Assembly (NCBI GenBank): GCA_016182485.1 | Contig: JACPGH010000005.1 | Location: 305 to 64,304, forward strand | Source: Candidatus Kaiserbacteria bacterium | Lineage (GTDB): Bacteria > Patescibacteriota > Minisyncoccia > Phycocordibacterales > Phycocordibacteraceae | DNA: 64,000 nucleotides | Direction of reading: 5' to 3' | Part shown: positions 1 through 64,000 of the stretch, one piece after another | Layout: each line of letters begins with the position of its first letter | How positions within the stretch are numbered: the first letter of the stretch is position 1 | Notes under the pieces: generated by a model | Told to the model about the DNA's origin: nothing | What the model saw: the letters and a program-made list of their open reading frames with translations, nothing else | Databases searched by the model: none | Position numbers and translations under genes: made by a program

Positions 1-799
1 TGTGCTGTCCCGCGTTCACCCCTTGATAATTGACAATTCCGTCCGCGGCTCTAATGTTTGCTCCGCCGTTTGCGTCCGATGCCGTTACGCTGATGTTGTA
101 TTTTGACGGATTGCCGCCGTTCGGGTAGACGGGAGAACTGCTGATCGTAACGTTGTCTATGGTGGGGGCGGCGTTCGGAACCGGGCAGGTGAACGGCGCC
201 GATTGCGCGTAGGTACTGCTGTAACCGCTGACATTGTTATACGAATAAACTATGGCCCAGTTATAAGGGGTTCCGGGACCGGCAGACCCCGTAAAAGACG
301 TGCCGTAGATGGGGAAAACGCTTGCATCGTAAGATGTCGGGTAAGCACCGTCGCCGGCGTAATCCAAGTATAAGTGATATTTATCGGCTCCCGAAGCCGC
401 ATTCCACGCTATAGAGACGACTCCACTAGATGAGCAGGAAGCTGTTAGGCCGGTAGGTGCTGGTGGGGGCGAAGACGGGGGCGGCGTAGCTGGCGGGTTA
501 GCAGAGCCAGAGCTCGATGATTCAAGAATTCGCGCCGGCGCATTAGGCGCAGTCCTATCCGCTTCTACGCGCATCCAATTACTGCCTGACGTACAACGGA
601 AGGTAGTAGTGTTAGAGCCGCCGCCGCCCGAAGCCCACCGATAGTAGTCGGCTAGATTTTCCGCAGTGCATGTCCATCCGCTTATAGTAATGGTGCCAAA
701 TTCCGCGCGGGCTGACGGAACAAAAATAACTAATGATAGAACGATAAAAAACAGATAAAAAATACCAGATGAAGGACGATAGTTTAAATGAATATTCAT
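1..799 (-). CDS. Secreted protein, partial (runs off window; start at 799): signal peptide MNIHLNYRPSSGIFYLFFIVLSLVIFVPSARA, Pro-rich linker PPATPPPSSPPPAPTG, Ser/Thr/Gly-rich beta-type domains
   Basis: Manual minus-strand translation; open frame continues to window edge, so absent from ORF track; classic n/h/c signal peptide with AxA site. Confidence 0.55.
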   Translation of the reverse strand, partial: MNIHLNYRPSSGIFYLFFIVLSLVIFVPSARAEFGTITISGWTCTAENLADYYRWASGGGGSNTTTFRCTSGSNWMRVEADRTAPNAPARILESSSSGSANPPATPPPSSPPPAPTGLTASCSSSGVVSIAWNAASGADKYHLYLDYAGDGAYPTSYDASVFPIYGTSFTGSAGPGTPYNWAIVYSYNNVSGYSSTYAQSAPFTCPVPNAAPTIDNVTISSSPVYPNGGNPSKYNISVTASDANGGANIRAADGIVNYQGVNAGQH

Positions 800-909
800 A
801 CTTTACTTCATACTATACATAAGGTTCATGAATACTTAAACGGTTATCCACCGCTACATCTCTTCCTCTCTCTTGGGGTCCTAGAGGAGGGACATGCGAG
901 AATAAGAGC

Positions 910-1530
910 ATGCAGACGCTCTTCGACCTGCTCTTCCCTCCCCGGGCGGATGAGAAGATTTTGCGGGAGATACCGCTCGCAGAATTCTGCGCCCTTGAGA
1001 GGCCCGGGCTCGTGCCGGAAACACGGCCGGCGAGCGTTTCTCTCCTTACTTTCGGCGATCCGCGCGTGCGCGCGGCGCTCCATGAGGCCAAATACCACGG
1101 GAGCGGCCGGGCCTTCCGCTATCTCGGCGCCGTGCTCGCCGATTACCTTTCCGATATGGATGAGGGGTTTACGAAATCCATCATTATAGTGCCGGTGCCG
1201 CTCGGCCAAGCGCGCTTGCGTGAGCGGGGATTCAACCAAGCCGAGGAAATAGCCCGCCTTGCTCTCCATAGCCTAGGTGAGGAACTCTTCACCTTGGACG
1301 CGTCGTTGCTTGAGCGCGTGAAGGAGACCGAATCACAAGTGAATCTGGAAAGGGAGCGGAGGGAGAAGAACATGCGCGGCGCGTTCAAAGCAACGCGCCG
1401 CGCCGATCCGGACTCAGTCTATCTCCTCCTTGACGATACGCTCACCACCGGCGCGACTCTCCAAGCCGCCATCGACGCCCTTCGCGCCGCCGGCGCCGAG
1501 CGCATCATCCCGCTCGCTCTGGCCCACTAA
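910..1530 (+). CDS. ComF-family phosphoribosyltransferase (ComFC-like, lacks N-terminal zinc finger)
   Basis: RGFNQAEEIA and LLLDDTLTTGATL PRTase motifs typical of ComF/amidophosphoribosyltransferase-like proteins. Confidence 0.75.
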   Translation: MQTLFDLLFPPRADEKILREIPLAEFCALERPGLVPETRPASVSLLTFGDPRVRAALHEAKYHGSGRAFRYLGAVLADYLSDMDEGFTKSIIIVPVPLGQARLRERGFNQAEEIARLALHSLGEELFTLDASLLERVKETESQVNLERERREKNMRGAFKATRRADPDSVYLLLDDTLTTGATLQAAIDALRAAGAERIIPLALAH

Positions 1531-1553
1531 ATTTGCTATCGTGCAAAAGTATT

Positions 1554-1647
1554 GGATGGGTGTCTGAGAGGCTGAAAGAGGCGGATTGCTAATCCGCTGT
1601 ACGGGGTAAAATCCGTACCGAGGGTTCGAATCCCTCCCCATCCGCCA
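1554..1647 (+). tRNA. tRNA-Ser(GCU) with long variable arm and encoded CCA
   Basis: Acceptor ggatggg/cccatcc, anticodon loop ttGCTaa, long extra arm, T-arm ggttcgaatcc, 3' gCCA. Confidence 0.85.
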
Positions 1648-1674
1648 ATGATCTGTACCCTATAAAGTGGACAC

Positions 1675-1699
1675 GGGGTCGCGCCGAAGGCGCGACCCC
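1675..1699 (+). terminator. GC hairpin (ggggtcgcgcc gaag gcgcgacccc) downstream of tRNA-Ser
   Basis: Perfect 10-bp stem; no strong T-run. Confidence 0.35.
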
Positions 1700-1838
1700 A
1701 CTGCATTCCCCCGCCGAATCCAGAATCAATACCCGCCGTGTCACTCTTGTACATCCGAGCCGCGCTCCGCGGCAAGGAGCGAATGCCGTTCGAGCTATTT
1801 TTAAAATACACCGCTGAGTCTACAGCAAAATGCGAACA

Positions 1839-1869
1839 GAACCCCGCCGGCGCGGCGCCGGCGGGGTTC
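1839..1869 (-). terminator. Rho-independent terminator for DUF378 gene
   Basis: gaaccccgccggcg/cgccggcggggttc stem; on minus strand followed by tgttcgcattttgc. Confidence 0.55.
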
Positions 1870-1901
1870 TGTTTGCAAACGCAGATGCCGAGCGAACGAG
1901 C

Positions 1902-2129
1902 TTACATCCCCGGTTTGCAGTTGCGGCAGTCGCGCCCGTGCGTGAAGAGTAGCACGAGAGCGGAGAGACCGACTAGAAGGTATACGAGGCCCTCGACTTG
2001 CGGCCACTGGCCGAGTACGAGATTGACGACGTTCCAGTTGGCGCCCATATACGTTCCGAGCGCCACGAGACCCCAGTTCAGGGCCCCTATGATTACTAGG
2101 ACGAACGCGATTTTGTGCAGAGCTCTCAT
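1902..2129 (-). CDS. DUF378 family small membrane protein
   Basis: IGALNWGLVAL...NVVNLVLG motif typical of DUF378 (YuzA-like) two-TM proteins. Confidence 0.7.
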   Translation of the reverse strand: MRALHKIAFVLVIIGALNWGLVALGTYMGANWNVVNLVLGQWPQVEGLVYLLVGLSALVLLFTHGRDCRNCKPGM

Positions 2130-2269
2130 GAAGGGTGTTAGATGGTTAAAGCGGAGGTCCGCCTGCTTCTAGTATGCTCTCTCCTACGCCTGCCGACAGA
2201 CCCCCCTGTGCAGAACTTCGAAAAGACCGCCACATCGATGCCGTACTATGATTAGGTGACAATTATGAT

Positions 2270-3952
2270 ATGAAAGAAGCAGAGACAGAAGAGAAGGACT
2301 ACGAGACTCTCTCCTTGGACCCCGGCATCTTCACCGATTCAACGCGCGTCCTGACCTCCAAGGAACAGGCGAGGCGCCAGCGCTTGCTCGCAGCGCTGGC
2401 AAAGAGTTCGGAGCTCCTCGCCATAGAAAAAAGCATCGATTCAATTCTCGAGGGGATCGCGCAAAGCGTCGGCAGAGCTTTGGACGCAAAGTACGTGAAT
2501 TTCTGGGATTTCACCCCGGACAAGAAAGGCGTCTATATCCGCGCGGCGTACGGCATGCAGCAGCAATACCTCGAACATTCAAAACGCGTCCCCCTGCTCC
2601 TTGGGACTGCTTGGATAGGACGCGCTATGCAGACTGGCAAGATATGGGCGACCTCGAACGTTCAAAAAGATCCTCTCCTTCCCTCCTCGTGGCTTCCGGC
2701 GGTGGAGCGGCAAGGATACCACGGGCTTGTCTGCACGCCGCTTAAGATCAAGGATCGCATCATCGGCGGCATGTGCATTTATTACGACGATATCCATGAA
2801 TTCGAACCGTTCGAGATGACCATAGCGGGCATCGTCGCCAACCAAGCGGCGACCGCAGTCGAGAACAGCCGCATTTTCGTCGAGCTCGAGGCGGAGCGCC
2901 GCAAGACGCTTTCCATCGTGCAGAGCCTGAACGACGGCCTTATCATGTACGACTTGCAGGGCGTCATAATATTCTTCAACTCGAGAGCCGAAGCGCTTCT
3001 GGGGCTCGCCGCAAAGGAGGTCGTCGGCATATGCCCCTCCGTTTCTTTTGCCGAAGGCCATATACATCGCGAGAACCTGCTTTCCATATACAGCCGGCCG
3101 CAGTCCGATTATGAGAATTGGGAGTTCAGTACGGATAAACCCTGCCGCCTAGTTCTGTTGATCACCAGGATCCCTGTCCGGGATGAATTGGGACAGCAAA
3201 TCGGCATGGTGCAGGTACTGCATGACGTGACGCACGAGCGGGAAGTGGAGCAATTGAAGGCGAACTTCCTCACGACGGCATCCCATCAGCTGCGTACGCC
3301 GCTTGCCGGGATCAAATGGGCGCTCGAAGCATTGCACAAGGATAGCGCCGGTTTCACTCCCTCCCAAAAGGCTCTCGTGGAGGAGACCGCTAAGACGAAT
3401 CAGAATCTCATAACCCTCATAAACGACCTGCTCGACGTTTCCCGCATAGAGGAAAACAAGCTTGGCTGCATTTTGACGGAGACGGATCTCGTCGCGCTCG
3501 CGAAGGAGGCCGTCAGCGAATTCAAGGAAGAGGCGACCCGCCTAGGCATCACGCTCGACCTAACTGCGCCGGACCATGCGCTTTCCGCAGTGAGCGTCGA
3601 CAGGGAGAAAATGATGCTCGCCGTGGGCAACCTGATAGACAACGCGATCAAATACACCCCGGAGGGAGGAACCGTCTCCGTTACCCTTGAAGAAAAGGAC
3701 GGATCGCTCTCGCTTTCGGTACGGGATACCGGGATCGGCATAGCCGAAAAGGACCAGGCGTTCCTTTTCAACAAATTTTTCCGCTCTCCGAACGCCGTCC
3801 TTAAGGAGACGGCGGGATCCGGCCTAGGCCTGTATATCGCAAAGCAGATCGTAGAGATCAATCACGGAACCCTGCGTTTCGCTTCACGCCTTGGAGAAGG
3901 CTCGACGTTCTCGATCGAGTTGCCGATTGCCCCTACTCTCAAACAGGCTTAA
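2270..3952 (+). CDS. Sensor histidine kinase with GAF and PAS domains
   Basis: H-box SHQLRTPLAGIKW, N/G1/G2 boxes (IDNAIKYT, DTGIGI, GSGLGL); N-terminal GAF-like and PAS-like regions. Confidence 0.85.
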   Translation: MKEAETEEKDYETLSLDPGIFTDSTRVLTSKEQARRQRLLAALAKSSELLAIEKSIDSILEGIAQSVGRALDAKYVNFWDFTPDKKGVYIRAAYGMQQQYLEHSKRVPLLLGTAWIGRAMQTGKIWATSNVQKDPLLPSSWLPAVERQGYHGLVCTPLKIKDRIIGGMCIYYDDIHEFEPFEMTIAGIVANQAATAVENSRIFVELEAERRKTLSIVQSLNDGLIMYDLQGVIIFFNSRAEALLGLAAKEVVGICPSVSFAEGHIHRENLLSIYSRPQSDYENWEFSTDKPCRLVLLITRIPVRDELGQQIGMVQVLHDVTHEREVEQLKANFLTTASHQLRTPLAGIKWALEALHKDSAGFTPSQKALVEETAKTNQNLITLINDLLDVSRIEENKLGCILTETDLVALAKEAVSEFKEEATRLGITLDLTAPDHALSAVSVDREKMMLAVGNLIDNAIKYTPEGGTVSVTLEEKDGSLSLSVRDTGIGIAEKDQAFLFNKFFRSPNAVLKETAGSGLGLYIAKQIVEINHGTLRFASRLGEGSTFSIELPIAPTLKQA

Positions 3953-4509
3953 GCCGTTTCCTTATCGAAGACGGTTCTCTGCGCGGCGCCGTACACGCCT
4001 TCGCCGGCAAGGATCACGCGGCGCAAGAAGGCCGTTGCGAGCCCGATGAGGAGACCGAGGAGAATTAGCGCGCCGTACGGCAGCATGGCCCTAAACGCCA
4101 CTTCGAGAGAATACGCTCCGGCAAATCCGCCGAAGACATACGCGAAGTAGCCGGCGTACGAGAAGAAGTAGGCGGGCGCAAGCTCGAAGAGACTGGTGAG
4201 CTCGAGCATGACGATCGTGAAGGCGACGAAGAATACAGTGAGCGGCAAGGCCCACGTGCCTCCCGAGTAGGTGCTGATCTGCGGAGCGACCCAGAGCGTC
4301 ACATAGCCGAACACAATGCCGCCCAAGAGACCGACGATTTCTTTCGGGAGCCGCCTGAGTTTCGTGGCATCTGGGTCGTAGACGAAGTACATCGGCCAGC
4401 TGATGAACGGCACCCACAACGCGAGGCTATAATACTGCCCGGCGACGATCCACAGAGCGGCAACCAGAGCGACAATGAGCGCGACCGGAATAAATTTGGC
4501 AACAGTCAT
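3949..4509 (-). CDS. Polytopic membrane protein (DUF1097-like?)
   Basis: 5-6 predicted TM helices, no catalytic motifs recognised. Confidence 0.55.
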   Translation of the reverse strand: MTVAKFIPVALIVALVAALWIVAGQYYSLALWVPFISWPMYFVYDPDATKLRRLPKEIVGLLGGIVFGYVTLWVAPQISTYSGGTWALPLTVFFVAFTIVMLELTSLFELAPAYFFSYAGYFAYVFGGFAGAYSLEVAFRAMLPYGALILLGLLIGLATAFLRRVILAGEGVYGAAQRTVFDKETA

Positions 4510-4547
4510 ATTCGTAGTTTATTCGTAAATAATGGCACTGGGACCGG

Positions 4548-4949
4548 TCAAGGGCCCGCATGCCGGCTCACGATATCCTCGACTTTCCCAGTTATCTCCT
4601 CTATCAAGCTGTTTGCTTTGACCAGATAGCCGGCCGCGCCCAGATCAAGGCCGCGCTTTATTTCCTCTTTGCTGCCCAGATTTGAGAGAATGAGGATTGG
4701 GATAGATTTCGTCGATTCTCCTCTTTTCAGCTCGCCCAAAATATCGAAGCCGTTGGCCCCGGGCAAGACAATGTCAAGGAGCACGATATCCGGCTTCCAG
4801 GACTGCACCTTTTCTACGACCTGCCTCCCATCCGTAATAAGATCGACGTCAAACCCTTCCTCGCGCAAATGGTTCGTGAGTACACCCGACAGGAGAGAAT
4901 CATCTTCTACGAGCACTACTCTGCCTTTCTTGCCTTCTGCCGGTGCCAT
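4548..4949 (-). CDS. Single-domain response regulator (CheY-like receiver)
   Basis: VVLVEDD...DIVLLDIVLP...ILILSNLG...GAAGYLVK receiver signature; no output domain. Confidence 0.8.
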   Translation of the reverse strand: MAPAEGKKGRVVLVEDDSLLSGVLTNHLREEGFDVDLITDGRQVVEKVQSWKPDIVLLDIVLPGANGFDILGELKRGESTKSIPILILSNLGSKEEIKRGLDLGAAGYLVKANSLIEEITGKVEDIVSRHAGP

Positions 4950-5002
4950 TCTTTCATTATACGAGCGCGGGGGAGGCTTGCGGGAGCTATCAACAGCACT
5001 GT

Positions 5003-5683
5003 TCAGGCGCGGGAGCTGGCATCCGAAAGGATCAGGCCGTCGTCCATCTTCACGATCCGGCCGGTAACGCGGGCGTATTCCTCCTCGTGAGTGACCATGA
5101 TGATCGTCTGCCCGACGGCGTGGAGCTCCTTGAATATCCCGATGACGCGAGCGGAGGACTCGCGGTCGAGATTGGCGGTTGGCTCGTCGGCAAAAAGCAC
5201 TTTCGGATCGTGCGCGATCGCCCGGGCGATCGAGACGCGCTGCTGCTCGCCGCCCGAGAGCTGGGAAGGCAGGTTCAGAAGCCGGGGGAGCAGTCCGACG
5301 CGCGAGAGCGCCGCCGTGGCCTTCGAGCGGGCGGCTTCCTTCGCGTATCCCTGCATAAGGAGCGGCAGCATGACGTTCTCGAGCGCGGAGAGTTCCGGCA
5401 AGAGCGCGTAGTCCTGAAAAACGTAGCCGAAAGAAAGCAGACGTATCTTGATCTCCTCGTTCTGGCTCATGAGACGGGTCGAACGCCCTTCGACGAACAC
5501 GTCCCCTCCCGAGGGCTCGTCGAGAAGCGACAGCTGATAAAGCAGCGTGCTCTTCCCCGCCCCCGAGCGGCCCATGATAGCGACGAATTCTCCCTGCGCG
5601 ACCTTAATATCTATGCCTTTAAGCACCCGCGTTTCGCGCTCGCCGTCTTTAAAACTCTTCACCAGCTGTTTGGCTTCAATCAT
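5003..5683 (-). CDS. ABC transporter ATP-binding protein (MacB/LolD-like)
   Basis: Walker [10 protein letters not shown], signature [14 protein letters not shown], Walker B LFADEPT. Confidence 0.9.
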
Positions 5684-5778
5684 GGTTCGACTACGCTCAC
5701 CATAAATGTTCGACTTTGCTCACCATAATGGTTCGACTACGCTCACCATAAAATGTTCGACTTTGCTCACCATAAATA
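5684..5778 (-). repeat. Four tandem ~23-bp repeats (minus: ATGGTGAGCRWAGTCGAACMWTT) filling the entire permease-ATPase intergenic gap
   Basis: Units catggttcgactacgctcac / cataaatgttcgactttgctcac alternate A-B-A-B; each carries ATG and a GGTGAG SD-like core; encode mini-ORFs [33 protein letters not shown] whose last TGA overlaps the ATPase ATG. Confidence 0.85.
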
Positions 5779-7038
5779 TCAATTGCGTCCGAGAATGGAA
5801 TCGAGCGTATTCTTGCGCACGATCATCCGCGCCGGAAGATAGCCGGCGATAATGGTCGTGAGTGTGAGGATCGCGATGCGTATGAGTGTATCTGGGACCG
5901 GCGCGACGAGGATGGCGTTGCTGATCGGCAGGCTGATCGGATGCGCGGAAATATACGGAACGAGAAATCCGTACAGTATGGCGAATCCGATACCGCTGCC
6001 GATAATCGCGTAAAAAAGGGATTGGCAGACATAGGAAAACTCGATCGCCTCGCCCGATATGCCGATGCCCTTCAAGATGCCTATGAATTTCCGCCGCGTG
6101 AGCGCGTTGATGAATATGACGATGAAGATAGTTATCGCGGCGACGGCGAGGCCCACCGAGCCGATCGCGTTGCCGATGGCGGCGAACGTATTCGTGATCT
6201 CCGCGATCCCGTTCGGAATCGCGTCGAGGAAGGACTGCACCTTGGCGTCTTCGCCGAGGCCGCTTCGCAGGAGAAGGTCCCGGAAGGCTTCCGCGTCGGC
6301 TCCCGGCGCGAGCTTGATGGCGATCTCGTCCACGTTCTGATCGGTCCGCCCGGCGAGCTGGGCGAGCTCGCGCTCTAGCATAAAGACCTTGAGCGCGAGC
6401 GGCGAATTCGCCGTAGTGACGAGAATGCCCTTCACCGTAACGATTCGAGTGGACCCGTTTACCGTAAGCCGTATCTTCGTGCCCGGATAGACATTTTTCA
6501 GGGGCGTTAGCGTGGGCATTTCCCCGAAAGAATAGCGGTCCACGAACTGCGAGCCGAGTAGGACGGCATCATAATCGCCGGGCGAGAGATATTCGCCCTC
6601 GGCGACATACTTCGCCAAACCGGAGAATTTATTCTCGGCGACCGGCTCTATGCCGGTGATAGAAGCCGAGGTCGAGTTGGGCTTCTCGGAAAAATCCGTG
6701 CGGTTCTGATAATTCGCTTCGAGCGTGCCGCCCGCGATAGTCCGGTACGCGATCTTCTCCGCCTCCGGCAGGCTGCGGACTAGGGAAAGGATCTCCTGGC
6801 TGTTACCGATGTAATCTTCCGTGGCCAGCGCGGAGAGATACACGTCCCCGGTTTCGAGCAGCCGGAACTGGTCCGTGATGCCCTGCACAATGCCTACCAA
6901 GATGCCCGTCACGATGACGAGATTTAGGAAGGTGAGCAGCATCACGAAGACGATGAGCGAGGTCGTCCAAAGGCTCGCGCGGCGTATCTGCCGCACGGCG
7001 AGAAACCAGCCGACGCGGATATTGGTAAGCGAGAACAT
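5779..7038 (-). CDS. ABC transporter permease, FtsX/MacB-like
   Basis: N-terminal TM, large periplasmic domain, C-terminal 3-TM FtsX-like bundle; operon with ATPase and HlyD adaptor. Confidence 0.85.
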   Translation of the reverse strand: MFSLTNIRVGWFLAVRQIRRASLWTTSLIVFVMLLTFLNLVIVTGILVGIVQGITDQFRLLETGDVYLSALATEDYIGNSQEILSLVRSLPEAEKIAYRTIAGGTLEANYQNRTDFSEKPNSTSASITGIEPVAENKFSGLAKYVAEGEYLSPGDYDAVLLGSQFVDRYSFGEMPTLTPLKNVYPGTKIRLTVNGSTRIVTVKGILVTTANSPLALKVFMLERELAQLAGRTDQNVDEIAIKLAPGADAEAFRDLLLRSGLGEDAKVQSFLDAIPNGIAEITNTFAAIGNAIGSVGLAVAAITIFIVIFINALTRRKFIGILKGIGISGEAIEFSYVCQSLFYAIIGSGIGFAILYGFLVPYISAHPISLPISNAILVAPVPDTLIRIAILTLTTIIAGYLPARMIVRKNTLDSILGRN

Positions 7039-7040
7039 AC

Positions 7041-8555
7041 TTACGGCAGTAGCGGCGAGAGCCGAATCACGTCGCCCTCCTCGAGCCCCGACACGATCTC
7101 TATCTGTCCGGTCGAGGGAATCCTGCCGGTTGTCACCGGGCGGTTCTCGGTACGCCCGTCTACGACAACTGTCACAAATTTGCCAAGAACACCTTCTCCC
7201 ACGGCTCCGATCGGTATGACGATCGCGCCCGAGAGCGTACCGGTCGTGATAACGACATCCGCCGTCATACCGCTCCGGATGCGTGAGTCTCTAGATAAAA
7301 AAGCGAGGGTCGTTTTATACGTGGGAACGCCGTCTTTAACGGTTTCTGCCGGATCGACCGCGATTACTTTCGCAGGGAAAGCGGCTCCGGAACCGTATGC
7401 GTCTAACGTCGTCGTCGCCGTATTGCCGACCGTGACCGTTCCGATGGCGACTTCGGGAACGAACGTCTCTATCTGAAAGAGCCCGTCGCTCTGCATGGAG
7501 ATCAGGGCGTCCGACGGCGATACTATGGAGCCGGCTTTAGCGTCCATACGCGTCACTATGCCGTCAAAAGGCGCTACGACGCGCGTCTCCGCGAGCGCGG
7601 CCGCCGCGCTCGCCACCTCCGCCTGCGCCGCGGCCACCGCCGCTTCTTCGGCGGCGACCGCTTCGAGCGTCGGACCCGCTTGCTTGAGCGCGAGCGTTTT
7701 TTCCGCCGAGTCGAGAGTAGCGCTGTCGGCAGTTATGGCAGCGGCGGCCGCGTTTATGCTCGTACGGCCGGCGGCGATATCAGTACCGTACGATGTGAGC
7801 GACGCCGCCGTAACAGTGCCGCTCGGCAATCCCTGATTTACCGCCGCGCTTGCATCATTTAAGAGCGCCAGCACCCGCGCAAGGTAGGCTTGCGCCTGTT
7901 TGGCCGAGGCGGCGGCGTTGTCATTCGTCAATCGCGCGACCATGAGCGCCCAAGCCGCGAGCGTCTCCTCGACTGCGACACGGTCGCGCTCGAGCGCCGA
8001 CTTGAGAGTCATATTAGAAACAAGGAAGGTAATCCTCGGATCTTTTGACCGAGAGTCGGAAAAGAACTGATCCACCTTCGTGCGCACAGTATCGTCGGCA
8101 GTCGTATAAGCGCTTCGGATGGAGTCGAGAAGCCCGGCGCGCGCGTTCGTGACCGCGATAGCGGCCACCGCGACTTCTTCAGATCGCGTCCCGGCTTTAA
8201 GCGAAGCCAGATCCGCCTGCGCCTTCTTGAGCGCCGCCTGTTTCTGCGAAAGAGCCGCGGCCAGATCGCCGTTCTCGATCTGAGCAAGCATGGTGCCCGC
8301 ACGCACTCTTTGGCCGACTGCGGCGTAGGTACCGGAAATTCGACCGTTCGCCGCGAATCCCAGGCGGACGTCCTGCTTGGCGGTTACGGTCCCTGACACG
8401 TTTACCCGCTCGACGACGTTTGCGCGGCGTACGGAGAGCGTGGCTCCCGAGGCGCCTCCCCTGCCGAAAAAGAACCAGGCAAGGAAAAGGACTACCGCCA
8501 GAGCGAGCGCGTAGCGCCATCCTCGAGCTGCCAATCGACGGAGGGAGAGAATCAT
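7041..8555 (-). CDS. HlyD/MacA-family periplasmic adaptor (membrane fusion protein) with unusually long Ala-rich coiled-coil hairpin
   Basis: N-terminal TM anchor, biotinyl-lipoyl-like and beta-barrel segments, ~250-aa AQ-rich helical insertion. Confidence 0.8.
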   Translation of the reverse strand: MILSLRRLAARGWRYALALAVVLFLAWFFFGRGGASGATLSVRRANVVERVNVSGTVTAKQDVRLGFAANGRISGTYAAVGQRVRAGTMLAQIENGDLAAALSQKQAALKKAQADLASLKAGTRSEEVAVAAIAVTNARAGLLDSIRSAYTTADDTVRTKVDQFFSDSRSKDPRITFLVSNMTLKSALERDRVAVEETLAAWALMVARLTNDNAAASAKQAQAYLARVLALLNDASAAVNQGLPSGTVTAASLTSYGTDIAAGRTSINAAAAAITADSATLDSAEKTLALKQAGPTLEAVAAEEAAVAAAQAEVASAAAALAETRVVAPFDGIVTRMDAKAGSIVSPSDALISMQSDGLFQIETFVPEVAIGTVTVGNTATTTLDAYGSGAAFPAKVIAVDPAETVKDGVPTYKTTLAFLSRDSRIRSGMTADVVITTGTLSGAIVIPIGAVGEGVLGKFVTVVVDGRTENRPVTTGRIPSTGQIEIVSGLEEGDVIRLSPLLP

Positions 8556-8632
8556 CAGCTGGAGTCTACCACTGCCGGCATTTATGTAAAAAGTCGGACG
8601 GCGCCCAGAGCACGTCGAGTATACTAAGGGTA

Positions 8633-11016
<2,384 letters not shown>

Positions 11017-11042
11017 CTAGTTGCTGGAAGCTGGTAAATTCT

Positions 11043-11354
11043 CTAGCTTCTTTTAATAAGGCTTATCTCGGACTCCGCGAGTACGTACATTTCCTCCCCG
11101 TCGATCTTCAAGGGCTCGTCCCACGGTTTTTTGAAAACGATCTCGTCCCCTACCGCGACCTCCATCGCAATACGATCGCCGCTTTCTCCGTGCTTGCCGG
11201 GGCCGACGGCAACTACTGTGCCCGTCATGAGCTTATCCTTTTCGACCGTTTCGGGCAGGATGATGCCGGACGCGAGCTTCTTCTCGCCGGCTTTCGCGTC
11301 GGGCTTCACGAGAACGCGATCGGCTAGCGGCGTAAACGCCAATTTTTTCGCCAT
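11043..11354 (-). CDS. groS: Co-chaperonin GroES
   Basis: MAKKLAFTPLADRVLVKP... Cpn10 signature. Confidence 0.95.
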   Translation of the reverse strand: MAKKLAFTPLADRVLVKPDAKAGEKKLASGIILPETVEKDKLMTGTVVAVGPGKHGESGDRIAMEVAVGDEIVFKKPWDEPLKIDGEEMYVLAESEISLIKRS

Positions 11355-11535
11355 ATCTTTTATCTAAAATTAATAATCATCCGTGTCTGCCGTTTTCCTA
11401 ACTATAAAGAAGTCTTCATCTGCCCGCAACTTGACAGAAAAAATATATGCGACATCATTTATATAGATGTCATTAACGTAAAGAGCTAGTTGTTTGTGGT
11501 AATCTGCATCAAGACTGCTACTGTGGGGAGGCCGC

Positions 11536-11610
11536 ATGTCGGTCATTCTGCTTCCGCTGTTCGCATTTGCCCTCACTCTCTTCTTAATCGGCTGGCTGAT
11601 CGATTCCTGA
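11536..11610 (+). CDS. Small ORF, 24-aa hydrophobic peptide MSVILLPLFAFALTLFLIGWLIDS
   Basis: GGGGAGG Shine-Dalgarno 5 nt upstream of ATG; immediately followed by strong terminator; below ORF-track size cutoff. Confidence 0.4.
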   Translation: MSVILLPLFAFALTLFLIGWLIDS

Positions 11611-11631
11611 CCAGCCGACCACCCGCCGCCC

Positions 11632-11670
11632 GCCGCGGGTCCTCAAGGACCCGCGGCGGCCCTCTTTTTA
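11632..11670 (+). terminator. Rho-independent terminator
   Basis: gccgcgggtcc tcaa ggacccgcggc followed by ggccctcttttta. Confidence 0.6.
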
Positions 11671-11717
11671 TACACACTTGCGCCGCGCCCTTCGCCCGTG
11701 GTACGCTCAAAGCACAG

Positions 11718-11957
11718 ATGGAGGCACTCGTACCGGTATTACCGTACGCGGAAATCATCCTTTCAATCCTCCTCATCGTCGGCATCGTACTGCAGCAGCG
11801 CGGCGCTACTTTGGGCGGAGCATTCGGGGGAGATAATTTCGCGTCCACGTTCTATAAGCGCCGCGGCGCGGAACGGTTCCTATTCAAGGCGACGATCGTT
11901 ATCGCCACCCTTTTGGTGCTTTCGGCGATCTCGAATTTCCTTCTGGCACCCCGTTAG
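11718..11957 (+). CDS. secG: Preprotein translocase subunit SecG
   Basis: Two-TM ~79-aa protein with LLIVGIVLQQRGATLGGAFGG...FLFKATIVIATLLVLSAISNFL matching SecG; upstream part of ORF 11490 is spurious. Confidence 0.7.
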   Translation: MEALVPVLPYAEIILSILLIVGIVLQQRGATLGGAFGGDNFASTFYKRRGAERFLFKATIVIATLLVLSAISNFLLAPR

Positions 11958-12000
11958 AAAACCATTGAGATGCCCGCGCAGACGGAATCTAACTATATGT

Positions 12001-13800
12001 ATGGCCTCACCCTTAACCGATCCGAATAAATTCTTTTCTAACGGGGCTGAGGAGTCGGTACGGCCGAGTCGGTACGAGCTATGGCGGGAACGCCTGGCGC
12101 GTCCGCGATCCGTTCCGACATTCGACTCGCTTACTGGCCGCATTCAAGCGTTCTCTCCCGGCGATCGCCTCATTTGGTACGCACTGCTTGGTCTTCTCGC
12201 TCTAGCCTCGCTTTCGAGCCTTTATGCGCTCGAACAGCGTCTTCTAGTGACTGTGCCGGCATACGGCGGTACGCTCGTCGAGGGAGAGGTCGGCAGTCCG
12301 CGCTTCATCAACCCGCTTCTCGGCATTAGCGATGCGGACCGGGATCTGGCAGCTCTGACGTATGCCGGGCTCATGGGGCCCTCTGGCGACGGTACGCTTG
12401 CGCTAGTTCTCGCGGAGAGCTACTCCATATCGCCGGACCACAAGGTCTATACGTTCACGATACGGAAGGACGCCAAGTTCTCGGACGGGAGCCAGGTAAC
12501 GGCCGCCGACATTATATTCACGGTCCGGAAAGCGCAGGACCCCGGACTAAAGAGCCCCGAGTACGCGGACTGGGCCGGCGTAGCAGTCGAGGCTGTGAAC
12601 GAGCGGACAGTGCGCTTCGTCTTAAGCAGGCCGTACGCTCCCTTCTTGAGCCTCACCACCCTCGGCATCCTCCCGGCCCGCCTCTGGCAAAATATCTCGG
12701 ACGAAGAATTTCCTTTCTCCAATCTGCAGACGCAGCCGGTGGGCGCAGGCCCTTTTGCCATAGAGAGCATATCTCGGGATCCCTCGGGGCTTATCGGCAG
12801 CGTTTTGCTTAAGGCGAATCCGCGGTACGTGCTCGGGCGGCCTTATCTCGACAGTATCCGTTTCAATTTCTATCCGAGGACTGAGGACCTCGTGACCGCG
12901 CGCGCGAGCGGCGCCATCGAGAGCGCCTACGACATCTCGAGCAATAGCGGCGCTTCGCAGGTCCTCTCCGCCCCGTATGCGAGGGTATTCGCCGTGTTCT
13001 TCAATCCGAGCGAGAAGCCGGTGTTCGCGCGCCCAGAGGTGCGGGAAGCGCTCTCTCACGCGCTCGACCGAGAGAGCATCATCACCGGCGTGCTCGGAGG
13101 ATACGCGACGCCCATCATGGGCCCGGTACCTCCGGGAGCGGGTATCGCCCAGGTTCCCGTGCCTCAGGCGGCCAATCCGACCTCCGCAGGGGCGCAAGTA
13201 CTAAAGAAAGCCGGCTGGATCTACGACGGAGACGCGCGGATATGGAAGCAGAGCGGCGGGAAGCTCGTGCTCGACGGCATAACGATCCGCACTTCGAATG
13301 TGCCCGAGCTTAAGAACGTCGCGAGCGCCGTCAAGGGAGAATGGGAGAAGCTCGGCATACCCGTGACCATCGAGCTCTACGAGCCGGGCGACTTGTCCCA
13401 AAACGTAATCCGCCCTCGCAAGTATCAAGCCCTGCTATATGGCATGGTGGTCGGCCGCGACCAAGATCTCTACGCCTTCTGGGCCTCGCAGGAGCGGAAC
13501 GATCCGGGGCTGAACATCGCGCTCTACGCCAATAAGACAGTGGACGGGCTTCTCGAGGACGCGCGCGAGAACGCCGATGCCGTGGCGAGAATAAAGGACC
13601 TGCAAAAGATCGAGGATCTCATCGCGGCGGACTATCCGGCGGCATTCATTTATGCTCCGAATTTCACCTACACGGTCCCAGCGGACCTCGCGGGCATCGC
13701 GCTCCCGCAGATCGTGACGCCCAAGGACCGTTTCGCTACGGTTGCGTCTTGGTATCGCGCCACGGACGCCGTCTGGCCCTTTTTGGCACCCAATCGTTAA
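12001..13800 (+). CDS. ABC-type solute-binding protein family 5 (peptide/nickel SBP-like), N-terminal TM anchor
   Basis: SBP_bac_5-like sequence throughout; start chosen at MASPLTD (12001), giving ~60-aa cytoplasmic N-term plus TM helix LIWYALLGLLALASLSSLYAL; no cognate permease/ATPase adjacent. Confidence 0.7.
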   Translation: MASPLTDPNKFFSNGAEESVRPSRYELWRERLARPRSVPTFDSLTGRIQAFSPGDRLIWYALLGLLALASLSSLYALEQRLLVTVPAYGGTLVEGEVGSPRFINPLLGISDADRDLAALTYAGLMGPSGDGTLALVLAESYSISPDHKVYTFTIRKDAKFSDGSQVTAADIIFTVRKAQDPGLKSPEYADWAGVAVEAVNERTVRFVLSRPYAPFLSLTTLGILPARLWQNISDEEFPFSNLQTQPVGAGPFAIESISRDPSGLIGSVLLKANPRYVLGRPYLDSIRFNFYPRTEDLVTARASGAIESAYDISSNSGASQVLSAPYARVFAVFFNPSEKPVFARPEVREALSHALDRESIITGVLGGYATPIMGPVPPGAGIAQVPVPQAANPTSAGAQVLKKAGWIYDGDARIWKQSGGKLVLDGITIRTSNVPELKNVASAVKGEWEKLGIPVTIELYEPGDLSQNVIRPRKYQALLYGMVVGRDQDLYAFWASQERNDPGLNIALYANKTVDGLLEDARENADAVARIKDLQKIEDLIAADYPAAFIYAPNFTYTVPADLAGIALPQIVTPKDRFATVASWYRATDAVWPFLAPNR

Positions 13801-13816
13801 ACCTAATATATAGTTC

Positions 13817-15709
13817 ATGAATCAAGCACCAGCTCCCGCGCCCAGTCCTCTTTCGGCGCCGTTCCGTCCAAATCAGCCGCGCCCGCCTGGCAGGCCGGGC
13901 AGAAATCCCGAGCGAGGCCGCTTCCGCCACGCGCGCCCGGGAGGCGCTTCCCGACGCATCCAGCGCATACTGCGGCGTCCGACGGCTATGCCGCGGACCG
14001 CGCCCAAAGGGGCCGATTATTATCCGGAGAAGCCGGCCGAGAATGTTGTTCGCATCGTACCTCTTGGAGGCGTAGAAGAGGTGGGGCGCAACATGCTCGC
14101 CATCGACGCGAACGGAGACATCATCGTGATGGACGCCGGCTTCCACTTCAAGGCCGAGGACGATGCGCCGGGGGTTGACTACACACTCCCGAACACCAAA
14201 TACCTTGAGAAGAACGCCGACCGCGTGCGGGCGGTCATCATCACGCATGGACACCTGGACCATATCGGCGGCATTCCCTTTACCCTGCCCCGATTCGGCA
14301 ATCCTCCCATCTATACGCGCCGGGCGACTTCCATCATGATCCAGCGCCGGCAGGAGGAGTATCCGGATGTCCCGAAACCGGAAATTATCGAGATCGAAGT
14401 AAATTCCGAGCTCACTATCGGCAATACCCGCGTGCGCTTCTTCCCGGTCACCCACTCGATCCCCGATTCAATGGGCGTATCGATACGTACGCGCTACGGC
14501 AACGTCGTTATCTCCGGCGACCTGAAGCTCGAGCACGAGGACGGCATCGCCTCGGAACGCGAGCAGAAAAACTGGGGCGAGGTTTCCAAAGAAGAGAATC
14601 TATTCTTCGTCGCCGACTCCACGAACGCCGAGAAGGAGGGCTTTTCTATTCCAGAGAGCCGCGTACTTATGACGCTCGAGGAGATTATGCGCTCGATTAC
14701 CGGCAGGCTCATCATCGGCACCTTCGCCTCGCAGTTCGAACGGATGATCCACATCATCAAATTCGCGGAGAAATACGGGAAGAAGGTCGTGACTGAAGGC
14801 CGCTCCATTAAGACGAACATAGAGATCGCGCAGAAAGCGGGCCTGCTCACGATGGACAAGGGGACGATTATCCCGGCGCAGGAGATGGCCGATTATCCGC
14901 CCAATAAGATACTCGTGCTCGCCACCGGCGCGCAGGGCGAGGAGTTCGCCGCTCTCATGCGGATCGCGACCAAACAGCACAAATACATCACCTTTAATGA
15001 GCGCGATACGATCGTTCTCTCCTCCTCGGTCATCCCGGGGAACGAGATTTCCGTGCAGAAGCTCAAGGATAATCTCTACCGCAACAACGTTACCATCATT
15101 CACTATCGCTCGAGCGACGTGCATTCGACCGGCCACGGCAATGCCGGCGAGCTCGTCTGGATCAACAAGCAGGTCCATGCGAAATTCTTCATGCCCGGCT
15201 ACGGCTACCGTTCGATGACGACCTGCCACGCGAAGGCGGTCGAGCAGGCGGGATTCCCCAGAGAGAACATCATTATTCCCGACAACGGCATAGTGATAGA
15301 CATTGAGGACGGCGCTCGCTTGAATGTCCACAAGCAGCGGGTCCCGGCCGCGCCTATGGTCGTGGACGGCTTCACGATCGGCGATATCCAGGAAGTCGTC
15401 ATCCGCGATCGCCAGTCGCTCGCGAAGGACGGCATGTTCGTAATTATCGCGAGCGTGAATCTCAAGACCGGGAAGCTGCGCAAATCGCCCGATATCATCA
15501 GCCGCGGTTTCGTCTATCTGCGCGAGTCGCAAGATCTGCTGAATGAAGCGCGCGTACTCATCAAGAAGACGATCGAGGATTCGACGTATAACATGAATCC
15601 GATCGATCTCGATTACGTAAAAAACAATCTTACCGACGTCATCGCCGGCTTTCTCTTCGCGCGCACCAACAAGGCCCCGATGGTGATCCCGGTGCTGATA
15701 GGGATGTAA
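13817..15709 (+). CDS. rnj: Ribonuclease J (beta-CASP metallo-beta-lactamase RNase)
   Basis: HGHLDHIGG zinc motif, beta-CASP and C-terminal domains; Pro/Arg-rich first 57 aa may be spurious (alternative start MPRTAPK at 13988). Confidence 0.85.
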   Translation: MNQAPAPAPSPLSAPFRPNQPRPPGRPGRNPERGRFRHARPGGASRRIQRILRRPTAMPRTAPKGADYYPEKPAENVVRIVPLGGVEEVGRNMLAIDANGDIIVMDAGFHFKAEDDAPGVDYTLPNTKYLEKNADRVRAVIITHGHLDHIGGIPFTLPRFGNPPIYTRRATSIMIQRRQEEYPDVPKPEIIEIEVNSELTIGNTRVRFFPVTHSIPDSMGVSIRTRYGNVVISGDLKLEHEDGIASEREQKNWGEVSKEENLFFVADSTNAEKEGFSIPESRVLMTLEEIMRSITGRLIIGTFASQFERMIHIIKFAEKYGKKVVTEGRSIKTNIEIAQKAGLLTMDKGTIIPAQEMADYPPNKILVLATGAQGEEFAALMRIATKQHKYITFNERDTIVLSSSVIPGNEISVQKLKDNLYRNNVTIIHYRSSDVHSTGHGNAGELVWINKQVHAKFFMPGYGYRSMTTCHAKAVEQAGFPRENIIIPDNGIVIDIEDGARLNVHKQRVPAAPMVVDGFTIGDIQEVVIRDRQSLAKDGMFVIIASVNLKTGKLRKSPDIISRGFVYLRESQDLLNEARVLIKKTIEDSTYNMNPIDLDYVKNNLTDVIAGFLFARTNKAPMVIPVLIGM

Positions 15710-15819
15710 CGCTGGAGGCCGGAATCTGGAGAACAGGAAGTCGGGATTATGAACAGGGCTGAAAGCAGGTCTTCTTGACCAGGTGTAGACTGCAGGCAGA
15801 AGCTCTTGGGGAGGGCCCT

Positions 15820-16014
15820 ATGCGCGAACACTACATGTTCGTGGACTGGAACCATCTCGTACACCCCGGCGCGGTTCTGCACTGCTACTACATACACAAC
15901 CACAACGGATATGGCCCTACCGCAAGGAAGGAGCCGGGTGATAAGGTTTGCGATTGTCCTGGACTAGAAGCGGAGCGAGCCGCCCTCCTCGCACGGACGC
16001 CGCGACCTGCCTAA
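15820..16014 (+). CDS. Small Cys/His-rich protein (64 aa), hypothetical
   Basis: GGGGAGGG SD 4 nt upstream of ATG; His/Cys cluster HCYYIHNHNGY...CDC; terminator follows. Confidence 0.4.
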   Translation: MREHYMFVDWNHLVHPGAVLHCYYIHNHNGYGPTARKEPGDKVCDCPGLEAERAALLARTPRPA

Positions 16015-16043
16015 CCCGCGCTCGCTCGCGTGGACATGAACTC

Positions 16044-16078
16044 GGCGCCTAAGGAGGGGGCGCCGCGTTTTCGTTTTC
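16044..16078 (+). terminator. Rho-independent terminator
   Basis: ggcgcc taaggaggg ggcgcc then gcgttttcgttttc. Confidence 0.55.
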
Positions 16079-16114
16079 AATATCGCCTATAAAATCCCCA
16101 TACGCGCGCTCTAA

Positions 16115-16474
16115 ATGCGGCCGGCGTCCTGTATAGTCAGAACTATGCTCTTTCATCTGCACCTCCGCAAACGCCTGGCGCAAAAACATTTGGAACCCTA
16201 TCCGGCCCGCACCCCGTGGCTGCGATTTCTCGATCGGATCATTCTTCTCGTCGGCCTCGGCGGCCCGCTCGCTACCATCCCGCAGATCGTGAAAATATAC
16301 GGCTCAAAATCTGCCGCGGACATTTCGCCGGCTACGTTCGGGGCATATGCGGCACTCGACATCGTATGGATCTTTTACGGACTGGCTCATCGGGAACGCC
16401 CGATAATATGGGCCTATTCTTCGTGGTTGGTGGTCAACACGATCGTTTCCGCCGGTGCATTACTATACGGATAG
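16115..16474 (+). CDS. SemiSWEET / PQ-loop small sugar transporter-like membrane protein
   Basis: 3-TM ~100-aa protein with PQ motif (LATIPQIVKIY) characteristic of bacterial SemiSWEETs; alternative start 16145. Confidence 0.6.
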   Translation: MRPASCIVRTMLFHLHLRKRLAQKHLEPYPARTPWLRFLDRIILLVGLGGPLATIPQIVKIYGSKSAADISPATFGAYAALDIVWIFYGLAHRERPIIWAYSSWLVVNTIVSAGALLYG

Positions 16475-17164
16475 TTAATCTCGCGGCCACCGTTTCGCCG
16501 CGGGCGGCCAGAGTTTGGTCAAAGGGTGTACCGCGCAATCGTGCGGGCGGGCAGAACAGACGTAGCGGCCATAGAGCACGAGCCCGTTATTCACGTATTT
16601 CCAATTCTTTTTCGGCACGAGCGCTTCGAGGTCTTTCGAAATTTTGTCCGGATTCCGGCTATCGGAAAGGTCGAAGCGGTATGCGAAGCGCCGCACATGC
16701 GTGTCGGTCGCGATGCCTTCCCAAATATCGAACAGTTCGCCGAGCACCACGTGCGCCGTCTTGTAGCCGATCCCCGGTAGTTCGACGAGCTCCGTCTCAC
16801 TGCGCGGTATGCCTCCGGCATACCGCGCCTCGATTTGCTTTGCCGCGGCAATAATGGATTTGGCCTTGTTGCGGAAGAATGGAATGGACGAAATCTCTTT
16901 TGTAAAGACCGCGGGTTTAGCCCGGGTGAAGTCGGGGGCGGTTTTGTATTTTTTAAAAAGAGTTGCAGTAAGCCGGTTGACGGCCTTGTCCGTGCACTGC
17001 GCGGAGAGGATGACGGCGACGACGAATTGGAAAGGCGTATGATGCACGAGCTCGCTTTTCGGCTTTGGATACGCTTTCTTCAGGTATGCAACTATCTTTC
17101 CGGCGCGTGCCCTTCGTAGCTTTAGCGAAGTAGGGCGGGCCAAGCCCTCGACAGGCTTTGTCAT
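16475..17164 (-). CDS. nth: Endonuclease III
   Basis: HhH-GPD motif (LVELPGIGYKTAHVVL), C-terminal Cys cluster; start MTKPVEG overlaps upstream gene stop (ATGA). Confidence 0.85.
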   Translation of the reverse strand: MTKPVEGLARPTSLKLRRARAGKIVAYLKKAYPKPKSELVHHTPFQFVVAVILSAQCTDKAVNRLTATLFKKYKTAPDFTRAKPAVFTKEISSIPFFRNKAKSIIAAAKQIEARYAGGIPRSETELVELPGIGYKTAHVVLGELFDIWEGIATDTHVRRFAYRFDLSDSRNPDKISKDLEALVPKKNWKYVNNGLVLYGRYVCSARPHDCAVHPLTKLWPPAAKRWPRD

Positions 17165-18333
17165 GGTACTTCCTCGGTGATTTCCTCCTCCCGGAACGCG
17201 TATCGGAAAAAGAGGAGCGAGAGCGCCCCGGCGGAGAAAAGCGCGAGAAGCAGGGCTATGAGCGGCCCCACGACCGGGACGAGGGTAATGAGTGTCAGGA
17301 TGAGCATGCCGAGAACGCCATCGCGCCATAAGACGCTTTCGCGTTTCGAAAAACGGCTCACAAGCATGCCGCCGACGAGTATCCCGGCATATATGAACGA
17401 AAGAAGAACGAGGAGGGCGTACGCGATGAAAAGCAGGAGCGAAAGACCTATGCCAACGAAGGTCAAGAGGAGCAGGAGGCACAGAATCGGCGTCGCGACA
17501 AACACTGCGAATCCGAGAAGCGTGGTGAGCAGGATCTTTCCCGGGCGCGAATACGTCATGTCCGCCACCGCTTTCGCCAGCCCCGGGAAGAGGCCGGCAA
17601 GAAGCCCGGCGAGAACAAGCGCGCCGAGAAGCCGCACGACGAGAAAAAGGCCGATGCCCACTATCTCGAGCGCGCGCGAGGCGCTTGGACTCGGCAGATA
17701 GGATACGTTCGTATAGGTCACGCCGCCAGTTATCCTCGCCGATTGCGCGATGTCCGCATCTTCGGGGGCCTGGTAGGCCAGTGCGCCGAGAATCGTAGTG
17801 CTCGCGGCAACGGTTACATGCCCGGTGGCCACGATATCCACGTTCCCCGAAAAATTGCCTGCGAGTACGATGTTATTGGCGTAGATGGTAACCGAGCCTC
17901 CGGCACCGTTCTCGAGCAACACATTCGCGCCAACGATTAATACGGAACCTCGAGCCCGACCGGCATCTCTCACCGAATAGCCCACGGCGACCAAATCTCC
18001 CCCGACCGACCCTTCGACGGACACGCTGCCTCCGAAAGCCCGCAGATCCCCGCCGACCGCGCTCTTCGAATTGACCGAACCGCCGAAGAGAAGCGCGTCG
18101 CCGGTGACCGGGCTCGCCGAGATCACCGAACCGCCGAGAATCGAGAGGTCGCCGGCAACCGGAGCGGTAAATATCACGGAGGCGCCGGCGGCATAGGCGT
18201 TGCCCTGCGAAGAGCTCGCGACAGCGAGCGAACGGGCGGCGAGGAACGAAGCTGCCGGCACGGCAGGCGCGGCGAAAACAAAAACTGGCGCGGCGAGTGA
18301 GAAAACGAAAGCGGAAATGAGTGCGAGACGCAT
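17161..18333 (-). CDS. Membrane protein with signal peptide, N-terminal bactofilin-like beta-helical G-x-V/L repeats and C-terminal multi-TM domain
   Basis: Repeats GGSV..GGDL..; C-terminal ~5 TM helices; translationally coupled to nth. Confidence 0.55.
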   Translation of the reverse strand: MRLALISAFVFSLAAPVFVFAAPAVPAASFLAARSLAVASSSQGNAYAAGASVIFTAPVAGDLSILGGSVISASPVTGDALLFGGSVNSKSAVGGDLRAFGGSVSVEGSVGGDLVAVGYSVRDAGRARGSVLIVGANVLLENGAGGSVTIYANNIVLAGNFSGNVDIVATGHVTVAASTTILGALAYQAPEDADIAQSARITGGVTYTNVSYLPSPSASRALEIVGIGLFLVVRLLGALVLAGLLAGLFPGLAKAVADMTYSRPGKILLTTLLGFAVFVATPILCLLLLLTFVGIGLSLLLFIAYALLVLLSFIYAGILVGGMLVSRFSKRESVLWRDGVLGMLILTLITLVPVVGPLIALLLALFSAGALSLLFFRYAFREEEITEEVP

Positions 18334-18336
18334 GGC

Positions 18337-18876
18337 TCAGAGTTTCGGCGGCATCGGGAGCAACGGGGGCGCGTTACTCGCCTTCTTCTTCGGCCGGGCT
18401 ACATGGATAAGAGCGGCGAGAGCGGCGATGCAGAGCGCGAGAACCGCGGAGATGAGGCAATAGAGACAGTAGGCGCGGATGGCGAAAGCCTCGATTAGCG
18501 TTAGATAGATGGATACCGCCGCGCCAAGGAGAGAGAGCCAGAACAGCACGCGCCGCAAGAATTCGTCGAACAATAGAAGTTCTAGAGCGGCGAGGATAAA
18601 TATGACGCTATAGAAAAAAACTCCGTACAATGCGATCGGAACGCCGAAAAAATAAGAATACGCGCTTTGTGCCACGATATCGCAACTCGTTAGCGTCTGC
18701 GTGCCGCAGACAAGCGGCGTACCGGCGAGTTCGCTTTGCGCTATGTAGGCCGAGTCGGCGATACCGAGAAATGCGAGGATAAGGATGCCTACCACGCCTG
18801 CTCGCTTCATCCCGTTAGAGACGCCTGCCAAGCGCAGGCCAGGACTCGATGAGTCCTTGTCTCTAACGGGATTCAT
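18337..18876 (-). CDS. Vitamin K epoxide reductase (VKOR) family membrane protein
   Basis: Loop Cys pair CGTQTLTSC and active-site CLYC (CxxC) in TM helix. Confidence 0.7.
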   Translation of the reverse strand: MNPVRDKDSSSPGLRLAGVSNGMKRAGVVGILILAFLGIADSAYIAQSELAGTPLVCGTQTLTSCDIVAQSAYSYFFGVPIALYGVFFYSVIFILAALELLLFDEFLRRVLFWLSLLGAAVSIYLTLIEAFAIRAYCLYCLISAVLALCIAALAALIHVARPKKKASNAPPLLPMPPKL

Positions 18877-18945
18877 GAGGCAAGGATACGCGCGAGAGCG
18901 CCTTCACGCAACCGCGTAGAACCAAATATAAAATAATAGCGGTAT

Positions 18946-19110
18946 GAAGAAATTAACTCCGGAGGCACCGAAGTGTTCTGTAAAAATTGCGACGCGCACT
19001 TGGGCCATGTCTTCGACGACGGCCCAGTCGACACGCGCTTGGCTCCCGACAGGCAGGGCAAGCGGTATGCACAAATTCCATCGCTCTCGATTTCGAGCCA
19101 AAATGAGTGA
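18946..19110 (+). pseudogene. msrB: msrB remnant (3' fragment of peptide-methionine (R)-S-oxide reductase)
   Basis: Frame encodes [22 protein letters not shown] matching MsrB catalytic region (E. coli: [17 protein letters not shown]); downstream PTG..RY motif split between two frames; stops immediately upstream; no N-terminal half. Confidence 0.6.
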
Positions 19111-19117
19111 TGGACAT

Positions 19118-19140
19118 TGATGGACACGACGTGTCCATCA
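19118..19140. terminator. Perfect 11-bp inverted repeat hairpin at convergent msrB-remnant/msrA junction
   Basis: TGATGGACACG a CGTGTCCATCA; overlaps msrA stop codon. Confidence 0.4.
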
Positions 19141-19599
19141 GGGCTTCTCGGCGTAGCGCTGGTGGTAGTCTTCGGCGCGCCAGAAGATTCCGGCCGGTTC
19201 GATCGAAGTCGCGACGGTTTTCGGATAATACTGCGGCGCGAATTCTTTCGCGACGCGCTCGGCGATCTCTCGCTGTTCTGGCGAATGATAAAAGATGACC
19301 GAGCGATACTGCTCCCCCACGTCCGGCCCCTGCCGGTTCACCTGCGTCGGATCATGGATCGCTAAGAACCGCCGCACAAGCGCTTCGTACGAGATTTTGT
19401 CCGGATCGAACGTAATTTTGACGCTCTCCGCGTGGCCGGTCTGCCCCGCGCACACTTGTTCGTAAGTGGGATGCTCGGCATGGCCGCCGCTATACCCCGA
19501 TACCGCGTCAATCACGCCCGGCGTCGCTCGAAACGCCGCCTCCACGCCCCAGAAGCAGCCCGCCGCGAACGTCGCCTTCTCCCGGTTCATATGACTCAT
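19138..19599 (-). CDS. msrA: Peptide methionine sulfoxide reductase MsrA
   Basis: GCFWG active-site motif, full-length PMSR domain. Confidence 0.9.
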
Positions 19600-19665
19600 G
19601 GTATACCACGTCGAATAAGGTGCGGTGAACCGGCCCGAAATTTGGTAGACTAAAGCGGCTACACC

Positions 19666-20295
19666 ATGGCTTGGTTCATTCCCACCCTGATCGGCGGCGC
19701 GGTTGGCAGTACCCTAACCCTTGCGGCGGCCATTATCATCGGCACCTTCATCCTCGAAGACGTTACCGTCGTAATCGTGGGGCTCCTGGCCGCCGAGGGC
19801 GTGATCGGGATTCCGCTGGCGCTTATTTCGCTATATGCCGGCATCGTCCTTGGGGACATCGGCCTTTATTGGCTCGGCAGGTACGCGAGCACGCATCCTA
19901 GGCTCGAAAAATACGTTGACCACGACATCCTGGCCCCGTTCCGTAATTGGCTCGAGAAGCGCAACGGTCTAGCGCTCTTCTCTGCCCGATTCGTACCCGG
20001 CATGCGGCTCCCCACCTATACGGCGAGCGGCTTTTTCGGCTCGCCGTTTTCGTCTTTCGTAGCTACGGCAGTGGTCGCAGCCTCGGTGTGGACTCTCTTC
20101 CTTTTCTCCGCGGCCTATTGGTTCGGCAGCGCGACCGAAGAGTGGCTCGGCCCTTTACGGCTCGGCATCGCCGGATTCGTGATACTCATACTGCTTGTAA
20201 TCGGCCCTCTCAATTTTTTCGCCTACCGAACGAAGAGTAAACGGTCTGAATTAGCCGTCAAGGCGTTTAGGCGGCAGACATCGCATTTGCAGTAG
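19666..20295 (+). CDS. DedA/VTT-domain (TVP38/TMEM64) family membrane protein
   Basis: Conserved G..Y..G...RF.PG.R motif. Confidence 0.8.
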
Positions 20296-20854
20296 TAATG
20301 CCTTCGGCGCTTGCGTAGCTTGTCCCCACGCGGCTGGCAAGCTCTGCAAGTGCTTTGGAGAGCAGATCTTTTGTCGGCGCATCGATGATATTCCAGGAGG
20401 CATCGAAAAGCTGCCCCGCGGGGCCGAGATACAATTCCGGCTGGCCGATAACCCGAGCGTCCAAGTGGAGCAGTATCTGCCGCAAATGGCTTTGCGCGAC
20501 GGCAGTGCCGATGGACCCTACCGAGACGCCAAGGACGAGGGCGGGCTTCCCCGCAAATGAGTTCTGTCCATACGGCCGGCTCGCCCAATCGATCGCATTC
20601 TTTAAAACGCCTGGGATTGAGCGATTGTATTCGGGCGTTGCGATGATAACGCCGTCTGCCGCCGCGATCGCGTCCTTAAGCGCCTGGGCTGGAACAGGAA
20701 ACGCCGCTTCATCGTCTTGGTTGTAGAGAGGGATGCCGCTCAAATCGGCAATCTTGATTTCCATGCCCGCCGGCGCGAGCGGCTGCATCGCGCTCAAGAC
20801 CGCCGAGTTATACGACTGCCTCCGTAAACTGCCCGAGATTCCAAGGATATGCAT
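20267..20854 (-). CDS. NADPH-dependent FMN reductase family oxidoreductase
   Basis: MHILGISGSLRRQSYN...IIATPEYNRSIPGVLKNAIDW flavodoxin-like FMN reductase signature. Confidence 0.8.
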   Translation of the reverse strand: MHILGISGSLRRQSYNSAVLSAMQPLAPAGMEIKIADLSGIPLYNQDDEAAFPVPAQALKDAIAAADGVIIATPEYNRSIPGVLKNAIDWASRPYGQNSFAGKPALVLGVSVGSIGTAVAQSHLRQILLHLDARVIGQPELYLGPAGQLFDASWNIIDAPTKDLLSKALAELASRVGTSYASAEGITTANAMSAA

Positions 20855-20913
20855 GGTCTGATGCTTAAATTGATATTCCCTCAGAGTACCTTATCCGCGA
20901 CAACGGCCTGACT

Positions 20914-21861
20914 GTGGATAGCGGTATACTTCAGGCAATGCGTACCAAAATAGCGCGGGCGGTTCTCGTCGCCGTGCTGGCGTTCGCGGCGGGCGGCGCC
21001 GGATACCTGCTCGGCAAAGAAAATTCCGGCGCGCAAGCCGCGCCTGTCTCTATCCCCGCGCAAACGGTCTCGGCGCCGCCCGCCGGTTCCGTTCGAGTCA
21101 TCTACAGTTTAGATCAAAAGCAAAACGACCGGGAAATCATCGCGCTCATAAACGACGCTGAGCGCTACATTTACTTCGCCATATATACTTTCACGCTCGA
21201 GAACATCGCCGACGCGCTCGTCGCCGCCAAGAAGCGGGGAGTCGATGTCAGGGGCGTCGTGGATTCCGGGCAGAGCGGCGACAGCTATGGCCGGCCCATC
21301 ATCGCGAAGTTGAAAGCCGCCGGCATTCCGGTCGTAGCAGAAAAGCACGCGACGGGAAACGGCATCATGCATTTGAAGACGCTCGTGACCGAAAGGGCCT
21401 ATGCGAACGGCAGCTACAACTGGACCAAGTCGGCAACGACGCTCAATGACGAGATCCTCGAGATCGGCACGGATCCGGCGCTCCGGCAAACGTATGAAAA
21501 TATCCTGCGGAAATTACTCGATGCCTATCGGGGCAACAGCGCGGCCGCGGGAGCGGCCGCGCAAGTTTCTGTAGGCATAATCGATTACACCGAAGCCCCC
21601 GCGCACGTCGGCGAGTACGCCTCCGTGCGCGGCACGCTTGTCTCAACCTACACGTCCAAGACCGGCACCGTCTTTCTCGATTTCTGCAAAGCGTACAAAT
21701 CCTGTTCGTTCTCGGGCGTAATCTTCGCCGATGATGCGAAAAAATTCGGCGACCTCTCCCGCTACCGGGGCAAAGACGTAACTCTCTCCGGCAAGATTGT
21801 TTCCTACGAAGGCCGGGCCGAGATCATCCTCTCCGACCCGGGCCAATTGTCAGCACTTTAA
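20914..21861 (+). CDS. Membrane-anchored/secreted phospholipase-D-family nuclease (Nuc-like) fused to C-terminal OB-fold domain
   Basis: HxK(x4)D motif (IMHLKTLV), N-terminal TM/signal (alt start MRTKIARAV 20938), C-terminal OB-fold-like region. Confidence 0.7.
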   Translation: MDSGILQAMRTKIARAVLVAVLAFAAGGAGYLLGKENSGAQAAPVSIPAQTVSAPPAGSVRVIYSLDQKQNDREIIALINDAERYIYFAIYTFTLENIADALVAAKKRGVDVRGVVDSGQSGDSYGRPIIAKLKAAGIPVVAEKHATGNGIMHLKTLVTERAYANGSYNWTKSATTLNDEILEIGTDPALRQTYENILRKLLDAYRGNSAAAGAAAQVSVGIIDYTEAPAHVGEYASVRGTLVSTYTSKTGTVFLDFCKAYKSCSFSGVIFADDAKKFGDLSRYRGKDVTLSGKIVSYEGRAEIILSDPGQLSAL

Positions 21862-24176
21862 ATGACGGTTAACGTAACCGAGTTGCTAAGAGGGAAAGCG
21901 GAGGCCTTGTTGTTCACCTGAATAGTATGAGTTCCTAGGCTTACGCTCGACGGGACCACGAAACTTAAAATACTTGAAGAAATAAAAGCGGGCGTAATAG
22001 TCTGGCCCGCGCTTCCATCAAGAGCGATGTACGTGGTGCTGTCGAAATTCGAGCCGTACACGAATATGGTACTGCCGAAAGACGCCGATGAGGCGTTGAG
22101 AGAAGTGATGGCAGGCGCTGACGGTGACGGATTCAGCGTGAAGCCGATCCGGTTGCTGTTGCAACCACCGGGGCAGGCGTTCGTCACGACGCCCACATGA
22201 TACGTGTCGGGCGACGCGTTAGCGGCAAAAATCGCATTAATTGAGAAAACCACGCTAGAGGCAGACACCGCGGACGGAACAAACGAGCCGACAAACTTGC
22301 CGCTTGTGCCATAAAACTCAACGCTCGACGCTTCGGCCAGATTGGCGCCGTAAATCGTGACGACGGTGCCGGCGGCTCCCTGGCTCGGACTGATGCTTGA
22401 GATTGAAGGAACGGCAACGATGCTAAACGCCCGACTTACACCGTCGCCGCAGCTTCCGTGCGACCGCAAACCCGCGTTGTCGCAGGTTACCGATAGACGG
22501 TAGTTAGACGCCGGCACGATGTTTGTCGGGATCGTCCAACTGGTAGAGCCGTTATTGGGAACAACCACGGAGAGATACGGAGTCTCTGTCGGCGGGGTGC
22601 CAACGGCATCCTGAACGAGCGTAATTTTCACCATCGCGGTGGACGGATAATTTGACGAACTCCACTGAATCGTCTGGGTGGAGCCGGTGGGCCAGGCCGT
22701 GGATGGCGTTACGACGCTAAATGAAGGGTATGTGCCTACGACTGTCAACGTAGCCGAATTGCTGATAGGGAAAGCGGAGGCTTTGTTGTTCACCTGAACG
22801 GTATGCGTTCCGATACCGACGCTCGCCGGGACCACGAAGCTCAAGGCGCTCGAAGAAAGCAGCGTCGGAACGAGAGTCTGGCCCGTGATCCCATCAATAA
22901 CGATGGATGTGGTACCGTCGAAATTAGAGCCGTAGACATAGACCGTGCCGCCTATAATCGCCGCCGAGGGACTGATGTATGAGATGGCCGGAGCCTGCTG
23001 TGTTGTTACAATGTTGAACGGCGCGTCGCTGGTGTCGGATACTCCGCCTTCAGGCAGAGCGGTAGCACGTACAGGCGCAGATGCATAGATGCTGTACTGG
23101 CCTGCGGACAGTTTTGACGGAATGAGCCACTGATAGGGAGACCCTCCGATCCAATTACTCACTATGGTTTGGACAAAACTTGCCCCGGAAGTTCCCGCGA
23201 GGCCGCGGTACAGTTGAAGAGTAACCCCGGAAGTTTGTAAGTCGGTAAGCGTCGTAGCAAATGAAATAGGAACTGTTTGACCATCGGTATATGATTCTCC
23301 CCCATTCGGCGAAAGGACGGTGATGGAAGTCGCTTGCTGTTCATTTGCCGTGACAACAATTTTTATGTCACTCGTTAAAGCTTTCCCTGATGGTAAGAGA
23401 TACATCGCTTTTACATGCGCAATGCCCGCGCTCAAGCCACTGATGAATATCTTGCTCGCCAATGTTCCCTTGCCGCCATCCCATTTCAGACTGAGTATGT
23501 CCGGTCGATCGGTAGACCACGAGACGGCAACGGGAATCGGCGCTGGCGGGGAACAGAGAACATATGTAGGACATGGCGGCCCCAACGGCGTATATTCCGC
23601 CTTGGCTTCTATGGTATTACCCACTTGTATGGCCCCTTCCGCTCTCGCGTTTCCTAATGAAATTTCGAGGGTGCCGACTTCCTTGTTCGGGACCGGAGGA
23701 TTCGTCACACCGCCGCATCCGAAGAGCTGATTCAGTTTTTTGCGGGTCGAGGGCCCGACATAGCCAGTGCCGTTTTTTAATCGGCTAGGCGTCAATATCT
23801 CATCGCGATACTTCTCTTGGAAACCAGTGATCGCCGAGGCGACTGTTTCATCGTAGAGACCCACATCCTTACCGCTTGTTCCCGCGTCAAATCCTTCTTT
23901 CGCAAGCACTGTTTGCAGCGCGCTGATTTCCTGACTGCGAGCGCCTATCCCCAAATTGCTATTGAACGTATGGCACCACTGGCCTGTCGTAGTCTGTGTA
24001 CTGCCGCCTGTGAGGGTTGATTTCACATTCGCTATGATGGCGCTGTCCGCGCCGAAGGAAGAGAGGAGCGAGAGGATAGCGCCAATCTGCGCATCGGTCA
24101 GGGTCGCCGCCTGCGTGAATGCCGGCGAGACCAGGATACCGAAGGAGAGCACTGCCCCGAGGATATATTTCTTCAT
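21858..24176 (-). CDS. Large secreted protein: signal peptide, peptidoglycan-binding domain, repeated IPT/TIG-like Ig domains
   Basis: SP MKKYILGAVLSFGILVSPAFTQA; PG_binding_1-like segment; two near-identical ~85-aa repeats (…VYVYGSNFD…THT(V/I)QVNNKASAFP…) also visible as ~250-bp DNA duplication (21861-22120 vs 22741-23000). Confidence 0.7.
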   Translation of the reverse strand: MKKYILGAVLSFGILVSPAFTQAATLTDAQIGAILSLLSSFGADSAIIANVKSTLTGGSTQTTTGQWCHTFNSNLGIGARSQEISALQTVLAKEGFDAGTSGKDVGLYDETVASAITGFQEKYRDEILTPSRLKNGTGYVGPSTRKKLNQLFGCGGVTNPPVPNKEVGTLEISLGNARAEGAIQVGNTIEAKAEYTPLGPPCPTYVLCSPPAPIPVAVSWSTDRPDILSLKWDGGKGTLASKIFISGLSAGIAHVKAMYLLPSGKALTSDIKIVVTANEQQATSITVLSPNGGESYTDGQTVPISFATTLTDLQTSGVTLQLYRGLAGTSGASFVQTIVSNWIGGSPYQWLIPSKLSAGQYSIYASAPVRATALPEGGVSDTSDAPFNIVTTQQAPAISYISPSAAIIGGTVYVYGSNFDGTTSIVIDGITGQTLVPTLLSSSALSFVVPASVGIGTHTVQVNNKASAFPISNSATLTVVGTYPSFSVVTPSTAWPTGSTQTIQWSSSNYPSTAMVKITLVQDAVGTPPTETPYLSVVVPNNGSTSWTIPTNIVPASNYRLSVTCDNAGLRSHGSCGDGVSRAFSIVAVPSISSISPSQGAAGTVVTIYGANLAEASSVEFYGTSGKFVGSFVPSAVSASSVVFSINAIFAANASPDTYHVGVVTNACPGGCNSNRIGFTLNPSPSAPAITSLNASSASFGSTIFVYGSNFDSTTYIALDGSAGQTITPAFISSSILSFVVPSSVSLGTHTIQVNNKASAFPLSNSVTLTVI

Positions 24177-24233
24177 ATAGGAAGATGGCCTGGTAACGAG
24201 ATTATTGTATCACGTTGTGTCTGTGCCATATCC

Positions 24234-24821
24234 GTGCTATTGTGCACAGCACTTCCAGTGGCTACCGACCGACTTCGCATCAATGCCGAGATACGCGCGC
24301 AGGAATTGCGCGTGATAGGCGCGTCCGGCGAGAATCTCGGCATTCTCGCGCTCTCGGCGGCGCTCGCAGCGGCGAAGCAGGCCGGCCTCGACCTGATAGA
24401 AATCTCCCCGACGGCGACTCCGCCCGTTGCGAAAATAGCCGATTATGGTAAATTTGAGTACGAGCGGAGCAAGAAGGAGAAGGCGGTCAAGTCGAAGGTC
24501 AAGGTCTCGGAAACCAAAGAGGTGCAGATCAAAGTAGGCACCGGCGACCACGACATGCTCTTGAAGGCCAAGAAAGCCGCCGAGTGGCTCGCCGAGGGAC
24601 ACCGTGTGCGAGCCGAGCTCTTCCTCAAAGGCCGGTATAAGGGGATGGACGAGCAGTTCCTCAAGGAACGCCTCACGAAATTCCTCGAGCGCATTCCCTA
24701 CGCCTATAAGCTCGCGGAACCGATCGGGCGAAGCCCCAAGGGATTCGCCGGAGTCATTGAACGTGATCTCGTCGCTCAGCAAAAGCGAGAAAAATCGAAA
24801 TTACATCATGAAAACCAATAA
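24234..24821 (+). CDS. infC: Translation initiation factor IF-3
   Basis: INAEIRAQELRVIG...KFEYERSKKEK...; in-frame ATC (24279) just before INAEIR could be the non-canonical IF3 start. Confidence 0.9.
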   Translation: MLLCTALPVATDRLRINAEIRAQELRVIGASGENLGILALSAALAAAKQAGLDLIEISPTATPPVAKIADYGKFEYERSKKEKAVKSKVKVSETKEVQIKVGTGDHDMLLKAKKAAEWLAEGHRVRAELFLKGRYKGMDEQFLKERLTKFLERIPYAYKLAEPIGRSPKGFAGVIERDLVAQQKREKSKLHHENQ

Positions 24822-24993
24822 ATCATACTTGAAACGGATCCGCGTGACGCGCCGAGGCAAGCTTATGGCGCGCGCCACGGGCCAGAATCATTTCAACGCG
24901 AAGCAGAGCGGCAGCCAGCGGAGCGGCAAGCGCCGTGCAGTGTCGGTACACCTCACGGCTCGCGCGCGACGCCGCTTCTTGCCCGGCTCCTAG
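24808..24993 (+). CDS. rpmI: 50S ribosomal protein L35
   Basis: MKTNKSYLKRIRVTRRGKL...; overlaps infC end; infC-rpmI-rplT order. Confidence 0.85.
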   Translation: MKTNKSYLKRIRVTRRGKLMARATGQNHFNAKQSGSQRSGKRRAVSVHLTARARRRFLPGS

Positions 24994-25031
24994 ATGCCAG
25001 TTTACTAGCCGCTAGTTAACCAGAAACCAGT

Positions 25032-25400
25032 ATGTCCAGAGTCAAAGGAGGAATGATGGCCCAGAAGCGCCGTCGAAATATTTTGGAGAGAGCAAAAGGA
25101 TACCGCGGCATCCGCTCGAAAAAAGAGCGCTACGCGCACGAGGCATTGATGCGCGCCGGCCGTTACGCCTTCGCGCACCGCAAAGACAAAAAGAACGATT
25201 TTCGCCAGCTCTGGATCGTGCGCTTGAACGCCGCCGTCCGCGACAACCTGCCTGCCGGCAGGCAGGCGGCCATCAAGTCCTACAGCACATTTATTGCCGC
25301 TCTGAAAAATAAAAACATCCAGCTCGATAGGAAAGTTCTCGCGCAATTCGCCTCCGAGCATCCGGCCGTTTTCGCCCGGATCGCAAAGCAAGTCGCCTAA
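25032..25400 (+). CDS. rplT: 50S ribosomal protein L20
   Basis: MSRVKGGMMAQKRRRNILERAKGYRG... L20 signature. Confidence 0.95.
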   Translation: MSRVKGGMMAQKRRRNILERAKGYRGIRSKKERYAHEALMRAGRYAFAHRKDKKNDFRQLWIVRLNAAVRDNLPAGRQAAIKSYSTFIAALKNKNIQLDRKVLAQFASEHPAVFARIAKQVA

Positions 25401-25419
25401 CTGTTTTAAGAATTTATTG

Positions 25420-25461
25420 ATGTCGTAATTTTCATCCTATAGGATGAAAATTACGACATCT
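25420..25461. terminator. 42-bp perfect palindrome, bidirectional terminator between convergent rplT and DUF1653 gene
   Basis: GATGTCGTAATTTTCATCC tata GGATGAAAATTACGACATC (19-bp stem), T/A runs both sides. Confidence 0.7.
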
Positions 25462-25478
25462 GAAAATGCAAGAAATAT

Positions 25479-25694
25479 TTAGCCAGTATATTTAAAACGC
25501 GTCACGCGCCTGCCGTTAACCTCGACTTCGCCAGTGAACATCTCGAACGGCCGGGCCCACAATTTCGAGACTTCGTTTTCATACAACGCCTCGTAGATCA
25601 CCAAGTCTTCGAGCGTCTCGCAGTGCTTCCCCACGCCGATGACCCGGTATCGCTTGCCTTTGTAGTGCTCGTAAATTCCAGGTTTGATTTCCAT
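25479..25694 (-). CDS. DUF1653 family protein
   Basis: YEHYKGKRYRV...HCETLEDLVIYEALY...WARPFEMF matches DUF1653; start MEIKPG; TATACT box 8 nt upstream; ORF-track start 25754 possible. Confidence 0.75.
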   Translation of the reverse strand: MEIKPGIYEHYKGKRYRVIGVGKHCETLEDLVIYEALYENEVSKLWARPFEMFTGEVEVNGRRVTRFKYTG

Positions 25695-25770
25695 GATCTT
25701 CAGTATAGCAATCCTTGCGGCAGGACGATCGCGCTTGTGCGGCCGCCCTAACATTTTAACTACAAAATAT

Positions 25771-25808
25771 TTATCAACGATATGCGACGGTCGTCTATTA
25801 TTGTTGAT
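25771..25808. promoter_or_regulatory. 38-bp imperfect palindrome, candidate operator (copy 1)
   Basis: TATCAACGATATGCGACGGTCGTCTATTATTGTTGATA; near-identical to copy at 26393-26429; lies between PaaX-like gene 1 stop and DUF1653 start. Confidence 0.5.
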
Positions 25809-25813
25809 ATCAC

Positions 25814-26392
25814 CTATAAACCGAAATGCTCTCGCAAATGCCTGTCATTCTCTATCGCTTCGACCACCATATACAAGACTGCTCCGCCAATTTTCAGTTC
25901 CGCCTTTAAAAGCGCGACAAAATCCTCGCAATCATACGGAAAGACCCATACACTGTCTTGCAAGCGTACAAACCCCAGTTCCTGCATTATTATCCGGAGT
26001 CGGTTTCGCGTTCGCCTTCGCCGTTCGGGTATATCGAAAATAACCACGCGCCAACTCCCGTTCCACCGCCTCCTTTTGGATAAATCGAGCTTTGCTTTTT
26101 CCTGCTCAAAAGCCAGCTTCTTGCGGCCCGCCTCGGTGATCCTAGCATAGGACTTACCATCGCGCTTCTCGAATTTGATATAACCTTGGACCGCCAGTCT
26201 TCCGAGCGAGGTTCGGTATTGATAACGCAGTCTAGCTCTTTTCACGCTAGGCAGCTTATCTAAAGCGACGGGCAAATTCGGCGCAACCGATGCCACAAGT
26301 GCTACACCCGCAAGAGCGACCGCCGTTAGAAGAGCCACTTGAATATACGCCTTTTGCCTCTTCTTACTTGCTTCCGCCTCTACTTTTCCCAT
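25814..26392 (-). CDS. PaaX-like wHTH regulator paralog 1 (N-terminal TM anchor, winged helix, PaaX-type WDGKW middle domain)
   Basis: WNGSWRVVIFDIPERRRRTRNRL...GFVRLQDSVWVFPYD resembles PaaX region around WDGKW; start set at MGKVEAEAS because the palindromic operator abuts it (ORF-track start 26461 would put operator in CDS). Confidence 0.6.
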   Translation of the reverse strand: MGKVEAEASKKRQKAYIQVALLTAVALAGVALVASVAPNLPVALDKLPSVKRARLRYQYRTSLGRLAVQGYIKFEKRDGKSYARITEAGRKKLAFEQEKAKLDLSKRRRWNGSWRVVIFDIPERRRRTRNRLRIIMQELGFVRLQDSVWVFPYDCEDFVALLKAELKIGGAVLYMVVEAIENDRHLREHFGL

Positions 26393-26429
26393 ATCAACAA
26401 TATACGACGACCGTCTATTATGTTTGATA
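26393..26429. promoter_or_regulatory. 38-bp imperfect palindrome, candidate operator (copy 2) immediately upstream of PaaX-like paralog 1
   Basis: TATCAACAATATACGACGACCGTCTATTATGTTTGATA. Confidence 0.5.
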
Positions 26430-26457
26430 AGCTGGTGTGGATAATTTCTACCTGAAT

Positions 26458-27849
26458 TCAAATTCTATTTACTGAATCTTTGGCAATTTCCCACGTTTGG
26501 CCGAATTCGGGGACGATCGCGCGGGCGCCGAGGTAATCATGGATGCGCTGGGCCAAGAAACGCTCGGCTGCAGGCTCGCCGAGCGCCGTAAATATAGTTT
26601 TGACGCGCCCGCCCTCTAGGGATTTCTGCGCGAACTCTAGCAAGCCTTCCCGGTCGGCGTGCGCCGACCAGCCCTCGAGCACCTCGACCTTCGCCCGAAT
26701 GGGTACGTCCGTCCCTGCGATACGCACCGATGACGCTCCCTCCGCTATACGGCGGCCGGGACTCCCCGGCGCCTGGTATCCGACGGTGAAAAGCGTAGTC
26801 TTGGGATCGGGCAGGTACCGCGCCTCCCAGCGGCCGATGCGGCCGCCATGGCTCATACCCGCGCCCGCGATAACGATCTTCGGACCTGCTACTTTTTCGA
26901 TAGCTGCCGACTCCTCGCGCGAAAGCGTCTTTGTTAAAAAAGGAAAATTAAAAATACTTCCTTCTCGCTTCATCTCATCCTCTGCCTCAGGTTTAAAATA
27001 TGTCGGACCCCATTTCTCGTATACGTCTGTGACGCGTATAGCGAGCGGCGAATCCAGAAAGACAGGGATTTGCGGAAGAGAGTCTTCCGTAAAAAAGTTC
27101 GAAAGCTCATAGAGCATGAGTTGCGTCCGCTCAAGAGAGAAGGCGGGGATGAGAATGGCTCCGCCGCGGCTGATTGCGCGTTTCAGTGCCTCGACCAAGA
27201 TCTCGGCACGCCTCTGCTGAGGCGGATGCGCGCGATTGCCGTAGACGCTCTCCATCACGAGAACATCGGCGTCGGGCACCGGCTCAAAGTCTGGCAAGAG
27301 CGGCGAGGGCGAATTGCCGATGTCGCCCGTGAACGCTACAGAGATATTCTCTTCGCTCTGTATCCGAACGCTCGCCGAGCCGAGAATGTGTCCGGAGTCG
27401 CGCAAATATGCCGAGAGCCCGGGGGCCACTTCTTTTTCAGTGTGGTACTCGAGCGGCTCGATGAGCATAAGTGCGGAATCCACGTCTTGCTCCTCGTATA
27501 GCGGTTCTCGGCCAAGTCGCCTTGCTTCTTCTCGCAAAATACTTGCGGAATCGCGCAGAATAAGTTCCGCCAAATCCCGCGTCGGCGGCGTCATATGGAT
27601 CCTTCCTCGAAAACCTTCCTTTACAAGCTTCGGGATACGGCCGACATGATCGAGATGCGCGTGCGTGACGATAAGCGCGCCGATCGAAGAAACATCGTAC
27701 GGAAACGGTCCATACACCTCTTCGACGGCAATGTCCGCGCCCTGCTCAATGCCGCAGTCTATCAGTATCTTGCTCTGAGAACTTTCAAGCAGAAAGTTAG
27801 AACCCGTAACCTTGCCCGCGCCGCCGTAGAATTTTAATCGTAACGACAT
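26458..27849 (-). CDS. MBL-fold beta-CASP family hydrolase (RNA-metabolising metallo-beta-lactamase)
   Basis: THAHLDHVG motif, beta-CASP region, C-terminal RMMBL-like. Confidence 0.8.
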   Translation of the reverse strand: MSLRLKFYGGAGKVTGSNFLLESSQSKILIDCGIEQGADIAVEEVYGPFPYDVSSIGALIVTHAHLDHVGRIPKLVKEGFRGRIHMTPPTRDLAELILRDSASILREEARRLGREPLYEEQDVDSALMLIEPLEYHTEKEVAPGLSAYLRDSGHILGSASVRIQSEENISVAFTGDIGNSPSPLLPDFEPVPDADVLVMESVYGNRAHPPQQRRAEILVEALKRAISRGGAILIPAFSLERTQLMLYELSNFFTEDSLPQIPVFLDSPLAIRVTDVYEKWGPTYFKPEAEDEMKREGSIFNFPFLTKTLSREESAAIEKVAGPKIVIAGAGMSHGGRIGRWEARYLPDPKTTLFTVGYQAPGSPGRRIAEGASSVRIAGTDVPIRAKVEVLEGWSAHADREGLLEFAQKSLEGGRVKTIFTALGEPAAERFLAQRIHDYLGARAIVPEFGQTWEIAKDSVNRI

Positions 27850-27916
27850 GCGGAAACTGTAGCATGCGTGACACGCTTCTCGTGCCGACGATTACAGTGC
27901 ACAGAGCGCAAGAAAA

Positions 27917-27950
27917 TCGTCCCGAGCGAAGGCGAGGGACGATTTTCTTG
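27917..27950. terminator. Hairpin between ndk end and MBL gene start
   Basis: gaaaatcgtccc ...12-nt loop... gggacgattttc. Confidence 0.4.
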
Positions 27951-28137
27951 CTGGAGCCATTCCATTTAGCAACTTATATATGCCAGGTGGGTGCGGCAAC
28001 GATAGCTGTCGGATTCTCTCGCGAGCTTCACCAAGCTATCTTAATGCGCTGCTCCCGAAAATTCGGCAAGTTGCGTTTTTAAGAATGGCTCCTATTTAAA
28101 GTATACACCCGCTGTCAATACTTCGATGAATGATCGA

Positions 28138-28743
28138 TTAACTTAGAATGCTGCGTATATCCTGGTCGTAAAGCGTGGCTTCGTGGGGCACCCGATAGCG
28201 GACGATCTCGCTGGCTGTAAACCAGTGCGGGATCTCCATTTGCGCCTCGGCGACTGAACCGGACGCATGAATGAGATTACGGATCGCCCGATTGTCCGAA
28301 TCGGACATGGAATACGAGTCGAGCACGAAATCTCCGCGGATCGTGCCGATGCCCGCGCTACGAGGTTCCGTGCCGCCCGTGATTTTCCGTACCAGCTCGA
28401 CCGCGTGCGCTCCTTCCCAAACCATCGCGATCACCGGGCCACTCGTCATGTACTCTTTAAGACGTTCGACGACGGAATTCGCCACTGCTATAGGATCGTT
28501 CGAAGGAGGGATCTCCCCTTTCTGTATATAGCTTGCTATCGCTTTCTCTCCGACGTTCTTTTTCCAATCCGGATCAAGCAGATAATGCCGCTCGATCATC
28601 TCCTCTGTTGGCACGAGCATCTTAAGACCGACGAGTTTGAGCCCTATGCGCTCATACCGTTTCATTATCTCTCCGATAAGCGCCCGCTGAATGCCGTCCG
28701 GCTTCACGATCACGAGCGTCTGTTCTGTGCGTGGATGTGCCAT
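28138..28743 (-). CDS. ndk: Nucleoside diphosphate kinase with internal insertion
   Basis: TLVIVKPDG, NxxHxSD-like, GTIRGDF motifs; ~50-aa insertion. Confidence 0.85.
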   Translation of the reverse strand: MAHPRTEQTLVIVKPDGIQRALIGEIMKRYERIGLKLVGLKMLVPTEEMIERHYLLDPDWKKNVGEKAIASYIQKGEIPPSNDPIAVANSVVERLKEYMTSGPVIAMVWEGAHAVELVRKITGGTEPRSAGIGTIRGDFVLDSYSMSDSDNRAIRNLIHASGSVAEAQMEIPHWFTASEIVRYRVPHEATLYDQDIRSILS

Positions 28744-28821
28744 TTTATAGCAAGATAGGCGTTAGGCGCTAGGCTTTAGCAATAACGTATTCGCTAGAGC
28801 CTAATGCCTAGTGCCTGAATT

Positions 28822-29595
28822 TTAGGCCTGATATCTGGTAATGATACGCGCCCCATCCTTTTCGAGCAAGATGGTGTGCTCGAAATGCGCGGAGCGCGAG
28901 CCGTCCTTGGTGCGGAAAGTGTAGCCGTCGGGAGATAGTACGACAGCTCCCTTCCCCGCCGAAGAAATAGGCTCGAGCGCGAGCACCATGCCCTCTTTTA
29001 GAAGAGGTCCGGTGCCGGTGCGGCCATAGTTCGCAATGAAAGGCTCCTCATGCACGCGCGCGCCTACGCCGTGCCCGCCGAGTTCTTTCACGACCGAGAA
29101 GCCGGCGGCCTCGATCTCTCTTTGTATGGCGTGCGAGATATCGCCCATATGATTTCCGGCCTTTGCTGCGGCAATGCCCGCAGCGAGCGCATTCTCCGTC
29201 GCGCGGATTAATCTTTTGGACTCATCACTAACCGCGCCTACCTGCACCGTGACAGCGGCATCGACAATGACACCTGCATGCGTGAGACCCAGATCAAGCC
29301 CTGCAATGTCGCCTTCTTCGAGTTTTTTTGACGATTCGTTCGGAATCCCATGCACTATCTCGTCGTTAACCGACACGCAGAGCGTAGCGGGATAAGGCCG
29401 AGACGCGCCTTCGGGCGTATAGCCGAGAAATGCCGGCAAGTCGCCGCCGTCGCGGATCAGTTTCTCCGCCAGATCATCGAGCTCTTCGGTGTTTACGCCG
29501 GGAGCCACGCGCGACGCAACCTGGCTTAAAATTGCAGCCAGCCGCTTGCCGCCTTCGATTAACGCCGCTTTTTGCTCCAGTGACGCAATTGTCAT
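28822..29595 (-). CDS. map: Methionine aminopeptidase type I
   Basis: Pita-bread fold metal ligands; full-length MetAP-I. Confidence 0.95.
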   Translation of the reverse strand: MTIASLEQKAALIEGGKRLAAILSQVASRVAPGVNTEELDDLAEKLIRDGGDLPAFLGYTPEGASRPYPATLCVSVNDEIVHGIPNESSKKLEEGDIAGLDLGLTHAGVIVDAAVTVQVGAVSDESKRLIRATENALAAGIAAAKAGNHMGDISHAIQREIEAAGFSVVKELGGHGVGARVHEEPFIANYGRTGTGPLLKEGMVLALEPISSAGKGAVVLSPDGYTFRTKDGSRSAHFEHTILLEKDGARIITRYQA

Positions 29596-30158
29596 GCGAT
29601 GCCGAGCACGGCGCGGATATCAGCGGCGATTTCTTCCCGTGTCCGCTCGCCATTTATCTCGGTCAGAAGTCCCGCCTGCCGCACGACATCTATCGCCTTA
29701 TTCGTGCTCGCGTAGTACTCAGCGAGCCGCATGTCGACGGCATGATCGTCGGCGCGGGCTTCTTTTTCTTTCCTGAGCGCGATGCGCGCCTTAATCTCCT
29801 CGTCCGATACGACTAGGTGAAATATTGTGAATGGCTTGTTGAGCCAGGTGAGCGACTGGAGGACTATTTCCGCCTCGGGCGGCGTCCTCGTTGTACCGTC
29901 AAAGATAATGCTGCCGTTCTCCGGAATGCCCAGAATGGTTTTCAAATACACATAGGCCGCGAGCCAATACGGCGTGAGAATGCCTGCATCCATGGTTTCC
30001 TTCAGCTTATGGCCAACAGCTCCGCCGTTCGCCGCGATCTCGCGCATGCCGGCGCTCGTGCTGACGACCGGCCATCCAGTGGCCTCGCTCAACAGCTTAG
30101 TCTGATCACCCTTACCGCTGCCCGGTTTTCCTAAGAAGAGTACGATGCGCGATTCCAT
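29592..30158 (-). CDS. adk: Adenylate kinase
   Basis: GKPGSGKG P-loop, LID region; 4-nt overlap with map. Confidence 0.95.
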   Translation of the reverse strand: MESRIVLFLGKPGSGKGDQTKLLSEATGWPVVSTSAGMREIAANGGAVGHKLKETMDAGILTPYWLAAYVYLKTILGIPENGSIIFDGTTRTPPEAEIVLQSLTWLNKPFTIFHLVVSDEEIKARIALRKEKEARADDHAVDMRLAEYYASTNKAIDVVRQAGLLTEINGERTREEIAADIRAVLGIA

Positions 30159-30176
30159 TCCATTACTCTACCATCT

Positions 30177-31454
30177 TCAATACTCCCGCAAAGAAAGCTG
30201 GGCGTCGATTTTCTGAACGAGGTCGAGCGCGACTTGAACGGCGATGAGGAGGGCGGTGCCTCCCAAGACGAGCGTCGTGACTCCCGTAAGTCCCTGGATG
30301 ATGGACGGCGCAACGGCGAGAAGGCCGAGGAACACGGCGCCCGGGAAGGTGATATGGTTCACTACCCTGCCAATATACTTCTCAGTCTCATTGCCCGGAC
30401 GGACTCCCGGCACGAATGCGCCGGTCTTCTGCAGGTTCTCTGCGACGCGATGCGGCTCGAACGTGACTGCAGTGTAGAAATAGGTGAACAGCACGACTAG
30501 GCAGAAATATACCGCGCCGTATTGCCAAGGGTTAGAGAGGAAAGCGGCGTACCAGCGAGCCGCGTCCGCCGCGAAGGCTAGGTTCGCCACATTACCCACT
30601 ATAGAGAGCGCCATCTGCGGCAGGAGGAGGAGCGAGAGCGCGAAAATTATCGGTATTACGCCGGCCTGTAGGAGCCGGATCGGAAGATAGGTCGCCGCGC
30701 CCTGAGAAAGAGCGGCGCCGCGCACGGCCCGGGCATAGGCGATCGGGATCGAGCGTTCGGCGTCCGAGACGACGACGACGGCATAGATCATAAGCGCTGC
30801 CAGAACTAAGAAGCCCAAATAGGCCGGCAGATTCGCCGCGGTCGAAGCAAAGATGGTCTGGGAGATGCCGCCCGGTATTCCCGAGAGGATGCCTGCGAGA
30901 ATGATGAGGGAAACGCCGTTGCCGATGCCGAATTCGGTGACGAGCTCTCCGAGCCACATCGTGAGCATGGAGCCGGCCGCGATGACCAGAATGTTCGCCA
31001 CTAGCGCCGTGGAAGAAAGCGGCATAATTACTCCCTGGTTCTTGAGCAGGAACAGGAAGCCGATGCTCTGGAGGATCGCGATAGGCACGGCGAGATACCG
31101 GCTCCAGCCGATAAATTTCGCCCGACCGGCTTCCCCTTCTTCGAAATAGGCCTGCTTGATCTGCGGGAAAATGATCGTCCCGAGCTGCATGAGAATAGAA
31201 GCGGTGATGTATGGCCCGACCGCGAGCATTACTATTGAGAGCTGCGAGAGGCCGCCGCCTGAGAATATGTTGAGAAGGCCGAAGAACTGATTTTCCGCAA
31301 AGAATGAGGCCAGCGCCGCGCGGTTGACTCCCGGGACCGGAATGGCAGAGAGGAGGCGGAAAACGGCCAGCGCGCCCGCTAGAAACAAGATGCGCAGACG
31401 AAGCTCGCGATCGGTGAGCGTGAGCCGTAGCTTATGGATAAATGAGTCAAGCAT
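30177..31454 (-). CDS. secY: Preprotein translocase SecY
   Basis: 10-TM SecY signature. Confidence 0.97.
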   Translation of the reverse strand: MLDSFIHKLRLTLTDRELRLRILFLAGALAVFRLLSAIPVPGVNRAALASFFAENQFFGLLNIFSGGGLSQLSIVMLAVGPYITASILMQLGTIIFPQIKQAYFEEGEAGRAKFIGWSRYLAVPIAILQSIGFLFLLKNQGVIMPLSSTALVANILVIAAGSMLTMWLGELVTEFGIGNGVSLIILAGILSGIPGGISQTIFASTAANLPAYLGFLVLAALMIYAVVVVSDAERSIPIAYARAVRGAALSQGAATYLPIRLLQAGVIPIIFALSLLLLPQMALSIVGNVANLAFAADAARWYAAFLSNPWQYGAVYFCLVVLFTYFYTAVTFEPHRVAENLQKTGAFVPGVRPGNETEKYIGRVVNHITFPGAVFLGLLAVAPSIIQGLTGVTTLVLGGTALLIAVQVALDLVQKIDAQLSLREY

Positions 31455-31469
31455 GACAGTTCGGCTGGT

Positions 31470-31922
31470 TCACCGTGAATAGGTGCCGCCCGCGGCAGTG
31501 AGCGCAGCGAGCGCACTGCCTGAAATCGCGCAGCCGGAAACGGCAAGCGGCTTGGAAAGAGCGCCTCCCCCAAGGATCTTCACTTGCGGAACCCGGCCTT
31601 TCGCTCGGCGCACGAGGCCTTTGGCAAGAAGAGACGCCGGCGTAACTCCCTCGCCGGAAACATAGCGCGCCTCCAGCGCTTCGAGGTTCACCACCGAGAC
31701 CGCGATCCGGTTCGCGCGGACCGTGCGCGCGCGGTTTTTGCCGTGGCCGCGGCGTTTCGGCAGTTTTTTGATTATATCTCGCATCTGCGGCCGTATCTTA
31801 TGGCCGGCGCGCGCCGACTGGCCTTTCGTGCCCCGGCCGGAAGTCTTCCCGCGCTTGCCGCCGCGGCCTACGTACGATGCCTTCTGTTTCTTCGTGCGAG
31901 GGGCGAGTGAGTTAAGTTGCAT
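31470..31922 (-). CDS. rplO: 50S ribosomal protein L15
   Basis: Gly/Arg/Lys-rich N-term; directly follows rpsE, no rpmD (L30) between. Confidence 0.9.
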   Translation of the reverse strand: MQLNSLAPRTKKQKASYVGRGGKRGKTSGRGTKGQSARAGHKIRPQMRDIIKKLPKRRGHGKNRARTVRANRIAVSVVNLEALEARYVSGEGVTPASLLAKGLVRRAKGRVPQVKILGGGALSKPLAVSGCAISGSALAALTAAGGTYSR

Positions 31923-31931
31923 GGTGAAATA

Positions 31932-32567
31932 TTAGCGCGAACGGCTTGCCGCGAGCGTAGTCGAGCGGAGCTCCTTGAGCGCCTCGACCGTCGCCCGCGC
32001 GATCGTGAGCTTGTTTTTCGTGCGCGAGTGGATCTTGGTGACCACGTCTGTCACGCCGGCGAGCTCGAGCACGGTACGCACGGCCGAACCGGCGACCAGC
32101 CCGCGGCCTTTCGAGGGAATGATCTCCACGATGGAGGAGGCGTATTTCGCGGACACCTGGTGCGGAATCGAATTGGCGGAGGTGCGCGGCACCGTAAATA
32201 AGTGCTTCTTGGCATCCCGCGTCGCCTTATCGATGGCAAGCGCCGTGTCCACTCCCTTTCCGAGTCCCACCCCTACGCGGCCTTTCTTGTCGCCGATGAT
32301 AACGGCGAGACTGAAGCTGAAGCGGCGGCCGCCGGCCATCACGCGAGCCACGCGGCGCGCCTCGATCGTAACCTGATCGAATTCTCCGCGCTCGCGCGGA
32401 GCGCGCGGGCCTCGGCCTCTCGGAGCGCGGCCGCGCATCGAGCCGCGTCCCGCGTGAAAAGGTCCGCGTTCCTGTGCGGGCTGCGCGGCCGCCGGCGTCG
32501 ATTCGGCGGGCTCCGTGACGAGCGCCACTTCTTCTTGGATCACTTCTTTTTCGGGAATGGTTGCCAT
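31932..32567 (-). CDS. rpsE: 30S ribosomal protein S5 with Arg/Pro-rich N-terminal extension
   Basis: VTIEARRVARVMAGGRRFSFSLAVIIGDKKGRVGVGLGK signature. Confidence 0.9.
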   Translation of the reverse strand: MATIPEKEVIQEEVALVTEPAESTPAAAQPAQERGPFHAGRGSMRGRAPRGRGPRAPRERGEFDQVTIEARRVARVMAGGRRFSFSLAVIIGDKKGRVGVGLGKGVDTALAIDKATRDAKKHLFTVPRTSANSIPHQVSAKYASSIVEIIPSKGRGLVAGSAVRTVLELAGVTDVVTKIHSRTKNKLTIARATVEALKELRSTTLAASRSR

Positions 32568-32600
32568 TTTTCTATATTTAAATGTTAAAAATATTTGAAT

Positions 32601-32951
32601 TTAAAATATAAGCCCGCCTGCGCGCGCCGCCTCCGCAAGCATCTGCACATGCCCGCCATAGCGGTAGCCGCCGCGATCGAAGACGACCGACTTCACGCCG
32701 AGGTCCTTGGCCGCTTTCGCTATCGCCTCGCCTACCGCCTTCGCCTGCACGGATTGAGAGCCTTTGAACGTACGCCCGTGCGCCGAAGCGACAGTCCTCC
32801 GCCTCGCGTCATCGATGAGTTGCGCGGAAACGAACTGATTCGACTTGTATACGGAAAGCCGCGGACGCTCGCTCGTCCCGACAATTTTTGCGCGTATGCG
32901 CTTGTGGCGGCGCTTCCTGAGTTCGTTCTTGGATTTGAATTTGTGTTGCAT
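32601..32951 (-). CDS. rplR: 50S ribosomal protein L18
   Basis: L18 signature RPRLSVYKSNQFVSAQLIDD. Confidence 0.9.
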   Translation of the reverse strand: MQHKFKSKNELRKRRHKRIRAKIVGTSERPRLSVYKSNQFVSAQLIDDARRRTVASAHGRTFKGSQSVQAKAVGEAIAKAAKDLGVKSVVFDRGGYRYGGHVQMLAEAARAGGLIF

Positions 32952-32984
32952 GTTTTTTGCTAGAGCCTAGCGCCTAAAGCCTAG

Positions 32985-33515
32985 TTAGACGACCTTCTTG
33001 CCCTGCTTGCGGCGGACAACTTCGGTATCGTAGTGCATGCCCTTCCCCAGATACGGTTCCGGGGGCTTCACGCGCCGTACGACCGCGGAAAATTGTCCGA
33101 CCGATTCCTTGTTCGGGCTCGCGAAGGTTATGACGTTCTTCTCCACGGTAACAGCGACATCTTCGGGAATAGGCAGCTTCACCGGATGGGAGAAACCAAC
33201 TGAGAGCACGAGTTCTTTGCCTTTCAGCTCTACGCGATAACCAACGCCTTCGAGGATCAGCTTTTTTACGTAGGGCGTCTCCACGCCAGCGATCATGTTC
33301 TTGAGATGCGAGGCGAATGTGCCGGTCAGAGCCCGAGCGAGCCGAGAGTTCTCCTTGGGCGCAACGGATACGCCCTCTGCGCCTACTGTGATGGATATCG
33401 TCGGGTGCACGCGCTTGGCGAGCGTGCCCTTGGCGCCCTTCACGGTGAGAGTGCCGCCGGCGACCGAGACCTCGGCCTTGCCTATAGCGATGGGTTTTTT
33501 AGCGAGACGGCTCAT
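32985..33515 (-). CDS. rplF: 50S ribosomal protein L6
   Basis: MSRLAKKPIAIGKAEV..., two L6 repeats. Confidence 0.95.
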   Translation of the reverse strand: MSRLAKKPIAIGKAEVSVAGGTLTVKGAKGTLAKRVHPTISITVGAEGVSVAPKENSRLARALTGTFASHLKNMIAGVETPYVKKLILEGVGYRVELKGKELVLSVGFSHPVKLPIPEDVAVTVEKNVITFASPNKESVGQFSAVVRRVKPPEPYLGKGMHYDTEVVRRKQGKKVV

Positions 33516-33569
33516 ATAAGTGGGGTGCCAATATTCGTATCATTTGTCTTTATTCGCATATCATTCGTA

Positions 33570-33974
33570 TCACCAGATCTCAAAAAGCTCTTCTCCGCCG
33601 ACTCGATTCCTGCGCGCTTCTCCGTCCGAAAGGACGCCGAGAGACGTCGAGAGGATGCGCGCCCCGGTGCCGCCCTTCACGCGATGCGCGGCGGTGTGCG
33701 GCGCATACAGCCGCCGGCCGGGCTTGCTCACCCGCTTTACCCCGCGCAGGCGCGGGATGCCGCGCTCGTCATAAGCCAGGCTCGCCACGATCTCCTTGCG
33801 CACCTCGCTCTGCCCGATCGCTCTGACGTCGACCTCGGCGATAAAACCGAGCTCTTTCAGCTTCTTCGCGACGGCTAGGAGGTGAGTCGAGTGGGCAACC
33901 ACCACCGTCGGCTTGCCGATACGGGCGGCATTCTGCAGTCGTATGATGAAATCCCCGATGCTGTCAGTTACCAT
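33570..33974 (-). CDS. rpsH: 30S ribosomal protein S8
   Basis: Start at MVTDSIGDFIIRLQNA; upstream in-frame extension of ORF 33570..34076 overlaps rpsN and is spurious. Confidence 0.9.
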   Translation of the reverse strand: MVTDSIGDFIIRLQNAARIGKPTVVVAHSTHLLAVAKKLKELGFIAEVDVRAIGQSEVRKEIVASLAYDERGIPRLRGVKRVSKPGRRLYAPHTAAHRVKGGTGARILSTSLGVLSDGEARRNRVGGEELFEIW

Positions 33975-33993
33975 AGTGATGAGTGAAATCGAA

Positions 33994-34263
33994 CTACCAT
34001 GACGCTTTTTTAACTCCCGGAATCTTGCCTTCGCGCGCGAGCCTACGGAATTCGATGCGCGAGAGACCGAACGCACGCATATACCCGCGCGAGCGGCCGG
34101 AGATAGCGCAACGGCTCTTCAGCCGCACCGGCGAAGAATTTCTCGGAAGTTTCTGCAGGGCCTCCCAGTCGCCACCAGCCTTAAGCGCCGCGCGCTTCGC
34201 GGCGTACTTTCTCACGAGCCTCTCCTTCTTGGCGAGGCGCGCCAGCTGGGATTTCTTAGCCAT
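33994..34263 (-). CDS. rpsN: 30S ribosomal protein S14 (long type)
   Basis: [20 protein letters not shown]...[39 protein letters not shown]. Confidence 0.9.
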
Positions 34264-34301
34264 AACAAAAATAAAGCTCCGAGGAGCGTGCTCGTAGCGT
34301 A

Positions 34302-34853
34302 TCAGCGTTTGGCGACCGAGTCAACGACGAGAGGAAGGCCAAGATGGCGCAGGAACGCCTCGGCCTCGGCCTTTGACGAGGCAGTCGTTACGATCGTGAT
34401 AGCGAGACCGAACACGTCCTTCAGGTCCTCGTCGGAGGTCTCCGGGAAGATCGTATTCTCTTTGATGCCGACGGTGACATTCCCCATATCATCAATAGCT
34501 TTGGCTGAAAGGCCTCGGAAGTCGCGAGTGCGCGGCAGGGCGATGTGGATGAGCTTGTCGAGGAAATCGTACATGCGGGCGCCGCGCAGAGTCACCTGAA
34601 GGCCAACTACGTCTCCCTCGCGCACCTTGAAGGAAGCGATCGAAAGGCGCGCCGTGCGTGCGGAAGGCTTCTGCCCCGTGATGCGAGCCAGACGATCCTC
34701 GATCAATTCGAGTTGTTTTTTGTCCCGCTTCTTGCCGACGCCGGAGGACACGATGACCTTGGTCACGCGCGGGCCCTGCATAGGACTCGTGTACCCGAAG
34801 GCCTCGCGGAGCGCGAGATAAGCGGCCTGCTGTTTTTGCTTGGTGAGAGACAT
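34302..34853 (-). CDS. rplE: 50S ribosomal protein L5
   Basis: L5 signature. Confidence 0.95.
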
Positions 34854-34885
34854 AATTAAATATTTAAATATTTAAATATTTAAAG
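34854..34885. repeat. (TTAAATAT)x3-4 tandem octamer repeat in rplX-rplE spacer
   Basis: attaaatatttaaatatttaaatatttaaagc directly upstream of rplE ATG. Confidence 0.7.
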
Positions 34886-35149
34886 CTACTTGCTTTTGCC
34901 CTTCGGCGCACCGAACGCCGATTCGACCTTTCCCTTCCCCGTGCGCACGACATTGCTCGCGTCTATCGGGCGCGGGCGCTCTACAATGCGCCCTACCTTG
35001 CCCGCGGCGCCCTTAAGGTGCCGCTTCGCGAGCGCGACGCCTTCTACGACGACCTTGTTCTCGCGCGGCAGGGCGCGCAGGATTACTCCGGACTTTCCTT
35101 TGTCCTTGCCGGTAATCACTTTCACGGAATCGCCTTTTTTAATTTTCAT
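34886..35149 (-). CDS. rplX: 50S ribosomal protein L24
   Basis: KOW motif MKIKKGDSVKVITGKDKGKSGVI. Confidence 0.9.
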   Translation of the reverse strand: MKIKKGDSVKVITGKDKGKSGVILRALPRENKVVVEGVALAKRHLKGAAGKVGRIVERPRPIDASNVVRTGKGKVESAFGAPKGKSK

Positions 35150-35173
35150 AAGACTTAATATGACGCATGCGGC

Positions 35174-35551
35174 CTATACGACCTCGGGCGCGAGCGAGAC
35201 TATCGCGTGCCATCCTCGCTCGGAAAGCTCCCGCGGCACGGGCCCGAAGATGCGATTCCCTTTCGGTCCCATCTCCTTGCCCTGCTTCTCGATGAGCACG
35301 ACGGCGTTATCATCAAAACGGATGTGCGAGCCGTCTTTGCGGCCGAAGGGCTTTGTCTGCCGCACGACTACGGCCCGATAGATATCCTTCTTCTTCACGC
35401 CCGCGCGCGGCGCCGCGGTCTGTATAGAGACGACGACAATGTCGCCGATGCGCGCATAGCGGCGCTTGCTGCCTCCAAGCACCTTGAAGATCCGGGCGAC
35501 CTTGCCGCCGGAATTGTCTGCTACCGTAACGATGGATTGGGGTTGAAGCAT
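35174..35551 (-). CDS. rplN: 50S ribosomal protein L14
   Basis: MLQPQSIVTVADNSGGK... Confidence 0.95.
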   Translation of the reverse strand: MLQPQSIVTVADNSGGKVARIFKVLGGSKRRYARIGDIVVVSIQTAAPRAGVKKKDIYRAVVVRQTKPFGRKDGSHIRFDDNAVVLIEKQGKEMGPKGNRIFGPVPRELSERGWHAIVSLAPEVV

Positions 35552-35568
35552 AGGTAGATAAGTAGGCT

Positions 35569-35847
35569 CTAGGCTCTAGGCTCTAGGCTGATACGGAAAT
35601 GCTTGCGTTTTGAAATGGGTCGCGTAGCCACAATGGTGACTTTATCGCCTACCTGCGCGGCATTGCCTGGATTGTGGGCGAGAAATTTTTTCGAACGAAC
35701 AAGGTATTTCTTGTATTTCGGGTGCTTCTCGAAGCGGTCGACCCGCACGGTGGCCGTCTCCTGCATGGCCGTCTTGACGACGGTTCCGACGAACGATTGA
35801 GGTCGACCCTGAACGGAGCGAGCGAGGCGAGTGAGTTTTTGTTCCAT
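35569..35847 (-). CDS. rpsQ: 30S ribosomal protein S17
   Basis: OB-fold S17 signature; 3' end contains (GGCTCTA)x3 tandem. Confidence 0.9.
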   Translation of the reverse strand: MEQKLTRLARSVQGRPQSFVGTVVKTAMQETATVRVDRFEKHPKYKKYLVRSKKFLAHNPGNAAQVGDKVTIVATRPISKRKHFRISLEPRA

Positions 35848-35848
35848 G

Positions 35849-36055
35849 TTATGCGTGCGCGGCTTTCGCCTTTCGAGCGTGTTGTTCGGTTACTATGCGG
35901 GCAATGGTCTTGCGCAGTTTCTGCGGCGCGTTCGAATCCTTGGGGCGCGCGCCGGCAGCCGCGAACCGCTCGGTCCGCAGGCTGTTCTTGGTCTCGACAA
36001 GAAGCTTCGAGAGCTCTTGATCTGATTTGGACGCCATGGAATCTCTTTTTGTCAT
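35849..36055 (-). CDS. rpmC: 50S ribosomal protein L29
   Basis: ELSKLLVETKNSLRTERFAAA. Confidence 0.85.
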   Translation of the reverse strand: MTKRDSMASKSDQELSKLLVETKNSLRTERFAAAGARPKDSNAPQKLRKTIARIVTEQHARKAKAAHA

Positions 36056-36077
36056 AGTTTCGCGGAGTATGCAACTT

Positions 36078-36500
36078 TTAGCGGCGCGATACGATGATCG
36101 TATTCACCGGCAACTTCATGCCCGCTTCCCGCAGGTGCGCGCGGGCCACGTTCTCCGGCACTCCGTCGAGTTCGAAGAGCATGCGGCCCGGACGCACCTG
36201 GAACACGAAGTGCTTGAGATCGCCTTTGCCCTTGCCCATGCCCACCTCCGCCGGCTTGGCAGTTATCGGCCGGTCCGGGAAAATGCGGATCCAAAGCTTC
36301 CCTGTCTTCGCCGTCGCGCGGGTAAGCACTTTGCGCGCGGCTTCGATCTGGTTGCTCGTCATGCGGGCGTTCGTCACGGCCTTCAAGCCGAAAGAGCCGA
36401 ACGCGAGAGTGGTACCGCGCGTATCGGGCCGCCTGAGGCGCTTTGGCGAGAGTCTCTGCGTCTGCCATTTGCGATGTTTGACCTTCTTGGGGAAAAGCAT
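36078..36500 (-). CDS. rplP: 50S ribosomal protein L16
   Basis: Start MLFPKKVKHRKWQTQRL (internal M of ORF 36078..36554). Confidence 0.9.
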   Translation of the reverse strand: MLFPKKVKHRKWQTQRLSPKRLRRPDTRGTTLAFGSFGLKAVTNARMTSNQIEAARKVLTRATAKTGKLWIRIFPDRPITAKPAEVGMGKGKGDLKHFVFQVRPGRMLFELDGVPENVARAHLREAGMKLPVNTIIVSRR

Positions 36501-36510
36501 ATTGAAATAT

Positions 36511-37230
36511 TTAGGCTTCCGCGCGCACGGGACTCTTTCGGTCCTGATACACATTCCCTCGGTAGATCCACACCTTTACCCCGATCACGCCATAAGGCAG
36601 GCGCGCGTCCTGGTGCGCGAAATCAATATCGGCGCGGAATGTCTGGAGCGGGATGCGGCCCTTCTTCAGCTGCTCTTTCCGGCTCATTTCCGCGCCGCCC
36701 AAGCGGCCGGCGAGCGCGATGCGCACGCCCTCGACCTCCCGCGCGGCGATGACCTTTTCGACCGTTTGCTTCAGCACGCGGCGGAACGGCAAACGCTTCT
36801 CCAATCCCTCTACGACCATCGCGGCGACGACGGCCGCGTCCGTTTCCGGCTGGCGCACTTCGATGATGTCGAGCTTGACCTGCTTGCCCAGTACCGAATC
36901 AGATTTGGTACTGGGCTTGCCCGCCGACCGGGAAGCTTTTTGAATTACCTCCGTGAGTTCTTTGCGCAATTTCGTCGCGTTTTCTCCCGAGCGGCCGATG
37001 ACAAGCCCCGGGCGCGCGGTGGAGAGAATAATCCGCAGCTCGCCGGCCGAACGCTCTATCTCGATATCGCTCACGTACATGCCGCGCAGGCGCTTCGCAA
37101 GGAAGCGGCGGATCGTCTCGTCTACCTTTATGTTATCGCGATAGCTCTTCTTGTCGGCAGCGAACCAGCGGCTCTTCCAGTCTCGGATGATGCCGAGGCG
37201 ATGCGCGTATGGATGTACGATGTGAGTCAT
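36511..37230 (-). CDS. rpsC: 30S ribosomal protein S3
   Basis: KH domain + S3 C-terminal domain. Confidence 0.95.
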   Translation of the reverse strand: MTHIVHPYAHRLGIIRDWKSRWFAADKKSYRDNIKVDETIRRFLAKRLRGMYVSDIEIERSAGELRIILSTARPGLVIGRSGENATKLRKELTEVIQKASRSAGKPSTKSDSVLGKQVKLDIIEVRQPETDAAVVAAMVVEGLEKRLPFRRVLKQTVEKVIAAREVEGVRIALAGRLGGAEMSRKEQLKKGRIPLQTFRADIDFAHQDARLPYGVIGVKVWIYRGNVYQDRKSPVRAEA

Positions 37231-37239
37231 AGCTAGAGC

Positions 37240-37569
37240 CTAGTGCCTAGAGCCTAGTTCCACGGTAATGCGGCTCTTGCGCCGGCGGATGAGCGCGGCG
37301 CTGCCGCGCGCGCGAGGCATGTACTTCTTGAGCATTCCGGCGCTGCCCACCGTGACGCTCTTCACGACGAGCGTCTCCGCATCTACCCCCTGTGCCTTAG
37401 CGTTCGCCGCGGCGCTCTCTATAAGCTTTTTCATGGGTTCGGCCGCGCGCTTGGGAAGGAACGCGAGCGAAGCAAGCGCATGAGGCACCTTCTTTCCCTT
37501 CACTAGGTCGGCGACGAGCCGGACCTTGCGGGGCGACTGGTTATAGCTTTTGAGCGAGGCAGTAGCCAT
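37240..37569 (-). CDS. rplV: 50S ribosomal protein L22
   Basis: L22 signature. Confidence 0.9.
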   Translation of the reverse strand: MATASLKSYNQSPRKVRLVADLVKGKKVPHALASLAFLPKRAAEPMKKLIESAAANAKAQGVDAETLVVKSVTVGSAGMLKKYMPRARGSAALIRRRKSRITVELGSRH

Positions 37570-37571
37570 AT

Positions 37572-37913
37572 TTACTTCTTTGCTGCCGGAGCCGCTTTGG
37601 CGGCCTGGGCAGAGGCGATCTCCGCCTGCTGTTTCTTCTGCTCCATCTCCTTCTGCATCTTGCCTCCATGGCGCACGAAGCGCTTGGTAGGCGAAAATTC
37701 GCCCAAGCGATGGCCGACCATCTCTTCGGTGATAAGCACCTCGATGTGCTGTTTGCCGTTATGGACGCCGAGCTTGAATCCGACCATCTCCGGGCTTATC
37801 TGGCTCCGGCGCGCCCACGTATTTATGACTCCGGCAGAGGCCGGTCTCGAATTAAGCACCTTCTTCAGGAGCTTCACGTCCACGAAGGGACCTTTCTTGA
37901 GCGAGCGTGACAT
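37572..37913 (-). CDS. rpsS: 30S ribosomal protein S19 with Lys/Ala-rich C-terminal extension
   Basis: Start [12 protein letters not shown]; S19 core then ~25-aa [20 protein letters not shown] tail. Confidence 0.9.
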
Positions 37914-37955
37914 GGGTATGCAAAAGCCCGCGCCTGCCGGCAGGCAGGCGCGGGC
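37914..37955 (-). terminator. Perfect 13-bp GC hairpin + TTTT immediately upstream of rpsS start (terminator of inserted gene / attenuator)
   Basis: gcccgcgcctgcc ggca ggcaggcgcgggc; minus strand then ttttgcataccc ATG. Confidence 0.45.
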
Positions 37956-38046
37956 GCGCAAGCCAAACCTGAAAGCTGTGGGATACCTCAAATGTACCGG
38001 AACCTCGCCAAAAAGTCAAAACTTTGACAAATATTACAGCTAACGT

Positions 38047-38337
38047 CTAGACATTTGCCTTTTCCAGGCGTCGGATGCGGCGCTCGTGATCGAGAATTTT
38101 GACGGAATCCTTATCAACTGCTCGGGCGACACCGTCGAGTGTTTCTTTCATATCCTCAACAGCATCTTCAAGGGCGCCAGTACGCTTTTCTATCGCGGTC
38201 ATGCGGTATTCCAGTCCGTCAAATCGCTCTTCGAATTTATTCTCTATTTTCTCAAAACCAGTTTGGACAGCTCCCAGTACATCGGAAAGCGTTGGTTCAT
38301 ATGTATCTGATTTCTTGGCGCGCTTCATGCGGAACAT
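38047..38337 (-). CDS. Small coiled-coil protein (96 aa) inserted between rplB and rpsS; paralog of 45356..45658
   Basis: Start MFRMKRAKK; upstream part of ORF 38047..38505 overlaps rplB and is spurious; KIENKFEERF...ILDHERRIRRLE. Confidence 0.55.
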   Translation of the reverse strand: MFRMKRAKKSDTYEPTLSDVLGAVQTGFEKIENKFEERFDGLEYRMTAIEKRTGALEDAVEDMKETLDGVARAVDKDSVKILDHERRIRRLEKANV

Positions 38338-38399
38338 TGTAGCACGCGCGCAAAACACAATCGGCCGCCCGCGGGAAGCCGGTTGCGCTGAACTCAATA

Positions 38400-39248
38400 T
38401 TATCCCTTGCGGTTCTTCCCTACCTTCCGGCGGGAAATAATAAACACATTTGAATACTTCTTTGGCGTGCGCGTCTTCTGTCCCTTGCCGGAGGGCTTGC
38501 CCCACTTAGTCTTCGCGCGGCGCGTACCTCGGCCCTGGCGTCCTTCGCCGCCGCCGTGCGGGTGATCCACTGGATTCATCGCGGTACCGCGCACTGTCGG
38601 ACGGATGCCGAGCCAGCGGCTGCGCCCGGCTTTGCCTATGACGACGAGATTCGACTCCTCGTTCCCTACCTGCCCGATGGATGCCCAGCAGAGATCGGAA
38701 ACTTTGCGCACTTCAGTCGAAGGCAGCTTCACCTGGGCATAGCCGGCGTCATGTGCGACGACCTCGGCAAAATTGCCGGCGGAGCGGACGAGTACGCCGC
38801 CCGCCTCAGGCGAAAGCTCTATATTGTAAACGAACGTGCCGACCGGGATGCGGCCGAGCGGAAGCCGGTTACCCGCTTTAAGCGGCGCATCGGCCGAGAC
38901 GATAAGTGTACTGCCTACTTTCACGTCCTTCGGCAGAATGACGTAACGGCGCTCGCCATCTTTGTAGAGAACCCGGCCAATGAACGCCGAGCGGAACGGG
39001 TCGTATTCTACGGTTTCAACTACCGCAGGAATGTCTTTCTTGTTGAAGGAGAAATCAATCGCGCGGAAACGCTGCTTATGCCCGCCGCCCTGATGGCGGG
39101 TCGTGATGCGGCCGAAGGCGTTCCTGCCGCCCTGACTTTTCTTTTTCTTGAGCAATGGCTTATGGGGCGCGTCGCCCGACAAGAGCTCCCGGTACGGGAG
39201 CGTGGTCATGAAGCGGCGGCTCTTGGTGGTGGGACGATAGGATTTCAT
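38400..39248 (-). CDS. rplB: 50S ribosomal protein L2
   Basis: L2 signature incl. GGGHKQ. Confidence 0.95.
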   Translation of the reverse strand: MKSYRPTTKSRRFMTTLPYRELLSGDAPHKPLLKKKKSQGGRNAFGRITTRHQGGGHKQRFRAIDFSFNKKDIPAVVETVEYDPFRSAFIGRVLYKDGERRYVILPKDVKVGSTLIVSADAPLKAGNRLPLGRIPVGTFVYNIELSPEAGGVLVRSAGNFAEVVAHDAGYAQVKLPSTEVRKVSDLCWASIGQVGNEESNLVVIGKAGRSRWLGIRPTVRGTAMNPVDHPHGGGEGRQGRGTRRAKTKWGKPSGKGQKTRTPKKYSNVFIISRRKVGKNRKG

Positions 39249-39284
39249 AAAACTAGTGGCTAGGTGCTAGTAACTGGAGACTAG

Positions 39285-39653
39285 TTAGGCGAATTGAATC
39301 GTGTCGCCGGCGTTCAAATACACGTACGCCTTGCGTCTGGCCGCGCGCGTGCCGAAGCCGCGCTTCGTGCGAAGGGCTTTGCGCTTCGCCGACAGGTTCA
39401 CGACACGGATTTTCCTCGGCACGACGTTGAAGATCTCCTTTACCGCCCCGGCTATCTGGGCTTTAGTCGCCCAGGCGGGAACTGAAAAAGCGTATACGCC
39501 CTTTTCCGTCGCAATGAGCGCCTTCTCCGAGAACCAGGGCGCGCGGATGATCTCATGCGCAATCCCATTTGAAAGCTTCGAGGCCCGCGCATGGCGAACG
39601 ACCGCCTTGCTTTCTTTCTTGTCCTCCTTCTTTTTTGTACCGAAGAGTGCCAT
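39285..39653 (-). CDS. rplW: 50S ribosomal protein L23 with N-terminal extension
   Basis: L23 core. Confidence 0.85.
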   Translation of the reverse strand: MALFGTKKKEDKKESKAVVRHARASKLSNGIAHEIIRAPWFSEKALIATEKGVYAFSVPAWATKAQIAGAVKEIFNVVPRKIRVVNLSAKRKALRTKRGFGTRAARRKAYVYLNAGDTIQFA

Positions 39654-39659
39654 GGTGAT

Positions 39660-40409
39660 TTATTTAGTTTCCGCACGGGAGAGCAGCGCGGCGAACGCCG
39701 CTTCTGGCTTCTCTATGACGACATATTTATGCGAGAGCAGGGCGAGCGGGTTTAGGCTCCGCGCCTCCTCCGTCGCGACGCCGTGAAGATTGCGGAAACT
39801 CTTTATCACGTTCGTATTATAGGCATGCAAAACAATGAGAACCGACTTCGATCCGTTTTCCGAAAGAAGTTTCGCCTTCGCCGATTTTGAAAGAGCGACG
39901 AGAGCGGCAAGCGCCTCCTTCGTCTTGGGCGCGGCAAAAGACAAGCCGTCGACGAGCACGATCTCGCCATCTTTAGCTTTCTTAGAGAGGACGGCCGCGA
40001 GCGCGCCGAATTTCATCTTCTTATTGATCTTCTCGCTGTAATCGCGCTCCTTGCGCGGACCGAACGTGATGCCGCCGTGGCGCCAGATGGGAGAACGCGT
40101 CGAGCTGTGGCGAGCCTGCCCTGTTCCTTTCTGGCGCCATGGCTTTCTGCCGCCTCCGGAAACTTCGGATCGGTCCTTGGTGTGCGCGCGGTTCTGCCGC
40201 GCGTTCGCCTGCATAGCGGTCACGACCTGGTGCACTAGGTCGCTCCGCCACGGGGCGGCGAAAATCTTTTCCGGCAGCGCGATAGTGGAAACCTTGTCGC
40301 CCTTCATCGAATAGACTTGGGCTTCGGCCAGGACCGAGGCTGCGGCCTTCTCTACGCGCGCCTTCGGCGCGCGCGTTCTTTTTTCTTCTGTTTTGATTTT
40401 CGTTTCCAT
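39660..40409 (-). CDS. rplD: 50S ribosomal protein L4
   Basis: L4 signature. Confidence 0.9.
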   Translation of the reverse strand: METKIKTEEKRTRAPKARVEKAAASVLAEAQVYSMKGDKVSTIALPEKIFAAPWRSDLVHQVVTAMQANARQNRAHTKDRSEVSGGGRKPWRQKGTGQARHSSTRSPIWRHGGITFGPRKERDYSEKINKKMKFGALAAVLSKKAKDGEIVLVDGLSFAAPKTKEALAALVALSKSAKAKLLSENGSKSVLIVLHAYNTNVIKSFRNLHGVATEEARSLNPLALLSHKYVVIEKPEAAFAALLSRAETK

Positions 40410-40415
40410 AGTTGT

Positions 40416-41075
40416 CTACTTGCTGCTTACTACTTCCAGAATAGTGCCGCGGCGGCCAGGCACCGCTCCGGAGACGACCATCTCGCCCGTTTCGGCGTCT
40501 ATAGCGAGCACTTTCAGATTCTTCACGGTAACCCGGTCGTGACCCATGCGGCCCGCCATCCGCATGCCCTTCGCGACGCGGCCGCCGGCGCGGCCGCTCG
40601 ACCCGCCGATGGAACCCGGCTCGCGCTCCGAGTGCTTCTGGCCGTGGGTTCTCGGCCCGCCGTGGAATCCGTGCCGCTTCACGACGCCCGCGAAGCCTTT
40701 GCCTTTCGTAAGGCCGGATATATTCACGACATCGCCGATCTTGAAAATTGAAATGTCTATCGTGCCGCCGACTTCTGGAGCCGACGCTTCGGTCGGCCCC
40801 CCGACCATCTGCGCGTCGGGGCCGCCATCGAGACGGAATTCTCGAATCGCCTCATAGCCACTCCCTTTCGTGTGACCCAAGACCGCCTTGCTGATGTTTT
40901 TTGTTTTTCGTTTGCCTATTCCAAGCTGCACTGCTGCATAGCCGTCCTTTCCCTCCGCAGTTTTGACCTGCGTCACGACAACCGGGTCCACTTTAAGCAG
41001 CGTACCTGCCCGGGCGCGGCCATCCTCCCCGAAAAGCCGGGTCATGGATTCCTTCTTGGCGAGAATGAATTTCAT
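40416..41075 (-). CDS. rplC: 50S ribosomal protein L3
   Basis: L3 signature. Confidence 0.95.
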   Translation of the reverse strand: MKFILAKKESMTRLFGEDGRARAGTLLKVDPVVVTQVKTAEGKDGYAAVQLGIGKRKTKNISKAVLGHTKGSGYEAIREFRLDGGPDAQMVGGPTEASAPEVGGTIDISIFKIGDVVNISGLTKGKGFAGVVKRHGFHGGPRTHGQKHSEREPGSIGGSSGRAGGRVAKGMRMAGRMGHDRVTVKNLKVLAIDAETGEMVVSGAVPGRRGTILEVVSSK

Positions 41076-41244
41076 CGTCTGTTTGATTTGTCGAAATCAA
41101 AGATTTCGACGCAAATCGCCCCAGCATCGCTACGGGGCGATTTGCTGGAGGTCCCTCGCGATTACGCTCGGGACATAGCGACCTACGCACTCTACACAAC
41201 CCGCCGAAAATCAGCAAGCCCCGCCAGCGGCGGGGCTTGGATCG
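41076..41244 (-). promoter_or_regulatory. Structured leader upstream of rplC with three consecutive hairpins
   Basis: gtcgaaatc aaa gatttcgac; caaatcgcccc...ggggcgatttg; aagccccgcc agc ggcggggctt. Confidence 0.4.
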
Positions 41245-41583
41245 TCAGGAACGCTTTAGACGGTCGCAGAACCGGATGAATGAATCCGCCGCGGCCTTAT
41301 GAAATTCGATGACCTCATCGAACTCTCTCCGCAATGCGCGCTCGTACTCATTGATCGCGTGCACCGGGGAGTGGCCAGTTTCGCGCATGCGCCTGATGAG
41401 CTCCATGCCCGTGTTATAGTTCGCAATTGTATTTTGCGAAACCCGATTGAGGCCTTCGAGAAGCTGGCGTACGCGCTCTTCGACTAACGCGCGGAACTCG
41501 GCATCATTCTGCGCGCGCGCCGCCGCGAGCCGTTCCTCGAGTCTCTGCCGCAACGCCTCGAGCTGTTCCTCTGCGTATCCCAT
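41245..41583 (-). CDS. Hypothetical helical protein (112 aa) inserted between rpsJ and rplC
   Basis: All-alpha, charged; no recognised family. Confidence 0.5.
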   Translation of the reverse strand: MGYAEEQLEALRQRLEERLAAARAQNDAEFRALVEERVRQLLEGLNRVSQNTIANYNTGMELIRRMRETGHSPVHAINEYERALRREFDEVIEFHKAAADSFIRFCDRLKRS

Positions 41584-41742
41584 GCAATCCTCCGGGAAAG
41601 AATTTGTACATCCTCGAAAATCCTACCTATCAAATTCTTCAGTTTTTGTGAATCAAGAGAGGCGCCCTAGTGCCTAGAATTTAGATCATCTTCTAGTCTG
41701 CTTCCTTTTCTTCATGTTCGTTATTTTGCATGGTCGTGAGAC

Positions 41743-43059
41743 TTAACGAACATTGATCGCCGCATTAGCGGAGGAAGAAGTTGCAAAGCCGCCGAAAAGC
41801 TCCTGCATAACGTCTCGAAGAGAACCGGCCTCGGAAGGAGGAGCGATCGAGAAGGCCTTTCCGTGATCTCCGAGTGAAATCTCGAAAGAAAGTGTCGACC
41901 GCGCGCCGGTCGCGATGTCATCAATTGTCATCGGAGCAGCTTTTATTTTGTACATATATTTATCCTGCGCCCCGATCCAGAGGTCGAGGGCCATCTCCTT
42001 CCCTATCCATTGGTCCAGTTCCCGTTGCGTCTCGGCCGCTTCTTCCGGAGTCGTGGTCGACCGGAGGTCGGACGTAAGCTTCCTTAACAAATCGGCGAGC
42101 TTCTTTTCGTATGTGGCGACGAGCGCAAGGTGGCGCGTAGGCGTTTCAGAGATCGTTTCATTGCCGAGATCTGTAAGAGATCGTACATAACTCCCGCCTT
42201 GGGCATACGCCATAAGCGCCTCTGCATCCTGCCTGATCGCGGGCCACGCCTCCGCCGGAATTGTGCTCGTGGCGTTGTCTGCCTTGATCCATTTGTTCTC
42301 GATGGATTCCGCGAACCCGTTTGCAAGACCGGAAATCATCCCAAGCATGAGATTCGTCTTAGGATCCGTAGCATGAAAATCGAGTTTTAGCGCGTTAAGC
42401 ACCAAATACAAATCTTTGCCGTCATAGATTCCGCGCGCGGACAATTCTCCCGAGCCGGTCGTCGTGACAGCGCTGGACGCAAAGCTCATGCTTAGGGTTA
42501 CATCCCCACGCGAATCGGCGGCATGACGGTCAATGAGCCCGCGTGTTTCCAGAGTGAACGTACCGGACATAGGCAAGACGTCTTTTCCTATTGCCGTTCC
42601 CTCAATGCTTCCGGTCGACGTAGCGGCAAAAGCGACCGATGATATATTCCCCATCGCCTCGAAGCTATTTTGCAGTATTTCTTGCGGAGATTGCTGAAGC
42701 GGCGCAGGGAACAGCAGGTCGCGATATTGATAAGCGGCAAACGCTCCCCCACCGCCGACCAGGATGCATGCGCCGGCAATGATCAAATTTCGCCACGAAC
42801 GTGAACTCGGCTTCGGGGACACGAGTACGGTGCCTGCGGGGGCCGTTATTGGCGAATACACCGGCTGTGCTTTCGGCTCGGTCTGGCTAAGGGTTGGGGC
42901 CGGAGCAAATGCTTGAGCTATATCGGGATCAGTCCATCCATTGGCTCGCAAATTATTTTCGACAGTCTCGCGCGAAGAGCCGTTCGCGAGCTGCTCGCGA
43001 ACGTACGTAAGGAGCGCTTCGGTAATCATGCTTTGATTGTAAACAAAACCCGCACGCAA
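41743..43059 (-). CDS. Hypothetical single-pass membrane protein (438 aa) inserted between rpsJ and rplC
   Basis: ~95-aa cytoplasmic N-term, TM helix LIIAGACILVGGGGAFAAY, ~320-aa extracytoplasmic domain. Confidence 0.6.
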   Translation of the reverse strand: MRAGFVYNQSMITEALLTYVREQLANGSSRETVENNLRANGWTDPDIAQAFAPAPTLSQTEPKAQPVYSPITAPAGTVLVSPKPSSRSWRNLIIAGACILVGGGGAFAAYQYRDLLFPAPLQQSPQEILQNSFEAMGNISSVAFAATSTGSIEGTAIGKDVLPMSGTFTLETRGLIDRHAADSRGDVTLSMSFASSAVTTTGSGELSARGIYDGKDLYLVLNALKLDFHATDPKTNLMLGMISGLANGFAESIENKWIKADNATSTIPAEAWPAIRQDAEALMAYAQGGSYVRSLTDLGNETISETPTRHLALVATYEKKLADLLRKLTSDLRSTTTPEEAAETQRELDQWIGKEMALDLWIGAQDKYMYKIKAAPMTIDDIATGARSTLSFEISLGDHGKAFSIAPPSEAGSLRDVMQELFGGFATSSSANAAINVR

Positions 43060-43102
43060 ATTTTCTCTATCAACAAATAACGCCTGTTCTGTCAGAACAG
43101 CA

Positions 43103-43127
43103 AAACCGCCCCGTATGGGGCGGTTTT
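43103..43127 (-). terminator. Rho-independent terminator downstream of rpsJ
   Basis: aaaaccgcccc gtat ggggcggtttt; second small hairpin ctgttctg/cagaacag adjacent. Confidence 0.6.
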
Positions 43128-43200
43128 GCGTGCTAGCGCCTAGTCCCTAGCCGTTTAAATCATCTTCCCCGCTTCGCTAAAGCTACTCGGGGCACGCACG

Positions 43201-43611
43201 TCAAACCATTTTTACATCAATTGTCACGCCGCTTGGCAGATTCAGGTTCGTGAGCGCTTCGACGACTTTCGGAGTCGGGTTCAGGATATCTATCAGACGC
43301 TTGTGGATCCGCATCTCGAACTGCTCGCGCGAATTCTTGTAGATGAAGGTGGAACGGTTCACGGTCCAGCGCTTAGTCTCTACCGGCAGAGGAACGGGGC
43401 CGACGACTGTGGCGTCGAAGCGGGCCGCCGTGTCCATGATCTGCTTCACCGAGAGGTCGAGGATCTTGTGCTCATAGGCGGAAACGCGAATGCGCAACTT
43501 GTGGTCGGTAGTCGCAGCACTTGCCGCCGCCGTCGCAGCCTTTTTTGCTACGCGCTTGGGAGCGTTCTTCGGAGCACCAGATTTCTTCATTTTTACTTGT
43601 GCGGTTGCCAT
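43201..43611 (-). CDS. rpsJ: 30S ribosomal protein S10 with Lys/Ala-rich N-terminal extension
   Basis: [15 protein letters not shown]... S10 core after ~33-aa [13 protein letters not shown] extension. Confidence 0.9.
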
Positions 43612-43657
43612 GTGGCTGGTTTGCTAGTAACTAGTTTCTAGTCACTAGTTAACTAGT
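43612..43657. repeat. ACTAGT-rich spacer (5x CTAGT within 46 nt) between tuf stop and rpsJ start
   Basis: tggctggtttgctagtaactagtttctagtcactagttaactagtc; TAG in all three frames. Confidence 0.7.
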
Positions 43658-44857
<1,200 letters not shown>

Positions 44858-45126
44858 AATCGTTACGTAATTCTCAATTTACAATTTTCAATTTCCAATG
44901 AGTTGCCATCGGATTTATTTGAAAATTGCAAAATTAAAAATTGAAAATTATTAATAAATCCGACTCGGGTCGGAAAACACTCCCGGCCCGTCAGCAGAAC
45001 CAGCGACAAGCCAAAGAGCGACGCCACAATGCGTTATCTAGCAATGTAACCGACCCTTCACAAAAACGCAAGGTTCTGCTAGGGTAGCCATGGGTAAAAT
45101 CTTCTATAACCAGTCAGGAGGACTGC

Positions 45127-45300
45127 TTGAAAACGGCTGACGATTTCCTTCGGGCGATCGAAAACAATCCCGGCGTAGTGGCATCTGCCCTCGATGGATG
45201 GTCTACGGAAGAAGTTGCGGCTGCGGTCCAAGAGCTCGGACAGCGGTTTAGCATCACGGTTCGCCGCATCTGGCCGCCGGCACACGTGAAAATCGACTAG
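45127..45300 (+). CDS. Small ORF (57 aa), TTG start
   Basis: AGGAGG SD 5 nt upstream of TTG; followed by GC hairpin 45309-45329; competes with antisense ORF 45079..45285. Confidence 0.4.
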   Translation: MKTADDFLRAIENNPGVVASALDGWSTEEVAAAVQELGQRFSITVRRIWPPAHVKID

Positions 45301-45355
45301 ACAACGCGGCGGGCCGTACTACGGCCCGCTGCGTATCATTTCCACTTTGGCAAAA

Positions 45356-45658
45356 TCATTCTGTTATTTTCGTACCGGTCGCGGCGGCGAGTTCGTGAAT
45401 CTGCACGTCGTGGCGATGGAGGACAGCAGCACCGAATTTGCTTTCCTGATCGAGATCGGCGACCTTGCCCGTGAAGCCGTCCACGGCATTAAGCGTTTTC
45501 TGTACGAGCTCCTTTACCTCCGAGATGTCTTCCTTCAGCTCATCCCGAATGATATACATCTCCTTCTTGGTGGCGAGATTCGCAAGCGCCCAGTCTTTCG
45601 TGGCGAACTTTTGTTCGAACCTTTGTTCAAGCTTCTCCGCATCTGCGTCGGTAATCAT
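45356..45658 (-). CDS. Small coiled-coil protein (100 aa), paralog of 38047..38337; ATG overlaps TGA of displaced fusA tail fragment
   Basis: EKLEQRFEQKF...VLHRHDVQIHEL aligns with EKIENKFEERF...ILDHERRIRRLE. Confidence 0.5.
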   Translation of the reverse strand: MITDADAEKLEQRFEQKFATKDWALANLATKKEMYIIRDELKEDISEVKELVQKTLNAVDGFTGKVADLDQESKFGAAVLHRHDVQIHELAAATGTKITE

Positions 45659-45684
45659 GCCAAGATAATAACACGCCTGCCGAT

Positions 45685-45731
45685 GTCATAGTGGTCGAAC
45701 TCCATCGTCATCGAGCCGCGGCCTTCGGTCA
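45685..45731. repeat. 47-bp perfect direct-repeat copy A (duplicate of fusA 3' end), fused to a 9-codon tail (IGRRVIILA*)
   Basis: gtcatagtggtcgaactccatcgtcatcgagccgcggccttcggtca identical to 46322-46368; 51 bp with 1 mismatch. Confidence 0.85.
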
Positions 45732-45995
45732 GATGCGATAAATCCAACTATGCGGACCACAGGTGAGGAAAAGTGCTGTGGAACCGTCAATGAAACGAAA
45801 AATGATCCTGTATTGTCTGTTGATTCTAAAACTCCACAGCTCGCGCTGTTTCGGATGTAGTTTTTCTGTTTGAAGAGATGTGTGGAAGGGGTTCTCGCGG
45901 AATAATGCCCACTTCTTCTGCGCTTGTCGGCGAACAGGAGGTGGGAGTGCCGCAAAGCGCCGTATGAATTCTTCGGTGATTTCTATCGCGATCAT
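45729..45995 (-). CDS. RelE/ParE-superfamily type II toxin
   Basis: 88 aa; ...KLHPKQRELWSFRINRQYRIIFRFIDGSTALFLTCGPH... matches RelE/ParE C-terminal pattern; stop codon lies inside 47-bp repeat copy A. Confidence 0.6.
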   Translation of the reverse strand: MIAIEITEEFIRRFAALPPPVRRQAQKKWALFRENPFHTSLQTEKLHPKQRELWSFRINRQYRIIFRFIDGSTALFLTCGPHSWIYRI

Positions 45996-46195
45996 GCAAA
46001 GCGCACTTTGCCTGAAGGTGACATCCTGTGGGTGCGGCCGGCGCGATAATCAGCTTCAGCGCGAGCGACGCTTTCAAGGAAAGCCGGATTGAAAAGGCCG
46101 AACGTCGCAGCGAGTCGCTCTAGGCGGTCGGCGTCTATCTCCAGGACTAGTTTGCGTCCTTTAGTGGAACGAATCGTAGTTGAGACTTTGGCCAT
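45992..46195 (-). CDS. Putative cognate antitoxin (67 aa)
   Basis: Immediately upstream of toxin with ATGA overlap; small charged protein. Confidence 0.45.
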   Translation of the reverse strand: MAKVSTTIRSTKGRKLVLEIDADRLERLAATFGLFNPAFLESVARAEADYRAGRTHRMSPSGKVRFA

Positions 46196-46273
46196 GATTC
46201 AAGTATACCATATCACATTACGAAAATGCGGCCAAGACCCGCGCGAGCAATGGTTACCGCACTCAACCCGTGG

Positions 46274-48421
46274 CTACTTCCTGCTCGCGATGATGTCCTG
46301 CGCGATGTTCGCGGGAACGACGTCATAGTGGTCGAACTCCATCGTCATCGAGCCGCGGCCTTCGGTCATGGAGCGGAGCGTGGTGGTGTAGCCGAACATT
46401 TCCGAGAGCGGCACTTTCGCCTTTATCACTTTGTTCATACTGCGCTCTTCCATCCCCTCGATCTGGCCGCGCTTGCCGGAGAGCGAGCCGGTGATATCGC
46501 CCATGAATTGCTCGGGCACGATGACTTCGATGCGCATGATAGGTTCGAGGATAACCGCTTTGGCTCTCGCGGCCGCTTCTTGGAACGCCATCGACGCCGC
46601 TATCTTGAAGGCGATTTCTGAAGAGTCCACGTCGTGATACGAGCCGTCGTAGAGGTCGATGGAGATGTCCACCATCGGGAAGCCGGCGAGGAAGCCTCTC
46701 GCCATCGCTTCGCGAACTCCCTTCTCCACTGCGGGGATGAATTCCTGCGGGACGACGCCTCCCTTGATGCTGTTGATGAATTCGAAATGGTCCTCGCGCG
46801 TAACGTTCTTTGCCACCTTCTTTTCCGGATCTACCGGCTCCATTTTCTTCATCTTGATGCGCACGTGGCCGTACTGGCCTCGCCCGCCGGTCTGCTTGAT
46901 ATACTTGCCCTCGGCCTCCGCGCTTCCTAGGATCGTCTCACGATAGGCCACCTGCGGCTTCCCCACATCCGCGACGACATTGAACTCCCGCTTCATGCGA
47001 TCCACGAGTATTTCCAAATGCAGTTCGCCCATGCCGGAGATAATGGTCTCGCCGGTTTCTTCGTCGCTCGTAATGCGGAAGGTCGGGTCTTCATCGCTAA
47101 GCTTCCTGAGCGCGAGACCCATTTTTTCCTGATCCGCCTTTGTCTTCGGCTCAATGCGCAGCGATACGACCGGTTCTGGGAATTTAATTTCCTCCAGAAT
47201 GATCGGATTCGCCTCATCGCAAAGCGTGTGAGAGGTCTTGGTATCTTTCAATCCAACGGCCGCCGCGATTTCTCCCGTAAAGACTTTCTCCACTTCTTCG
47301 CGTTTATCCGCCTGCAGCCGCACGATGCGGCCGACGCGCTCTTTCGAACCCGTGTTCGAATTATAGACATAGGACCCGGCAGTGAGCATACCGGAATAGA
47401 CGCGGAAGAAAGTCAGCGCGCCGACGAAAGGGTCGGTCTGGAGCTTGAACGCGAGGGCGCAGAACGGCTCGTCGTCGGAGGCGTGTCGCTCTATTGGCTC
47501 GCCGGTCTTCGGATTAGTGCCGGTTGCCGGCGGGAGATCGAGCGGCGACGGCAAATAATCCACTACGCCGTCGAGGATGAGCTGCACGCCCTTATTCTTG
47601 AGAGCAGAACCGGTATAAACCGGAAAAATTTGATTTGCGATGACCGCCTTGCGCAAGATTTTCTTCAGTTCTTCGAGAGAAGGCTCGTTCCCTTCGAGAT
47701 ACGCGCTCATCGCCGCATCGTCCTGCTCGACGATCCGCTCGACGAGCTCGGCGCGGTATTTCTTCGCGTCTTCAAGCAGGTCGGACGGGATTTCCCCTTC
47801 GATAACATCCTCCCCCATGTTGCCCCCGAAGGTGAAGGCCTTCATAGCGAGCAGGTCGATGACTCCTTCGTGCTGTCCTTCGAGCCCGATGGGGATCTGC
47901 ATTCGGATCGCCTTCGGCGAGAGCCGGTCGAGGATACTCTTGTACGAATTTTCGAACGAAGCGCCCGTGCGGTCGAGCTTGTTGATGAAGCAGATGCGGG
48001 GCACATTCGCCTCGTCGGCATAACGCCAGTTGGTCTCGGACTGCGGCTCCACGCCCGCGACGCCGTCGAAGACTACGATCGCGCCGTCCAAGACGCGCAT
48101 CGAGCGCTTCACCTCGGCGGTGAAGTCGATATGTCCAGGAGTATCGATGATATTGAAACGATATTTCTTTGCAATATCTTTTTTGTCTTTTTCGGACGTC
48201 TTGCTCCAGAAGCAGGTGATAGCCGCGGCCGTGATAGTAATGCCGCGCTCGCGCTCCTGCTCCATCCAGTCGGTGGTCGTCTCGCCTTCGTGCACCTCGC
48301 CGATCTTATGCTGACTGCCGGTGTAGAAAAGAATGCGCTCGCTCGCGGTCGTCTTCCCCGCATCGATGTGAGCGATGATGCCGAAATTGCGGACTTTATC
48401 AAGTGGATAATCTCTGTTCAT
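46274..48421 (-). CDS. fusA: Elongation factor G
   Basis: Full-length EF-G; C-term [22 protein letters not shown] homologous to canonical EF-G end; contains repeat copy B at 46322-46368; TATAAT 8 nt upstream of ATG. Confidence 0.98.
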
Positions 48422-48537
48422 AAATAAGAATTATAAATCCCGACGTTGGCAGTCGGGATGCCGACTTTGCGTCAGTGTTGAACACACAATAAATGAAAGA
48501 CTGATGAAATGCAAAGCGCTGGCGTATACTAGATGAA

Positions 48538-49131
48538 ATGGCCAAATTTGAGCTCGACCGGATGGTCGAATTTCATAAGCTCCTGCATGCCTTCGCCCGC
48601 GTCGAACGGACCGGGCTCCGCATCCACGGCAGCGACGCAAAAGAAAGCGATATTGAACATAGCTTCTTCCTTGCTATGCTCGCCTGGTACATTATCGAGA
48701 CCGCGCAGCTTCCGCTCGACGTAAGTCAAGCCATGCGGTATGCGCTAGTACACGATTTCGTAGAAGTGTACGCGGGCGACACCTACATTCTTGATTCTGA
48801 AGGCGCTAAAACGAAGCATGAACGTGAAGAAGCTGCCCGACAACGACTCGAGAAGGAATTTCCGGAATTCAAGGCGCTTCACGAGACAATTCTCGCTTAC
48901 GAAGCCCAGGCGGACGAAGAGTCTCGGTTCATCAAGGCGCTCGATAAGGTCGATCCGGTCCTCTCGAATTATTTACAAAGCGGCCGCGGCTGGAAGGAAA
49001 TGGGAGTCGATTTCGACTGGCTTGTTTTGCATAAGCGAGAAAAGCTCGCGAGCCATGTTGATATGCGCGAACTTTTCGAAGAAATCATCGCCCGCATCGA
49101 GCCGCGCAAGAGCGATTTCTTCCCGAAATGA
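48538..49131 (+). CDS. HD-domain phosphohydrolase (YfbR-like 5'-deoxynucleotidase family)
   Basis: H..HD metal motif (EHSF...HD), TATACT 7 nt upstream of ATG. Confidence 0.75.
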   Translation: MAKFELDRMVEFHKLLHAFARVERTGLRIHGSDAKESDIEHSFFLAMLAWYIIETAQLPLDVSQAMRYALVHDFVEVYAGDTYILDSEGAKTKHEREEAARQRLEKEFPEFKALHETILAYEAQADEESRFIKALDKVDPVLSNYLQSGRGWKEMGVDFDWLVLHKREKLASHVDMRELFEEIIARIEPRKSDFFPK

Positions 49132-49228
49132 CCTAAAATGAATCGCCCCAAGGTTCCTTCCAATTTGTTCCTTAATCATAGCGGTCGTTAGAGTTATGGA
49201 ACAGCTAACCAAAATAGGAAAATAATCA

Positions 49229-49816
49229 CTAGGAAAGACCAAAGTGCTTCCGCAGCATGTCGTCGCGCTCTATTTCTTCAGCAACGATGTACACGATGCT
49301 TTTCCCGAGACGCAGATTCGTTCGCAGAAATACTAGGAGTTCTTCACTGTCGTACGGGTAGACCCATACGCTGTTCTGGATTTTGACGAAACCGTTTCTT
49401 TGGAGAAGCGCTCTGAAGCGGTCTCGCACTTTTCTCCGCCGCTCCCAAATATCAAAAATAATCATGCGCCATTTGCCATCCCATTGCTTTGGATTCGCTC
49501 TCTCGAAGCGCTTATTCTCCTCCTCCATGGAAACCGCTACTCGGACACCTCTGGCAGTAAGCCTCAAGGCCGACCCTTGTTTTGTCCGTACTCGCTCAAG
49601 AAGCCCACGCGCGCGCAGGCGGTTTATTGCCTGGCATATTCGCCGATTCAATCGGGGCTTAGGGCCAATATATTTCTCCACGTATTTGAGCAGCCGTGCG
49701 GCATTCGGCGCCGTTAAGATCAATCCGAGTCCGGCAGTCAGATAAATTGACCCCAGTACCACCGCCTGTATTTTCTCTCGTTTAGCCCTCTGCCGGACTT
49801 TTTCTTCCATGCGCAT
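49229..49816 (-). CDS. PaaX-like wHTH regulator paralog 2 (N-terminal TM anchor)
   Basis: Same architecture as 25814..26392: TM, wHTH, WDGKWRMIIFDIWERRRKVRDRF...GFVKIQNSVWVYPYD. Confidence 0.6.
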   Translation of the reverse strand: MRMEEKVRQRAKREKIQAVVLGSIYLTAGLGLILTAPNAARLLKYVEKYIGPKPRLNRRICQAINRLRARGLLERVRTKQGSALRLTARGVRVAVSMEEENKRFERANPKQWDGKWRMIIFDIWERRRKVRDRFRALLQRNGFVKIQNSVWVYPYDSEELLVFLRTNLRLGKSIVYIVAEEIERDDMLRKHFGLS

Positions 49817-49824
49817 GTTCCTTA

Positions 49825-49845
49825 GTATACACGACCGTTATTGAT
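49825..49845. promoter_or_regulatory. Half-site related to the 38-bp PaaX-like operator, overlapping a TATACT -10 box 7 nt upstream of paralog 2 ATG
   Basis: tatacacgaccgttattgata vs tatacgacgaccgtctattatgtttgata. Confidence 0.35.
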
Positions 49846-49886
49846 ATGGAACACAGCTCGTGGACAGGCGTATTTTGAAGTCAGAA

Positions 49887-50231
49887 TTACCAAGCGAAGT
49901 GCGCGGACGCGATAGACCGCACAATTTTACAGATGAATGCGCCTACGAGGAATCCGGCAGTCATCCATGCGACAATAGCAGCAAAGACGGCGGCCTGCGC
50001 CGGAATGCCAAAATATCCCTCGATTTCCAGAAGAGGATATGTTAAAGGTATCATCACTTTTGCCAAAATACTCATTTCCGGAGCGGCGTCCATAAAAGCG
50101 AAGAAGTTGAGACCGTAGCGGAAATCCGTCGCCCATATCCAGACTAATGTTGCAACTGGGAAAAGCGCCCCAATAAAACCGGAAAAAAGGTACCAGAAGC
50201 GCTTTCGCGTCAACTTTTCAGAATCGCTCAT
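49887..50231 (-). CDS. Hypothetical 3-4 TM membrane protein
   Basis: Hydrophobic; inserted between rpsG and fusA. Confidence 0.5.
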   Translation of the reverse strand: MSDSEKLTRKRFWYLFSGFIGALFPVATLVWIWATDFRYGLNFFAFMDAAPEMSILAKVMIPLTYPLLEIEGYFGIPAQAAVFAAIVAWMTAGFLVGAFICKIVRSIASAHFAW

Positions 50232-50249
50232 TTCTAAACAGTAGCACGG

Positions 50250-50714
50250 CTACCAAGCAAAGTGCGCAAAAGCTTTATTTGCTTCCGCCATTCTGTGCAT
50301 TTCGTCCTTCTTTTTGATCGCCTCCCCTTCGTTCTTTGACGCGAGAAGGATTTCATTCGCGAGCTTCTCGGCCATAGGTTTGCCTTTCTTCGAACGCGCC
50401 GCGCCGATTATCCATCGGAATGCGAGAGCGAGCCTGTGCTGTTGAGGCACTTCGCGGGGCACCTGGTAATTCGCGCCGCCGACGCGCCGCGAGCGGACTT
50501 CCATAAGGGGCGAGACGTTGCGGATAGCGGCCTCGAAAGTTTCCATCGGTTCGGCGCCGTCCTTTTTCAAGATGTCGAACGCACCGTAGACCACGGCCCG
50601 AGCCGTATCTTTCTTACCGTCCCACATAACTGCATTGATGAAGCGGGTCAGGGTTTCGGACCCGTACTTCAAATCAGGACGCCATGTTCTTTTCTTTTTA
50701 AGTGGTCGTCTCAT
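50250..50714 (-). CDS. rpsG: 30S ribosomal protein S7
   Basis: S7 signature. Confidence 0.95.
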   Translation of the reverse strand: MRRPLKKKRTWRPDLKYGSETLTRFINAVMWDGKKDTARAVVYGAFDILKKDGAEPMETFEAAIRNVSPLMEVRSRRVGGANYQVPREVPQQHRLALAFRWIIGAARSKKGKPMAEKLANEILLASKNEGEAIKKKDEMHRMAEANKAFAHFAW

Positions 50715-50742
50715 TGTATTTCTAAAGCCTAGTGCCTAGAGC

Positions 50743-51150
50743 CTATTTCGGCCTCTTAGCGCCGTACCGAGAGCGTGCCGTGCGGCGCTTCTCGACGCCG
50801 GACGCATCAAGCTTGCCGCGCACTATCGTATACTGGACGCCGATATCCTTCACGCGGCCGCCGCGCAGCATTACAACAGAGTGCTCCTGTAGATTGTGGC
50901 CCATGCCAGGAATATAGGCGGTTACCTCCATCCCGTTCGTCAGCCGCACGCGCGCGATCTTGCGGATAGCGGAGTTCGGCTTGCGCGGCGTCTTCGTCGT
51001 CACCTTCGTAGCTACGCCACGTTTGAAGGGAGAAGGATAATAAGTCGGCCGGTTCTCGAGGGAGTTGAATCCGCGGGCAAGCGCAGGCACGCTCGTCTTG
51101 AACGGCCTCTGCTTGCGCCCTTTTTTAGTAAGCTGATTGATAGTGGACAT
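50743..51150 (-). CDS. rpsL: 30S ribosomal protein S12
   Basis: S12 signature incl. PNSA(I/L)RK. Confidence 0.97.
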
Positions 51151-51162
51151 TTACAAAAAGAA

Positions 51163-51197
51163 GACCCGCCTGTCTGCCGCCAGGCAGGCGGAGGGTC
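51163..51197 (-). terminator. GC hairpin + T-run immediately upstream of rpsL (terminator of upstream operon / attenuator)
   Basis: acccgcctgtctgccgcc...ggcaggcgg; minus strand then gtcttctttttgtaaATG; stem resembles the rpsS-upstream hairpin (CCTGCC/GGCAGG). Confidence 0.45.
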
Positions 51198-51239
51198 CAA
51201 TACAATATATATGAATGACCGAAGGAATGCAACTGGGAG

Positions 51240-51971
51240 CTACGGCTCGATGGGTTCTCGGTAAGGATCTAACGAATACGCCGGGGTGGACGGGCGATTA
51301 GAGGCGGCCACTGGCGGAGTTGGCGCGATAGGCTCGACGTTCGGCGTTTGCGCGACAGGCTGGACTACGCCCGGCAGATTCGCTGGGACTGCGGTCTTAT
51401 CCAGCTTTATATCAATGTGAGGTTCTTCATGGTCCTCAAGGAGCTTGGTACTCTCCTGAACCGGCTTAATCACGGCTTGTGTTGGAACTGGCGGATGATT
51501 GGGCAGTTTGTTCTCCAGATGAAAATGCCCGGGCTCGCCGGCTGACACCCCTCCGGCGCTAGCGGGTGCAGGGGCGGCGGGAGTCGGAAGCGGAGGCACC
51601 TGTACGCGCGGAATGCCCGGCGCGGGCGCGGGCGGTTTCAAGGGTTCCTGCATTCCTGTTTTGCGTTCTTCTTCGCGCAGCGGCACAAACACTTCTTGAT
51701 TTATATCAGTAAAGATGTCTTTAAGTGTTTGCTCCGAAACCGGCAGTTTTGCATGCAGTTCACTCGCGAACTCATCGGGACTCTCGAGACCAATGAGCAG
51801 ACGAGTAAGTGCCCTCTCAAGTATTCCTCCCTCATCAATGTGAAGAGCATACCGCTCCATGATTAACTGCGCCGTATCGCTCAGTCTTCCTTCCATAATA
51901 AACTTCTGGATAGGCAGCGGCAGTGTCGCGGTCGCTGACTCTATTTTCTCTCGCAGAGAGGTGTCAGGCAT
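51240..51971 (-). CDS. Hypothetical protein with N-terminal helical domain and Pro-rich low-complexity C-terminal half
   Basis: [25 protein letters not shown]...; last gene of 4-gene operon. Confidence 0.5.
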
Positions 51972-51980
51972 AAAGTTGCA

Positions 51981-54080
51981 TTACGAGGAGGCTGCTCCGC
52001 CTCCGCTCGTCGGTGGGGGTGGAGCCGCAAGCTTCTCTTCTTTTTCAAGTATGGCCTCAAGCCTTTCTGTTAATTTAACGTCTCTTCCTTTTTTTGCTTC
52101 ACCTTCGATTTTCAGTTTTGCCTCCCGACGCGCACCTCCGACAGCAGTAGGCCAGTCATAGGGTGCTCTCCACATTTTCGGCTCTAGTGCCCGCGCATAT
52201 TTCAGTTGTGGCGCTGCAGATGTTTCCTTGATCTTTGTATCCAAATCCAGCGCAACTTTATCGTGGCGTAATTTCTCAATCTCGATTTCTCTACGGATTG
52301 GCTCTAGTTTCTCGCGCTCTTTCTTCACGAGATCCGCATGGCTTTCTTTTGCTCTATTGTATTCGTCCTGTCTTTCTGCCACATCGGTGCTTTTTCCAGA
52401 CTTACGCGCATCCTCTAACGCCTGGTACTTGAGCTTAAGCTCTTCTCTGCTCACGTTGACGAGCTCTTTAGTTGCCTCCAGTTGCTCTTGCTCTTTAGCT
52501 TCGAGCGGCTTCATATTTGTTTTATGCTGCCTTTCTTCCTCGCTCTTAGCGTTTTTCGCGGCGTCTTCTGCCGCCTTTTCTGCCGTCGTTTGCTTCAAAC
52601 TTTTCGCATAATCAACGCGGGCTTTCGTAAGCTCATCTTCGCGTCCTTTATAGCCGCCTTTTGGCGGGGCACCGGCATCAAAACCCATTTTCTTCCCTAC
52701 TGTGCCGAAGGTCTTAGTGCCACGGATATCGTATGTTGCCTTCGCCCCTCGATCTACAATTCCAGCCGCGAAACGGCCCCATTCAGAACGACCAAAGCCA
52801 CTCGACCGTATTCTTTGAGCCGTATAGTTGGAGAGACGCCCGACAGAGCGTCGGCCGACGGCCGCTGTCGCGCCGACTGTTAGCGCAAAAGCTGTTTTGG
52901 TCGCCCAGTCCGCGCCGAAGGCGGCCATTTTTTTCGCGGCTATGATGACCACGGCCAGGAGCCCCATCGCGACCAAGAAAGAGAGCATTACACTGCCGAA
53001 ATTCAGAATGCTCCCGCCCGGCTCAAACACCTCCGTGAAGCCGCGGGAATTGCTATCCACCCCGAAACCGGAGAGAAAGGATGGGTGCAGGATGACGCGC
53101 AGGGCGACATAGAGCAAAAGAAGCAGAACAGGCGCGGTAATCGCTTGTTGGAGGAGCATCTTCCACCAATCCTTCCCTATGCTTAGGTTCGGCATCACCC
53201 AGCTGGCGAATCCAATTGGCGCGGTGATAATGAGATAAAGCAATACCACGAAGCGCGCGATCAGTATGAAAGCAAGCGCGAAAAGCACGACCGCCGTCGT
53301 GAGAAAAAGCAGGATGCCGAGAAATCCTATACCGATCGGTGCATCGAGTATCGCTTTATTGTTGCCGTCGCGCATCTCGCCAAAGATGCGTTGCAAACCA
53401 AGTTTCGCCATTATGGCATTCGATATCCGCTCATCCGGGATCGAGGTTATGGCTCCCGTCACAGAAGCCGACTGCGCCGGGCCGCTATAGATCTGATTGT
53501 AGAATTGAGTCGCGAAGAGATTGCTCGTATCGATCACCGCTTCGGCAATAAAAAGAGAGAAGTTGATGAGCACGGCGGCCATGAGCATCTTCGGCAGCGC
53601 CTTAGACGACCAGCCGTAGAGGGGGAAGTTAAGAATAGTCGCGATCCCGGCGGCCAAAAAGCCGAATATTAGGATGATATTCCCTATGTCGCGCATTATC
53701 TGCCACACGAGGCCGATCGCGGACAATTTGTGCACATACGTTCCCATGGTCACCACGGTGTAGAAGACGGCGTAATTAAGCGTGAGAGCTGCTACACCCA
53801 TCAGCCATCCGAAAAGATTCATGACGAAGGCCATGACGAAGTTGTAGGAAGCACTGCCTTCGGGACCTTTGAACTGGGTCGTAATATTGCCGCCAGCCGG
53901 TGGAGGGGCGGTAGCTGCTGCAGTGCCTTGGGCAGAAGCACCGGTCTGTTGCACTTGTTCCGCACCCGCAGCAGCAGCCTCTGCATCAAGAGCTTGCGCA
54001 TGCGCGGCGGGCGCGTTCGCGCCCGCCGCGCCTAGCGCGATTATGACGAGTGGAACTGCTAGAAGCCGCCTGGTTATCAT
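51981..54080 (-). CDS. Polytopic membrane protein (~8 TM, signal peptide) with ~300-aa Lys/Glu-rich coiled-coil C-terminal tail; VirB6/TrbL-like topology
   Basis: Start MITRRLLAVPLVIIALGAAGANA with ATGA overlap to upstream gene (ORF-track extension to 54311 is spurious); TM1-3, ~70-aa loop, TM4-8, then charged tail ending PPPPTSGGGAASS. Confidence 0.6.
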   Translation of the reverse strand: MITRRLLAVPLVIIALGAAGANAPAAHAQALDAEAAAAGAEQVQQTGASAQGTAAATAPPPAGGNITTQFKGPEGSASYNFVMAFVMNLFGWLMGVAALTLNYAVFYTVVTMGTYVHKLSAIGLVWQIMRDIGNIILIFGFLAAGIATILNFPLYGWSSKALPKMLMAAVLINFSLFIAEAVIDTSNLFATQFYNQIYSGPAQSASVTGAITSIPDERISNAIMAKLGLQRIFGEMRDGNNKAILDAPIGIGFLGILLFLTTAVVLFALAFILIARFVVLLYLIITAPIGFASWVMPNLSIGKDWWKMLLQQAITAPVLLLLLYVALRVILHPSFLSGFGVDSNSRGFTEVFEPGGSILNFGSVMLSFLVAMGLLAVVIIAAKKMAAFGADWATKTAFALTVGATAAVGRRSVGRLSNYTAQRIRSSGFGRSEWGRFAAGIVDRGAKATYDIRGTKTFGTVGKKMGFDAGAPPKGGYKGREDELTKARVDYAKSLKQTTAEKAAEDAAKNAKSEEERQHKTNMKPLEAKEQEQLEATKELVNVSREELKLKYQALEDARKSGKSTDVAERQDEYNRAKESHADLVKKEREKLEPIRREIEIEKLRHDKVALDLDTKIKETSAAPQLKYARALEPKMWRAPYDWPTAVGGARREAKLKIEGEAKKGRDVKLTERLEAILEKEEKLAAPPPPTSGGGAASS

Positions 54081-55999
54081 GGCGCCTCTATAATCATCGG
54101 CGCCTGACAAGACGACTGCAACGTCTGCGCACTTACCGTGACGATATTCATTTGACTGAGAAGCGTGCCCGCGCCGGAACCCGCCTGCGCTTTCGCATAC
54201 TCTGCGTCCGCGATTGAAACCGAAGTCGCCTGAAGCGCGGTAGAGGCGCGCGCGAGCACAGACTGAACCTGCGCGGCATACCCGGCCGCGGCGCTCGCCT
54301 GACTCGGACACGAATTCTGCAGCGCCGTAACGCTGGCCTGCGCCGTATTAGCGGCCGCGATTATCGATTCCCAAGCCGTGCGGTACTGCGCCATGACACA
54401 GGAGGACTCGAGTACGCCGATTCTTAATTCTACGAATTTCATTTGATCGATAAGGGGCAACCCGTCAGGCGTAAGATAGTCGAAATTGGCAGCCGTAACT
54501 GCTCCCGAAGACTGGGCATCCGCTTCCGCCTGCGCGACATCTGAGGGAGTAGGTCGCATTGTTCGAAGCGCTTGCATATCCGCAACATAACTGGCGCTCG
54601 TATCGCCGCCGGTATTCAGGTCCGCTTGCATGCGCCCTACTGCGGCGCTCGCATCCGCGGCTATTCGCGCGGCCTCGGCGGACTGCGCGAACACCAATTG
54701 GATTTGACTCGGTACGCCACTGCCGGCTGCCTGAGCTGGACAGTATCTGGCAAAGGTCTCTGCATTCGCGCTAGCGCTATTCGCTGCGGCGGTAATGGCG
54801 TTCCATGCCGCCTGATACCGCGCGATGCGCTCCGACATGTCAGAACCGGAGGTTGGCAGAGTCGAAGCGTTCTCAAAGACGTCCGAAGCGGTCACCCCCG
54901 CGTAGCCCGGAGCCGATAACTGGCCTAGTGCCGAGGGCCTGCCTCCGGAAGATTGCGCCGCTCCCGCAAGGCCGAGAGAGTTCCCGTATCCTCCGATAAG
55001 CTGAGCTGATATGTTCAAGCTTTGCATAGCCGAAGCCACGTTGCCCAGAATCGAATTAATTTCAGACCCCGCTTCCCCTGCCGCCGCAAGCTTGTCTTGA
55101 TTGGCGCTCATTGCCTTGTTCAATGCCGCTGAAATAGAAGACCCGGGAGTTTTAATCGTGCCCGGCGAACCATCCGACTTCGTACAGTTGGGCGTATCAT
55201 AGGCAACGCCGGCATCCAGACCAAAATCGTCCGTTACCTGATTCGAAGCCAGATCCCCGCACCAAGAAAGCATTCCCTGCCCCCAATCAAGCATTTTCGC
55301 GCTCGCCGTCTGCGCGCTCGCGATAAGCGTGCTCAACTGGCTCTGCGAAGCGTTGTAAAGGAGATACGGATTGTTCTGCGGCTGGGTCGTAAGCGCGAAC
55401 CAGGTCCTTACCCCTCCCTTGGACCAATCCCCCGCCAGAAATGCGTTTATGTCCGGCGATGTCCGCGAGAGCGTGTCCTGATTGGCGGCGAAGAAGCCGG
55501 CGGCGCTAGTTTGCTGGAGATAATTCGTGCGGAGCGACGAGGCGACGGCTCCCGCGAAGGGAGAATCGGCCCGCGAGAGCTGCGCGAAGAAGACCAGCGC
55601 CTGCTTGTCGCCCACCTTCTGCATGTGCTCGTTTACGTTCTGGACGAATTGCGGCGCCCCTGTGCCGTTCGTCTGGCCCGCGACGAACGCCACTACGCTC
55701 GCGGTCATTGCCTGAAGCACGTTTCCGGACAAAATGTACGCAAGCGGCTTGATGATGTACTTGTCCGCCACGAGCAGCTCTAATGAGGCTTTGTTGGCAA
55801 GATCGGCTGCCTTTGATATTCCTGTATTGATGGCGGTAAGTATGCTTTTATTGGAAGTAATAGTGTTTTTGATGGCCGAAATCGTTTCCTGCACAGTGCC
55901 GACACCGCCAGTAACCGTTACGGCATTCGCGCGGCTTTTTTGCGGAGCGAAACCGGCAAGAGCGGCGAAAACGATAATTAGGATGAGTTTCCGATTCAT
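54077..55999 (-). CDS. Secreted Ala/Ser/Gln-rich protein (640 aa) with internal repeats and six spaced Cys
   Basis: Signal peptide MNRKLILIIVFAALAGFAPQKSRA; duplicated ~70-aa module (RYQAAWNAITAAAN... / QYRTAWESIIAAAN...). Confidence 0.6.
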   Translation of the reverse strand: MNRKLILIIVFAALAGFAPQKSRANAVTVTGGVGTVQETISAIKNTITSNKSILTAINTGISKAADLANKASLELLVADKYIIKPLAYILSGNVLQAMTASVVAFVAGQTNGTGAPQFVQNVNEHMQKVGDKQALVFFAQLSRADSPFAGAVASSLRTNYLQQTSAAGFFAANQDTLSRTSPDINAFLAGDWSKGGVRTWFALTTQPQNNPYLLYNASQSQLSTLIASAQTASAKMLDWGQGMLSWCGDLASNQVTDDFGLDAGVAYDTPNCTKSDGSPGTIKTPGSSISAALNKAMSANQDKLAAAGEAGSEINSILGNVASAMQSLNISAQLIGGYGNSLGLAGAAQSSGGRPSALGQLSAPGYAGVTASDVFENASTLPTSGSDMSERIARYQAAWNAITAAANSASANAETFARYCPAQAAGSGVPSQIQLVFAQSAEAARIAADASAAVGRMQADLNTGGDTSASYVADMQALRTMRPTPSDVAQAEADAQSSGAVTAANFDYLTPDGLPLIDQMKFVELRIGVLESSCVMAQYRTAWESIIAAANTAQASVTALQNSCPSQASAAAGYAAQVQSVLARASTALQATSVSIADAEYAKAQAGSGAGTLLSQMNIVTVSAQTLQSSCQAPMIIEAP

Positions 56000-57027
56000 G
56001 GCGTGTCTTCAGATTCCTCCATGATTGCCGTAATGAGATTCACGAATGAGGCGCCGCCCTCACCGGGTTTAAATGCTATCCCCGCATTTTTATACGCCTT
56101 GTCTATATCATTGAGAGCTATTCCGAGCGAGACGACCGCTTGCGGATATTGATAGAGTGCGAGCATTGCCGCCAGCGGGTCGGTATTCACGCGGGCGAAA
56201 TCTGCCGTGACTTCGCTCACGCGCATCATCGAGTTAATCAGGGTGAGATCGGCGGCCGCCAGTTCTTTAGGCACTGGCAGTACTGCGAGCCCCAACGCTG
56301 ATCCACGATACGCCTTGGCTATAGAAGCTATATGGGCGGGCGCCGAGGTATCTCCGTTCTCAAGGGCGCTTTGAAGATAATTGAGCTCGCTAGTGGTGGC
56401 GTTGCTCGTGTTATTGAGAAGTACCGCTTCGGCATTCACGGCAAATTCTTTTAATGCCGCCTGGCTGGAACCGGAAATTTTTAAGTCTCTCTCCGTTTTG
56501 AAATCGGGCGCCGAGCTTATTGACTGCGAGAGCAATCCCAGGACTTGGTCGGCGACCGCGTTGACATCGGCCTGCGAGAGGGCCGCCCCGCCTTTCGCGC
56601 GTTTCGCCTCCAGATAGGCGGCGAGAAAATTGCGCGAAAAGGCCGCGGTCAGCGTATTTTCTCCCGGCACTGGCGGCAAAGACGAATCTAGCGCAGCAGA
56701 AGAAGAAGTAGCTACCGAGATGTCCGCCAGAGCTTTCGGCACGATTAGGCCCTTTGCGACCGCCTCGCCGTCCGGCATCCCGAGACGGAAGGAATCAGCT
56801 ACGTTTGCATCCGTCCCGTAGAGCGCCTCCTCCCAATCGGGCAAACCGTCCGAGTCTGAATCGCGCGTCGCGATCGCATTCAGAAGCGCCGACTCGGCAC
56901 TAGCCGCTGCTCCGGGAGGCGAGCCCACTCCCCTCGCGAGGACGAACGCGCCCGCAATAAGCGCGGCGGAGATAAATACGGCGAGCGGGATGCGCAAATT
57001 TCCGAGAATCCTCCCCATGATATTCAT
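55996..57027 (-). CDS. Membrane-anchored extracytoplasmic protein (343 aa) with DSDSDGLPDWEE calcium-binding-like motif
   Basis: N-terminal TM LRIPLAVFISAALIAGAFVLA; Asp-rich type-3-like repeat; first gene of operon; ATGA overlap with next gene. Confidence 0.55.
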   Translation of the reverse strand: MNIMGRILGNLRIPLAVFISAALIAGAFVLARGVGSPPGAAASAESALLNAIATRDSDSDGLPDWEEALYGTDANVADSFRLGMPDGEAVAKGLIVPKALADISVATSSSAALDSSLPPVPGENTLTAAFSRNFLAAYLEAKRAKGGAALSQADVNAVADQVLGLLSQSISSAPDFKTERDLKISGSSQAALKEFAVNAEAVLLNNTSNATTSELNYLQSALENGDTSAPAHIASIAKAYRGSALGLAVLPVPKELAAADLTLINSMMRVSEVTADFARVNTDPLAAMLALYQYPQAVVSLGIALNDIDKAYKNAGIAFKPGEGGASFVNLITAIMEESEDTP

Positions 57028-57083
57028 AGTGAAGTATAGCAGTCAGGAACGGAAACTGAGCGGAAGCCCCCGTGTTCTGTGTA

Positions 57084-58019
57084 TTAGCGAAATTCTGCCC
57101 GGCCGGCCGAGAGCCACGTCTCAAGCGGCAGGTCCTCTGCTCGGGCGCTCTCGGGAATGCCGGCGGCCTGAAGGGCTTTCGCCGAAATGACGGAGGCGCG
57201 GATGAGATTATTCCTCACTAATTTGCGCTTATGCGCGAAGCCGGCGTGCAGGAGCTCGAAAAAATGCTTTTCTTCTTTGGCATTTTTGAAATTTCTGCGC
57301 GAGATATCCCGAATGGCAAGGACGGCGGAATCCACTTTCGGGGCGGGCCGGAATGCGCCGCGCGGGACGGTAAATTCGTATCGCGGCGTGCCATAGGCTT
57401 TGACCGAAAGCGAGAGGAGGCTTTCCTTGCCCTTCGAAGCTTTAGCGGAGTAGGGTTTGCCCGAGCGCGCAACCCGTTCAGCCACTTCTTTCTGTACGAG
57501 AAGCATCATAGACCTCGGCTGATTGCGCGCTTCGAGAAACATGCGGATGATCTCGCCCGTGAGATAGTAAGGAATGTTCGCTATCACATGATAACCATCT
57601 TTTACGCTATAGCGTGAATTAAGGTTATGCCCGACCCAATCGCGGATGTCGGCGTGCACGAGCTCGAGGCGGCCGCCCGCGATTTCTTTTGCAAAAGTTT
57701 CCTTCAATTCTGCAACGAGCGCCGCGTCCATTTCGACAGCGATTACTTTTTTGGCTCGCGCGAGAAGCGCTTTAGTCAAGATGCCCCGGCCGGGCCCGAT
57801 TTCGAGCACGGTAGCATCTTTCGGCAGCTCGGCGGATTTTACGATCCGCTCCGCGATGCGCGGATGCATGAGAAAATGCTGGCCGAGCGATTTCTTGGGG
57901 CGTGAAGCCCGCAGGTTGAAAAGAGAGTTGAATTGGCCTAGCGGCCGGAGCGCTCTCTTTTCGGCCTGTGGGCGAACGCCCCTACGCCTCAATAGTTTCC
58001 TCGGCATCCGATTCATCAT
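57084..58019 (-). CDS. rsmA: 16S rRNA (adenine1518/1519-N6)-dimethyltransferase RsmA/KsgA with ~45-aa basic N-terminal extension
   Basis: KKSLGQHFLM, VLEIGPGRGILT SAM motif. Confidence 0.85.
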   Translation of the reverse strand: MMNRMPRKLLRRRGVRPQAEKRALRPLGQFNSLFNLRASRPKKSLGQHFLMHPRIAERIVKSAELPKDATVLEIGPGRGILTKALLARAKKVIAVEMDAALVAELKETFAKEIAGGRLELVHADIRDWVGHNLNSRYSVKDGYHVIANIPYYLTGEIIRMFLEARNQPRSMMLLVQKEVAERVARSGKPYSAKASKGKESLLSLSVKAYGTPRYEFTVPRGAFRPAPKVDSAVLAIRDISRRNFKNAKEEKHFFELLHAGFAHKRKLVRNNLIRASVISAKALQAAGIPESARAEDLPLETWLSAGRAEFR

Positions 58020-60033
58020 AGAGCATTGCGCCGCCCGTGCGCGGGATATCGGCGAGAAAAGAGGACGGTTCGGTAATGGAATCGCTGCCGTAGATCTTGC
58101 GGACGCGCGCGAGCGTGAGTATAAGCCGTTCTTTCGCCCGGGTCATCGCGACGTAAAATAGCCGCCGCTCCTCTTCCTCGTCGCGCTCTCGTCCCCCCGC
58201 CTGCGAATCTCCGCCGATATTTTCATGCGGGAAAAGCCCTTCTTCCATGCCGCTTACGAATACCGTCTCGAACTCAAGCCCCTTGGCGGCGTGCACGGTC
58301 ATCATCGTGACTCCGCGCTTCTCTCCTCCTTGCCCCGAGCGTGTTGAGGGGTGGTCCATCTCGTCCTGATCGCTCGCGAGCGCCGCCTCGGCGAGAAAGG
58401 CCGCTATCCCCTCTTTCCCAGGAGTACCGTCATGACGCGCGGCTACTGAAGCGAGCTCCTCGATATTCTCGAACCGCTCGCGATCCTCCTCGCTTCCTTC
58501 GTCGAGCAAAGTTTTGCGCATGCCGCTCTTCTCTACTACGAGCTTGGCAAACTCCGAGGGAGCGAGCGTTTCGGCGGCGCGCGAAAGCTCTGCGATAAGC
58601 CGTTCGAACTGCTCTATCTTGGCCAGCTCGCCCGCGCGCAGATCGCCCCTCTTACCGGCAAGCAGTTTCCCCAAGGTCACCTTGCCGATGCCGCGCGGCG
58701 GCGACGCCGCCGCGCGCATCTTATCGGCTTCGCGCGAAGGATCGAGCGCAAGGCGCATCCAAGCGAGCGCGTCTTTCACCTCCTTGCGCGCGAAGAAGCG
58801 CGTCCCAAGGAGCTTGTACGGCACCCCGGCGCGCAAAAGTCCCTCCTCGAGCGCCCGCGACTGGAAATTGGTTCTGAAAAGTATCGCGATATCTTCCGGT
58901 TTCCGGCCTTCGAGCATCAAGCCTCTTATCCGTCCAGCTATCCAGAGTGCCTCGTCCTCCGCGTTTATGGCGCAGTGCAAGAGGATGGGCGCGCCGGCGG
59001 AGTTCTCCGAGGTGGACTTTTTTTCTTTGCGGTTCTTGTTCTGCGCTATAACGGCATTCGCGGCCTCGACCAGGTTCTTCGTCGCGCGATAATTGCGCTC
59101 CAGAACGATGGTCTGCGCGCCGGGATAGCGCTTTTCGAAATTGAGTATGTTCTCCATCTTCGCTCCTCGCCATCCGTATATTGCCTGATCGCCATCGCCG
59201 ACCACAAACAGATTCCTATGCTTTTCTGCAAGCAAGCCGGCCAGTCGTTCCTGCAAATCGTTCGTGTCCTGATATTCGTCTATATGGATATAACGCCAGC
59301 GGTCCTGCGCAAGCGCGCGAATATCTTCGTATTGCTCGAGCAGTCGGACGGGCAGCGCGATAAGATCGTCGAAATCGAGCGCTTTCTCGGCCGAAAGTGT
59401 CTTTTCATACCGCTGCCAAACCTCCGCTACGATCCGGTTGCCGAAGCTCGACCGGCTATGCTTCTCATAAAAGTCCGCCGCGCGCAGTCCTTCTCCCTTA
59501 CTTCGGGAGATGCGGGAGAGAACGGCTCTCGGCGACAGCTCTTTCGCCCCCACATCAAGCGCCTTAAGCGCCGCCGCGACCGCCTTTTCCGAATCGTCGC
59601 GGTCATAAACGCTGAAATAGCGCGGGATGCCGATCCGCGAGCCATAAGTTTCAAGCAGGTAACGTCCGAGGCCGTGGAATGTGCCGATGAAAGGCATCCC
59701 GGCAGGTGCTGTTAGTCGGCTCACGGTGGACGGCTCATACCCGAGCATCTTTTGAACCCGCTCTCTCATTTCTCTCGCGGCTTTGTTCGTGAACGTGATC
59801 GCGAGGATAGTCTGCCCCGGCACGCCTTCTCTTATCAAATGATAGATCCGGGTCGTAAGCACGCGCGTTTTCCCCGAGCCGGCGCCGGCCAGCACCGAAA
59901 CGGGGCCGTCTCCCGCCAAGACGGCGCGCTTTTGCGCTTCGTTCAATCCTTCGAGGTACTTCACGTTCCGACTATACCCCAAAAACCGCTTTCCCCAACG
60001 TCCCGGGGAGCCGGTTGACCGCACGGCCGGCAT
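57982..60033 (-). CDS. UvrD/PcrA-family ATP-dependent DNA helicase
   Basis: Motif I AGAGSGKT, later helicase motifs; overlaps rsmA start. Confidence 0.9.
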   Translation of the reverse strand: MPAVRSTGSPGRWGKRFLGYSRNVKYLEGLNEAQKRAVLAGDGPVSVLAGAGSGKTRVLTTRIYHLIREGVPGQTILAITFTNKAAREMRERVQKMLGYEPSTVSRLTAPAGMPFIGTFHGLGRYLLETYGSRIGIPRYFSVYDRDDSEKAVAAALKALDVGAKELSPRAVLSRISRSKGEGLRAADFYEKHSRSSFGNRIVAEVWQRYEKTLSAEKALDFDDLIALPVRLLEQYEDIRALAQDRWRYIHIDEYQDTNDLQERLAGLLAEKHRNLFVVGDGDQAIYGWRGAKMENILNFEKRYPGAQTIVLERNYRATKNLVEAANAVIAQNKNRKEKKSTSENSAGAPILLHCAINAEDEALWIAGRIRGLMLEGRKPEDIAILFRTNFQSRALEEGLLRAGVPYKLLGTRFFARKEVKDALAWMRLALDPSREADKMRAAASPPRGIGKVTLGKLLAGKRGDLRAGELAKIEQFERLIAELSRAAETLAPSEFAKLVVEKSGMRKTLLDEGSEEDRERFENIEELASVAARHDGTPGKEGIAAFLAEAALASDQDEMDHPSTRSGQGGEKRGVTMMTVHAAKGLEFETVFVSGMEEGLFPHENIGGDSQAGGRERDEEEERRLFYVAMTRAKERLILTLARVRKIYGSDSITEPSSFLADIPRTGGAMLYDESDAEETIEA

Positions 60034-60282
60034 CGAGTATTATGTTCCCATTAACTGATACGGAGGCATTCAAGAAATGGCTTATATGCTGAATGTAAGC
60101 CATTTTTGTATTCAGGCTGATCCGCCGAAAGACCCCGAGCGCCTATAAATCTGAAACCAAAATCTTACGGGCGATTCTCGCCGCAAAGCAGGCTCGCATG
60201 GCAACTCGTCGCCGGGCTGGCGATTATCGCTATCGTAATAGCGCCCAAGCATGCGGGCGCTTTCTGGCCGTTCTCTACCCGA

Positions 60283-61221
60283 GTGGATGCCGCGGCGAGC
60301 GCGCTCGTGCCGAGCGCCTCGACTCCGGCCTTGGTCGCCTCGACGAACCGCGACCCGAACGTGAGCATGCCGATCGCGCTCGCGACTTCAGGCAACACGG
60401 CGCTCCTCCCCTTCAGCGGCCCCGCCGGCACCTTGAGCGACGTGGCGAGCGCGCCTCCTCCCGATCGCATTTCGATATACGTAGTGCGTCCGGGCGACAC
60501 GCTTTCTGAGATCGCCGACATGTTCGGCGTGTCGGTCAATACCATCAAATGGGCGAATGACTTAAAGAGCGCGGGCGCCGTGCACCCGGGCGATACGCTT
60601 CTCATCCTGCCTATTTCCGGCGTTCAGCGCACCGTCGCGAAAGGAGATACTTTGAAATCCATCGCCAAAAAATACAATGCGGACGCGGAAGAAATCGCCC
60701 GATTCAACGGACTCGACCCCGCTCTCCCGCTTGCGATCGGCTCGACAGTCATAATACCTGGCGGCGAAGTAGCGCCTGCGCCTGCTCCCGTAAGGCCTGA
60801 AGGCAGTAACCTTGCCGCCAGAGGCGGCGGAGCAATACAATCCGGCTACTTTAGCAATCCCATCCCGGGCGCCGTAGTTACGCAGGGGCTGCACGGCTGG
60901 AACGGCGTAGACTTCGGCGCTCCGCGCGGCACGCCTATTAAGGCTGCCGCTAACGGAGTAGTCATCGTCTCTAAAAATGGCGGTTGGAACGGCGGATATG
61001 GCAAATATGTCGTTATCACTCATGAGAACGGGACGCAGACGCTCTATTCACACAACAGCAGCAACAGCGTCAGTGTGGGACAGCCGATCGCGCAGGGCCA
61101 AGTTATCGGCTACGTCGGTTCTACCGGCGAATCGACCGGCCCGCACCTCCACTACGAAGTCCGCGGCGCGGCCAATCCTTTCCGGAACTGCTCGATCGGC
61201 AGGGTCTGTTATGCCCAATAA
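60283..61221 (+). CDS. LysM(x2)-M23 family peptidoglycan metallopeptidase
   Basis: Two LysM repeats, M23 motifs HxxxD...HLHYE; GTG start in ORF track; in-frame upstream signal peptide lacks a canonical start (see findings). Confidence 0.8.
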   Translation: MDAAASALVPSASTPALVASTNRDPNVSMPIALATSGNTALLPFSGPAGTLSDVASAPPPDRISIYVVRPGDTLSEIADMFGVSVNTIKWANDLKSAGAVHPGDTLLILPISGVQRTVAKGDTLKSIAKKYNADAEEIARFNGLDPALPLAIGSTVIIPGGEVAPAPAPVRPEGSNLAARGGGAIQSGYFSNPIPGAVVTQGLHGWNGVDFGAPRGTPIKAAANGVVIVSKNGGWNGGYGKYVVITHENGTQTLYSHNSSNSVSVGQPIAQGQVIGYVGSTGESTGPHLHYEVRGAANPFRNCSIGRVCYAQ

Positions 61222-61284
61222 AACGTACGACTAGGACGAACGCCCTCTGATTTCCTTACAGGCCGCTCTTAAATCCGAGAAAAA

Positions 61285-61761
61285 CTAGTCTTTCTTTTCA
61301 ACGACCTGCCCGTTCGGAAGCCGCACGTAACCGGCTTTCATGATCATTTCTCCAACGATATCGCGCGGCGCTTCCCTTTTTAATTGCGAACCCGACATGC
61401 CGCCAATTTTTACCCTCTTAGCGAAGCTCGCGATGAGCCGGCTGCATTCCTCGGCAAGCGAATTTAAATGTTTAAACGTTTCAATATTTAAATATCCTAT
61501 GTCAGAAGCGACATATAACTGGGCGCGCACTTCCCCGGCGGACGCCTTAGCGATGTACAAATAATTCAAGAATTCGTACTTTGTGCCGCTCTCAAATCCT
61601 TCCGCTATGTTGGAGACGATCGATACCGATGCGCGCTGAATTTGGTCGCGGAAGCCGTTGTCTCTGCACGCTGTGAACGCTTTATAAACAAGTTTCGTGA
61701 GCTCACGCGCTTTCTTAAACATCATTAGGTCTTCAAATCTTTGTATGGTTGCCATCTTCAA
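61285..61761 (-). CDS. Four-helix-bundle protein (23S rRNA intervening-sequence protein family)
   Basis: Conserved IVSNIAEGF...Y..A.(S/G)S..E family signature; TTG or ATG (61755) start; AT-rich relative to surroundings. Confidence 0.75.
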   Translation of the reverse strand: MKMATIQRFEDLMMFKKARELTKLVYKAFTACRDNGFRDQIQRASVSIVSNIAEGFESGTKYEFLNYLYIAKASAGEVRAQLYVASDIGYLNIETFKHLNSLAEECSRLIASFAKRVKIGGMSGSQLKREAPRDIVGEMIMKAGYVRLPNGQVVEKKD

Positions 61762-61835
61762 ATGTTTAAATGTTTAAATGTTTAAATGTTTAAATGTTTA
61801 AATGTTTAAATGTTTAAATGTTTAAATGTTTAAAT
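61760..61835. repeat. (AAATGTTT)x9 perfect tandem octamer repeat abutting the start of the four-helix-bundle gene
   Basis: aaatgtttaaatgttt... 72 bp, then aaatttc. Confidence 0.9.
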
Positions 61836-61847
61836 TTCTGCGAATAA

Positions 61848-62096
61848 TCAGCCCGAAAGTAGATCCAAATCCACTTCCAAATCTTCAATTTTGGTTTTAA
61901 TTAGCTTTTTTGCGTCGTTAAGCGCCTTCTTGTATATATGTTCGCCCATAGATCGTAAAAAGAAATCGAGTATCTGCTCAGCGGCTACAAAGCCGATTAT
62001 TTCATCTCGTTCATTTTGAAAGAAACTGATTATCTCGTTCAAGTATGCGGTCTTGGCTTCTTTCGAAGCAAAATCGAATTTGTTTTTCTTTTCCAT
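61848..62096 (-). CDS. DUF2164-like small protein (82 aa)
   Basis: Lys/Glu-rich helical; AT-rich codon usage like neighbour gene. Confidence 0.5.
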   Translation of the reverse strand: MEKKNKFDFASKEAKTAYLNEIISFFQNERDEIIGFVAAEQILDFFLRSMGEHIYKKALNDAKKLIKTKIEDLEVDLDLLSG

Positions 62097-62125
62097 AATT
62101 TACATTTTTACATATTTAAATATTT

Positions 62126-63697
62126 CTACTCGAACCCGAACAGGCCGCGGGGACGATATTGGAGAGCCTCGTGTACGAATGCGGGCGTAACCGATTCGGC
62201 GCCGGCGAGGTCTGCAATAGTCCGCGCGACCCGCATAGTGCGATGGAAACTGCGCGGAGAGAGGTTCAGGCGGGAGGCCGCGGCCATAAGGGTCTCTTTC
62301 GCGGCGGCGCTCATGCCGCTTTTCTCATCGAGCTCGCGGGAGGAAAGCGCGGCATTCGTCGCTCCCCGCTTGCCTGTGCGCGCTTCCGCCTTGCGCCGGG
62401 CCCTGACAACCCTCTCCCGCACTGACTGGGACGATTCCCCGCGGGAAAGCTGCGCGAGCGTGTCATGCGGCACGAGCGGCACTTCTATCCAGAGGTCGAG
62501 GCGATCGACTATCGGGCGAGAGATCCGGCGCGCCTGCTTGGCCGCCGCGCGCATCGCTACGCGCATGTCCTCGGAGAGCGTGCTGGCCGGATTCATCGCC
62601 GCCACTATCATGCAATCGGCCGGAAAAGTGATCGTCGCGCGAGCGCGCGAAACGGTCACCACCCGGTCTTCGAGAGGCTGGCGCAGCGCTTCGAGCGTGC
62701 GCGAATCGAATTCGGGGAACTCATCCAGGAAAAGGACGCCTTTGTGGGCGAGAGTGACCTCGCCCGCCTTCGGGAAAGCGCCGCCGCCCACGATAGCGAC
62801 GTGCGAGATGGAGTGGTGCGGCGCCCGGAAAGGCGGCCAGTGCACCGCCCCGCCATCTGGAAGCAGGCCGGCGGTCGAGTGAATAGCGGTCACTTCGAGC
62901 ATTTCATCATCGGAGAGGGGCGGCAGTATGCCGGCGAGCGCGCGAGCAAGCATGGTCTTCCCTGTGCCGGGCGGCCCGTAAAAGACGATATTGTGCCGGC
63001 CCGCGGCCGCGATCTCGAGCGCGCGCTTCGCGCTCTCCTGCCCTTTTATATCCGCTAGATCGAGCGCGGGCGGCGGCGTCGGCACGTTTCTCGCCCGCAC
63101 GAGCCGCGGGAGCCTCTTCTCCTCCGTAAAATGCTTGATCAGATCAGCGAGCGATTCGGGCGCATGCACGGTTACCCCTTCTGCGAGCAGGGCCTCGGGA
63201 GCATTCCCCGGCGGAACGAAAATTGTTCTTACGCCCTGCCGCTTGGCGGCGAGCACCTGCGGCAGAACGCCCCGCACGGCGCGCAGCATTCCGTCGAGCG
63301 AAAGCTCCCCTATATAGAGCGCCTCTTCTGGCGGCAGGACGATATCGCTTGCGGCGGCGAGATACGCGAGCGCGAGCGCGAGATCGTAGTGCGAGCCTTC
63401 TTTCTTCAGATCGGCGGGCGAGAGCGAGAGCACGATGCGCTTATTCTGCTGTTTGGGCGGCTTGTACCCGGAGTGCCGGATCGCCGCGCTTACCCGATCA
63501 CGCGCCTCCTCGACCGCCTTGTCCGCAAGCCCGACAACGGAGAATGCGTGGAGTCCGCGAGTGAGATCGGCTTCGACTGAAACGAGTTCCGCGGAGGAAC
63601 CGACCGGCTGCGCCGCGAGAGTTTTAGCGTATCCGCGCTTCGGAAGAGTTGCCTCTACTGTGCCGGGGCGTTTTTTCGATTTCGGCGCGGGAGGCAT
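62126..63697 (-). CDS. comM: YifB/ComM-family Mg-chelatase-like AAA+ ATPase
   Basis: Lon-like N-domain, Walker A GPPGTGKT, ChlI region, C-terminal Mg_chelatase_C. Confidence 0.9.
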
Positions 63698-63703
63698 CGG
63701 CGG

Positions 63704-63961
63704 TCAGCGGTGCGCGATACAGGTCGTCGCGGCGGGATCCGCTTCGAGCCGCGCTTCCTCTATAGGCTTGCCGCATATTTCGCAGATGCCGTACGTCTCG
63801 GCCTCTATTCGGGAAAGAGCGGCAAGCACCATGTCATATCGGGCTTCCAGATCCGCGAGCACTGCCGCGTCATTCTCGCGGCTCGTGATTATATCGGCCT
63901 GATCGGCGGGATCCGACTCCGCCCCTCCCTCGGGCGGCACCGGCTCCCAGTCCCCGGGCAC
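63704..63961 (-). CDS. DksA/TraR-family C4 zinc-finger protein (start may lie beyond ORF-track M)
   Basis: CEICGKPI...(x17)...CIAHR 4-Cys pattern. Confidence 0.65.
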   Translation of the reverse strand: MPGDWEPVPPEGGAESDPADQADIITSRENDAAVLADLEARYDMVLAALSRIEAETYGICEICGKPIEEARLEADPAATTCIAHR

Positions 63962-64000
63962 GTTCTCGTTCTTCCTGCCTACCGTTGCTAGCGAGGATTC

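Follow-up and report, generated by a model that had tools for sequence, protein, structure and literature searches.

Results

A repeat-filled spacer within an exporter operon

The window, by which we mean the whole 64,000-nt stretch of Candidatus Kaiserbacteria DNA that was analysed, carries on its minus strand an operon in which the gene for a HlyD-type fusion protein is followed by those for an ABC permease and an ABC ATPase (Table 1). The permease begins 2 nt past the stop codon of the fusion protein (junction TAAGTATG). It matches, at 100% identity, an NCBI protein from Candidatus Kaiserbacteria that bears the name ABC transporter permease; its homologues all come from Patescibacteria/CPR.

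The permease and the ATPase are separated by 95 nt (5684-5778), consisting of the 5-nt leader TATTT and 90 nt of repeat, in which four units of 24, 23, 23 and 20 nt stand head to tail in the order A-B-A-B. The original prediction had described a repeat array with alternating units filling this gap, and both the sequence and Tandem Repeats Finder bear it out: the program finds 4.0 copies at a period of 23 (83% matches, score 135) and, at a higher-order period of 47, 2.0 copies with 97% matches and a score of 181. The claim that the gap is built entirely from four 23-bp units holds for 90 of the 95 nt, the leader and the unequal unit lengths being the exceptions. Allowing up to three mismatches, the 19-mer ATGGTGAGCRWAGTCGAAC has four matches in the 64-kb window, all of them inside the array, against a mean of 0.04 in shuffled controls, where none of 100 shuffles reached four. 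The same 95 nt are present in five independent Logan assemblies (L001-L005), so the array is not an assembly artefact.

Other intergenic gaps in the window are also often filled by short tandem repeats, among them 8-mers in up to 9.5 copies; TAG heptads occur at 12 window loci, where 0.24 would be expected.

Table 1. Positions of the operon, its promoter-like site, the repeat units and the mini-ORFs within the window
Feature	Position	Strand	Details
HlyD-type membrane fusion protein, first operon gene, 504 aa	7041..8555	-	HlyD_3 8.7e-15, HlyD_D23 1.5e-14
MacB/FtsX-type ABC permease, 419 aa	5779..7038	-	FtsX and MacB_PCD domains
ABC transporter ATPase, 226 aa, MIEAKQLV...	5003..5683	-	ABC_tran
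Promoter-like TTTACA-16 nt-(TG)TAGACT	8563..8590	-	-10 box ends 7 nt before fusion-protein ATG (8555)
Permease stop codon TGA	5781-5779	-	Read from sequence
TATTT, remnant of the ancestral short spacer	5774..5778	-	Filled versus empty junctions; compare TACTT, TACGT, TACC in relatives
Unit A1 (24 nt) ATGGTGAGCAAAGTCGAACATTTT	5750..5773	-	Sequence, Tandem Repeats Finder, 19-mer match
Unit B1 (23 nt) ATGGTGAGCGTAGTCGAACCATT	5727..5749	-	Core matches family module 18/18; covariance model 30.9 bits, E = 1e-7
Unit A2 (23 nt) ATGGTGAGCAAAGTCGAACATTT	5704..5726	-	Sequence, Tandem Repeats Finder, 19-mer match
Unit B2 (20 nt) ATGGTGAGCGTAGTCGAACC	5684..5703	-	Abuts ATPase ATG (5683); covariance model 42.7 bits, E = 1.4e-11
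Mini-ORF 1, 17 aa	5720..5773	-	TGA 1 nt after ATG of A2 (ATGGTGA)
Mini-ORF 2, MVSKVEHLW*	5697..5726	-	TGA 1 nt after ATG of B2
Mini-ORF 3, MVSVVEP*	5680..5703	-	TGA (5682-5680) overlaps ATPase ATG: ATGA, 4-nt overlap

Transcription and translation signals

Promoter prediction across 4400-8800 found none inside the array, the sole promoter-like site being the one upstream of the fusion protein; given the distance between its -10 box and the first ATG, the operon mRNA is probably leaderless. A -10-like TAnnnT box precedes the ATG by 6-8 nt at many other genes of the window, while the Shine-Dalgarno (SD) motifs GGAG, GAGG and AGGA lie upstream of the 76 window gene starts at a frequency of 3-4%, as against a background of 6-7%. 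Judged by these signals, the genome looks largely leaderless. The GGTGAG of each unit had been taken for an SD-like element, a reading that fails because of the lack of SD enrichment at the 76 starts and the leaderless look of the genome; moreover, GGTGA ends 13 nt from the ATPase ATG and 16 nt from the ATG of the following unit.

Geometry of the mini-ORFs

The sequence yields exactly the mini-ORFs that the original prediction listed, including a last TGA that overlaps the start codon of the ATPase. The first ATG of the array lies 5 nt past the permease stop, without overlap, and every mini-ORF stop falls within 7 nt of the ATG that follows; the peptide MVSVVEPLW, read from the B1 ATG (5749), shares its reading frame with the ORF starting at 5773. 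This arrangement is a consequence of unit length. As the period of 23 nt equals 2 mod 3, a mini-ORF ends at the TGA within the next unit's ATGGTGA; the ORF of A1 continues in frame into B1 because the first unit has 24 nt, and the TGA of mini-ORF 3 lands on the ATPase ATGA because the last unit is shortened to 20 nt. By our rough estimate, the chance of all four junctions being frame-compatible is about 0.1, which counts against making much of the fit.

A relay from the mini-ORFs to the ATPase is plausible on this geometry. A ribosome finishing the permease would restart at the ATG 5 nt downstream, and three candidate mini-ORFs (17, 9 and 7 codons) would then pass ribosomes on to the ATPase ATG, a chain of hand-overs that would keep the permease and the ATPase translationally coupled across 95 nt. 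In an organism that has no SD enrichment and depends on closely spaced genes, the repeat may be tolerated by virtue of the start codon that it supplies and of an in-frame stop beside the following ATG (the ATGGTGA and ATGA overlaps). A translational coupling or re-initiation ladder had been proposed from the outset: the termination-reinitiation geometry is present and has a precedent in the mycobacterial MIRU (PMC12548453), while the relay itself keeps the standing of a prediction. Direct initiation at the ATPase would be possible as well, since the array RNA is only weakly structured. Nor would a relay be strictly needed in this genome, as the groES-groEL gap (44 nt) and others contain no ATG, yet the genes downstream of them must be translated.

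The repeat unit belongs to a dispersed family

Judged by its sequence, the unit belongs to a family found in many unrelated uncultured bacteria. The family core is an 18-nt module, GGTGAGC-NNA-GTCGAACC, and a metagenome scan with the pattern GGTGAG-N5-TCGAACCATG recovered at least 120 stretches from at least 116 distinct sites. The positions left free in the pattern are strongly conserved among the matches listed (C6 and G10 in 101 of 116 each, A9 in 79 of 116, T-1 in 111 of 116, with R at -2 and Y at -3), so the matches are not due to chance. More than 10 unrelated contigs share an identical core, and both variants of the array are met with elsewhere, the GTA core in L094, L098, L107, L125 and others, the AAA core in L167 and L178. 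Host contigs span 34-74% GC among the matches listed, and the hosts that could be named include Nomurabacteria, Peregrinibacteria and other Patescibacteria, together with an Armatimonadota-like host of 72% GC whose NadC is closest to that of Armatimonadota.

The flanks of the core are self-complementary over 3-12 bp, with compensatory changes among the matches listed. In the pairing register 76.6% of cells are paired, as against at most 46% in shifted registers, and the covariation score was not matched by any of 500 shuffles. The usual hairpin form elsewhere is (T)CATGG...CCATG(A), and the canonical element, (T)CATGGTGAGC-NNA-GTCGAACCATGA, has a 5' start codon and an in-frame TGA that overlaps its 3' ATG, giving the peptide MVSxVEP*. 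Covariance model R1, for which 86 metagenome copies served as input, recognises both B units (scores in Table 1) and has no other match in the 64 kb; B2 necessarily agrees with the search pattern, whereas B1 departs from it. The window thus contains one module-bearing locus. The A units match GGTGAGCAAAGTCGAAC, after which one C has been lost.

Folding bears on a further explanation, that RNA hairpins of the REP/BIME type stabilise the fusion-protein/permease message or set the ratio of permease to ATPase. The hairpins of family members elsewhere are indeed stable, at -10.7 to -16.7 kcal/mol (z = -3 to -4.6), the outer stems covary and use G-U pairs on the array strand, and REP elements have been described within ABC-transporter operons, between malE and malF and between hisJ and hisQ (PMC3184786). 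The window copies, however, are degenerate: the B units retain only the stem AUGGU/ACCAU (-3.6 kcal/mol, a weak hairpin in B1 as well), the A units have lost theirs (-0.4 kcal/mol), and the RNA of the whole array is less structured than shuffled versions of it (z = +1.64). With copies almost without a stem, and a family whose copies favour neither direction with respect to transcription, we regard a REP-like role in the mRNA as improbable at this locus.

In about 20 of the 118 matches listed, the 3' ATG of the module opens a long ORF, recognisable genes including those for NadC, UppP, FolD and KsgA; for 8 of 10 cases tested, the exact protein starting at this ATG is on record from independent gene callers. 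Tandem module arrays occur elsewhere too, with five units in L125, three in L146, three in L183 and two in L167, the last pair filling an intergenic gap and abutting a start codon. Clusters in which a copy is accompanied by an inverted partner (GACCC-TTCGAC-NNN-GCTCA-GGGTC) are frequent. No orientation bias of the module relative to genes was seen among the matches listed, which favours a DNA-level repeat over an RNA device. The module DNA is also, we take it, the source of the junk peptides 'VSLSNH' and 'PFDKLRANG' found in many hypothetical proteins.

The 5' start codon and the A at +21 are not enriched in gene-abutting module copies compared with the others (p = 0.14-0.33), so the features on which a relay would draw, 5' RTG and 3' ATGA, come with the palindromic stem of the family itself. 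They may accordingly be best read as a pre-adaptation of the palindrome rather than as selected coupling.

All-against-all BLAST of neighbouring ORFs found no recurrent protein or transposase beside the at least 120 metagenome copies, the only clusters being generic ABC-transporter and kinase ones, and in the metagenomes the module shows no association with the starts of ABC ATPases. The canonical hairpin gave near-chance BLAST matches only against 72,556 plasmids. No Rfam family matches the region, even with a permissive E-value, nor the whole window or 20 module loci (the only hits were a tRNA at another place and weak snoRNA matches due to chance, at E = 1.8 and 6.7), and literature searches with the module sequence and the peptide strings found no published description. 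In viral contigs the pattern has 103 matches, as against 18 for a scrambled control; this enrichment is not clean evidence, since some of these matches resemble tmRNA-type 3' ends.

The breadth of the family also bears on the suggestion that the spacer is an operator- or iteron-like array bound by a regulator of the exporter operon. Four direct repeats at 23-24 bp spacing would suit such a function, and the DNA just downstream encodes a histidine kinase along with a response regulator that consists of a receiver only. The response regulator, however, has no DNA-binding domain, there is no promoter in or after the array, relatives lack the array, and the same module is found at 116 sites or more in unrelated contexts and phyla; we therefore give this explanation next to no credence.

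Three other candidate identities were discarded. Origin of the unit from a duplicated 5' end of the ATPase gene (ATGATTGAAGC versus ATGGTGAGC) is ruled out by the presence of the same core in unrelated contexts. For a ToxI-like type III toxin-antitoxin array, the downstream gene would have to encode a ToxN-type endoribonuclease, and it encodes an ABC ATPase. A tRNA identity does not fit a family without T-stem pairing; the window's own tRNA-Ser is unrelated and ARAGORN found no tRNA at the copies tested.

The same junction in related genomes

The original prediction had suggested looking for the repeat between the homologous genes of related genomes. Nearly all junctions proved to lack it, although a single copy is present in L063 and in L331/L332. 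Across about 90 homologous operons, the permease-ATPase junction measures 1-11 nt in nearly all; in 80 species-representative genomes (permease 51-77% identical), about 70 junctions have 30 nt or fewer and only L063 has the repeat, and gaps of 1-7 nt separate the two genes in further close relatives (P0002, P0005, P0006, P0009, P0010 and P0016). Because the junctions of relatives are short, the 95-nt spacer is a derived state.

In L063 the junction reads TAA TACCT GTG-GTGAGTCATATCGAACC-ATG (module as GTGGTGAGTCATATCGAACC); this copy reaches 30.8 bits (E = 9e-7), and 479 kb of relatives' DNA yielded no other match. In L331/L332 the junction reads TGA ATACTT GTG-GTGAATAACATTGAACC-ATG (module as GTGGTGAATAACATTGAACC), at 23 bits. 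The insert is absent from the nearest relatives, L059/L065 (75% permease identity) and L329 (89%). All three module-bearing lineages have kept an ancestral spacer of 5-6 nt on the 5' side (TAYYT; compare TACTT in L030), and in all three a start codon, ATG or GTG, flanks the 17-nt insert on either side. The retained spacer and the start codon on each side point to insertion at the start codon, and the simplest reading of these sequences would be repeated insertion exactly there, as opposed to a single gain followed by many losses.

The same junction has been enlarged by unrelated repeats or hairpins in L019, L020, L039, L048, L068, L076 and L086.

It had also been proposed that the array is an expression switch with a variable number of repeats. 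In such a copy-number-variable, or phase-variable, switch ATPase expression would change as 23-nt units are added or lost. Tandem units of 23 and 47 nt are prone to slippage in principle, and MIRU arrays are described as variable-number repeat loci (PMC3184786). Four units were nevertheless found in the consensus of all five sequencing runs, a weak test given that the five assemblies represent one near-clonal population (99.97-100% identical to the window elsewhere too, with the next relative at 77% protein identity). No on/off frame logic is evident either, as a change by one 23-nt unit keeps the relay geometry. We consider a switch of this kind very improbable, and the proposal finds no support in the assemblies compared.

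Discussion

A detailed comparison of the window with its relatives, and of its repeat units with their counterparts in other bacteria, enabled us to propose an origin for the unusual spacer between the permease and the ATPase. It seems fairly likely that a small dispersed repeat of about 20 nt landed on the start codon of the ATPase and was then amplified in place. In this model, insertion at the ATPase ATG would have been followed by divergence into the A and B forms (or by two insertions), and a duplication of the A-B dimer would have come most recently; the 97% identity of the 47-nt super-repeat marks this duplication as the last step. The distribution of the module suggests that it may be mobile; the single locus in 64 kb and the lack of a recurrent transposase near the copies speak against this.

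The module, whether it inserted or arose there, might instead have been of no consequence to the cell, with replication slippage amplifying it, the ATPase being initiated directly and independently of an SD sequence from a spacer that is A/U-rich and unstructured, and the mini-ORFs playing no part. This neutral account, the main alternative, is unlikely in our view but has to be taken seriously. Many other gaps in the window are filled by short tandem repeats (TAG heptads and 8-mers), several such gaps without an ATG precede essential genes such as groEL, and unrelated expansions of the same junction have arisen in the seven relatives named above; in addition, the array folds worse than its shuffles, and the mini-ORF features are not enriched at gene-abutting copies. 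It accounts less readily for three lineages that carry the module at one and the same junction when about 500 kb of flanking DNA contains no further copy. Set against some 480 other gene starts, this has a probability of about 0.004 by our rough estimate, which suggests site preference or selection. A start also adjoins a stop at all four unit junctions, and L331 and L063 retain their 5' GTG start despite decay elsewhere.

An origin by insertion at the start codon invites comparison with known repeats, among which MIRU are the closest functional analogue of the window array. MIRU are described as short repeats within operons, often in tandem and co-transcribed, whose sites are empty in relatives, suggesting insertion (Supply et al. 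1997, as summarised in PMC12548453 and PMC3184786). According to these accounts the site of insertion is a start codon, to which an ORF inside the repeat is coupled at a spacing of -4 nt (PMC12548453), a coupling proposed to make the insertion harmless (PMC12548453, PMC3184786), and their units measure about 40-100 bp (PMC3184786). Like MIRU, the window array lies inside an operon, between genes under one upstream promoter, and the stop of its last mini-ORF overlaps the downstream start (ATGA); at the other end, the 5' ATG stands 5 nt past the stop of the permease, without overlap. The described size and taxonomic range of MIRU, which are confined to Mycobacterium, set them apart from units of 20-24 nt in Candidatus Kaiserbacteria. 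Further differences are a probable want of kinship in sequence, a core common to phyla at 34-74% GC and a host that is an SD-poor CPR bacterium. Copy-number polymorphism is a hallmark of MIRU, whereas the five near-clonal assemblies here all have four units.

The family also shares features with REP elements, which are species-specific, G+C-rich, present in hundreds of copies per genome and linked to RAYT transposases. As in REP, BIME and REPIN, family copies occur singly and in clusters, in both orientations, with inverted doublets that have complementary 'loops' (L106, L129). REP elements differ in that the present family conserves the interior of the hairpin while the stem varies, in the single locus within 64 kb, and in the absence of a RAYT-like gene near the at least 120 metagenome copies; the window copies differ from REP and BIME in being almost stemless direct repeats (array z = +1.64). 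Correia/NEMIS elements and the RPE of Rickettsia are MITE-like, non-autonomous repeats of tens of base pairs that fuse with or abut coding regions, and the present module resembles them as a small repeat able to supply or alter gene ends. Unlike in MITEs, the module shows no recognisable terminal inverted repeats from any known IS family, and a 3-nt repeat of ATG would be at most a candidate target-site duplication.

A further likeness is to tmRNA. Read on the opposite strand, the commonest core becomes GGTTCGACTCCGCTCACC, which over 18 nt coincides exactly with the tRNA-like 3' end (T-arm and acceptor) of the tmRNA in L214. Four viral-contig matches sharing the flank of L214 were seen, L214 included, and a tmRNA gene is confirmed in L214 only. 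Unlike in the T-arm and acceptor of tmRNA, position 8 of the family is random and the 3' partner is ATG instead of GCT. The resemblance may be ancestral or may be due to chance.

What is unusual here is a hairpin interior kept across phyla while the stem varies, the recurrent lodging at start codons, and the biology of the host. A bolder and rather doubtful extension would be that the family comprises undescribed, cross-phylum miniature mobile elements that target start codons as portable 'start-stop-start' cassettes. The built-in mini-ORF would keep the invaded gene coupled, which would matter most in SD-less, leaderless lineages such as the CPR, and the permease-ATPase junction would be a recurrent landing site.

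Should the array prove to be tolerated junk only, the spacer would still be explained, and the analysis would have singled out a genome unusually rich in tandem repeats between its genes. Beyond this locus, the family would represent a common, unnamed class of small elements that probably causes spurious ORFs and miscalled gene starts in metagenome annotation. The genomes of CPR/Patescibacteria are tiny and tightly packed, and the present one, which appears to lack SD-led initiation, raises the question of how distal cistrons are translated. A repeat lodged at a start codon, with a start and a stop of its own, would amount to a natural experiment on how termination and reinitiation are coupled, and would extend the MIRU principle well beyond the mycobacteria.

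The permease-ATPase junction in relatives

Single copies of the module, the 18-nt core of a cross-phylum repeat family, occupy the permease-ATPase junction in two further Patescibacteria lineages, represented by relatives L063 and L331/L332, and in both cases a GTG is retained 5′ and an ATG 3′ of the copy. No further module copies were found in about 500 kb of flanking DNA from relatives, which suggests that this junction is a preferred module site. Enlargement of the gap is also seen with other sequences, as unrelated short repeats or hairpins extend it to 45–180 nt in seven relatives (L019, L020, L039, L048, L068, L076 and L086). These include four copies of TNNNTAAAG (L019), an inverted repeat built of TAG heptads (L020), the hairpin CTTGTCCCGTTC...GAACGGGACA (L039 and L048) and A/T 8-mers (L086).

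Two independent assemblies of the window's own population, L003 and L004, end at the same point (locus position ~4802, corresponding to window ~5236), approximately 447 nt into the ATPase gene, and a third, L001, begins within the permease gene. These assembly ends may be due to strain heterogeneity or to a drop in coverage near the locus.

Tandem repeats and translation starts across the window

A tandem repeat has also enlarged the tight groES-groEL operon junction, the second such case in the Kaiserbacteria genome. The gap measures 44 nt (10999–11042) and contains three copies of CAACTAG on the minus strand, with neither an ATG nor a Shine-Dalgarno motif within it; in L006, the closest relative, the same gap is 1 nt.

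The 64-kb window has 17 strand hits to arrays of at least three TAG-NNNN heptads, spread over roughly 11 loci, against 0.24 expected from shuffles, and such arrays are far rarer in relatives, with only 3 in 479 kb. The heptads of the window mostly take the form GCNCTAG or CTAGNNN. Several arrays begin in register with the TAG stop codon of a gene (50715, 43612, 32964, 37234), and in the last of these both of two convergent genes terminate within the array. Since CTAG is palindromic and seven is not a multiple of three, three heptad copies give stops in all six frames. Candidate explanations are multi-frame stop “bumpers”, stop-codon slippage and binding sites. We know of no published description of arrays of this kind.

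Furthermore, A/T-rich 8-mer tandem repeats (TTTAAACA ×9.5, ATATTTAA ×4 and ATTTACAT ×3.5, for example) occupy entire intergenic gaps, some of them between divergent genes, and may be related to promoters or UP-elements.

Shine-Dalgarno enrichment was not found 5′ of genes at the 76 gene starts of the window, where −10-like boxes (TATAAT, TAGACT, TATACT) are common 6–8 nt 5′ of the ATG. Judged from these starts, the genome appears to be largely leaderless and Shine-Dalgarno-independent.

Coordinates of repeats, module copies, gene-start examples and a viral-contig match
Feature	Sequence	Positions	Remark
TAG-heptad array	window	11003-11025	
TAG-heptad array	window	28756-28816	
TAG-heptad array	window	32960-32984	
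TAG-heptad array	window	35563-35589	
TAG-heptad array	window	37233-37257	
TAG-heptad array	window	39253-39270	
TAG-heptad array	window	41668-41684	
TAG-heptad array	window	43133-43150	
TAG-heptad array	window	43624-43657	
TAG-heptad array	window	50722-50745	
A/T-rich 8-mers	window	61762-61847	
A/T-rich 8-mers	window	62097-62125	
A/T-rich 8-mers	window	34854-34889	
A/T-rich 8-mers	window	32568-32610	
A/T-rich 8-mers	window	61463-61493	
Gene start (example)	window	4950-5002	
Gene start (example)	window	8556-8590	
Gene start (example)	window	19600-19665	
Gene start (example)	window	48422-48537	
Module copy	L063	3737-3774	
Module copy	L331 and L332	2759-2796	degenerate
Core-match region	L214	2267-2587	viral contig

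The module in viral contigs, longer elements and proteins

A few core matches in viral contigs (L208, L214, L237 and L242) read TGGTGGA-GGTGAGCGGAGTCGAACC-GCTG, which is a T-arm, acceptor and CCA in reverse complement, the module and the tRNA-like 3′ end being identical over 18 nt in these matches. Among the four, ARAGORN called a permuted tmRNA in L214 only, and found no tRNA or tmRNA in L208, L237 or L242, the matches in L208 and L242 lying close to where the available sequence ends. These matches may represent sites where prophages attach at tmRNA genes.

In one subfamily (metagenome loci L187, L098, L107, L173 and others, among the matches listed) the module is embedded in an element of ~90 nt with terminal inverted repeats CCACGAAGGACA...TGTCCTTCGTGG and a second, internal hairpin. 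This placement suggests that several composite MITE-like elements are built in part from the module. The module, or sequences related to it, also appears in some contigs to be read in frame as part of a protein N-terminus, giving MAGEPCRT MAGEPCRT M... in L183 and a 25-aa junk-like extension of a ProC-like ORF in L137, so the module family can distort gene-start calls.

What the first reader, a model, noticed from the sequence alone, without database searches (positions are those of the whole stretch)
25771..26429. Two paralogous TM-anchored PaaX-like wHTH proteins, each preceded by the same 38-bp palindromic motif
The 38-mer TATCAACRATATRCGACGRYCGTCTATTATKKTTGATA occurs at 25771-25808 (downstream of paralog 1, in the DUF1653 gene promoter region) and at 26393-26429 (abutting the likely start of paralog 1). 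A related half-site overlapping a TATACT -10 box lies 7 nt upstream of paralog 2 (49825-49845). The arrangement suggests autoregulation and a small regulon controlled by a membrane-tethered repressor family that has expanded in this genome.
Basis: seen in the sequence. Interest (0 to 1): 0.65.

Follow-up and report, generated by a model that had tools for sequence, protein, structure and literature searches.

The report
Regulator genes bracketed by their operators
Two small PaaX-like DNA-binding protein genes in this Kaiserbacteria (CPR) genome are each sandwiched between two copies of their own private 38-bp palindrome, an arrangement conserved in relatives across related CPR lineages (Kaiser-, Adler-, Nomura-, Yonath-, Zambryski- and Vogelbacteria), and it most likely represents a self-repressing, self-insulating regulator module.

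Summary
The 38-mer is real: 25772-25809 and 26392-26429, with 0 matches expected by chance. The two copies do not each "precede" a paralog. They bracket paralog 1 (25814-26392, minus strand). One abuts its ATG and carries a -10 box placed for a leaderless transcript. The other starts 4 nt after the stop codon. Paralog 2 (49229-49816) is bracketed in the same way by a different palindrome (49816-49853 and 49166-49203).

In 74 of 81 homologous loci, the best match to the 70 nt upstream of the gene lies just past the gene's own stop codon; the figure for control genes is 8 of 283. The palindromes differ between paralogs and co-vary with protein lineage. They show no RNA-hairpin signature.

The proteins are short PaaX relatives. 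They have a winged helix and the Cas2-like PaaX_M domain but no effector domain, and the best structural match is E. coli PaaX. They also carry a very hydrophobic N-terminal helix. The site geometry (7-bp arms, 24-bp gap) mirrors the PaaX operator TGATTC-N27-GAATCA.

The best reading is autorepression from a promoter-overlapping operator plus a promoter-less second operator that acts by looping or roadblock. Extra "orphan" sites in related metagenome contigs, and one remnant in the window (41715-41752), partly support a small regulon. Membrane anchoring rests on hydropathy alone.

The parts
25814..26392 (-). Paralog 1: 192-aa short PaaX-like protein. It has an N-terminal hydrophobic helix, a winged helix and the Cas2-like PaaX_M domain, and no PaaX_C domain.
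   Evidence: Pfam PaaX_M 2e-19. AF2 pLDDT 83. Best Foldseek match is E. coli PaaX 8a39, E=1.5e-6. Homologues of ~193 aa fix the ATG at 26392.
26392..26429 (-). Paralog-1 upstream operator/promoter: a 38-bp palindrome whose last base is the A of the ATG. The -10 TATATT at 26399-26404 lies 6 nt before the ATG, implying a leaderless mRNA.
   Evidence: TANNNT lies exactly 6 nt before the start codon in 51/81 homologues, and an SD-like sequence occurs in only 5/81.
25772..25809 (-). Paralog-1 downstream operator: the second copy of the palindrome, starting 4 nt after the stop codon. It has no good -10 (GCATATC).
   Evidence: Downstream copies rarely carry a -10 (4/17, against 17/18 for upstream copies).
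49229..49816 (-). Paralog 2: 195-aa short PaaX-like protein, located between rpsG and fusA.
   Evidence: Pfam PaaX_M 1.1e-19. 35% identical to paralog 1. Orthologues sit between rpsG and fusA or directly upstream of fusA.
49816..49853 (-). Paralog-2 upstream operator/promoter: a distinct 38-bp palindrome (TGTTCC...GGAACA arms, CGGTCG core) abutting the ATG. The -10 TATACT lies at 49824-49829.
   Evidence: The same design is seen in orthologues L204, L206 and L208.
49166..49203 (-). Paralog-2 downstream operator, 25 nt after the stop codon, lying between convergent genes (an HD-domain gene is on the + strand).
   Evidence: 25/36 bases are identical to the upstream copy, with arms and core conserved.
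41715..41752 (-). Orphan operator of a third paralog type (TGTTCGTTAAG...CTTAACGAACA). It abuts an ATG followed by only 9 codons (41686-41715), so it is a remnant of a lost paralog upstream of rplC.
   Evidence: It aligns base for base, including ATGAAGAAA, with the upstream site of the P0203-type paralog in L208/L209, which lies between rpsJ and rplC.

Best explanation
Each gene encodes a short PaaX-type DNA-binding protein. Inferred: it binds as a dimer to its own 38-bp bipartite palindrome, which has 7-9-bp outer arms about three helical turns apart plus a 6-8-bp CG-rich core. Shown from sequence: one copy overlaps the gene's own promoter. In one class the -10 box lies inside the gene-proximal half of the palindrome and the ATG abuts it. 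In a second class of relatives the palindrome ends about 21 nt upstream and covers the -35 region. The transcript is inferred to be leaderless. Binding at this copy would therefore occlude RNA polymerase and give negative autoregulation. Shown from sequence: a second copy, usually without a -10 box, sits a median of 11 nt after the stop codon whatever the orientation of the next gene. Inferred: this copy is a second operator. It would either cooperate with the first through a ~620-650-bp loop or act as a roadblock that insulates the regulator gene from transcription coming from, or going into, the neighbouring highly expressed translation operons. Each paralog has a private site, so paralogs form orthogonal modules. 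A few extra sites elsewhere would be further targets. The hydrophobic N-terminal helix may tether the protein to the membrane. The PaaX effector domain is absent, so phenylacetyl-CoA control is not expected.
For: Bracketing:
- In 74/81 loci the best 30-nt match in +-3 kb to the upstream 70 nt lies -30 to +120 nt from the gene's own stop.
- The control is 8/283 other genes.

Co-variation:
- A gene's own upstream and downstream copies share 31.7/38 bases on average.
- Paralogs in one genome share 10-22/38 in 8 of 9 pairs, and 28/38 in the pair L075/L077.
- Site identity rises with protein identity (rho 0.51).
- Residues 57-58 of the predicted recognition helix (YQ versus AR) track the arm type TATCAAA versus TATCCGC.

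DNA-level rather than RNA-level symmetry:
- G.T mismatches equal A.C mismatches (40 versus 40-47).
- Palindromy is concentrated in the core and outer arms.

Promoter:
- TANNNT lies 6 nt before the start codon in 51/81 loci, and almost no SD-like sequences are present.
- The -10 box is present in 17/18 upstream copies but only 4/17 downstream copies.

Protein:
- Pfam assigns PaaX_M.
- The AF2 model has a winged helix plus a Cas2-like fold, and its best PDB match is E. coli PaaX.
- The PaaX operator is TGATTC-N27-GAATCA, 39 bp (PMC9493321). The site here is TATCAAC-N24-GTTGATA, 38 bp.

Downstream neighbour:
- It is convergent in 46/75 loci, so the downstream copy is not generally the next gene's promoter.
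Against: - No binding, transcript-start or expression data exist. All steps beyond sequence anatomy are inferred.
- No helical phasing is seen between the two sites (Rayleigh p>0.1). This neither supports nor excludes looping at this distance.
- The class with the palindrome centred near -41 could be activating rather than repressing.
- A regulator whose main visible target is itself needs another output. The orphan sites are mostly promoter-less, and some are intragenic.
- If the N-terminal helix spans the membrane with N-in topology, the DNA-binding domain would lie outside the cell.
- Pfam did not detect the PaaX N-terminal domain by sequence.
Confidence: 0.6

Rival explanations
1. The protein is mainly a membrane-tethered, site-specific DNA anchor or boundary element, working like Noc or ParB-type proteins. 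It would pin a handful of palindromes, including the two around its own gene, to the membrane or block polymerase traffic. Transcriptional autoregulation would be a side effect.
For: A TM-like N-terminal helix is present in 38/40 homologues. Most non-promoter copies lack a -10 box: downstream copies 13/17 and orphans 54/77. Orphan sites occur between convergent genes and inside genes. The modules sit inside or next to translation operons: RNase J-like gene / rplT, rpsG-fusA, and rpsJ-rplC.
Against: The upstream copy always overlaps the promoter, which is the classic repressor placement. Membrane insertion and topology are untested. The site number per genome appears small: 2 extra sites in 324 kb of flanks.
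Confidence: 0.15
2. The palindromes are recombination or cassette-boundary sites (att/dif-like). The gene-between-two-sites layout would then be the footprint of cassette integration, with the encoded wHTH-Cas2-like protein as the site-recognition factor.
For: In metagenome contigs, identical copies of a site plus 30-70 nt of flank bracket unrelated inserted genes. These are a RelE/antitoxin pair in L115, a 90-aa gene in L193 and a 270-aa gene in L084. The central dinucleotide is asymmetric (GACC/GGTC).
Against: No recombinase is linked. The orientation of the asymmetric centre is direct in some loci and inverted in others. Paralog positions are syntenic over deep divergence. The lost third paralog in the window left its start codon and 9 codons, which is not a clean site-to-site excision. 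No relatives were found in viral contigs. The duplications extend beyond the palindrome, as expected from homologous recombination.
Confidence: 0.1
3. The palindromes act as RNA hairpins. The downstream copy would be a terminator or 3' stabiliser of the regulator mRNA, and the upstream copy would be the terminator of the preceding gene.
For: Both copies lie just after a stop codon: the RNase J-like gene ends 28 nt before the upstream copy, and paralog 1 ends 4 nt before the downstream copy. Some relatives have near-perfect 38-bp palindromes.
Against: There is no G.U excess over A.C. The pairing is weak in the middle of each half-site. The window copies fold poorly (-3.2 to -5.4 kcal/mol, z -0.7 to -2.2). 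There is no T tract, and 0 terminator-like sites were found in 25300-26600. These genomes do have ordinary GC-rich, T-flanked terminator hairpins elsewhere. An RNA-hairpin role does not explain why the sequence is specific to each paralog.
Confidence: 0.07

Closest known systems
PaaX repressor of phenylacetate catabolism (E. coli W, PDB 8a39; Pfam PaaX / PaaX_M / PaaX_C)
   Same: It shares the winged helix plus the Cas2-like middle domain, and PaaX is the best structural match. The operator design is the same: short inverted arms ~25-27 bp apart (TGATTC-N27-GAATCA versus TATCAAC-N24-GTTGATA). PaaX also represses its own promoter by steric hindrance (PMC9493321).
   Different: The protein is 192 aa rather than ~305-316 aa and has no PaaX_C effector domain. 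It has an added hydrophobic N-terminal helix. No paa genes lie nearby. The mRNA is leaderless. A second operator sits immediately after the stop codon. There are several orthogonal paralogs per genome. The lineage is CPR.
Regulator genes bracketed by operators that loop (lambda CI with OL/OR; LacI O1/O3; GalR OE/OI)
   Same: The regulator binds two or more cognate sites that flank or lie near its own gene. One site overlaps the promoter and the other is an auxiliary site hundreds of bp away.
   Different: Looping is not shown here and no phasing signal is seen. The auxiliary site is placed systematically right after the stop codon across a whole protein family.
Controller (C) proteins of restriction-modification systems with C-boxes
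   Same: These are small autoregulated HTH proteins. Their palindromic operators abut the start codon of a leaderless transcript, and the operators co-vary with the protein subfamily (PMC2632904).
   Different: The fold differs (Xre-type HTH). C proteins have no downstream copy, are not linked to R-M genes here, and have no Cas2-like domain.
REPtrons (RAYT transposase genes flanked by cognate REP palindromes)
   Same: A gene for a DNA-recognising protein is bracketed by two copies of a clade-specific palindrome, with further copies elsewhere in the genome.
   Different: There is no HUH/Y1 transposase. The copy number is a handful, not hundreds. The upstream copy is the gene's promoter.
CRISPR Cas2 (the name NCBI gives these proteins)
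   Same: The C-terminal half has the ferredoxin-like Cas2 fold (Foldseek hits to Cas2; weak PF09827 hits).
   Different: Top-20 repeat families in the window include no CRISPR-like array; cas1 was not searched. The protein is fused to a DNA-binding domain. The PaaX_M hit is far stronger. The Cas2 annotation is best regarded as a misnomer.

Membership tests
PaaX family transcriptional repressors | Central Cas2-like domain (Pfam PF20803 PaaX_M) | tested here: met
   E=2e-19 for paralog 1 and 1.1e-19 for paralog 2, both above the curated cut-off.
PaaX family transcriptional repressors | N-terminal winged-helix DNA-binding domain (Pfam PF07848) | tested here: inconclusive
   No Pfam hit to PF07848 at E<=0.1. 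The AF2 model has a helix 49-68 plus a wing 72-85, and Foldseek aligns 137 columns to E. coli PaaX 8a39 (E=1.5e-6).
PaaX family transcriptional repressors | C-terminal helical effector (phenylacetyl-CoA) domain, Pfam PaaX_C | tested here: not met
   The protein ends ~10 residues after PaaX_M (192 aa versus 305 aa for 8a39). There is no PaaX_C hit.
PaaX family transcriptional repressors | Operator made of two short inverted arms separated by ~27 bp | tested here: met
   Shown in silico only. The site is TATCAAC-N24-GTTGATA. Palindromy is concentrated in the outer arms and a central core across 54 loci. The reference operator is given in PMC9493321.
PaaX family transcriptional repressors | Genomic linkage to paa catabolic genes | tested here: not met
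   The neighbours are an RNase J-like beta-CASP gene, DUF1653, rplT, rpsG, fusA and an HD-domain gene.
CRISPR-associated Cas2 | Stand-alone ~90-aa Cas2 next to cas1 and a CRISPR array | tested here: not met
   The Cas2-like part is the C-terminal half of a 192-aa fusion protein. The PF09827 hit is marginal (22.4 bits, below the 23.8 cut-off, for paralog 1; 26.7 bits for paralog 2). No CRISPR-type repeat array appears among the window's 20 largest repeat families. cas1 was not searched for explicitly.
Intrinsic (Rho-independent) terminators | GC-rich stem-loop followed by a T tract | tested here: not met
   0 terminator-like sites in 25300-26600. Folding energies are weak. There is no G.U bias.
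REPtron (RAYT + REP) | HUH/Y1 transposase gene flanked by high-copy REP palindromes | tested here: not met
   The protein is PaaX-like. Only 2 extra copies were found in 324 kb of flanking DNA.
Membrane-anchored one-component regulators (ToxR/CadC-like) | Transmembrane segment tethering a cytoplasmic DNA-binding domain | tested here: inconclusive
   The Kyte-Doolittle 19-residue maximum has a median of 2.0 in 40 homologues, and the uncharged stretch is 22-36 aa. AF2 models one long N-terminal helix, residues 3-28. Both flanks are K/R-rich, the segment lies N-terminal to the DNA-binding domain, and no TM predictor or experiment was available.

The most novel reading that the evidence does not exclude
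This family is not an ordinary metabolite-sensing repressor. It would be a set of orthogonal, membrane-tethered DNA clamps. Each clamp would mark its own gene and a few other loci, several of them inside ribosomal-protein and translation operons, with promoter-less palindromes. These would act as protein-dependent transcription boundaries, or as chromosome-membrane anchors, in ultra-small CPR cells. The same sites would double as hotspots where gene cassettes are inserted.
Probability: 0.15. Interest if true: 0.8.

Novelty: new variant of a known kind. Interest (0 to 1): 0.6.

Why it matters
CPR/Patescibacteria have very few recognisable regulators and none has been studied experimentally in this group. 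This work gives a large family, with hundreds of 50%-identity clusters and several paralogs per genome. For each member, the cognate DNA site can be read directly from the two flanks of the gene. That provides a natural protein-DNA specificity table with dozens of arm and core variants. It also provides a compact, apparently self-insulating autoregulatory module that could be tested or reused. In addition, it corrects a widespread database annotation ("CRISPR-associated endonuclease Cas2"). The position of the modules next to fusA, rplC and rplT hints at control of transcription flow through translation operons.

Tried and rejected
- RNA hairpin or terminator: rejected. Fold energies are weak, no terminator pattern is present, and there is no G.U excess.
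- tRNA or known RNA families next to the downstream copy: none. ARAGORN found nothing in 16 loci, and Rfam found nothing in 7 loci or in the window apart from tRNA-Ser. The conserved 'CCATCGTCCCCGA' after the site in several orthologues appears, from a by-eye reverse translation of one locus, to be the C-terminal coding end of a convergent DUF1653 gene.
- CRISPR-like reading (two 38-bp repeats): rejected. The 'spacer' is the 579-bp gene, no CRISPR-like array appears among the 20 largest repeat families in the window, and cas1 was not searched for.
- Transposon/TIR or phage element: no transposase, conserved synteny, and no relatives in viral contigs.
- Downstream copy as the promoter of the next gene: this holds only for a subset. 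Examples are a class-B group upstream of a 280-310-aa ORF with a conserved PIKHWSHSSLMAFLRNPLAW motif (not annotated here), and two loci upstream of an ORF starting with an RNase HII-like N-terminus (assigned by eye). The neighbour is convergent in 46/75 loci, and a -10 box is present in only 4/17 downstream copies.
- Helical phasing of the two sites: none.
- Fixed polarity of the asymmetric centre (GACC versus GGTC) between the upstream and downstream copies: none. Both arrangements occur.
- Literature: six full-text searches found nothing on this CPR family or on the bracketing layout.
- Genome-wide site count in the window's own organism: could not be done.

Full report
**1. Observation**

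The degenerate 38-mer occurs exactly twice in the window, at 25772-25809 and 26392-26429. No shuffle produced even one match. Each copy is a quasi-palindrome: TATCAAC / GTTGATA arms and a GACG-NN-CGTC core. As a result the two copies match both in direct register (32/38) and in inverted register (30/38).

The copies do not precede two genes. They bracket one gene, the 192-aa ORF 25814-26392 on the minus strand. The last base of the upstream copy is the A of the ATG, and the downstream copy starts 4 nt after the stop codon. The longer TTG-initiated ORF from 26461 is not supported. The first 120 listed homologues are almost all 192-197 aa and align from the MG.VE start.

Paralog 2 (49229-49816, minus strand) shares only the CGRYCG core with that motif. 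It has its own 38-bp palindrome with TGTTCC...GGAACA arms. One copy abuts its ATG (49816-49853), with TATACT at 49824-49829, 7 nt from the ATG. A second copy (49166-49203) lies 25 nt after its stop codon. tblastn finds only these two paralogs in the window.

**2. The proteins**

Both paralogs hit Pfam PaaX_M, the Cas2-like central domain of PaaX, at about 1e-19. They hit CRISPR_Cas2 only marginally. The two are 35% identical.

An AlphaFold2 model (mean pLDDT 83) shows these elements:
- a long N-terminal helix (residues 3-28);
- a helix (49-68) followed by a beta wing (72-85);
- a ferredoxin-like domain (114-177).

Foldseek places E. coli PaaX (8a39, E=1.5e-6) and Rv0674 (3kfw) at the top, followed by genuine Cas2 proteins and PadR/AspA-type winged helices. 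By sequence, only 3kfw is found in the PDB (E=0.004). The PaaX C-terminal effector domain is absent.

Residues ~15-38 form a 22-36-residue uncharged stretch. Its Kyte-Doolittle 19-residue maximum is 2.0-2.5 in 38 of 40 homologues, which is TM-like. Both flanks carry 5-6 Lys/Arg, so the topology cannot be predicted.

The organism is a Candidatus Kaiserbacteria (Patescibacteria/CPR), and NCBI names the protein 'CRISPR-associated endonuclease Cas2'. The family is large. A profile search of 1.84 billion representatives gives 436 clusters at E<=1e-30 and 3049 at E<=1e-10.

**3. The bracketing is a family trait**

I fetched 80 loci from species-representative genomes, with 39-79% protein identity. 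They are labelled Kaiser-, Adler-, Nomura-, Yonath-, Zambryski- and Vogelbacteria, among others.
- In 74 of 81 loci (the two window paralogs included), the best 30-nt match anywhere in +-3 kb to the 70 nt upstream of the start codon lies between -30 and +120 nt of the gene's own stop codon.
- For 283 other genes in the same loci the figure is 8, with random-level scores.
- The downstream copy begins a median of 11 nt after the stop codon.
- The centre-to-centre distance is 591-732 bp (median 643), with no helical periodicity.

**4. The sites co-vary with the protein**

Arm and core sequences differ widely between lineages:
- arms: TATCAAA, TATCCGC, TATCCAC, TATCCCC, ATTCCTAT, TATTGGCT, GTTCC and others;
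- cores: CGACCG/CGGTCG, CTATAG, CCATGG, GCGGCCGC.

A gene's two copies share on average 31.7 of 38 bases. Upstream sites of paralogs within one genome share 10-22 of 38 in 8 of 9 pairs examined; the exception is L075/L077, at 28 of 38. Across loci, site identity rises with protein identity (15/38 at 30-50% identity, 26/38 at 70-80%; Spearman 0.51).

Within the paralog-1 orthologues, residues 57-58 of the predicted recognition helix are YQ (YR in one locus, L009) where the arms are TATCAAA. They are AR where the arms are TATCCGC. Paralog-2 orthologues, and a third paralog type, show the same layout with their own arms.

**5. DNA site or RNA hairpin?**

Palindromic pairing is bipartite:
- 87-97% at 2-4 bp from the centre;
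- 71-97% at 11-19 bp from the centre;
- only 50-64% in between.

Among non-Watson-Crick positions, G.T equals A.C (40 versus 47 upstream, 40 versus 40 downstream). There is therefore no sign of selection for an RNA stem on the sense strand. The window copies fold weakly. No terminator-like pattern is present. These genomes carry ordinary GC-rich, T-flanked hairpins elsewhere.

The geometry of 7-bp arms separated by 24 bp is that of the E. coli PaaX operator, TGATTC-N27-GAATCA (PMC9493321).

**6. Promoter anatomy**

A TANNNT hexamer lies exactly 6 nt before the start codon in 51 of 81 loci, and 5-7 nt before it in 62. Shine-Dalgarno-like sequences occur in 5. I infer that the mRNAs are leaderless.

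Two layouts exist:
- The palindrome abuts the ATG, with the -10 box inside its gene-proximal half. This is the layout in the window.
- The palindrome ends about 21 nt upstream, with its centre near -41 and the -10 box just downstream of it.

In a metagenome set of paralog-1-type sites, the -10 box is present in 17/18 upstream copies but only 4/17 downstream copies. The downstream neighbour is convergent in 46 of 75 loci. The downstream copy therefore belongs to the regulator gene and not to the next gene. In a subset it does sit at the next gene's promoter, for example upstream of a conserved 280-310-aa ORF or an RNase HII-like ORF.

In the window, DUF1653 most likely starts at 25694 with its own TATACT, about 60 nt from the palindrome.

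**7. Regulon**

The window contains no further paralog-1 or paralog-2 sites, even at 23/38 identity. The flanks of 54 loci (324 kb) contain only 2 extra copies.

- Of 145 sites, 50 flank PaaX-like genes and 95 do not.
- Of 53 such orphans with more than 750 nt on both sides, 40 are intergenic and 13 intragenic (for example in rarA-like and folD-like ORFs, named from motifs by eye).
- The orphans are as palindromic at unspecified positions as the true flanking sites (5.2 of 9 pairs, against 2.25 expected by chance). Only 23 of 77 carry a -10 box.

The window holds one orphan of a third type. The site 41715-41752 aligns base for base, including the following ATGAAGAAA, with the upstream operator of the paralog found between rpsJ and rplC in other genomes. 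It is followed by only nine codons, so it is a remnant of a lost paralog.

**8. Explanation**

The best-supported model has three parts:
- a dimeric short PaaX-type protein binds its private palindrome;
- the upstream copy overlaps the leaderless promoter and gives negative autoregulation;
- the promoter-less downstream copy is a second operator, acting by looping or as a roadblock that insulates the gene.

Insulation is plausible given where the genes sit. They lie inside or beside strongly transcribed translation operons: after an RNase J-like gene and near rplT, between rpsG and fusA, and between rpsJ and rplC. All functional steps are inferred.

Three rivals remain:
- a Noc-like membrane anchor or boundary role, which would fit the hydrophobic helix and the promoter-less sites;
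- cassette or recombination sites, suggested by duplications of site plus flank around a toxin-antitoxin pair, a 90-aa gene and a 270-aa gene, but weakened by conserved synteny, mixed polarity of the asymmetric centre and the absence of a recombinase;
- RNA hairpins, which are disfavoured by section 5.

**9. Novelty**

Six literature searches found no description of this family or layout. It is a new variant of a known kind. It is PaaX-like in fold and operator geometry. It lacks the effector domain and paa linkage, it adds an N-terminal hydrophobic helix, and its operators systematically bracket the gene.

Noticed in passing
window 25421-25458: A perfect 38-bp palindrome, TGTCGTAATTTTCATCCTATAGGATGAAAATTACGACA (19/19 pairs, CCTATAGG core), lies between the convergent rplT and DUF1653 genes. 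It has the same length and core type as operators of other family members (for example L037 and L041), but no T tract. It could be an orphan operator of a paralog encoded elsewhere, or a bidirectional hairpin.
   Followed up: partly
window 41686-41752: A remnant of a third PaaX-like paralog upstream of rplC. The operator and ATG are intact, followed by 9 codons and a stop. The -10 box has decayed (CAAAAT versus TAGAAT in L208).
   Followed up: yes
window 57591-57628: A 38-bp palindrome, ATAACCATCTTTTACGCTATAGCGTGAATTAAGGTTAT (15/19 pairs, CGCTATAGCG core), lies inside the 311-aa ORF 57084-58019 (KsgA/RsmA-like by eye; no domain search run). It may be a chance match or an intragenic site of this class.
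   Followed up: no
window 61754-61841 (also 32550-32613, 34844-34899, 61452-61507, 62080-62127): Tandem 8-nt repeats ATGTTTAA (about 10 units), with related AT-rich TTTAAAT(A/G)T runs at several intergenic places.
   Followed up: no
window 28755-28825, 32954-32991, 35559-35586, 37232-37264, 39259-39291, 50717-50753, 41668-41680: A recurrent GCCTAG-N-GCCTAG-type motif (GCTAGAGCCTAGYGCCTARAGCCTAG) occurs in both orientations near gene ends and starts, for example just upstream of rpsL/rpsG. It may be a promoter-associated or other regulatory repeat.
   Followed up: no
L115 2968-3745; L193 3162-3763; L084 608-1863: In metagenome contigs, 73-110-nt direct duplications (operator palindrome plus adjacent flank, 92-100% identical) bracket unrelated inserted genes. 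These are an antitoxin/RelE-like pair, a 90-aa beta-barrel-like protein, and a 270-aa protein inserted between the RNase J-like gene and the PaaX-like gene. The palindromes seem to be insertion hotspots.
   Followed up: partly
L181 1396-2117: A more divergent 201-aa wHTH plus Cas2-like protein without the hydrophobic N-terminal helix is also bracketed by two identical 45-nt palindrome copies. The layout therefore extends beyond the TM-bearing subfamily.
   Followed up: partly
window 49229-51150; L204, L206, L208: PaaX-like modules, and in L208 a HicAB pair, are inserted inside the otherwise conserved str (rpsL-rpsG-fusA) and S10 (rpsJ-rplC) operons of these CPR genomes.
   Followed up: partly
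window 25479-25754 versus L006, L004, L013, L018: Downstream ORFs that cluster with or resemble the window's DUF1653 gene lie on the opposite strand in some orthologous loci (e.g. L006) and on the same strand in L018; read from ORF clustering and by eye.
   Followed up: no

Follow-up and report, generated by a model that had tools for sequence, protein, structure and literature searches.

A toxin-antitoxin pair between direct repeats at the 3' end of fusA in Candidatus Kaiserbacteria: a probable scar of C-terminal displacement

In the stretch of Candidatus Kaiserbacteria DNA analyzed here (64,000 nucleotides, hereafter the window), the 3' end of fusA, which encodes the elongation factor EF-G, is partly duplicated, and a toxin-antitoxin (TA) pair lies between the two copies. 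This repeat is probably the scar of a C-terminal displacement at fusA, produced by recombination anchored in the conserved part of the gene.

Results

The two copies of the repeat are 51 nt long with one mismatch and include an exact 47-mer, which occurred twice in the window and gave 0 matches in 100 shuffles (Table 1). It is the sole dispersed direct repeat of this kind of at least 28 nt within the 64 kb, and a search for further repeat-flanked cassettes across the rest of the window found none. fusA, the antitoxin-like ORF, the toxin gene and a 100-aa ORF are all encoded on the minus strand. Copy B directly precedes the last 15 codons of an intact fusA, whose product shows 87-92% amino acid identity to the EF-G of other Kaiserbacteria and whose C-terminal tail agrees with the tails of all relatives. 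The first three bases of copy A are the TGA stop codon of the toxin gene (45731..45729), and beyond copy A the fusA frame reads IGRRVIILA*, its TGA (45657..45655) overlapping the ATG (45658) of the 100-aa ORF. An earlier note on this DNA, made from the letters alone, had described the repeat bracketing the EF-G tail and the TA genes, the toxin stop inside copy A and the continuing fusA frame, and had called the tail between the copies authentic-looking; each of these points was borne out.

Table 1. Features of the fusA-tuf region, in positions of the window.
Feature	Position	Strand	Basis or remark
fusA (EF-G, 715 aa), intact	46274..48421	-	ORF; Pfam GTP_EFTU, EFG_III, EFG_IV, EFG_C
Repeat copy B, within functional fusA, encodes 17 residues	46318..46368	-	47 nt exact at 46322-46368
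Working EF-G tail, 15 codons and stop	46274..46321	-	Cassette origin suggested by analogy with locus L125
Spacer, fusA stop to antitoxin start	46196..46273	-	TATACT just 5' of ATG, likewise in locus L201
Antitoxin-like ORF, 67 aa	45992..46195	-	ORF; orthologue at same position in L201
RelE/YoeB/ParE-superfamily toxin, 88 aa	45729..45995	-	Pfam, NCBI name, structure model
Repeat copy A, displaced fusA 3' fragment without tail	45681..45731	-	47 nt exact at 45685-45731; homologous to 89-nt fragment of L201
Later module: 23-nt junction and 100-aa coiled-coil-like ORF (45658..45356)	45356..45680	-	Absent from L201 here
Remainder of extra segment, absent from L201	45090..45355	.	Perfect hairpin 45304-45334, small ORFs
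tuf promoter-like site (TTGCGT, 17-nt spacer, TACATT) and leader (AACGCATTGTGGCGTCGCTCTTTGGCTTG...)	44959..45071	-	Conserved in relatives
tuf (EF-Tu), conserved right flank	43658..44857	-	ORF; tblastn

The toxin scored above the Pfam cut-offs for HigB-like_toxin (29.4 bits, cut-off 27) and ParE_like (27.1 bits, cut-off 24.4) and under that of the NCBIfam YoeB model (32 bits, cut-off 51.8), and the identical protein is named RelE/ParE family toxin at NCBI. The top ~40 PDB matches of its AlphaFold model (pLDDT 91.6, pTM 0.81) were all RelE, YoeB, YafQ, HigB or ParE, with TM values of 0.7-0.78. The HMM and structure checks therefore agree with the RelE/ParE-like character proposed earlier; as modeled, the toxin adopts the RelE-type microbial RNase fold of the RelE/YoeB/ParE superfamily and, with its partner, constitutes a putative type II TA pair for which toxicity and neutralization are predicted. 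A 67-76-aa ORF was located upstream of the toxin in 8/8 homologue contexts examined (L201-L208). Neither the antitoxin-like ORF nor its L201 orthologue had any Pfam or NCBIfam match, and an Rfam scan of the TA region yielded one far sub-threshold chance match only. The spacer is 44% identical overall between the window and L201 and the alignment retains the TATACT-ATG region alone; this TATACT, placed 5' of the antitoxin ATG, may be a promoter element.

Chromosomal type II TA modules of the RelE/YoeB/ParE superfamily include cassettes that stabilize integron arrays and islands. As in such modules, the small upstream gene overlaps that of the ~88-aa RelE-fold toxin by 4 nt (ATGA) and the family is spread over many unrelated loci, where it is found without a fusA fragment. 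As in TA stabilizers, the window pair lies between direct repeats, so that its recombinational loss would be penalized; unlike in typical type II modules, its antitoxin belongs to no recognizable family.

An orthologous TA cassette with a homologous junction was found at fusA in L201 (GCA_016217905.1), an independent assembly from another project. The junctions read ATC TGA CCG AAGGCC in the window and ATC TAA CAA AAGGCC in L201. The latter has the order fusA, TA pair, complete last 89 nt of fusA and, directly, the tuf promoter; from its fragment onward, it aligns collinearly with the minimal-gap loci L130 and L138, in which the fusA end, the promoter and tuf follow one another without interruption. 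Given that L201 is collinear with these empty-gap genomes, the displaced end in the window is probably the native one. The identity between the window and L201 was 65-72% for the TA genes, 81% for fusA and 84% for tuf, and because the TA genes have diverged more than fusA or tuf, the insertion is judged to be old, not recent. The window and L201 were not sisters in the poorly resolved fusA tree, so a single old insertion requires several losses or lateral spread. A metagenome contig scan for an empty site in the same species gave a best contig of 85.6% nucleotide identity and none closer, and among the contigs compared the window cassette was found in no donor, empty-site or circular form. With the closest contig at this distance, the window event is reconstructed, not observed, and the loci L125 and L144 are the best proxy for a comparison of before and after.

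Comparison with L201 also identifies a later indel, which truncated the window fragment and introduced the 100-aa ORF; the last ~45 nt of the fragment were lost and the module carrying this ORF took their place. The 100-aa ORF has a homologue upstream of rpsL in L003 and matched no Pfam or NCBIfam family, as was also the case for the small ORFs of the adjoining segment. Two readings of IGRRVIILA* were rejected. It is not a conserved sequence upstream of the 100-aa ORF, since the homology to L003 begins inside the CDS, nor an ancestral or alternative EF-G tail, being the junction of the later indel.

Displaced fusA 3' ends were present in the fusA-tuf gap of ~15 related Kaiserbacteria/Patescibacteria contigs from many studies, with repeats of 39-118 nt and identities of 83-100%. 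They follow an intact fusA in L010, L125, L173, L195, L099, L113/L159, L094, L198 and L201, and likewise in L088, L092, L104, L141 and L170, while L173 and L159 carry serial arrays of two or three tails. Foreign cargo lies between the intact fusA and the orphan end in the window, L201, L010, L125, L173, L195, L099, L159 and L094. At L010, a tandem duplication of fragment and cargo was considered and rejected, the two large ORFs sharing only distant domain similarity. The duplication is not common to all relatives, an outcome that the earlier note had named as refuting its reading: most have no displaced fragment, and some have other cargo or none. Across 115 loci the gap measured 44-5059 nt and contained 170 ORFs in 142 families. 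The fusA-tuf space is thus a hypervariable islet, conserved only at its borders, which are formed by the 3' end of fusA on one side and the tuf promoter/leader on the other. The latter is kept directly upstream of tuf in ~40 related loci, and three copies of it bracket TA cargo in L195. An interpretation of this tuf-upstream element as a tRNA or known RNA family was discarded, as it had no Rfam match and reads as a promoter and leader. The cargo of the gaps across loci included TA pairs, pilin-like proteins and surface proteins.

Integrase-driven islands insert at the 3' ends of tRNA or protein genes, which they restore, and are bounded by attL/attR direct repeats. The earlier note had read the present locus as an integrative cassette of this geometry without an integrase at hand, and part of that reading stands: the locus shares with such islands the insertion at a 3' end, the direct repeats, a new gene end provided by the insert, displacement of the native end and tandem accretion. 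The part that found no support is a discrete mobile element moved by a site-specific recombinase. Here no integrase was found, the cargo is only ~0.6 kb and the repeats have unfixed boundaries and variable lengths. The integrase search covered, gene by gene, ~5 kb to each side, and the neighbors there were ribosomal or other genes, in agreement with what the note had said of the locus. No recombinase was among the listed Pfam results for ~300 ORFs from the 115 fusA-tuf gaps, which in one batch comprised the best 25 of 31 families and could therefore have missed a single rare match; the census of the whole window comprised the best 25 of 86 families, so that a recombinase could lie elsewhere in it. 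The repeat-bounded segment contains the two TA genes only, with neither Cas1 nor transposase, and no inverted repeats were found at its ends.

A small non-autonomous element, formed by the TA pair and a mimic of the fusA tail and moved by an unlinked recombinase at an att site in the fusA 3' end, would be comparable to tRNA-gene-targeting islands and integron cassettes. We regard it as unlikely. In addition to the cargo lying between direct repeats and the supplied 3' end, it would account for the clustering of the boundaries: the left boundary at -95 is common to the window, L201 and L094, four loci begin near -112 to -121, and at the right junction two unrelated RelE-like cassettes (that of the window and L201, and that of L094) are joined at an identical base, the toxin stop opening TGACCGAAGG. 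A ~120-nt hairpin element, for which Rfam gave nothing credible, lies exactly at CACTAC^ in five contigs; the window, L201 and L125 each have perfectly matching repeats, and the cassette is patchily distributed on the fusA tree. Against it, besides the lack of integrase, transposase or Cas1 in the cassette, its neighbors and the listed results for the gap ORFs, the left boundaries of the fragments range from about -130 to -39 and the repeats from 39 to 118 nt in length, the tuf promoter/leader shows an equivalent duplication, the same TA family exists elsewhere without a fusA fragment, and the TA genes have diverged beyond the flanking core genes and hence give no sign of recent mobility.

It is also conceivable, and in our opinion quite unlikely, that the 3' end of fusA and the promoter/leader of tuf jointly form a dedicated docking site of cassette exchange in CPR bacteria, either independent of integrases or served by an unlinked, unrecognized recombinase. 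If this were true, small cassettes (TA pairs, surface proteins, the ~120-nt hairpin) would circulate as circles with a mimic of the fusA end and the homogenized displaced ends would act as attachment sites; its candidate footprints would be the exact insertions at CACTAC^ and the junction base common to the two RelE cassettes that are unrelated to each other.

The direction of the displacement is clearest at L125, where copy 2, with its tail and stop included, matches the fusA end of the sister L144 at 94% identity, while the last 13 nt of the working fusA are foreign, as is the cargo. The working and displaced tails encode the same peptide with different codons. This match identifies the displaced copy as the lineage-native end and the working tail as imported. 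By analogy, the working tail of the window would have arrived with its cassette. The proposal that the segment between the repeats brought a replacement EF-G tail together with the TA genes, copy A being a displaced fragment, is in this way supported by L201 and by the comparison of L125 with L144. In the codon comparison of fragments with resident fusA, synonymous/nonsynonymous differences numbered 14/3 in L173, 16/2 in L195, 7/1 in L113/L159, 5/1 in L125 and 5/2 in L010, which sums to 47 synonymous vs 9 nonsynonymous over the five pairs. As the diverged fragments differ mostly at synonymous sites, they are formerly working gene ends and retain the mark of past purifying selection.

These data bear on a local duplication in place, by slippage or unequal crossing-over, with no imported DNA and with the cargo arriving separately. 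The fragment is nearest to its own fusA in the window, L201, L125 and L010, as such a duplication would have it. Nevertheless, it is already disfavored and we consider it very improbable: the L125 tails differ in codons and the displaced one resembles that of a sister genome, the L173 and L195 fragments resemble foreign fusA genes more closely than the resident one, the differences are overwhelmingly synonymous and the cargo is always exactly between the copies.

The fragment was 100% identical to its own fusA both in the window (47 nt) and in L201 (89 nt), and at the 3 sites that differ between the two fusA genes each fragment followed its own gene in direct alignment. By this criterion the fragments evolve in concert with the resident fusA, and gene conversion is the likely process that keeps them identical. 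Retention of the fragment for a function, either as a toxin-coupled micro-ORF for the EF-G C-terminal peptide or as an RNA or regulatory signal, would also explain a perfect identity in spite of the age of the cassette, and the window, L201 and L094 each have an open frame that extends from within the toxin 3' end across the fragment, with a TTG/CTG overlapping the toxin stop. Such a function is nonetheless highly improbable, as the window copy is without the tail and its frame continues into unrelated sequence, no fragment is present in most relatives, there was no Rfam match, and the identity includes synonymous sites, which argues for conversion rather than selection on the peptide. Finally, an assembly artefact, in which strain variants were mis-joined in this metagenome-assembled genome at a strain-variable locus through a repeat (47-51 nt) within the k-mer range of assemblers, is hardly credible, since the independent L201 assembly has the same architecture and junction, the repeats of the ~15 contigs differ in length and identity, and the junction of the toxin with copy A shares no left-side sequence with fusA, so that a mis-join at a shared k-mer would not yield it.

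Discussion

In the C-terminal displacement that we favor, the donor DNA would have come from a relative and carried a fusA 3' end followed by the RelE-type TA pair. It would have undergone homologous recombination inside the conserved fusA end, and its far end would then have been attached immediately before the resident fusA end by an illegitimate join, for instance at the microhomology TGA; alternatively, a circularized fragment might have integrated by a single crossover. The outcome would be an intact fusA with an imported tail, followed by the TA cargo and by the former fusA end, left as a fragment that is not translated. At 0.6 kb from the live copy, gene conversion could maintain the identity of the fragment, and the TA pair would penalize loss of the cassette through the repeats. 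We infer both this molecular mechanism (homologous anchor and illegitimate join, or circular intermediate) and the stabilizing role of the TA pair. It must be noted that the clustering of the junctions (toxin TGA at TGACCGAAGG; -112 to -121) speaks against the displacement, as random illegitimate joining does not predict it and it hints at some site preference.

The closest known parallels are the C-terminal displacement of rhs loci (Jackson et al., 2009, PMC2935791) and the orphan arrays of cdiA-CT and of type VI secretion system (T6SS) effector-immunity genes (Kirchberger et al., 2017, PMC5361080). There too, the 5' gene body is constant, an acquired 3' end with linked cargo replaces the old one, old ends accumulate downstream as orphans, sometimes serially, and no dedicated recombinase takes part; the process proposed is homologous recombination in the conserved part plus a circular intermediate or illegitimate join. 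The differences are that fusA encodes an essential housekeeping translation factor instead of a polymorphic toxin, that its new and old ends encode the same peptide and leave the function of the gene unchanged, that its cargo (TA, pilin-like and surface proteins) has no relation to fusA, and that the displaced end is homogenized with the live gene.

The 3'-distal region of aEF-2 harbors casposons, and Tn7 inserts at glmS (PMC4046053). As in these cases, the 3' end of an EF-G/EF-2 orthologue, or of another essential conserved gene, offers a safe place for insertion without damage to the gene. Unlike casposons, however, the repeat-bounded segment of the window has no Cas1, PolB, terminal inverted repeats or short target duplications. 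Homology-facilitated illegitimate recombination, reported in naturally transformable bacteria (de Vries and Wackernagel, 2002; Prudhomme et al., 2002; both as cited in PMC5361080), likewise traps foreign DNA beside a conserved gene through one homologous anchor and one illegitimate join. As cited there, it refers to experimental insertion-deletions, whereas the duplication of the anchor end is here the presumed outcome in CPR bacteria. Literature searches retrieved nothing relevant on insertion at the 3' end of fusA, or on a hot spot between fusA and tuf, in Patescibacteria.

Our results point to a gene-capture hot spot inside the most conserved operon (rpsL-rpsG-fusA-tuf) of a streamlined CPR genome, in which the last codons of the essential EF-G gene would have been swapped repeatedly with its function kept. 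C-terminal displacement, known from polymorphic toxin genes, would in this way be extended to a housekeeping gene. Caution is warranted with the 3' ends of fusA and the spacer between fusA and tuf in marker-gene phylogenies and MAG quality checks of this clade. In addition, the locus offers a sequence-defined place to study the gain of accessory genes, such as TA pairs, by integrase-poor and possibly naturally transformable Patescibacteria, and the displaced ends may serve as a fossil record of past recombination partners and as a natural reporter of gene conversion.

Organization of the fusA 3′ end

The str region of this genome, which belongs to the Kaiserbacteria/Paceibacteria part of Patescibacteria (CPR), is arranged as rpsL, rpsG, three extra genes, fusA, the toxin-antitoxin (TA) cassette, a module with a 100-aa ORF, tuf and rpsJ. 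The genes around the cassette are all on the minus strand. A direct repeat of 51 nt with one mismatch is found within fusA, just ahead of its last 15 codons (copy B), and again downstream (copy A). The exact 47-mer occurs at only two places in the window, with zero matches in shuffled windows, and this is the sole dispersed direct repeat of its kind in the 64 kb. Copy A opens with the TGA that stops the 88-aa ORF (its first three bases). Past copy A, the fusA frame continues as IGRRVIILA* and closes with a TGA overlapping the start codon (ATG) of the 100-aa ORF. This geometry, described in an earlier note, is all present in the sequence.

Location of the features in the window and in related Kaiserbacteria/Patescibacteria loci (L-numbers)
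Feature	Position	Strand	Remark
fusA	48421..46274	-	
Repeat, copy B	46318-46368		
67-aa ORF	46195..45992	-	antitoxin-like
88-aa ORF	45995..45729	-	predicted toxin
Repeat, copy A	45681-45731		
100-aa ORF	45658..45356	-	
tuf promoter-like site and leader	44959-45071	-	TTGCGT/TACATT
tuf	44857..43658	-	rpsJ next
rpsG-fusA spacer	48538-50231		
8-nt tandem repeats	61746-61841, 34844-34899, 32550-32613		
23-24-nt tandem units	5679-5776		
772-aa ORF	21858..24176		repeat at 21864-22118 and 22740-22994
100-aa ORF homolog	L003:4207-4467		
tuf promoter-like site and leader	L201:6385-6470		
TA pair	L094, oriented 515-1110		
~120-nt element	L159, raw ~4281-4441	-	
TA island	L195, oriented 3342-7180		
MNT/HepT pair	L002:8227-8866		

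The 88-aa protein scored above the Pfam cut-offs for HigB-like and ParE-like toxins, and an identical protein appears at NCBI as a RelE/ParE family toxin of Candidatus Kaiserbacteria bacterium. The top PDB matches of its predicted structure (pLDDT 91.6) were solely RelE/YoeB/YafQ/HigB/ParE toxins. The 67-aa ORF lies upstream, overlapping the toxin ORF by ATGA, and matched no family in Pfam or NCBIfam; an upstream partner of 67-76 aa was located beside every toxin homolog whose context was inspected. Judged by sequence and structural model, the two ORFs form a credible type II TA module, the antitoxin of which falls into no recognised family. The same TA family is also encoded at unrelated loci, there without a fusA fragment.

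The displaced fragment and a later event in the window

In another Kaiserbacteria assembly (L201, GCA_016217905.1), fusA is followed by the orthologous antitoxin and toxin (81% amino acid identity for the latter), then by a copy of the final 89 nt of its fusA, which includes the stop codon and shows 100% identity with the gene itself, and, after 25 nt, by the tuf promoter, leader and tuf. The junctions of the window and L201 are homologous. Since the L201 fragment and its downstream sequence are collinear with the uninterrupted fusA end-promoter-tuf order of two minimal-gap loci (L130 and L138), the fragment is the ancestral fusA end, with the cassette and its own working tail placed upstream of it.

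Compared with L201, the window fragment is cut after 47-51 nt, and ~590 nt, which hold a hairpin and small ORFs besides the 100-aa ORF, stand in place of the fragment tail and the 25-nt spacer. Among the loci compared, only L003 carries a homolog of the 100-aa ORF, directly upstream of rpsL, with homology starting only within the coding region; this small gene moves around the str region. A second event, a later insertion or deletion, explains the odd reading IGRRVIILA*, which marks the junction of that indel. It is not an alternative EF-G tail, because every relative keeps a tail of the type (V/T)VP.N.A..I..(S/A)RK*.

Recurrence, direction and age

All tabulated loci have a second fusA 3′ end downstream of an intact fusA.

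Displaced fusA ends in related loci, and codon differences between fragment and resident fusA
Locus	Displaced end	Synonymous	Nonsynonymous
L010	101 nt, 98%, 3.1 kb away, alternative tail AIKAARK*	5	2
L125	70 nt, 100%	5	1
L173	three serial tails	14	3
L195	83 nt, 83%, within island of RelE/ParE-like and HicAB-like pairs	16	2
L099	cargo ORF runs into displaced tail		
L113/L159	several fragments, one contig	7	1
L094, L198	orphan fragments		

The direction of the exchange is shown by the comparison of L125 with its relative L144. Their fusA genes are 92% identical up to a point ~10 nt short of the stop codon, and identity is 94.5% over the stretch that runs from the leader into tuf. The native fusA end of L144 is matched by the displaced copy of L125, tail codons and stop included; what is foreign in L125 is the last 13 nt of the working fusA and a 198-aa cargo. 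Therefore, the imported DNA brings a new tail and the native end is displaced. The fragments of L173 and L195 are nearer to the fusA of other genomes than to their own, and this foreign affinity, together with the overwhelmingly synonymous differences of the diverged pairs, indicates that the fragments were once working gene ends in some genome, not copies decayed in place.

It must be noted that the fusA tails compared (window, L201, L125, L113/L159, L173 and L195) encode the final ASRK peptide in one of two codon versions. These versions, GCG AGY AGR AAR and GCN TCN CGN AAR, are not interconvertible by single synonymous steps and occur as working/displaced pairs within one genome.

Between the window and L201, nucleotide identity was 65% for the antitoxin, 72% for the toxin, 81% for fusA and 84% for tuf, with third-position identities of 0.44, 0.57 and 0.61 for toxin, fusA and tuf, respectively. 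The lower values of the TA pair imply either that the cassette dates back at least to the divergence of the two lineages or that it came from a pool just as diverged. Both fragments are identical to their own fusA (47 nt in the window, 89 nt in L201), including three sites of the shared stretch that differ between the two fusA genes. Chance cannot account for such identity in a neutral fragment. The simplest explanation would be that the live gene, at a distance of 0.6 kb, converts the fragment, or that cycles of recombination have recurred. In a star-like fusA tree built with the 3′ end excluded, the window groups with the cassette-less L124/L136, and L201 with L113; the distribution of the cassette is clearly patchy.

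The fusA-tuf gap

Among the 115 related loci holding both genes, the gap was between 44 and 5059 nt long, with a median of 746 nt, and contained 170 ORFs in 142 families. Recurrent cargo comprised pilin-like, PG-binding and PsbP-like proteins and the TA components HepT/MNT, Phd/YefM, HicA/HicB and RelE/ParE. In L002, the closest species-level relative, an MNT/HepT (nucleotidyltransferase/HEPN) pair stands right after fusA without a displaced fragment, and tuf is absent within 6 kb downstream.

Directly upstream of tuf, the gap is bordered on its right by a promoter-like site, in which 17 nt separate TTGCAT from TATAGT. A nearly invariant leader of ~30 nt (AACGCATCTTGGCGTCGCTCTTTGGCTTG) and hairpins come next, and the whole is found in ~40 related loci, L138 and L201 among them. 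In the smallest gaps only 5 nt separate the fusA stop from the -35 box (L138). Promoter and leader matched no Rfam family, and in this clade the element could serve the tuf-S10 operon as a hitherto undescribed regulatory leader. L195 carries three copies of it bracketing TA cargo, which, together with the copies of the fusA end, shows that both conserved flanks of the gap undergo duplication. The gap of L195 is a 3.8-kb TA island with a RelE/ParE-like pair, two HicB/HicA-like pairs and one displaced fusA end.

In L088, L092, L104, L159 and L170, fragments are interrupted at CACTAC^ by a hairpin-rich element of ~120 nt. The element is conserved (…TAAAT.TTGTGCG.GCGG…CCAGCAAGAAACC.GGTCTCCGAGCGAAGCGAGGAGTTTCT), and its 5′ hairpin varies in sequence between contigs and keeps its form. 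No Rfam match was obtained; possible identities are a miniature mobile element and a small RNA.

Proposed mechanism of displacement

CPR bacteria are thought to import DNA via competence-like machinery. We infer that a homologous exchange within the fusA end would be the first step, followed by illegitimate joining just ahead of the resident fusA end, where the TGA at the window junction offers a microhomology; alternatively, the second step would be the single-crossover integration of a circularised fragment. The same pattern of C-terminal displacement in rhs genes has been explained by homologous recombination that passes through circular intermediates (PMC2935791), and a matching one has been ascribed in T6SS effector-immunity arrays to homology-facilitated illegitimate recombination (PMC5361080).

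A cassette driven by a dedicated recombinase would account for several coincidences of position. L094 carries a different RelE-like pair (85-aa and 80-aa ORFs), unrelated to that of the window and L201, and shares their junction base, the toxin TGA being the first bases of the displaced fragment (TGACCGAAGG…). Four fragments begin near -112 to -121, and in five contigs the ~120-nt element occupies exactly the same site (CACTAC^), which lies a few bases off the end of the window fragment. Nevertheless, we consider this explanation unlikely. No integrase, transposase or Cas1 was found in the cassette, in the neighbouring genes or among the Pfam matches listed for ~300 gap ORFs. The left boundaries of the fragments vary from ~-130 to -39, with repeat lengths of 39 to 118 nt. 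These facts, and the presence of the TA family at loci without a fragment, are more in line with recombination that uses conserved stretches as its anchor than with a recombinase acting at a fixed site. The previous interpretation is supported in part: the segment is an insertion that brought a replacement C-terminus and left a displaced fragment, while a dedicated integrative element is unsupported. Misassembly is an unlikely cause, because the architecture recurs in independent assemblies and no k-mer to the left of the toxin-to-fragment junction is shared with fusA.

Other features of the window

The extra genes of the rpsG-fusA spacer are a 114-aa ORF, a gene for a PaaX-like protein of 195 aa that includes a Cas2-like domain and, on the opposite strand, a gene for an HD-domain protein; L201 has a HicA-containing pair there, so that the str operon has a second variable islet. 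Intergenic tandem 8-nt AT-rich repeats (ATGTTTAA ~10 times, ATATTTAA variants) occur at three places. Between two genes, four tandem units of 23-24 nt, each an inverted repeat (ATGGTTCGACTACGCTCACCATAA), look like an operator array. The 772-aa ORF contains an internal repeat of 255 nt with 73% identity.

Significance

Our literature search found no paper describing a fusA-tuf insertion hot spot in Patescibacteria. Casposons at aEF-2 (PMC4046053) are a distant parallel in target choice, not a relative. On the sequence evidence, the known process of C-terminal displacement would act here, in CPR bacteria, on the gene of an essential translation factor, with the displaced end under concerted evolution.

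Follow-up and report, generated by a model that had tools for sequence, protein, structure and literature searches.

What keeps a perfect tandem array of octamers directly ahead of the start codon of a small gene, inside an AT-rich islet set between GC-richer flanks in a Candidatus Kaiserbacteria genome? The stretch of 64,000 nucleotides analysed here (hereafter the window) holds two genes in this islet, one for a four-helix-bundle (4HB) protein and one for a DUF2164 protein, both lying between comM and a gene for a LysM/M23 peptidase (Table 1). The answer we lean towards, with a little better than even confidence, is that the array would be a slippage-expanded expression signal, devoid of a Shine-Dalgarno (SD) sequence, which belongs to a 4HB cassette in an accessory comM-M23 islet.

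Table 1. Features of the islet, of its flanks and of two ribosomal-protein junctions (positions in the window).
Feature	Position	Strand	Basis
AT-rich block ATTCAAATATTTTTAACATTTAAATATAGAAAA, rplR to rpsE	about 32568..32606	-	
CTTTAAATATTTAAATATTTAAATATTTAATT, rplX stop to rplE ATG, with the ATG in phase	about 34852..34885	-	TRF, Pfam L5
LysM/M23 peptidase gene; right boundary of the hotspot	60283..61221	+	Pfam Peptidase_M23 and 2 LysM, synteny
63-nt gap between the convergent 4HB and M23 stops	61222..61284	.	
4HB gene, 156 aa (PF05635/TIGR02436, '23S rRNA intervening-sequence protein', S23p/Avd-like)	61285..61755	-	
Four-unit octamer element in the 4HB ORF, codons 88-98	61462..61494	-	
Perfect octamer array, TTTAAACA x9.5 on the coding strand	61760..61835	-	TRF
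DUF2164 gene, 82 aa	61848..62096	-	PF09932, 65.4 bits against a cutoff of 27
29-nt AT-rich spacer AAATATTTAAATATGTAAAAATGTAAATT, comM stop to DUF2164 ATG	62097..62125	-	TRF
comM/yifB, Mg-chelatase-like AAA+ ATPase; left boundary of the hotspot	62126..63697	-	Pfam Mg_chelatase, ChlI, Mg_chelatase_C

The original prediction of an AT-rich islet of two genes is confirmed by a drop in GC content, to 0.32-0.48 over 61250-62300 compared with 0.56-0.69 in the flanks, and by profile matches above the curated cutoffs (for the 4HB protein, PF05635 at 104.4 bits against 33.8, and TIGR02436 at 96.2 against 24). The DUF2164 gene is the most AT-rich part (GC 0.373, z -5.8), the 4HB gene having a GC of 0.476 (z -2.9). 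The 4HB profile also matches PDB entry 2GSC at 7e-11, both PDB relatives, 2GSC and 2RLD, contain five chains per entry, and the subfamily amounts to at least 7913 homologous clusters at 90% identity (E<=1e-10). As for DUF2164, the closest of its relatives in a set of 1.84 billion representatives shares 57% identity and 320 representative relatives are found at E<=1e-3; a word-indexed search of 5.8 billion proteins returned the protein itself only, a PDB search gave no meaningful match, and our literature search found no paper on a function for this family. Neither islet protein matched the PADLOC defence models, and Rfam, searched at a permissive threshold over 60900-62500, gave only a chance match to a plant miRNA (E 1.3). 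Several known settings could be rejected: a 23S rRNA intervening sequence (the gene lies between comM/DUF2164 and M23, and Rfam finds no rRNA family at 60900-62500), the Avd of a diversity-generating retroelement (the genes around it are comM, DUF2164, M23 and UvrD, there is no reverse-transcriptase ORF in the flanks, and TRF finds no long direct repeat nearby) and an integron cassette array (there is no integrase in the flanks of the window or in 80 loci, and the boundaries are direct 8-nt repeats ahead of the ORFs, not attC-like palindromes).

The array at 61760-61835 is read by TRF as (AAATGTTT)x9.5, with 100% matches and a score of 152, so that the nine perfect copies originally described are in fact nine and a half; it is the sole perfect array of period 6-9 in the window, as well as the top-scoring one, and a 16-mer pattern search found 19 matches where 0.16 were expected. 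Because every homologue starts with MAT(I/V)QRFEDL, the 4HB start must be the ATG at 61755, and since the start is placed there, the array ends 4 nt ahead of it, abutting the start codon as had been claimed. A degenerate final unit, TTTGAAG(A) at 61755-61762, extends the 8-nt phase as far as the A of the start codon. The nucleotides just upstream read TTTAAACATTTGAAG-ATG for the 4HB gene and AAAATGTAAATT-ATG for DUF2164, and a GGAGG-like motif 5-10 nt before the ATG is absent for both. That microsatellites flank the islet is true in part: a long array stands between the two genes and, on the comM side, the stop codon of comM directly abuts a spacer made up of some 3.5 degenerate octamer units, also without an SD sequence, whereas the gap on the M23 side is array-free, lacking an octamer block, a terminator hairpin and any clear remnant of the comM 3' end (only a 9-mer matches the latter, p about 0.04, or 4.3% of shuffles).

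The window's array is the longest among 84 distinct arrays upstream of 4HB genes, its copy number (9.5) being that of a single assembly. The short-read (Logan) contigs of this strain, five in number and drawn from four sequencing runs, all have an end within the array (the sequence was read for two of them); they stop inside the tract because they are built at k=31, and such breakage happens whatever the copy number. The array is also able to form a hairpin or cruciform (DNA -8.9 kcal/mol, z -2.8). Separate long runs with differing unit variants (8 units in L014, of TCTAAACT; 7 in L118, of TTTAAACA; 10, perfect, in the window) indicate that the tract is slippage-prone, as was initially suspected, and we infer that slippage produced the 9.5 copies. 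The motif (TTTAAACA)3 was also sought in viral contigs, where it occurs in six stretches over five contigs, four of them from giant viruses (GVMAG); these were taken, without inspection, as unrelated microsatellites.

Two or more TTTAAA hexamers at an exact 8-nt spacing, phase-locked to the ATG, stand just upstream of 71 out of 82 distinct 4HB homologues, most often as 3-4 units, versus 6 out of 1010 other Kaiserbacteria ORFs. The homologues come from uncultured bacteria and lie mostly in gene contexts other than comM-M23: 65 of the 80 metagenomic ones (58-89% identity) have no ComM, M23 or UvrD match nearby, and nearly all 80 have the block right before the ATG. The number of upstream units spans 0 to 10 between lineages, and near-identical metagenome pairs or groups (L086/L087, L089/L090, L098/L099, L147/L148 and L153-155) have identical tracts. 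Anchored at the ATG, a position matrix repeats every 8 nt between -31 and -2, A occupying -11 in 54/80 and T occupying -7 in 50/80, and its phased consensus at -12..-7 is AAAYAT; its information is spread evenly over four units, with no peak at -11 and -7. A third block follows the 4HB stop codon in 37/80 loci. Judging by these comparisons, the octamer is a cis-element of the whole 4HB family, not a private microsatellite, and the notion of a 'dialect' of cis-elements is borne out as a family-wide recurrence just ahead of start codons.

The same element is found again within the 4HB ORF, where it reads TAT TTA AAT ATT GAA ACG TTT AAA CAT TTA AAT and encodes YLNIETFKHLN; exactly four phased units occur inside the ORF in 72/84 homologues. 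AT3 is 0.92-0.99 at nine of the ten codons 88-97 (0.73 at T93), compared with a gene mean of 0.55 and with 0.35-0.77 for the same amino acids outside these codons, and at the level of codon choice this shows the internal copy to be kept by synonymous constraint. An internal translation start downstream of it is rejected, as the homologues have no conserved start codon after the element, and -1 frameshifting at its in-frame U_UUA_AAU heptamers is rejected because the -1 frame meets a TGA after two codons and because the motif is also intergenic. A start-codon signal does not account for this strongly conserved internal copy, and there are hints that it may serve a trans-acting binder or play a role at the DNA level.

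The related tracts originally predicted inside the 4HB gene and upstream of DUF2164 and rplE are all present, a further one lies upstream of rpsE, and there are arrays before rpsJ and rplN as well, genes which start operons in other bacteria. The relatives differ at these junctions. The rplX-rplE junction is 1-8 nt long and array-free in all four Kaiserbacteria relatives with rplX called, the rplR-rpsE junction is 6-16 nt (in one case 54 nt) and array-free, and, in general, ribosomal junctions with arrays of 25-33 nt here are mostly 1-16 nt and array-free in five relatives. Arrays of period 6-9 number 28 per 100 kb in the window, compared with 9.5 in the relatives' comM loci and 4.7 in their ribosomal loci. 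The array-free ribosomal junctions suggest that the 'dialect' may in part reflect a mutational habit peculiar to this lineage, not a signal under selection. Relatives also have arrays after rpsO and ahead of TATAAT-like boxes, and in L108 and L126 arrays fill divergent intergenic regions, with TTTAAA-N17-TATAAT about 10 nt before the ATG; like the sites before rpsJ and rplN, these resemble promoter positions. The motif stands, moreover, ahead of many unrelated genes in low-GC Parcubacteria.

The gene order DksA-ComM-M23-UvrD is conserved in 80 relatives (71-85% amino acid identity), with M23 convergent. The comM-M23 gap is 200 bp or less and holds no gene in 38/67 Kaiserbacteria relatives (most such gaps from about 50 bp up contain a GC-rich hairpin), and in 29/67 it holds 356-2160 bp of diverse cargo, namely toxin-antitoxin-like pairs, Fic-like genes, lipoproteins, an enolase-like gene and 4HB, the latter in 6/67. 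DUF2164 is absent from this site in 67/67 and, among the loci compared, is a cassette peculiar to this genome. The islet is accessory DNA in a variable spot beside comM. The suggestion that it was horizontally acquired stands as far as synteny and GC go; synonymous codon usage, by a pre-set test, is not clearly foreign (z -0.6 and -0.7 for the two genes), which leaves synteny and GC as the grounds for a horizontal origin. Co-divergence of ComM and 4HB, as a measure of vertical versus horizontal descent, gave a rho of -0.02, a comparison with no power because all pairs sit in the narrow band of 0.83-0.88, and locating the exact insertion boundaries through empty and occupied relatives failed, their flanks being just 73-81% identical and thus too distant.

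Inserts in L014, L043 and L045 terminate distally in a second copy of the comM 3' end, of 90, 65 and 49 bp, respectively. Octamer blocks bound each cassette in L021, L084, L091, L094, L100 and the window, with 'AAATGTAAA' junction blocks, near-identical to the window's comM-side spacer, after comM in L021 and L100; 'empty' sites (L010, L017, L055 and L056) retain a block right after the comM stop, and in L097 the block plus ATGGCAACT is tandemly triplicated. Other Kaiserbacteria hotspot genes have GGAGG ahead of them, which shows SD sequences to be in use in the lineage, and many cargos are array-free. Concerning the order of insertion, we infer that 4HB preceded DUF2164: 4HB would be an old resident of the hotspot, patchily retained, and DUF2164 a newcomer, probably inserted into the ancestral array, leaving the degenerate block on the comM side.

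If the interpretation as an expression signal is correct, the 9.5-copy array would be a recent expansion, by replication slippage, of a conserved cis-element of the Patescibacterial PF05635 subfamily, whose normal form would be a run of 3-4 TTTAAANN units, some 32 nt long, set immediately before the start codon, without an SD sequence and so phased that the A of the ATG completes the last unit as its eighth base. The octamer may then function as a promoter or in translation initiation. In the former case, A -11 and T -7 of the AAAYAT would have the -10-element spacing of a leaderless or near-leaderless mRNA, and the units farther upstream would provide AT-rich, -35/UP-like DNA; when 4HB is co-transcribed, the tract would be an unstructured, AU-rich spacer with stops in all frames, on which ribosomes would start without an SD sequence. 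Known signals of this sort are leaderless promoters, with a -10 TANNNT about 6-7 nt before the ATG (Deinococcus, Actinobacteria), and AU-rich S1-dependent translational enhancers. The window's element resembles the leaderless promoters in having no SD sequence, AT-rich DNA abutting the ATG, and A -11/T -7 in its consensus, but it is periodic over four equal units rather than being a single hexamer. A promoter of its own is not required for 4HB, because 56/62 4HB genes follow another gene in the same orientation, in 40 cases at a distance within 60 nt. The strict 'UP element' of the original prediction finds no support, since a core promoter would in most cases not fit between array and start codon, and the even information over four units, unlike a typical sigma-70 profile, counts against the promoter reading. 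A scan of 61000-62400 for E. coli-consensus sigma-70 sites (>=9/12, N16-18 spacer) left the coding strand empty and gave one site on the opposite strand, a terminator scan between the convergent 4HB and M23 genes found none, and the literature search found no paper on Patescibacterial promoters or on these repeats and turned up no start-site data for Kaiserbacteria. Because the proximal unit stays as it is while further units are added above it, the effect of expansion would be to tune expression and not to switch it.

The internal copy invites another explanation, one we regard as unlikely, in which the phased repeats are putative binding sites of the 4HB protein itself. Proteins of the S23p/Avd type form homopentameric rings, and such a ring would sit on 4-5 of the 8-nt units and regulate its own gene. 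It would find its sites in the leader of its own mRNA or in its DNA, at the internal copy and at a few other genes (rplE, rpsE), and expansion to 9.5 units would alter occupancy. Avd, for one, binds nucleic acid in diversity-generating retroelements, and the ring-shaped protein TRAP reads phased (G/U)AG repeats in RNA, a mode that the proposed autoregulation would share; by analogy, a family of ring-shaped homo-oligomers meets 4-5 phased short repeats at a translation start here too. The element accompanies the 4HB gene across many contexts and is repeated after the stop codon, its information is even across units, and the second four-unit copy is held at synonymous sites of the ORF, which a start-codon signal would not need; besides the five chains each of 2GSC and 2RLD, the Xanthomonas S23p is a toroidal homopentamer, and the Coxiella S23p gene likewise has tandem repeats at its ATG (PMC4990558). 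Yet the number of units, four, disagrees with the five subunits, many unrelated genes of low-GC Parcubacteria have the motif ahead of them too, and an 8-bp period would put successive sites on different faces of duplex DNA; that TTTAAANN x4 would be a 4HB recognition site, making the cassette a 'gene plus operator' unit, is unlikely. The cassette-bounding blocks, those kept at 'empty' sites, the triplication in L097 and the hairpin or cruciform potential of the array would all suit TTTAAANN arrays that act as recombination substrates, by which cassettes insert and excise through a putative recombinase or microhomology and leave blocks on both sides. We find this quite improbable: there is neither an integrase nor a transposase in or beside the islet, the comM 3' duplications suggest homology-facilitated recombination instead, many hotspot cargos are array-free with ordinary GGAGG sites, and the phase lock to the ATG would be left unexplained. 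Genomic islands of the AbaR/Tn6022 type do target comM in Acinetobacter, and some islands duplicate the 3' end of their target gene; the present site is similar in that comM marks a variable insertion site, with its 3' end duplicated in L014, L043 and L045, but insertion is after comM and not within it, the inserts are of 0.4-2.2 kb and without transposase or integrase, and the window's islet, unlike those of the three loci just named, has no clear comM duplication.

The excess of arrays in the window and the short junctions of the five relatives bring up a neutral by-product, that is, a genome tolerating or making repeats at junctions (e.g., by weak mismatch repair), where the 9.5-copy tract is a mere spacer whose length may be an assembly estimate. 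To this we give little credence: the form of 3-4 units is conserved and phased, being present in 87% of the 82 diverse homologues, the internal copy is constrained at synonymous sites, and neutrality could account for the extra units only. Contingency tracts, such as TAAA upstream of Neisseria nadA and TA between the -35 and -10 of Haemophilus hif, are, like the window's array, short AT-rich tandem repeats of slippage-variable length in a 5' control region; these, however, change a fixed spacing or a regulator site, with documented within-strain polymorphism, whereas the window's repeat unit is the conserved element itself, phased to the ATG. Phase variation, with gain or loss of 8-nt units switching or grading 4HB expression, seems very improbable in spite of a perfect tract of 76 bp (the most slippage-prone kind), of the 0 to 10 units between lineages and of Coxiella strains that differ in heptamer number at the equivalent place (PMC4990558). 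The tract is outside both ORFs, the ATG-proximal unit is unaffected by expansion, there is no fixed upstream promoter element with a spacing to change, and near-identical metagenome pairs show identical tracts. One unit more or less in the window's tract toggles neither the frame nor a -35/-10 spacing, and since expansion adds units above an unchanged proximal unit, any fixed promoter spacing stays unaltered.

The closest precedent is that of the strain-variable heptamers before the S23p ATG of Coxiella. In the 23S rRNA intervening sequence of C. burnetii, two to three copies of GACAGAT plus one degenerate copy stand directly before the S23p ORF, their number varying between strains (PMC4990558). 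Both genes are PF05635/S23p, with a short repeat that abuts the ATG and has a degenerate last copy, a poor or absent SD sequence, and an element AT-richer than the host. The window's unit differs in having 8 nt, TTTAAANN, instead of 7. Moreover, the Coxiella gene, which probably goes unexpressed, is enclosed in an rRNA stem-loop that RNase III cleaves, whereas the window's 4HB gene is free-standing, intact and highly conserved, with a second copy of the repeat in its ORF.

The 4HB genes of PF05635 are among the commonest small genes of unassigned role in uncultured bacteria, and a conserved, ATG-phased element with an 8-nt period, occurring three times per gene (once at synonymous sites), offers a concrete handle on their function. 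It would also give a first look at start signals without Shine-Dalgarno sequences in Kaiserbacteria, and the locus defines a recombination hotspot at the comM end in this lineage. If the extra copies are slippage noise, the lesson is smaller: such tracts break short-read assemblies and mark 4HB cassettes. If, on the other hand, the protein does bind its own repeats, the cassette would be a selfish, self-controlling and perhaps self-mobilising one, or its product a regulator throughout the Patescibacteria, with ribosomal-protein genes among its targets, and this would be the first molecular function for the very large free-standing PF05635/S23p family.

Re-examination of the islet bears out much of the original prediction: a perfect array of AT-rich octamers does abut the start of the four-helix-bundle (4HB) gene, GC content does fall from 0.56-0.69 in the flanks to 0.32-0.48 across ~61250-62300, and the related tracts pointed out inside the 4HB gene, before DUF2164 and before rplE are all real. 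The array lies between the two small genes, in the minus-strand order DksA/TraR, comM, DUF2164, array, 4HB, and its 16-mer pattern is matched 19 times in the window versus an expected 0.16. The coding-strand sequence of the junction is TGA-TTATTCGCAGAAA-(TTTAAACA)x9.5-TTTGAAG-ATG, where this ATG, and not the TTG of the ORF list, is taken as the 4HB start because all homologues open with MAT(I/V)QRFEDL. No Shine-Dalgarno (SD) motif precedes either islet gene; GGAGG is used elsewhere in the lineage.

Positions of genes and repeat tracts in the window
Feature	Position	Strand	Remarks
DksA/TraR-type gene	63704-63961	-	
comM/yifB	62126-63697	-	
DUF2164 gene	61848-62096	-	Pfam and NCBIfam
Octamer array	61760-61835		perfect AAATGTTT x9.5; TRF and direct reading of 60600-63000
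4HB gene	61285-61755	-	156 aa; Pfam and NCBIfam; ATG at 61755
LysM/M23 peptidase gene	60283-61221	+	convergent with 4HB; uvrD next
uvrD	57982-60033		
Octamer tract	61463-61493		inside 4HB gene
Octamer tract	62098-62125		before DUF2164
Octamer tract	34852-34884		before rplE (L5 identity confirmed)
Octamer tract	32574-32606		before rpsE; additional to the original prediction
CTAG-core heptamers	11003-11025		before groEL
CTAG-core heptamers	28756-28816		before ndk
CTAG-core heptamers	32960-32984		before rplR
CTAG-core heptamers	35563-35589		before rplN
CTAG-core heptamers	37233-37257		before rpsC
CTAG-core heptamers	43619-43657		before rpsJ
CTAG-core heptamers	50722-50745		before rpsG
47-bp unit x2	5682-5777		gene boundary
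Inverted heptamer runs	44869-44950		ahead of start codon 44857
Gene, presumably EF-Tu from its size	43658-44857		

That such octamers form a dialect of their own before gene starts holds well beyond the window. Scanning metagenomes with the 4HB protein added another 80 loci (58-89% identity), almost all with 2-4 units of TTTAAANN directly before the ATG (e.g., CCAATTTAAATATTTAAACATTTAAATATATAAAA-ATG in the metagenomic locus L093). All loci were pooled with a purpose-built 4HB HMM, phased units being defined as at least two TTTAAA hexamers (up to one mismatch) exactly 8 nt apart within 100 nt upstream. Such units occur in 71 of 82 distinct 4HB genes, with a mode of 3-4, versus 6 of the 1010 remaining ORFs (120 aa or longer) of the window and the Kaiserbacteria loci. 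An ATG-anchored position matrix (n=80) has TTT at -7..-5 and AAA at -4..-2, recurring at -15, -23 and -31; the last unit takes the A of the ATG as its eighth base, a phase kept by the window array (TTTAAACA/TTTGAAGA/TG). Five loci reach at least five units, i.e., the window with 10 (the maximum), L014 with 8, L118 with 7, and L126 and L153 with 5 each, and these long runs arose independently, because their unit variants differ (TCTAAACT in L014).

comM is a neighbour in 15 of the 80 metagenomic loci; the other 65 have no ComM, M23 or UvrD match in the fetched flanks, and the genes upstream of 4HB there have varied, unrelated ends (Cys/His-rich tails, which by their sequence look like SecA C-termini, a recurrent 'LYNSR', or Pro/Thr/Ala-rich). 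Longer units also occur: L097 (~950-1045) has a tandem triplication of the octamer block with ATGGCAACT and TTTACATTTT before its 4HB gene, and L098 (2797-2912) and L103 (2698-2810) have 48-bp tandem units of three TTTAAAYA octamers each, after Pro/Thr/Ala-rich ORFs resembling surface proteins.

A further copy lies within the 4HB ORF, at codons 88-98, and consists of exactly four phased units in 72 of 84 homologues (consensus TAT TTA AAT ATT GAA ACN TTT AAA YAT TTA AAT). Third-position AT of this internal element is 0.92-0.99 (0.73 at T93), versus 0.55 for the whole gene. Leucine has 0.94 (L89) and 0.96 (L97) inside the element versus 0.35 (L10), 0.51 (L80) and 0.47 (L107) elsewhere, lysine 0.99 (K95) versus 0.50 (K70), and tyrosine 0.97 (Y88) versus 0.56 (Y81); no AT bias is seen for the same amino acids outside codons 88-98 of 4HB. 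In the internal copy it is the nucleic acid that is constrained rather than the protein. In 37 of 80 loci there is also a third block, located after the stop codon; the window has none.

We commit to the array being a cis-acting expression signal of the 4HB cassette, probably expanded here by slippage, a reading drawn from sequence comparison of which both a promoter and a translation-start variant are kept. In its favour, the phased consensus has AAAYAT at -12..-7 from the A of the ATG: 54 of 80 loci have A at -11 and 50 of 80 have T at -7, the two bases that count most in a sigma-70 -10 element, at the spacing expected for a leaderless transcript. Also in favour, window arrays stand before rpsJ and rplN, both classical operon starts, as they do before groEL, ndk, rpsG, rpsC, rplR, rplE and rpsE. 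The few divergent arrangements have their intergenic region filled with arrays; in L108 and L126 a TATAAT lying ~10 nt from the ATG follows the last unit at a distance of 17 nt, and relatives have heptamer arrays followed by TATAAT-like boxes after rpsO. A simple promoter, however, is counted against by the matrix information, which is evenly periodic without a peak at -11 and -7, and by a consensus promoter scan, which found no promoter. It is equally possible that 4HB is co-transcribed with the upstream gene through an AU-rich, SD-less spacer with stops in all frames, as 56 of 62 4HB genes follow another gene in the same direction, at a distance of no more than 60 nt in 40 cases. The main fact that the expression-signal reading leaves unexplained is the internal copy. 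Since TTTAAA is a palindrome, the tract is weakly self-complementary (RNA z -2.2; DNA -8.9 kcal/mol), which would favour slippage; phase variation of the array, also suggested originally, seems disfavoured on structural grounds.

As to its class, the window array belongs with the tandem repeats already known from 5' control regions. Its closest precedent, in the same protein family, is Coxiella burnetii's 23S rRNA intervening sequence (IVS), where two or three GACAGAT heptamers and a degenerate copy directly precede the S23p ATG, in strain-dependent number (PMC4990558). 23S_rRNA_IVP ORFs are recorded in a survey of CPR rRNA insertions. The window's 4HB gene was itself considered as an IVS, a diversity-generating retroelement Avd or an integron cassette, and rejected as a member of each. 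In the literature searched, no paper was found on the TTTAAANN element, Patescibacterial start signals or DUF2164 function, and the octamer's association with this huge gene family, including the embedded synonymous-site copy, appears unreported.

The islet occupies a variable site. A ComM scan of species-representative genomes gave 80 loci, all Candidatus Kaiserbacteria/Paceibacterota (71-85% amino acid identity), in which tblastn with window proteins found the order DksA-ComM-(M23)-UvrD conserved. The distance between comM and M23 stops, taken in the 67 loci having both flanks, falls into two groups: short gaps of 5-199 bp (38 loci), most of those from ~50 bp upward with a GC-rich hairpin resembling a bidirectional terminator, and long gaps of 356-2160 bp (29 loci), with cargo unrelated between loci (toxin-antitoxin-like pairs, Fic-like genes, lipoproteins, an enolase-like gene and others). 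Six of the 67 have 4HB at this site, 75-89% identical to the window's, and none has DUF2164. Close relatives of DUF2164 are lacking, with a self-match only in a word-indexed search of 5.8 billion proteins and a best match of 57% identity among 1.84 billion representatives. Against 51 host genes, DUF2164 has a GC of 0.373 (z -5.8) and GC3 of 0.434 (z -3.4), and 4HB 0.476 (z -2.9) and 0.567 (z -1.6); in relatives, 4HB GC3 follows that of comM yet remains below it. The gap survey, composition and DUF2164 searches therefore make the islet accessory DNA in a hotspot, with 4HB an old, patchy resident and DUF2164 a lineage-specific addition. Of the predicted horizontal acquisition, the accessory origin thus stands, whereas codon usage is not clearly foreign (synonymous-codon likelihood z -0.7 and -0.6). 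In L014, L043 and L045 the insert closes with a second, diverged copy of comM's last 49-90 bp, stop codon included, the sign expected of homology-anchored DNA in comM with an illegitimate far join, or of site-specific integration; no convincing comM remnant lies beyond the window's islet.

Relatives hold insertions elsewhere. In at least five (L007 ~7070-8170; L020, L033, L057, L060) uvrD has an in-frame insertion of ~365 aa with intein hallmarks (GDGDQ/CLVAGT ... THNFIANGIVTHN/CIYGWRG), absent from the window's uvrD (VVGDGDQAIYGWRG). In the complete Kaiserbacteria chromosome OY969413 (L174, ~4600-7150 and 1-778), two HTH_32/rve transposase gene copies, with two unannotated ORFs between them, split the S10-spc operon at rplE/rpsN, an unusual place for a tolerated insertion sequence. 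Nearly all relatives (L003-L082) share a separate, highly conserved pre-start element, the AT-rich leader TTTTATTATTTCGTTTTCATAAGCATTTATTTTT-ATGGCAGTT, ~250-350 nt upstream of the start of an NYN-domain gene downstream of rpsO (e.g., L010 1943-1984); it has a CATAAG/TATAAG box located 5-6 nt ahead of the ATG region.

Other repeats of the window deserve mention. The CTAG-core heptamers (coding-strand CTAGGCT, CTAGGCA or ACTAGTT, x3-5) directly precede seven gene starts; their core shares with TTTAAA the property of being palindromic, with a stop codon on both strands, and period 7 places stops in all six frames. The same unit (CTAGTGC/TAGGCAC) is present in the relatives L040, L044 and L052. 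The 47-bp repeat comprises four 23-bp sub-units, GTTCGACTACGCTCACCATAAAT, each with a short inverted repeat ATGGT...ACCAT, and the inverted heptamer runs (AATTTTC/AATTTTG... and ...GAAATTG/AAAATTG around CCGATGGCAACTCATTGG) form a long imperfect palindrome. The perfect (CTCCGC)x20.8 of a Kaiserbacteria relative (L081, 2484-2608) exceeds the window's longest tract.

Arrays of period 6-9 number 28 per 100 kb in the window, 9.5 in relatives' comM loci and 4.7 in their ribosomal loci. In five relatives the L22-S3, S17-L14, L24-L5, L6-L18 and L18-S5 junctions are array-free and 1-16 nt long (one 54 nt); in the window the last three are 32-33 nt gaps made of arrays, and at the first two 25-27-nt arrays overlie the junction and extend into the upstream ORF's 3' end. 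One relative has a single unit at L22-S3, TAG-ATTTTAAAC-ATG, a hint that native pre-start context can serve as the seed of an array; mutation pressure may thus have contributed to the extra units as much as selection.
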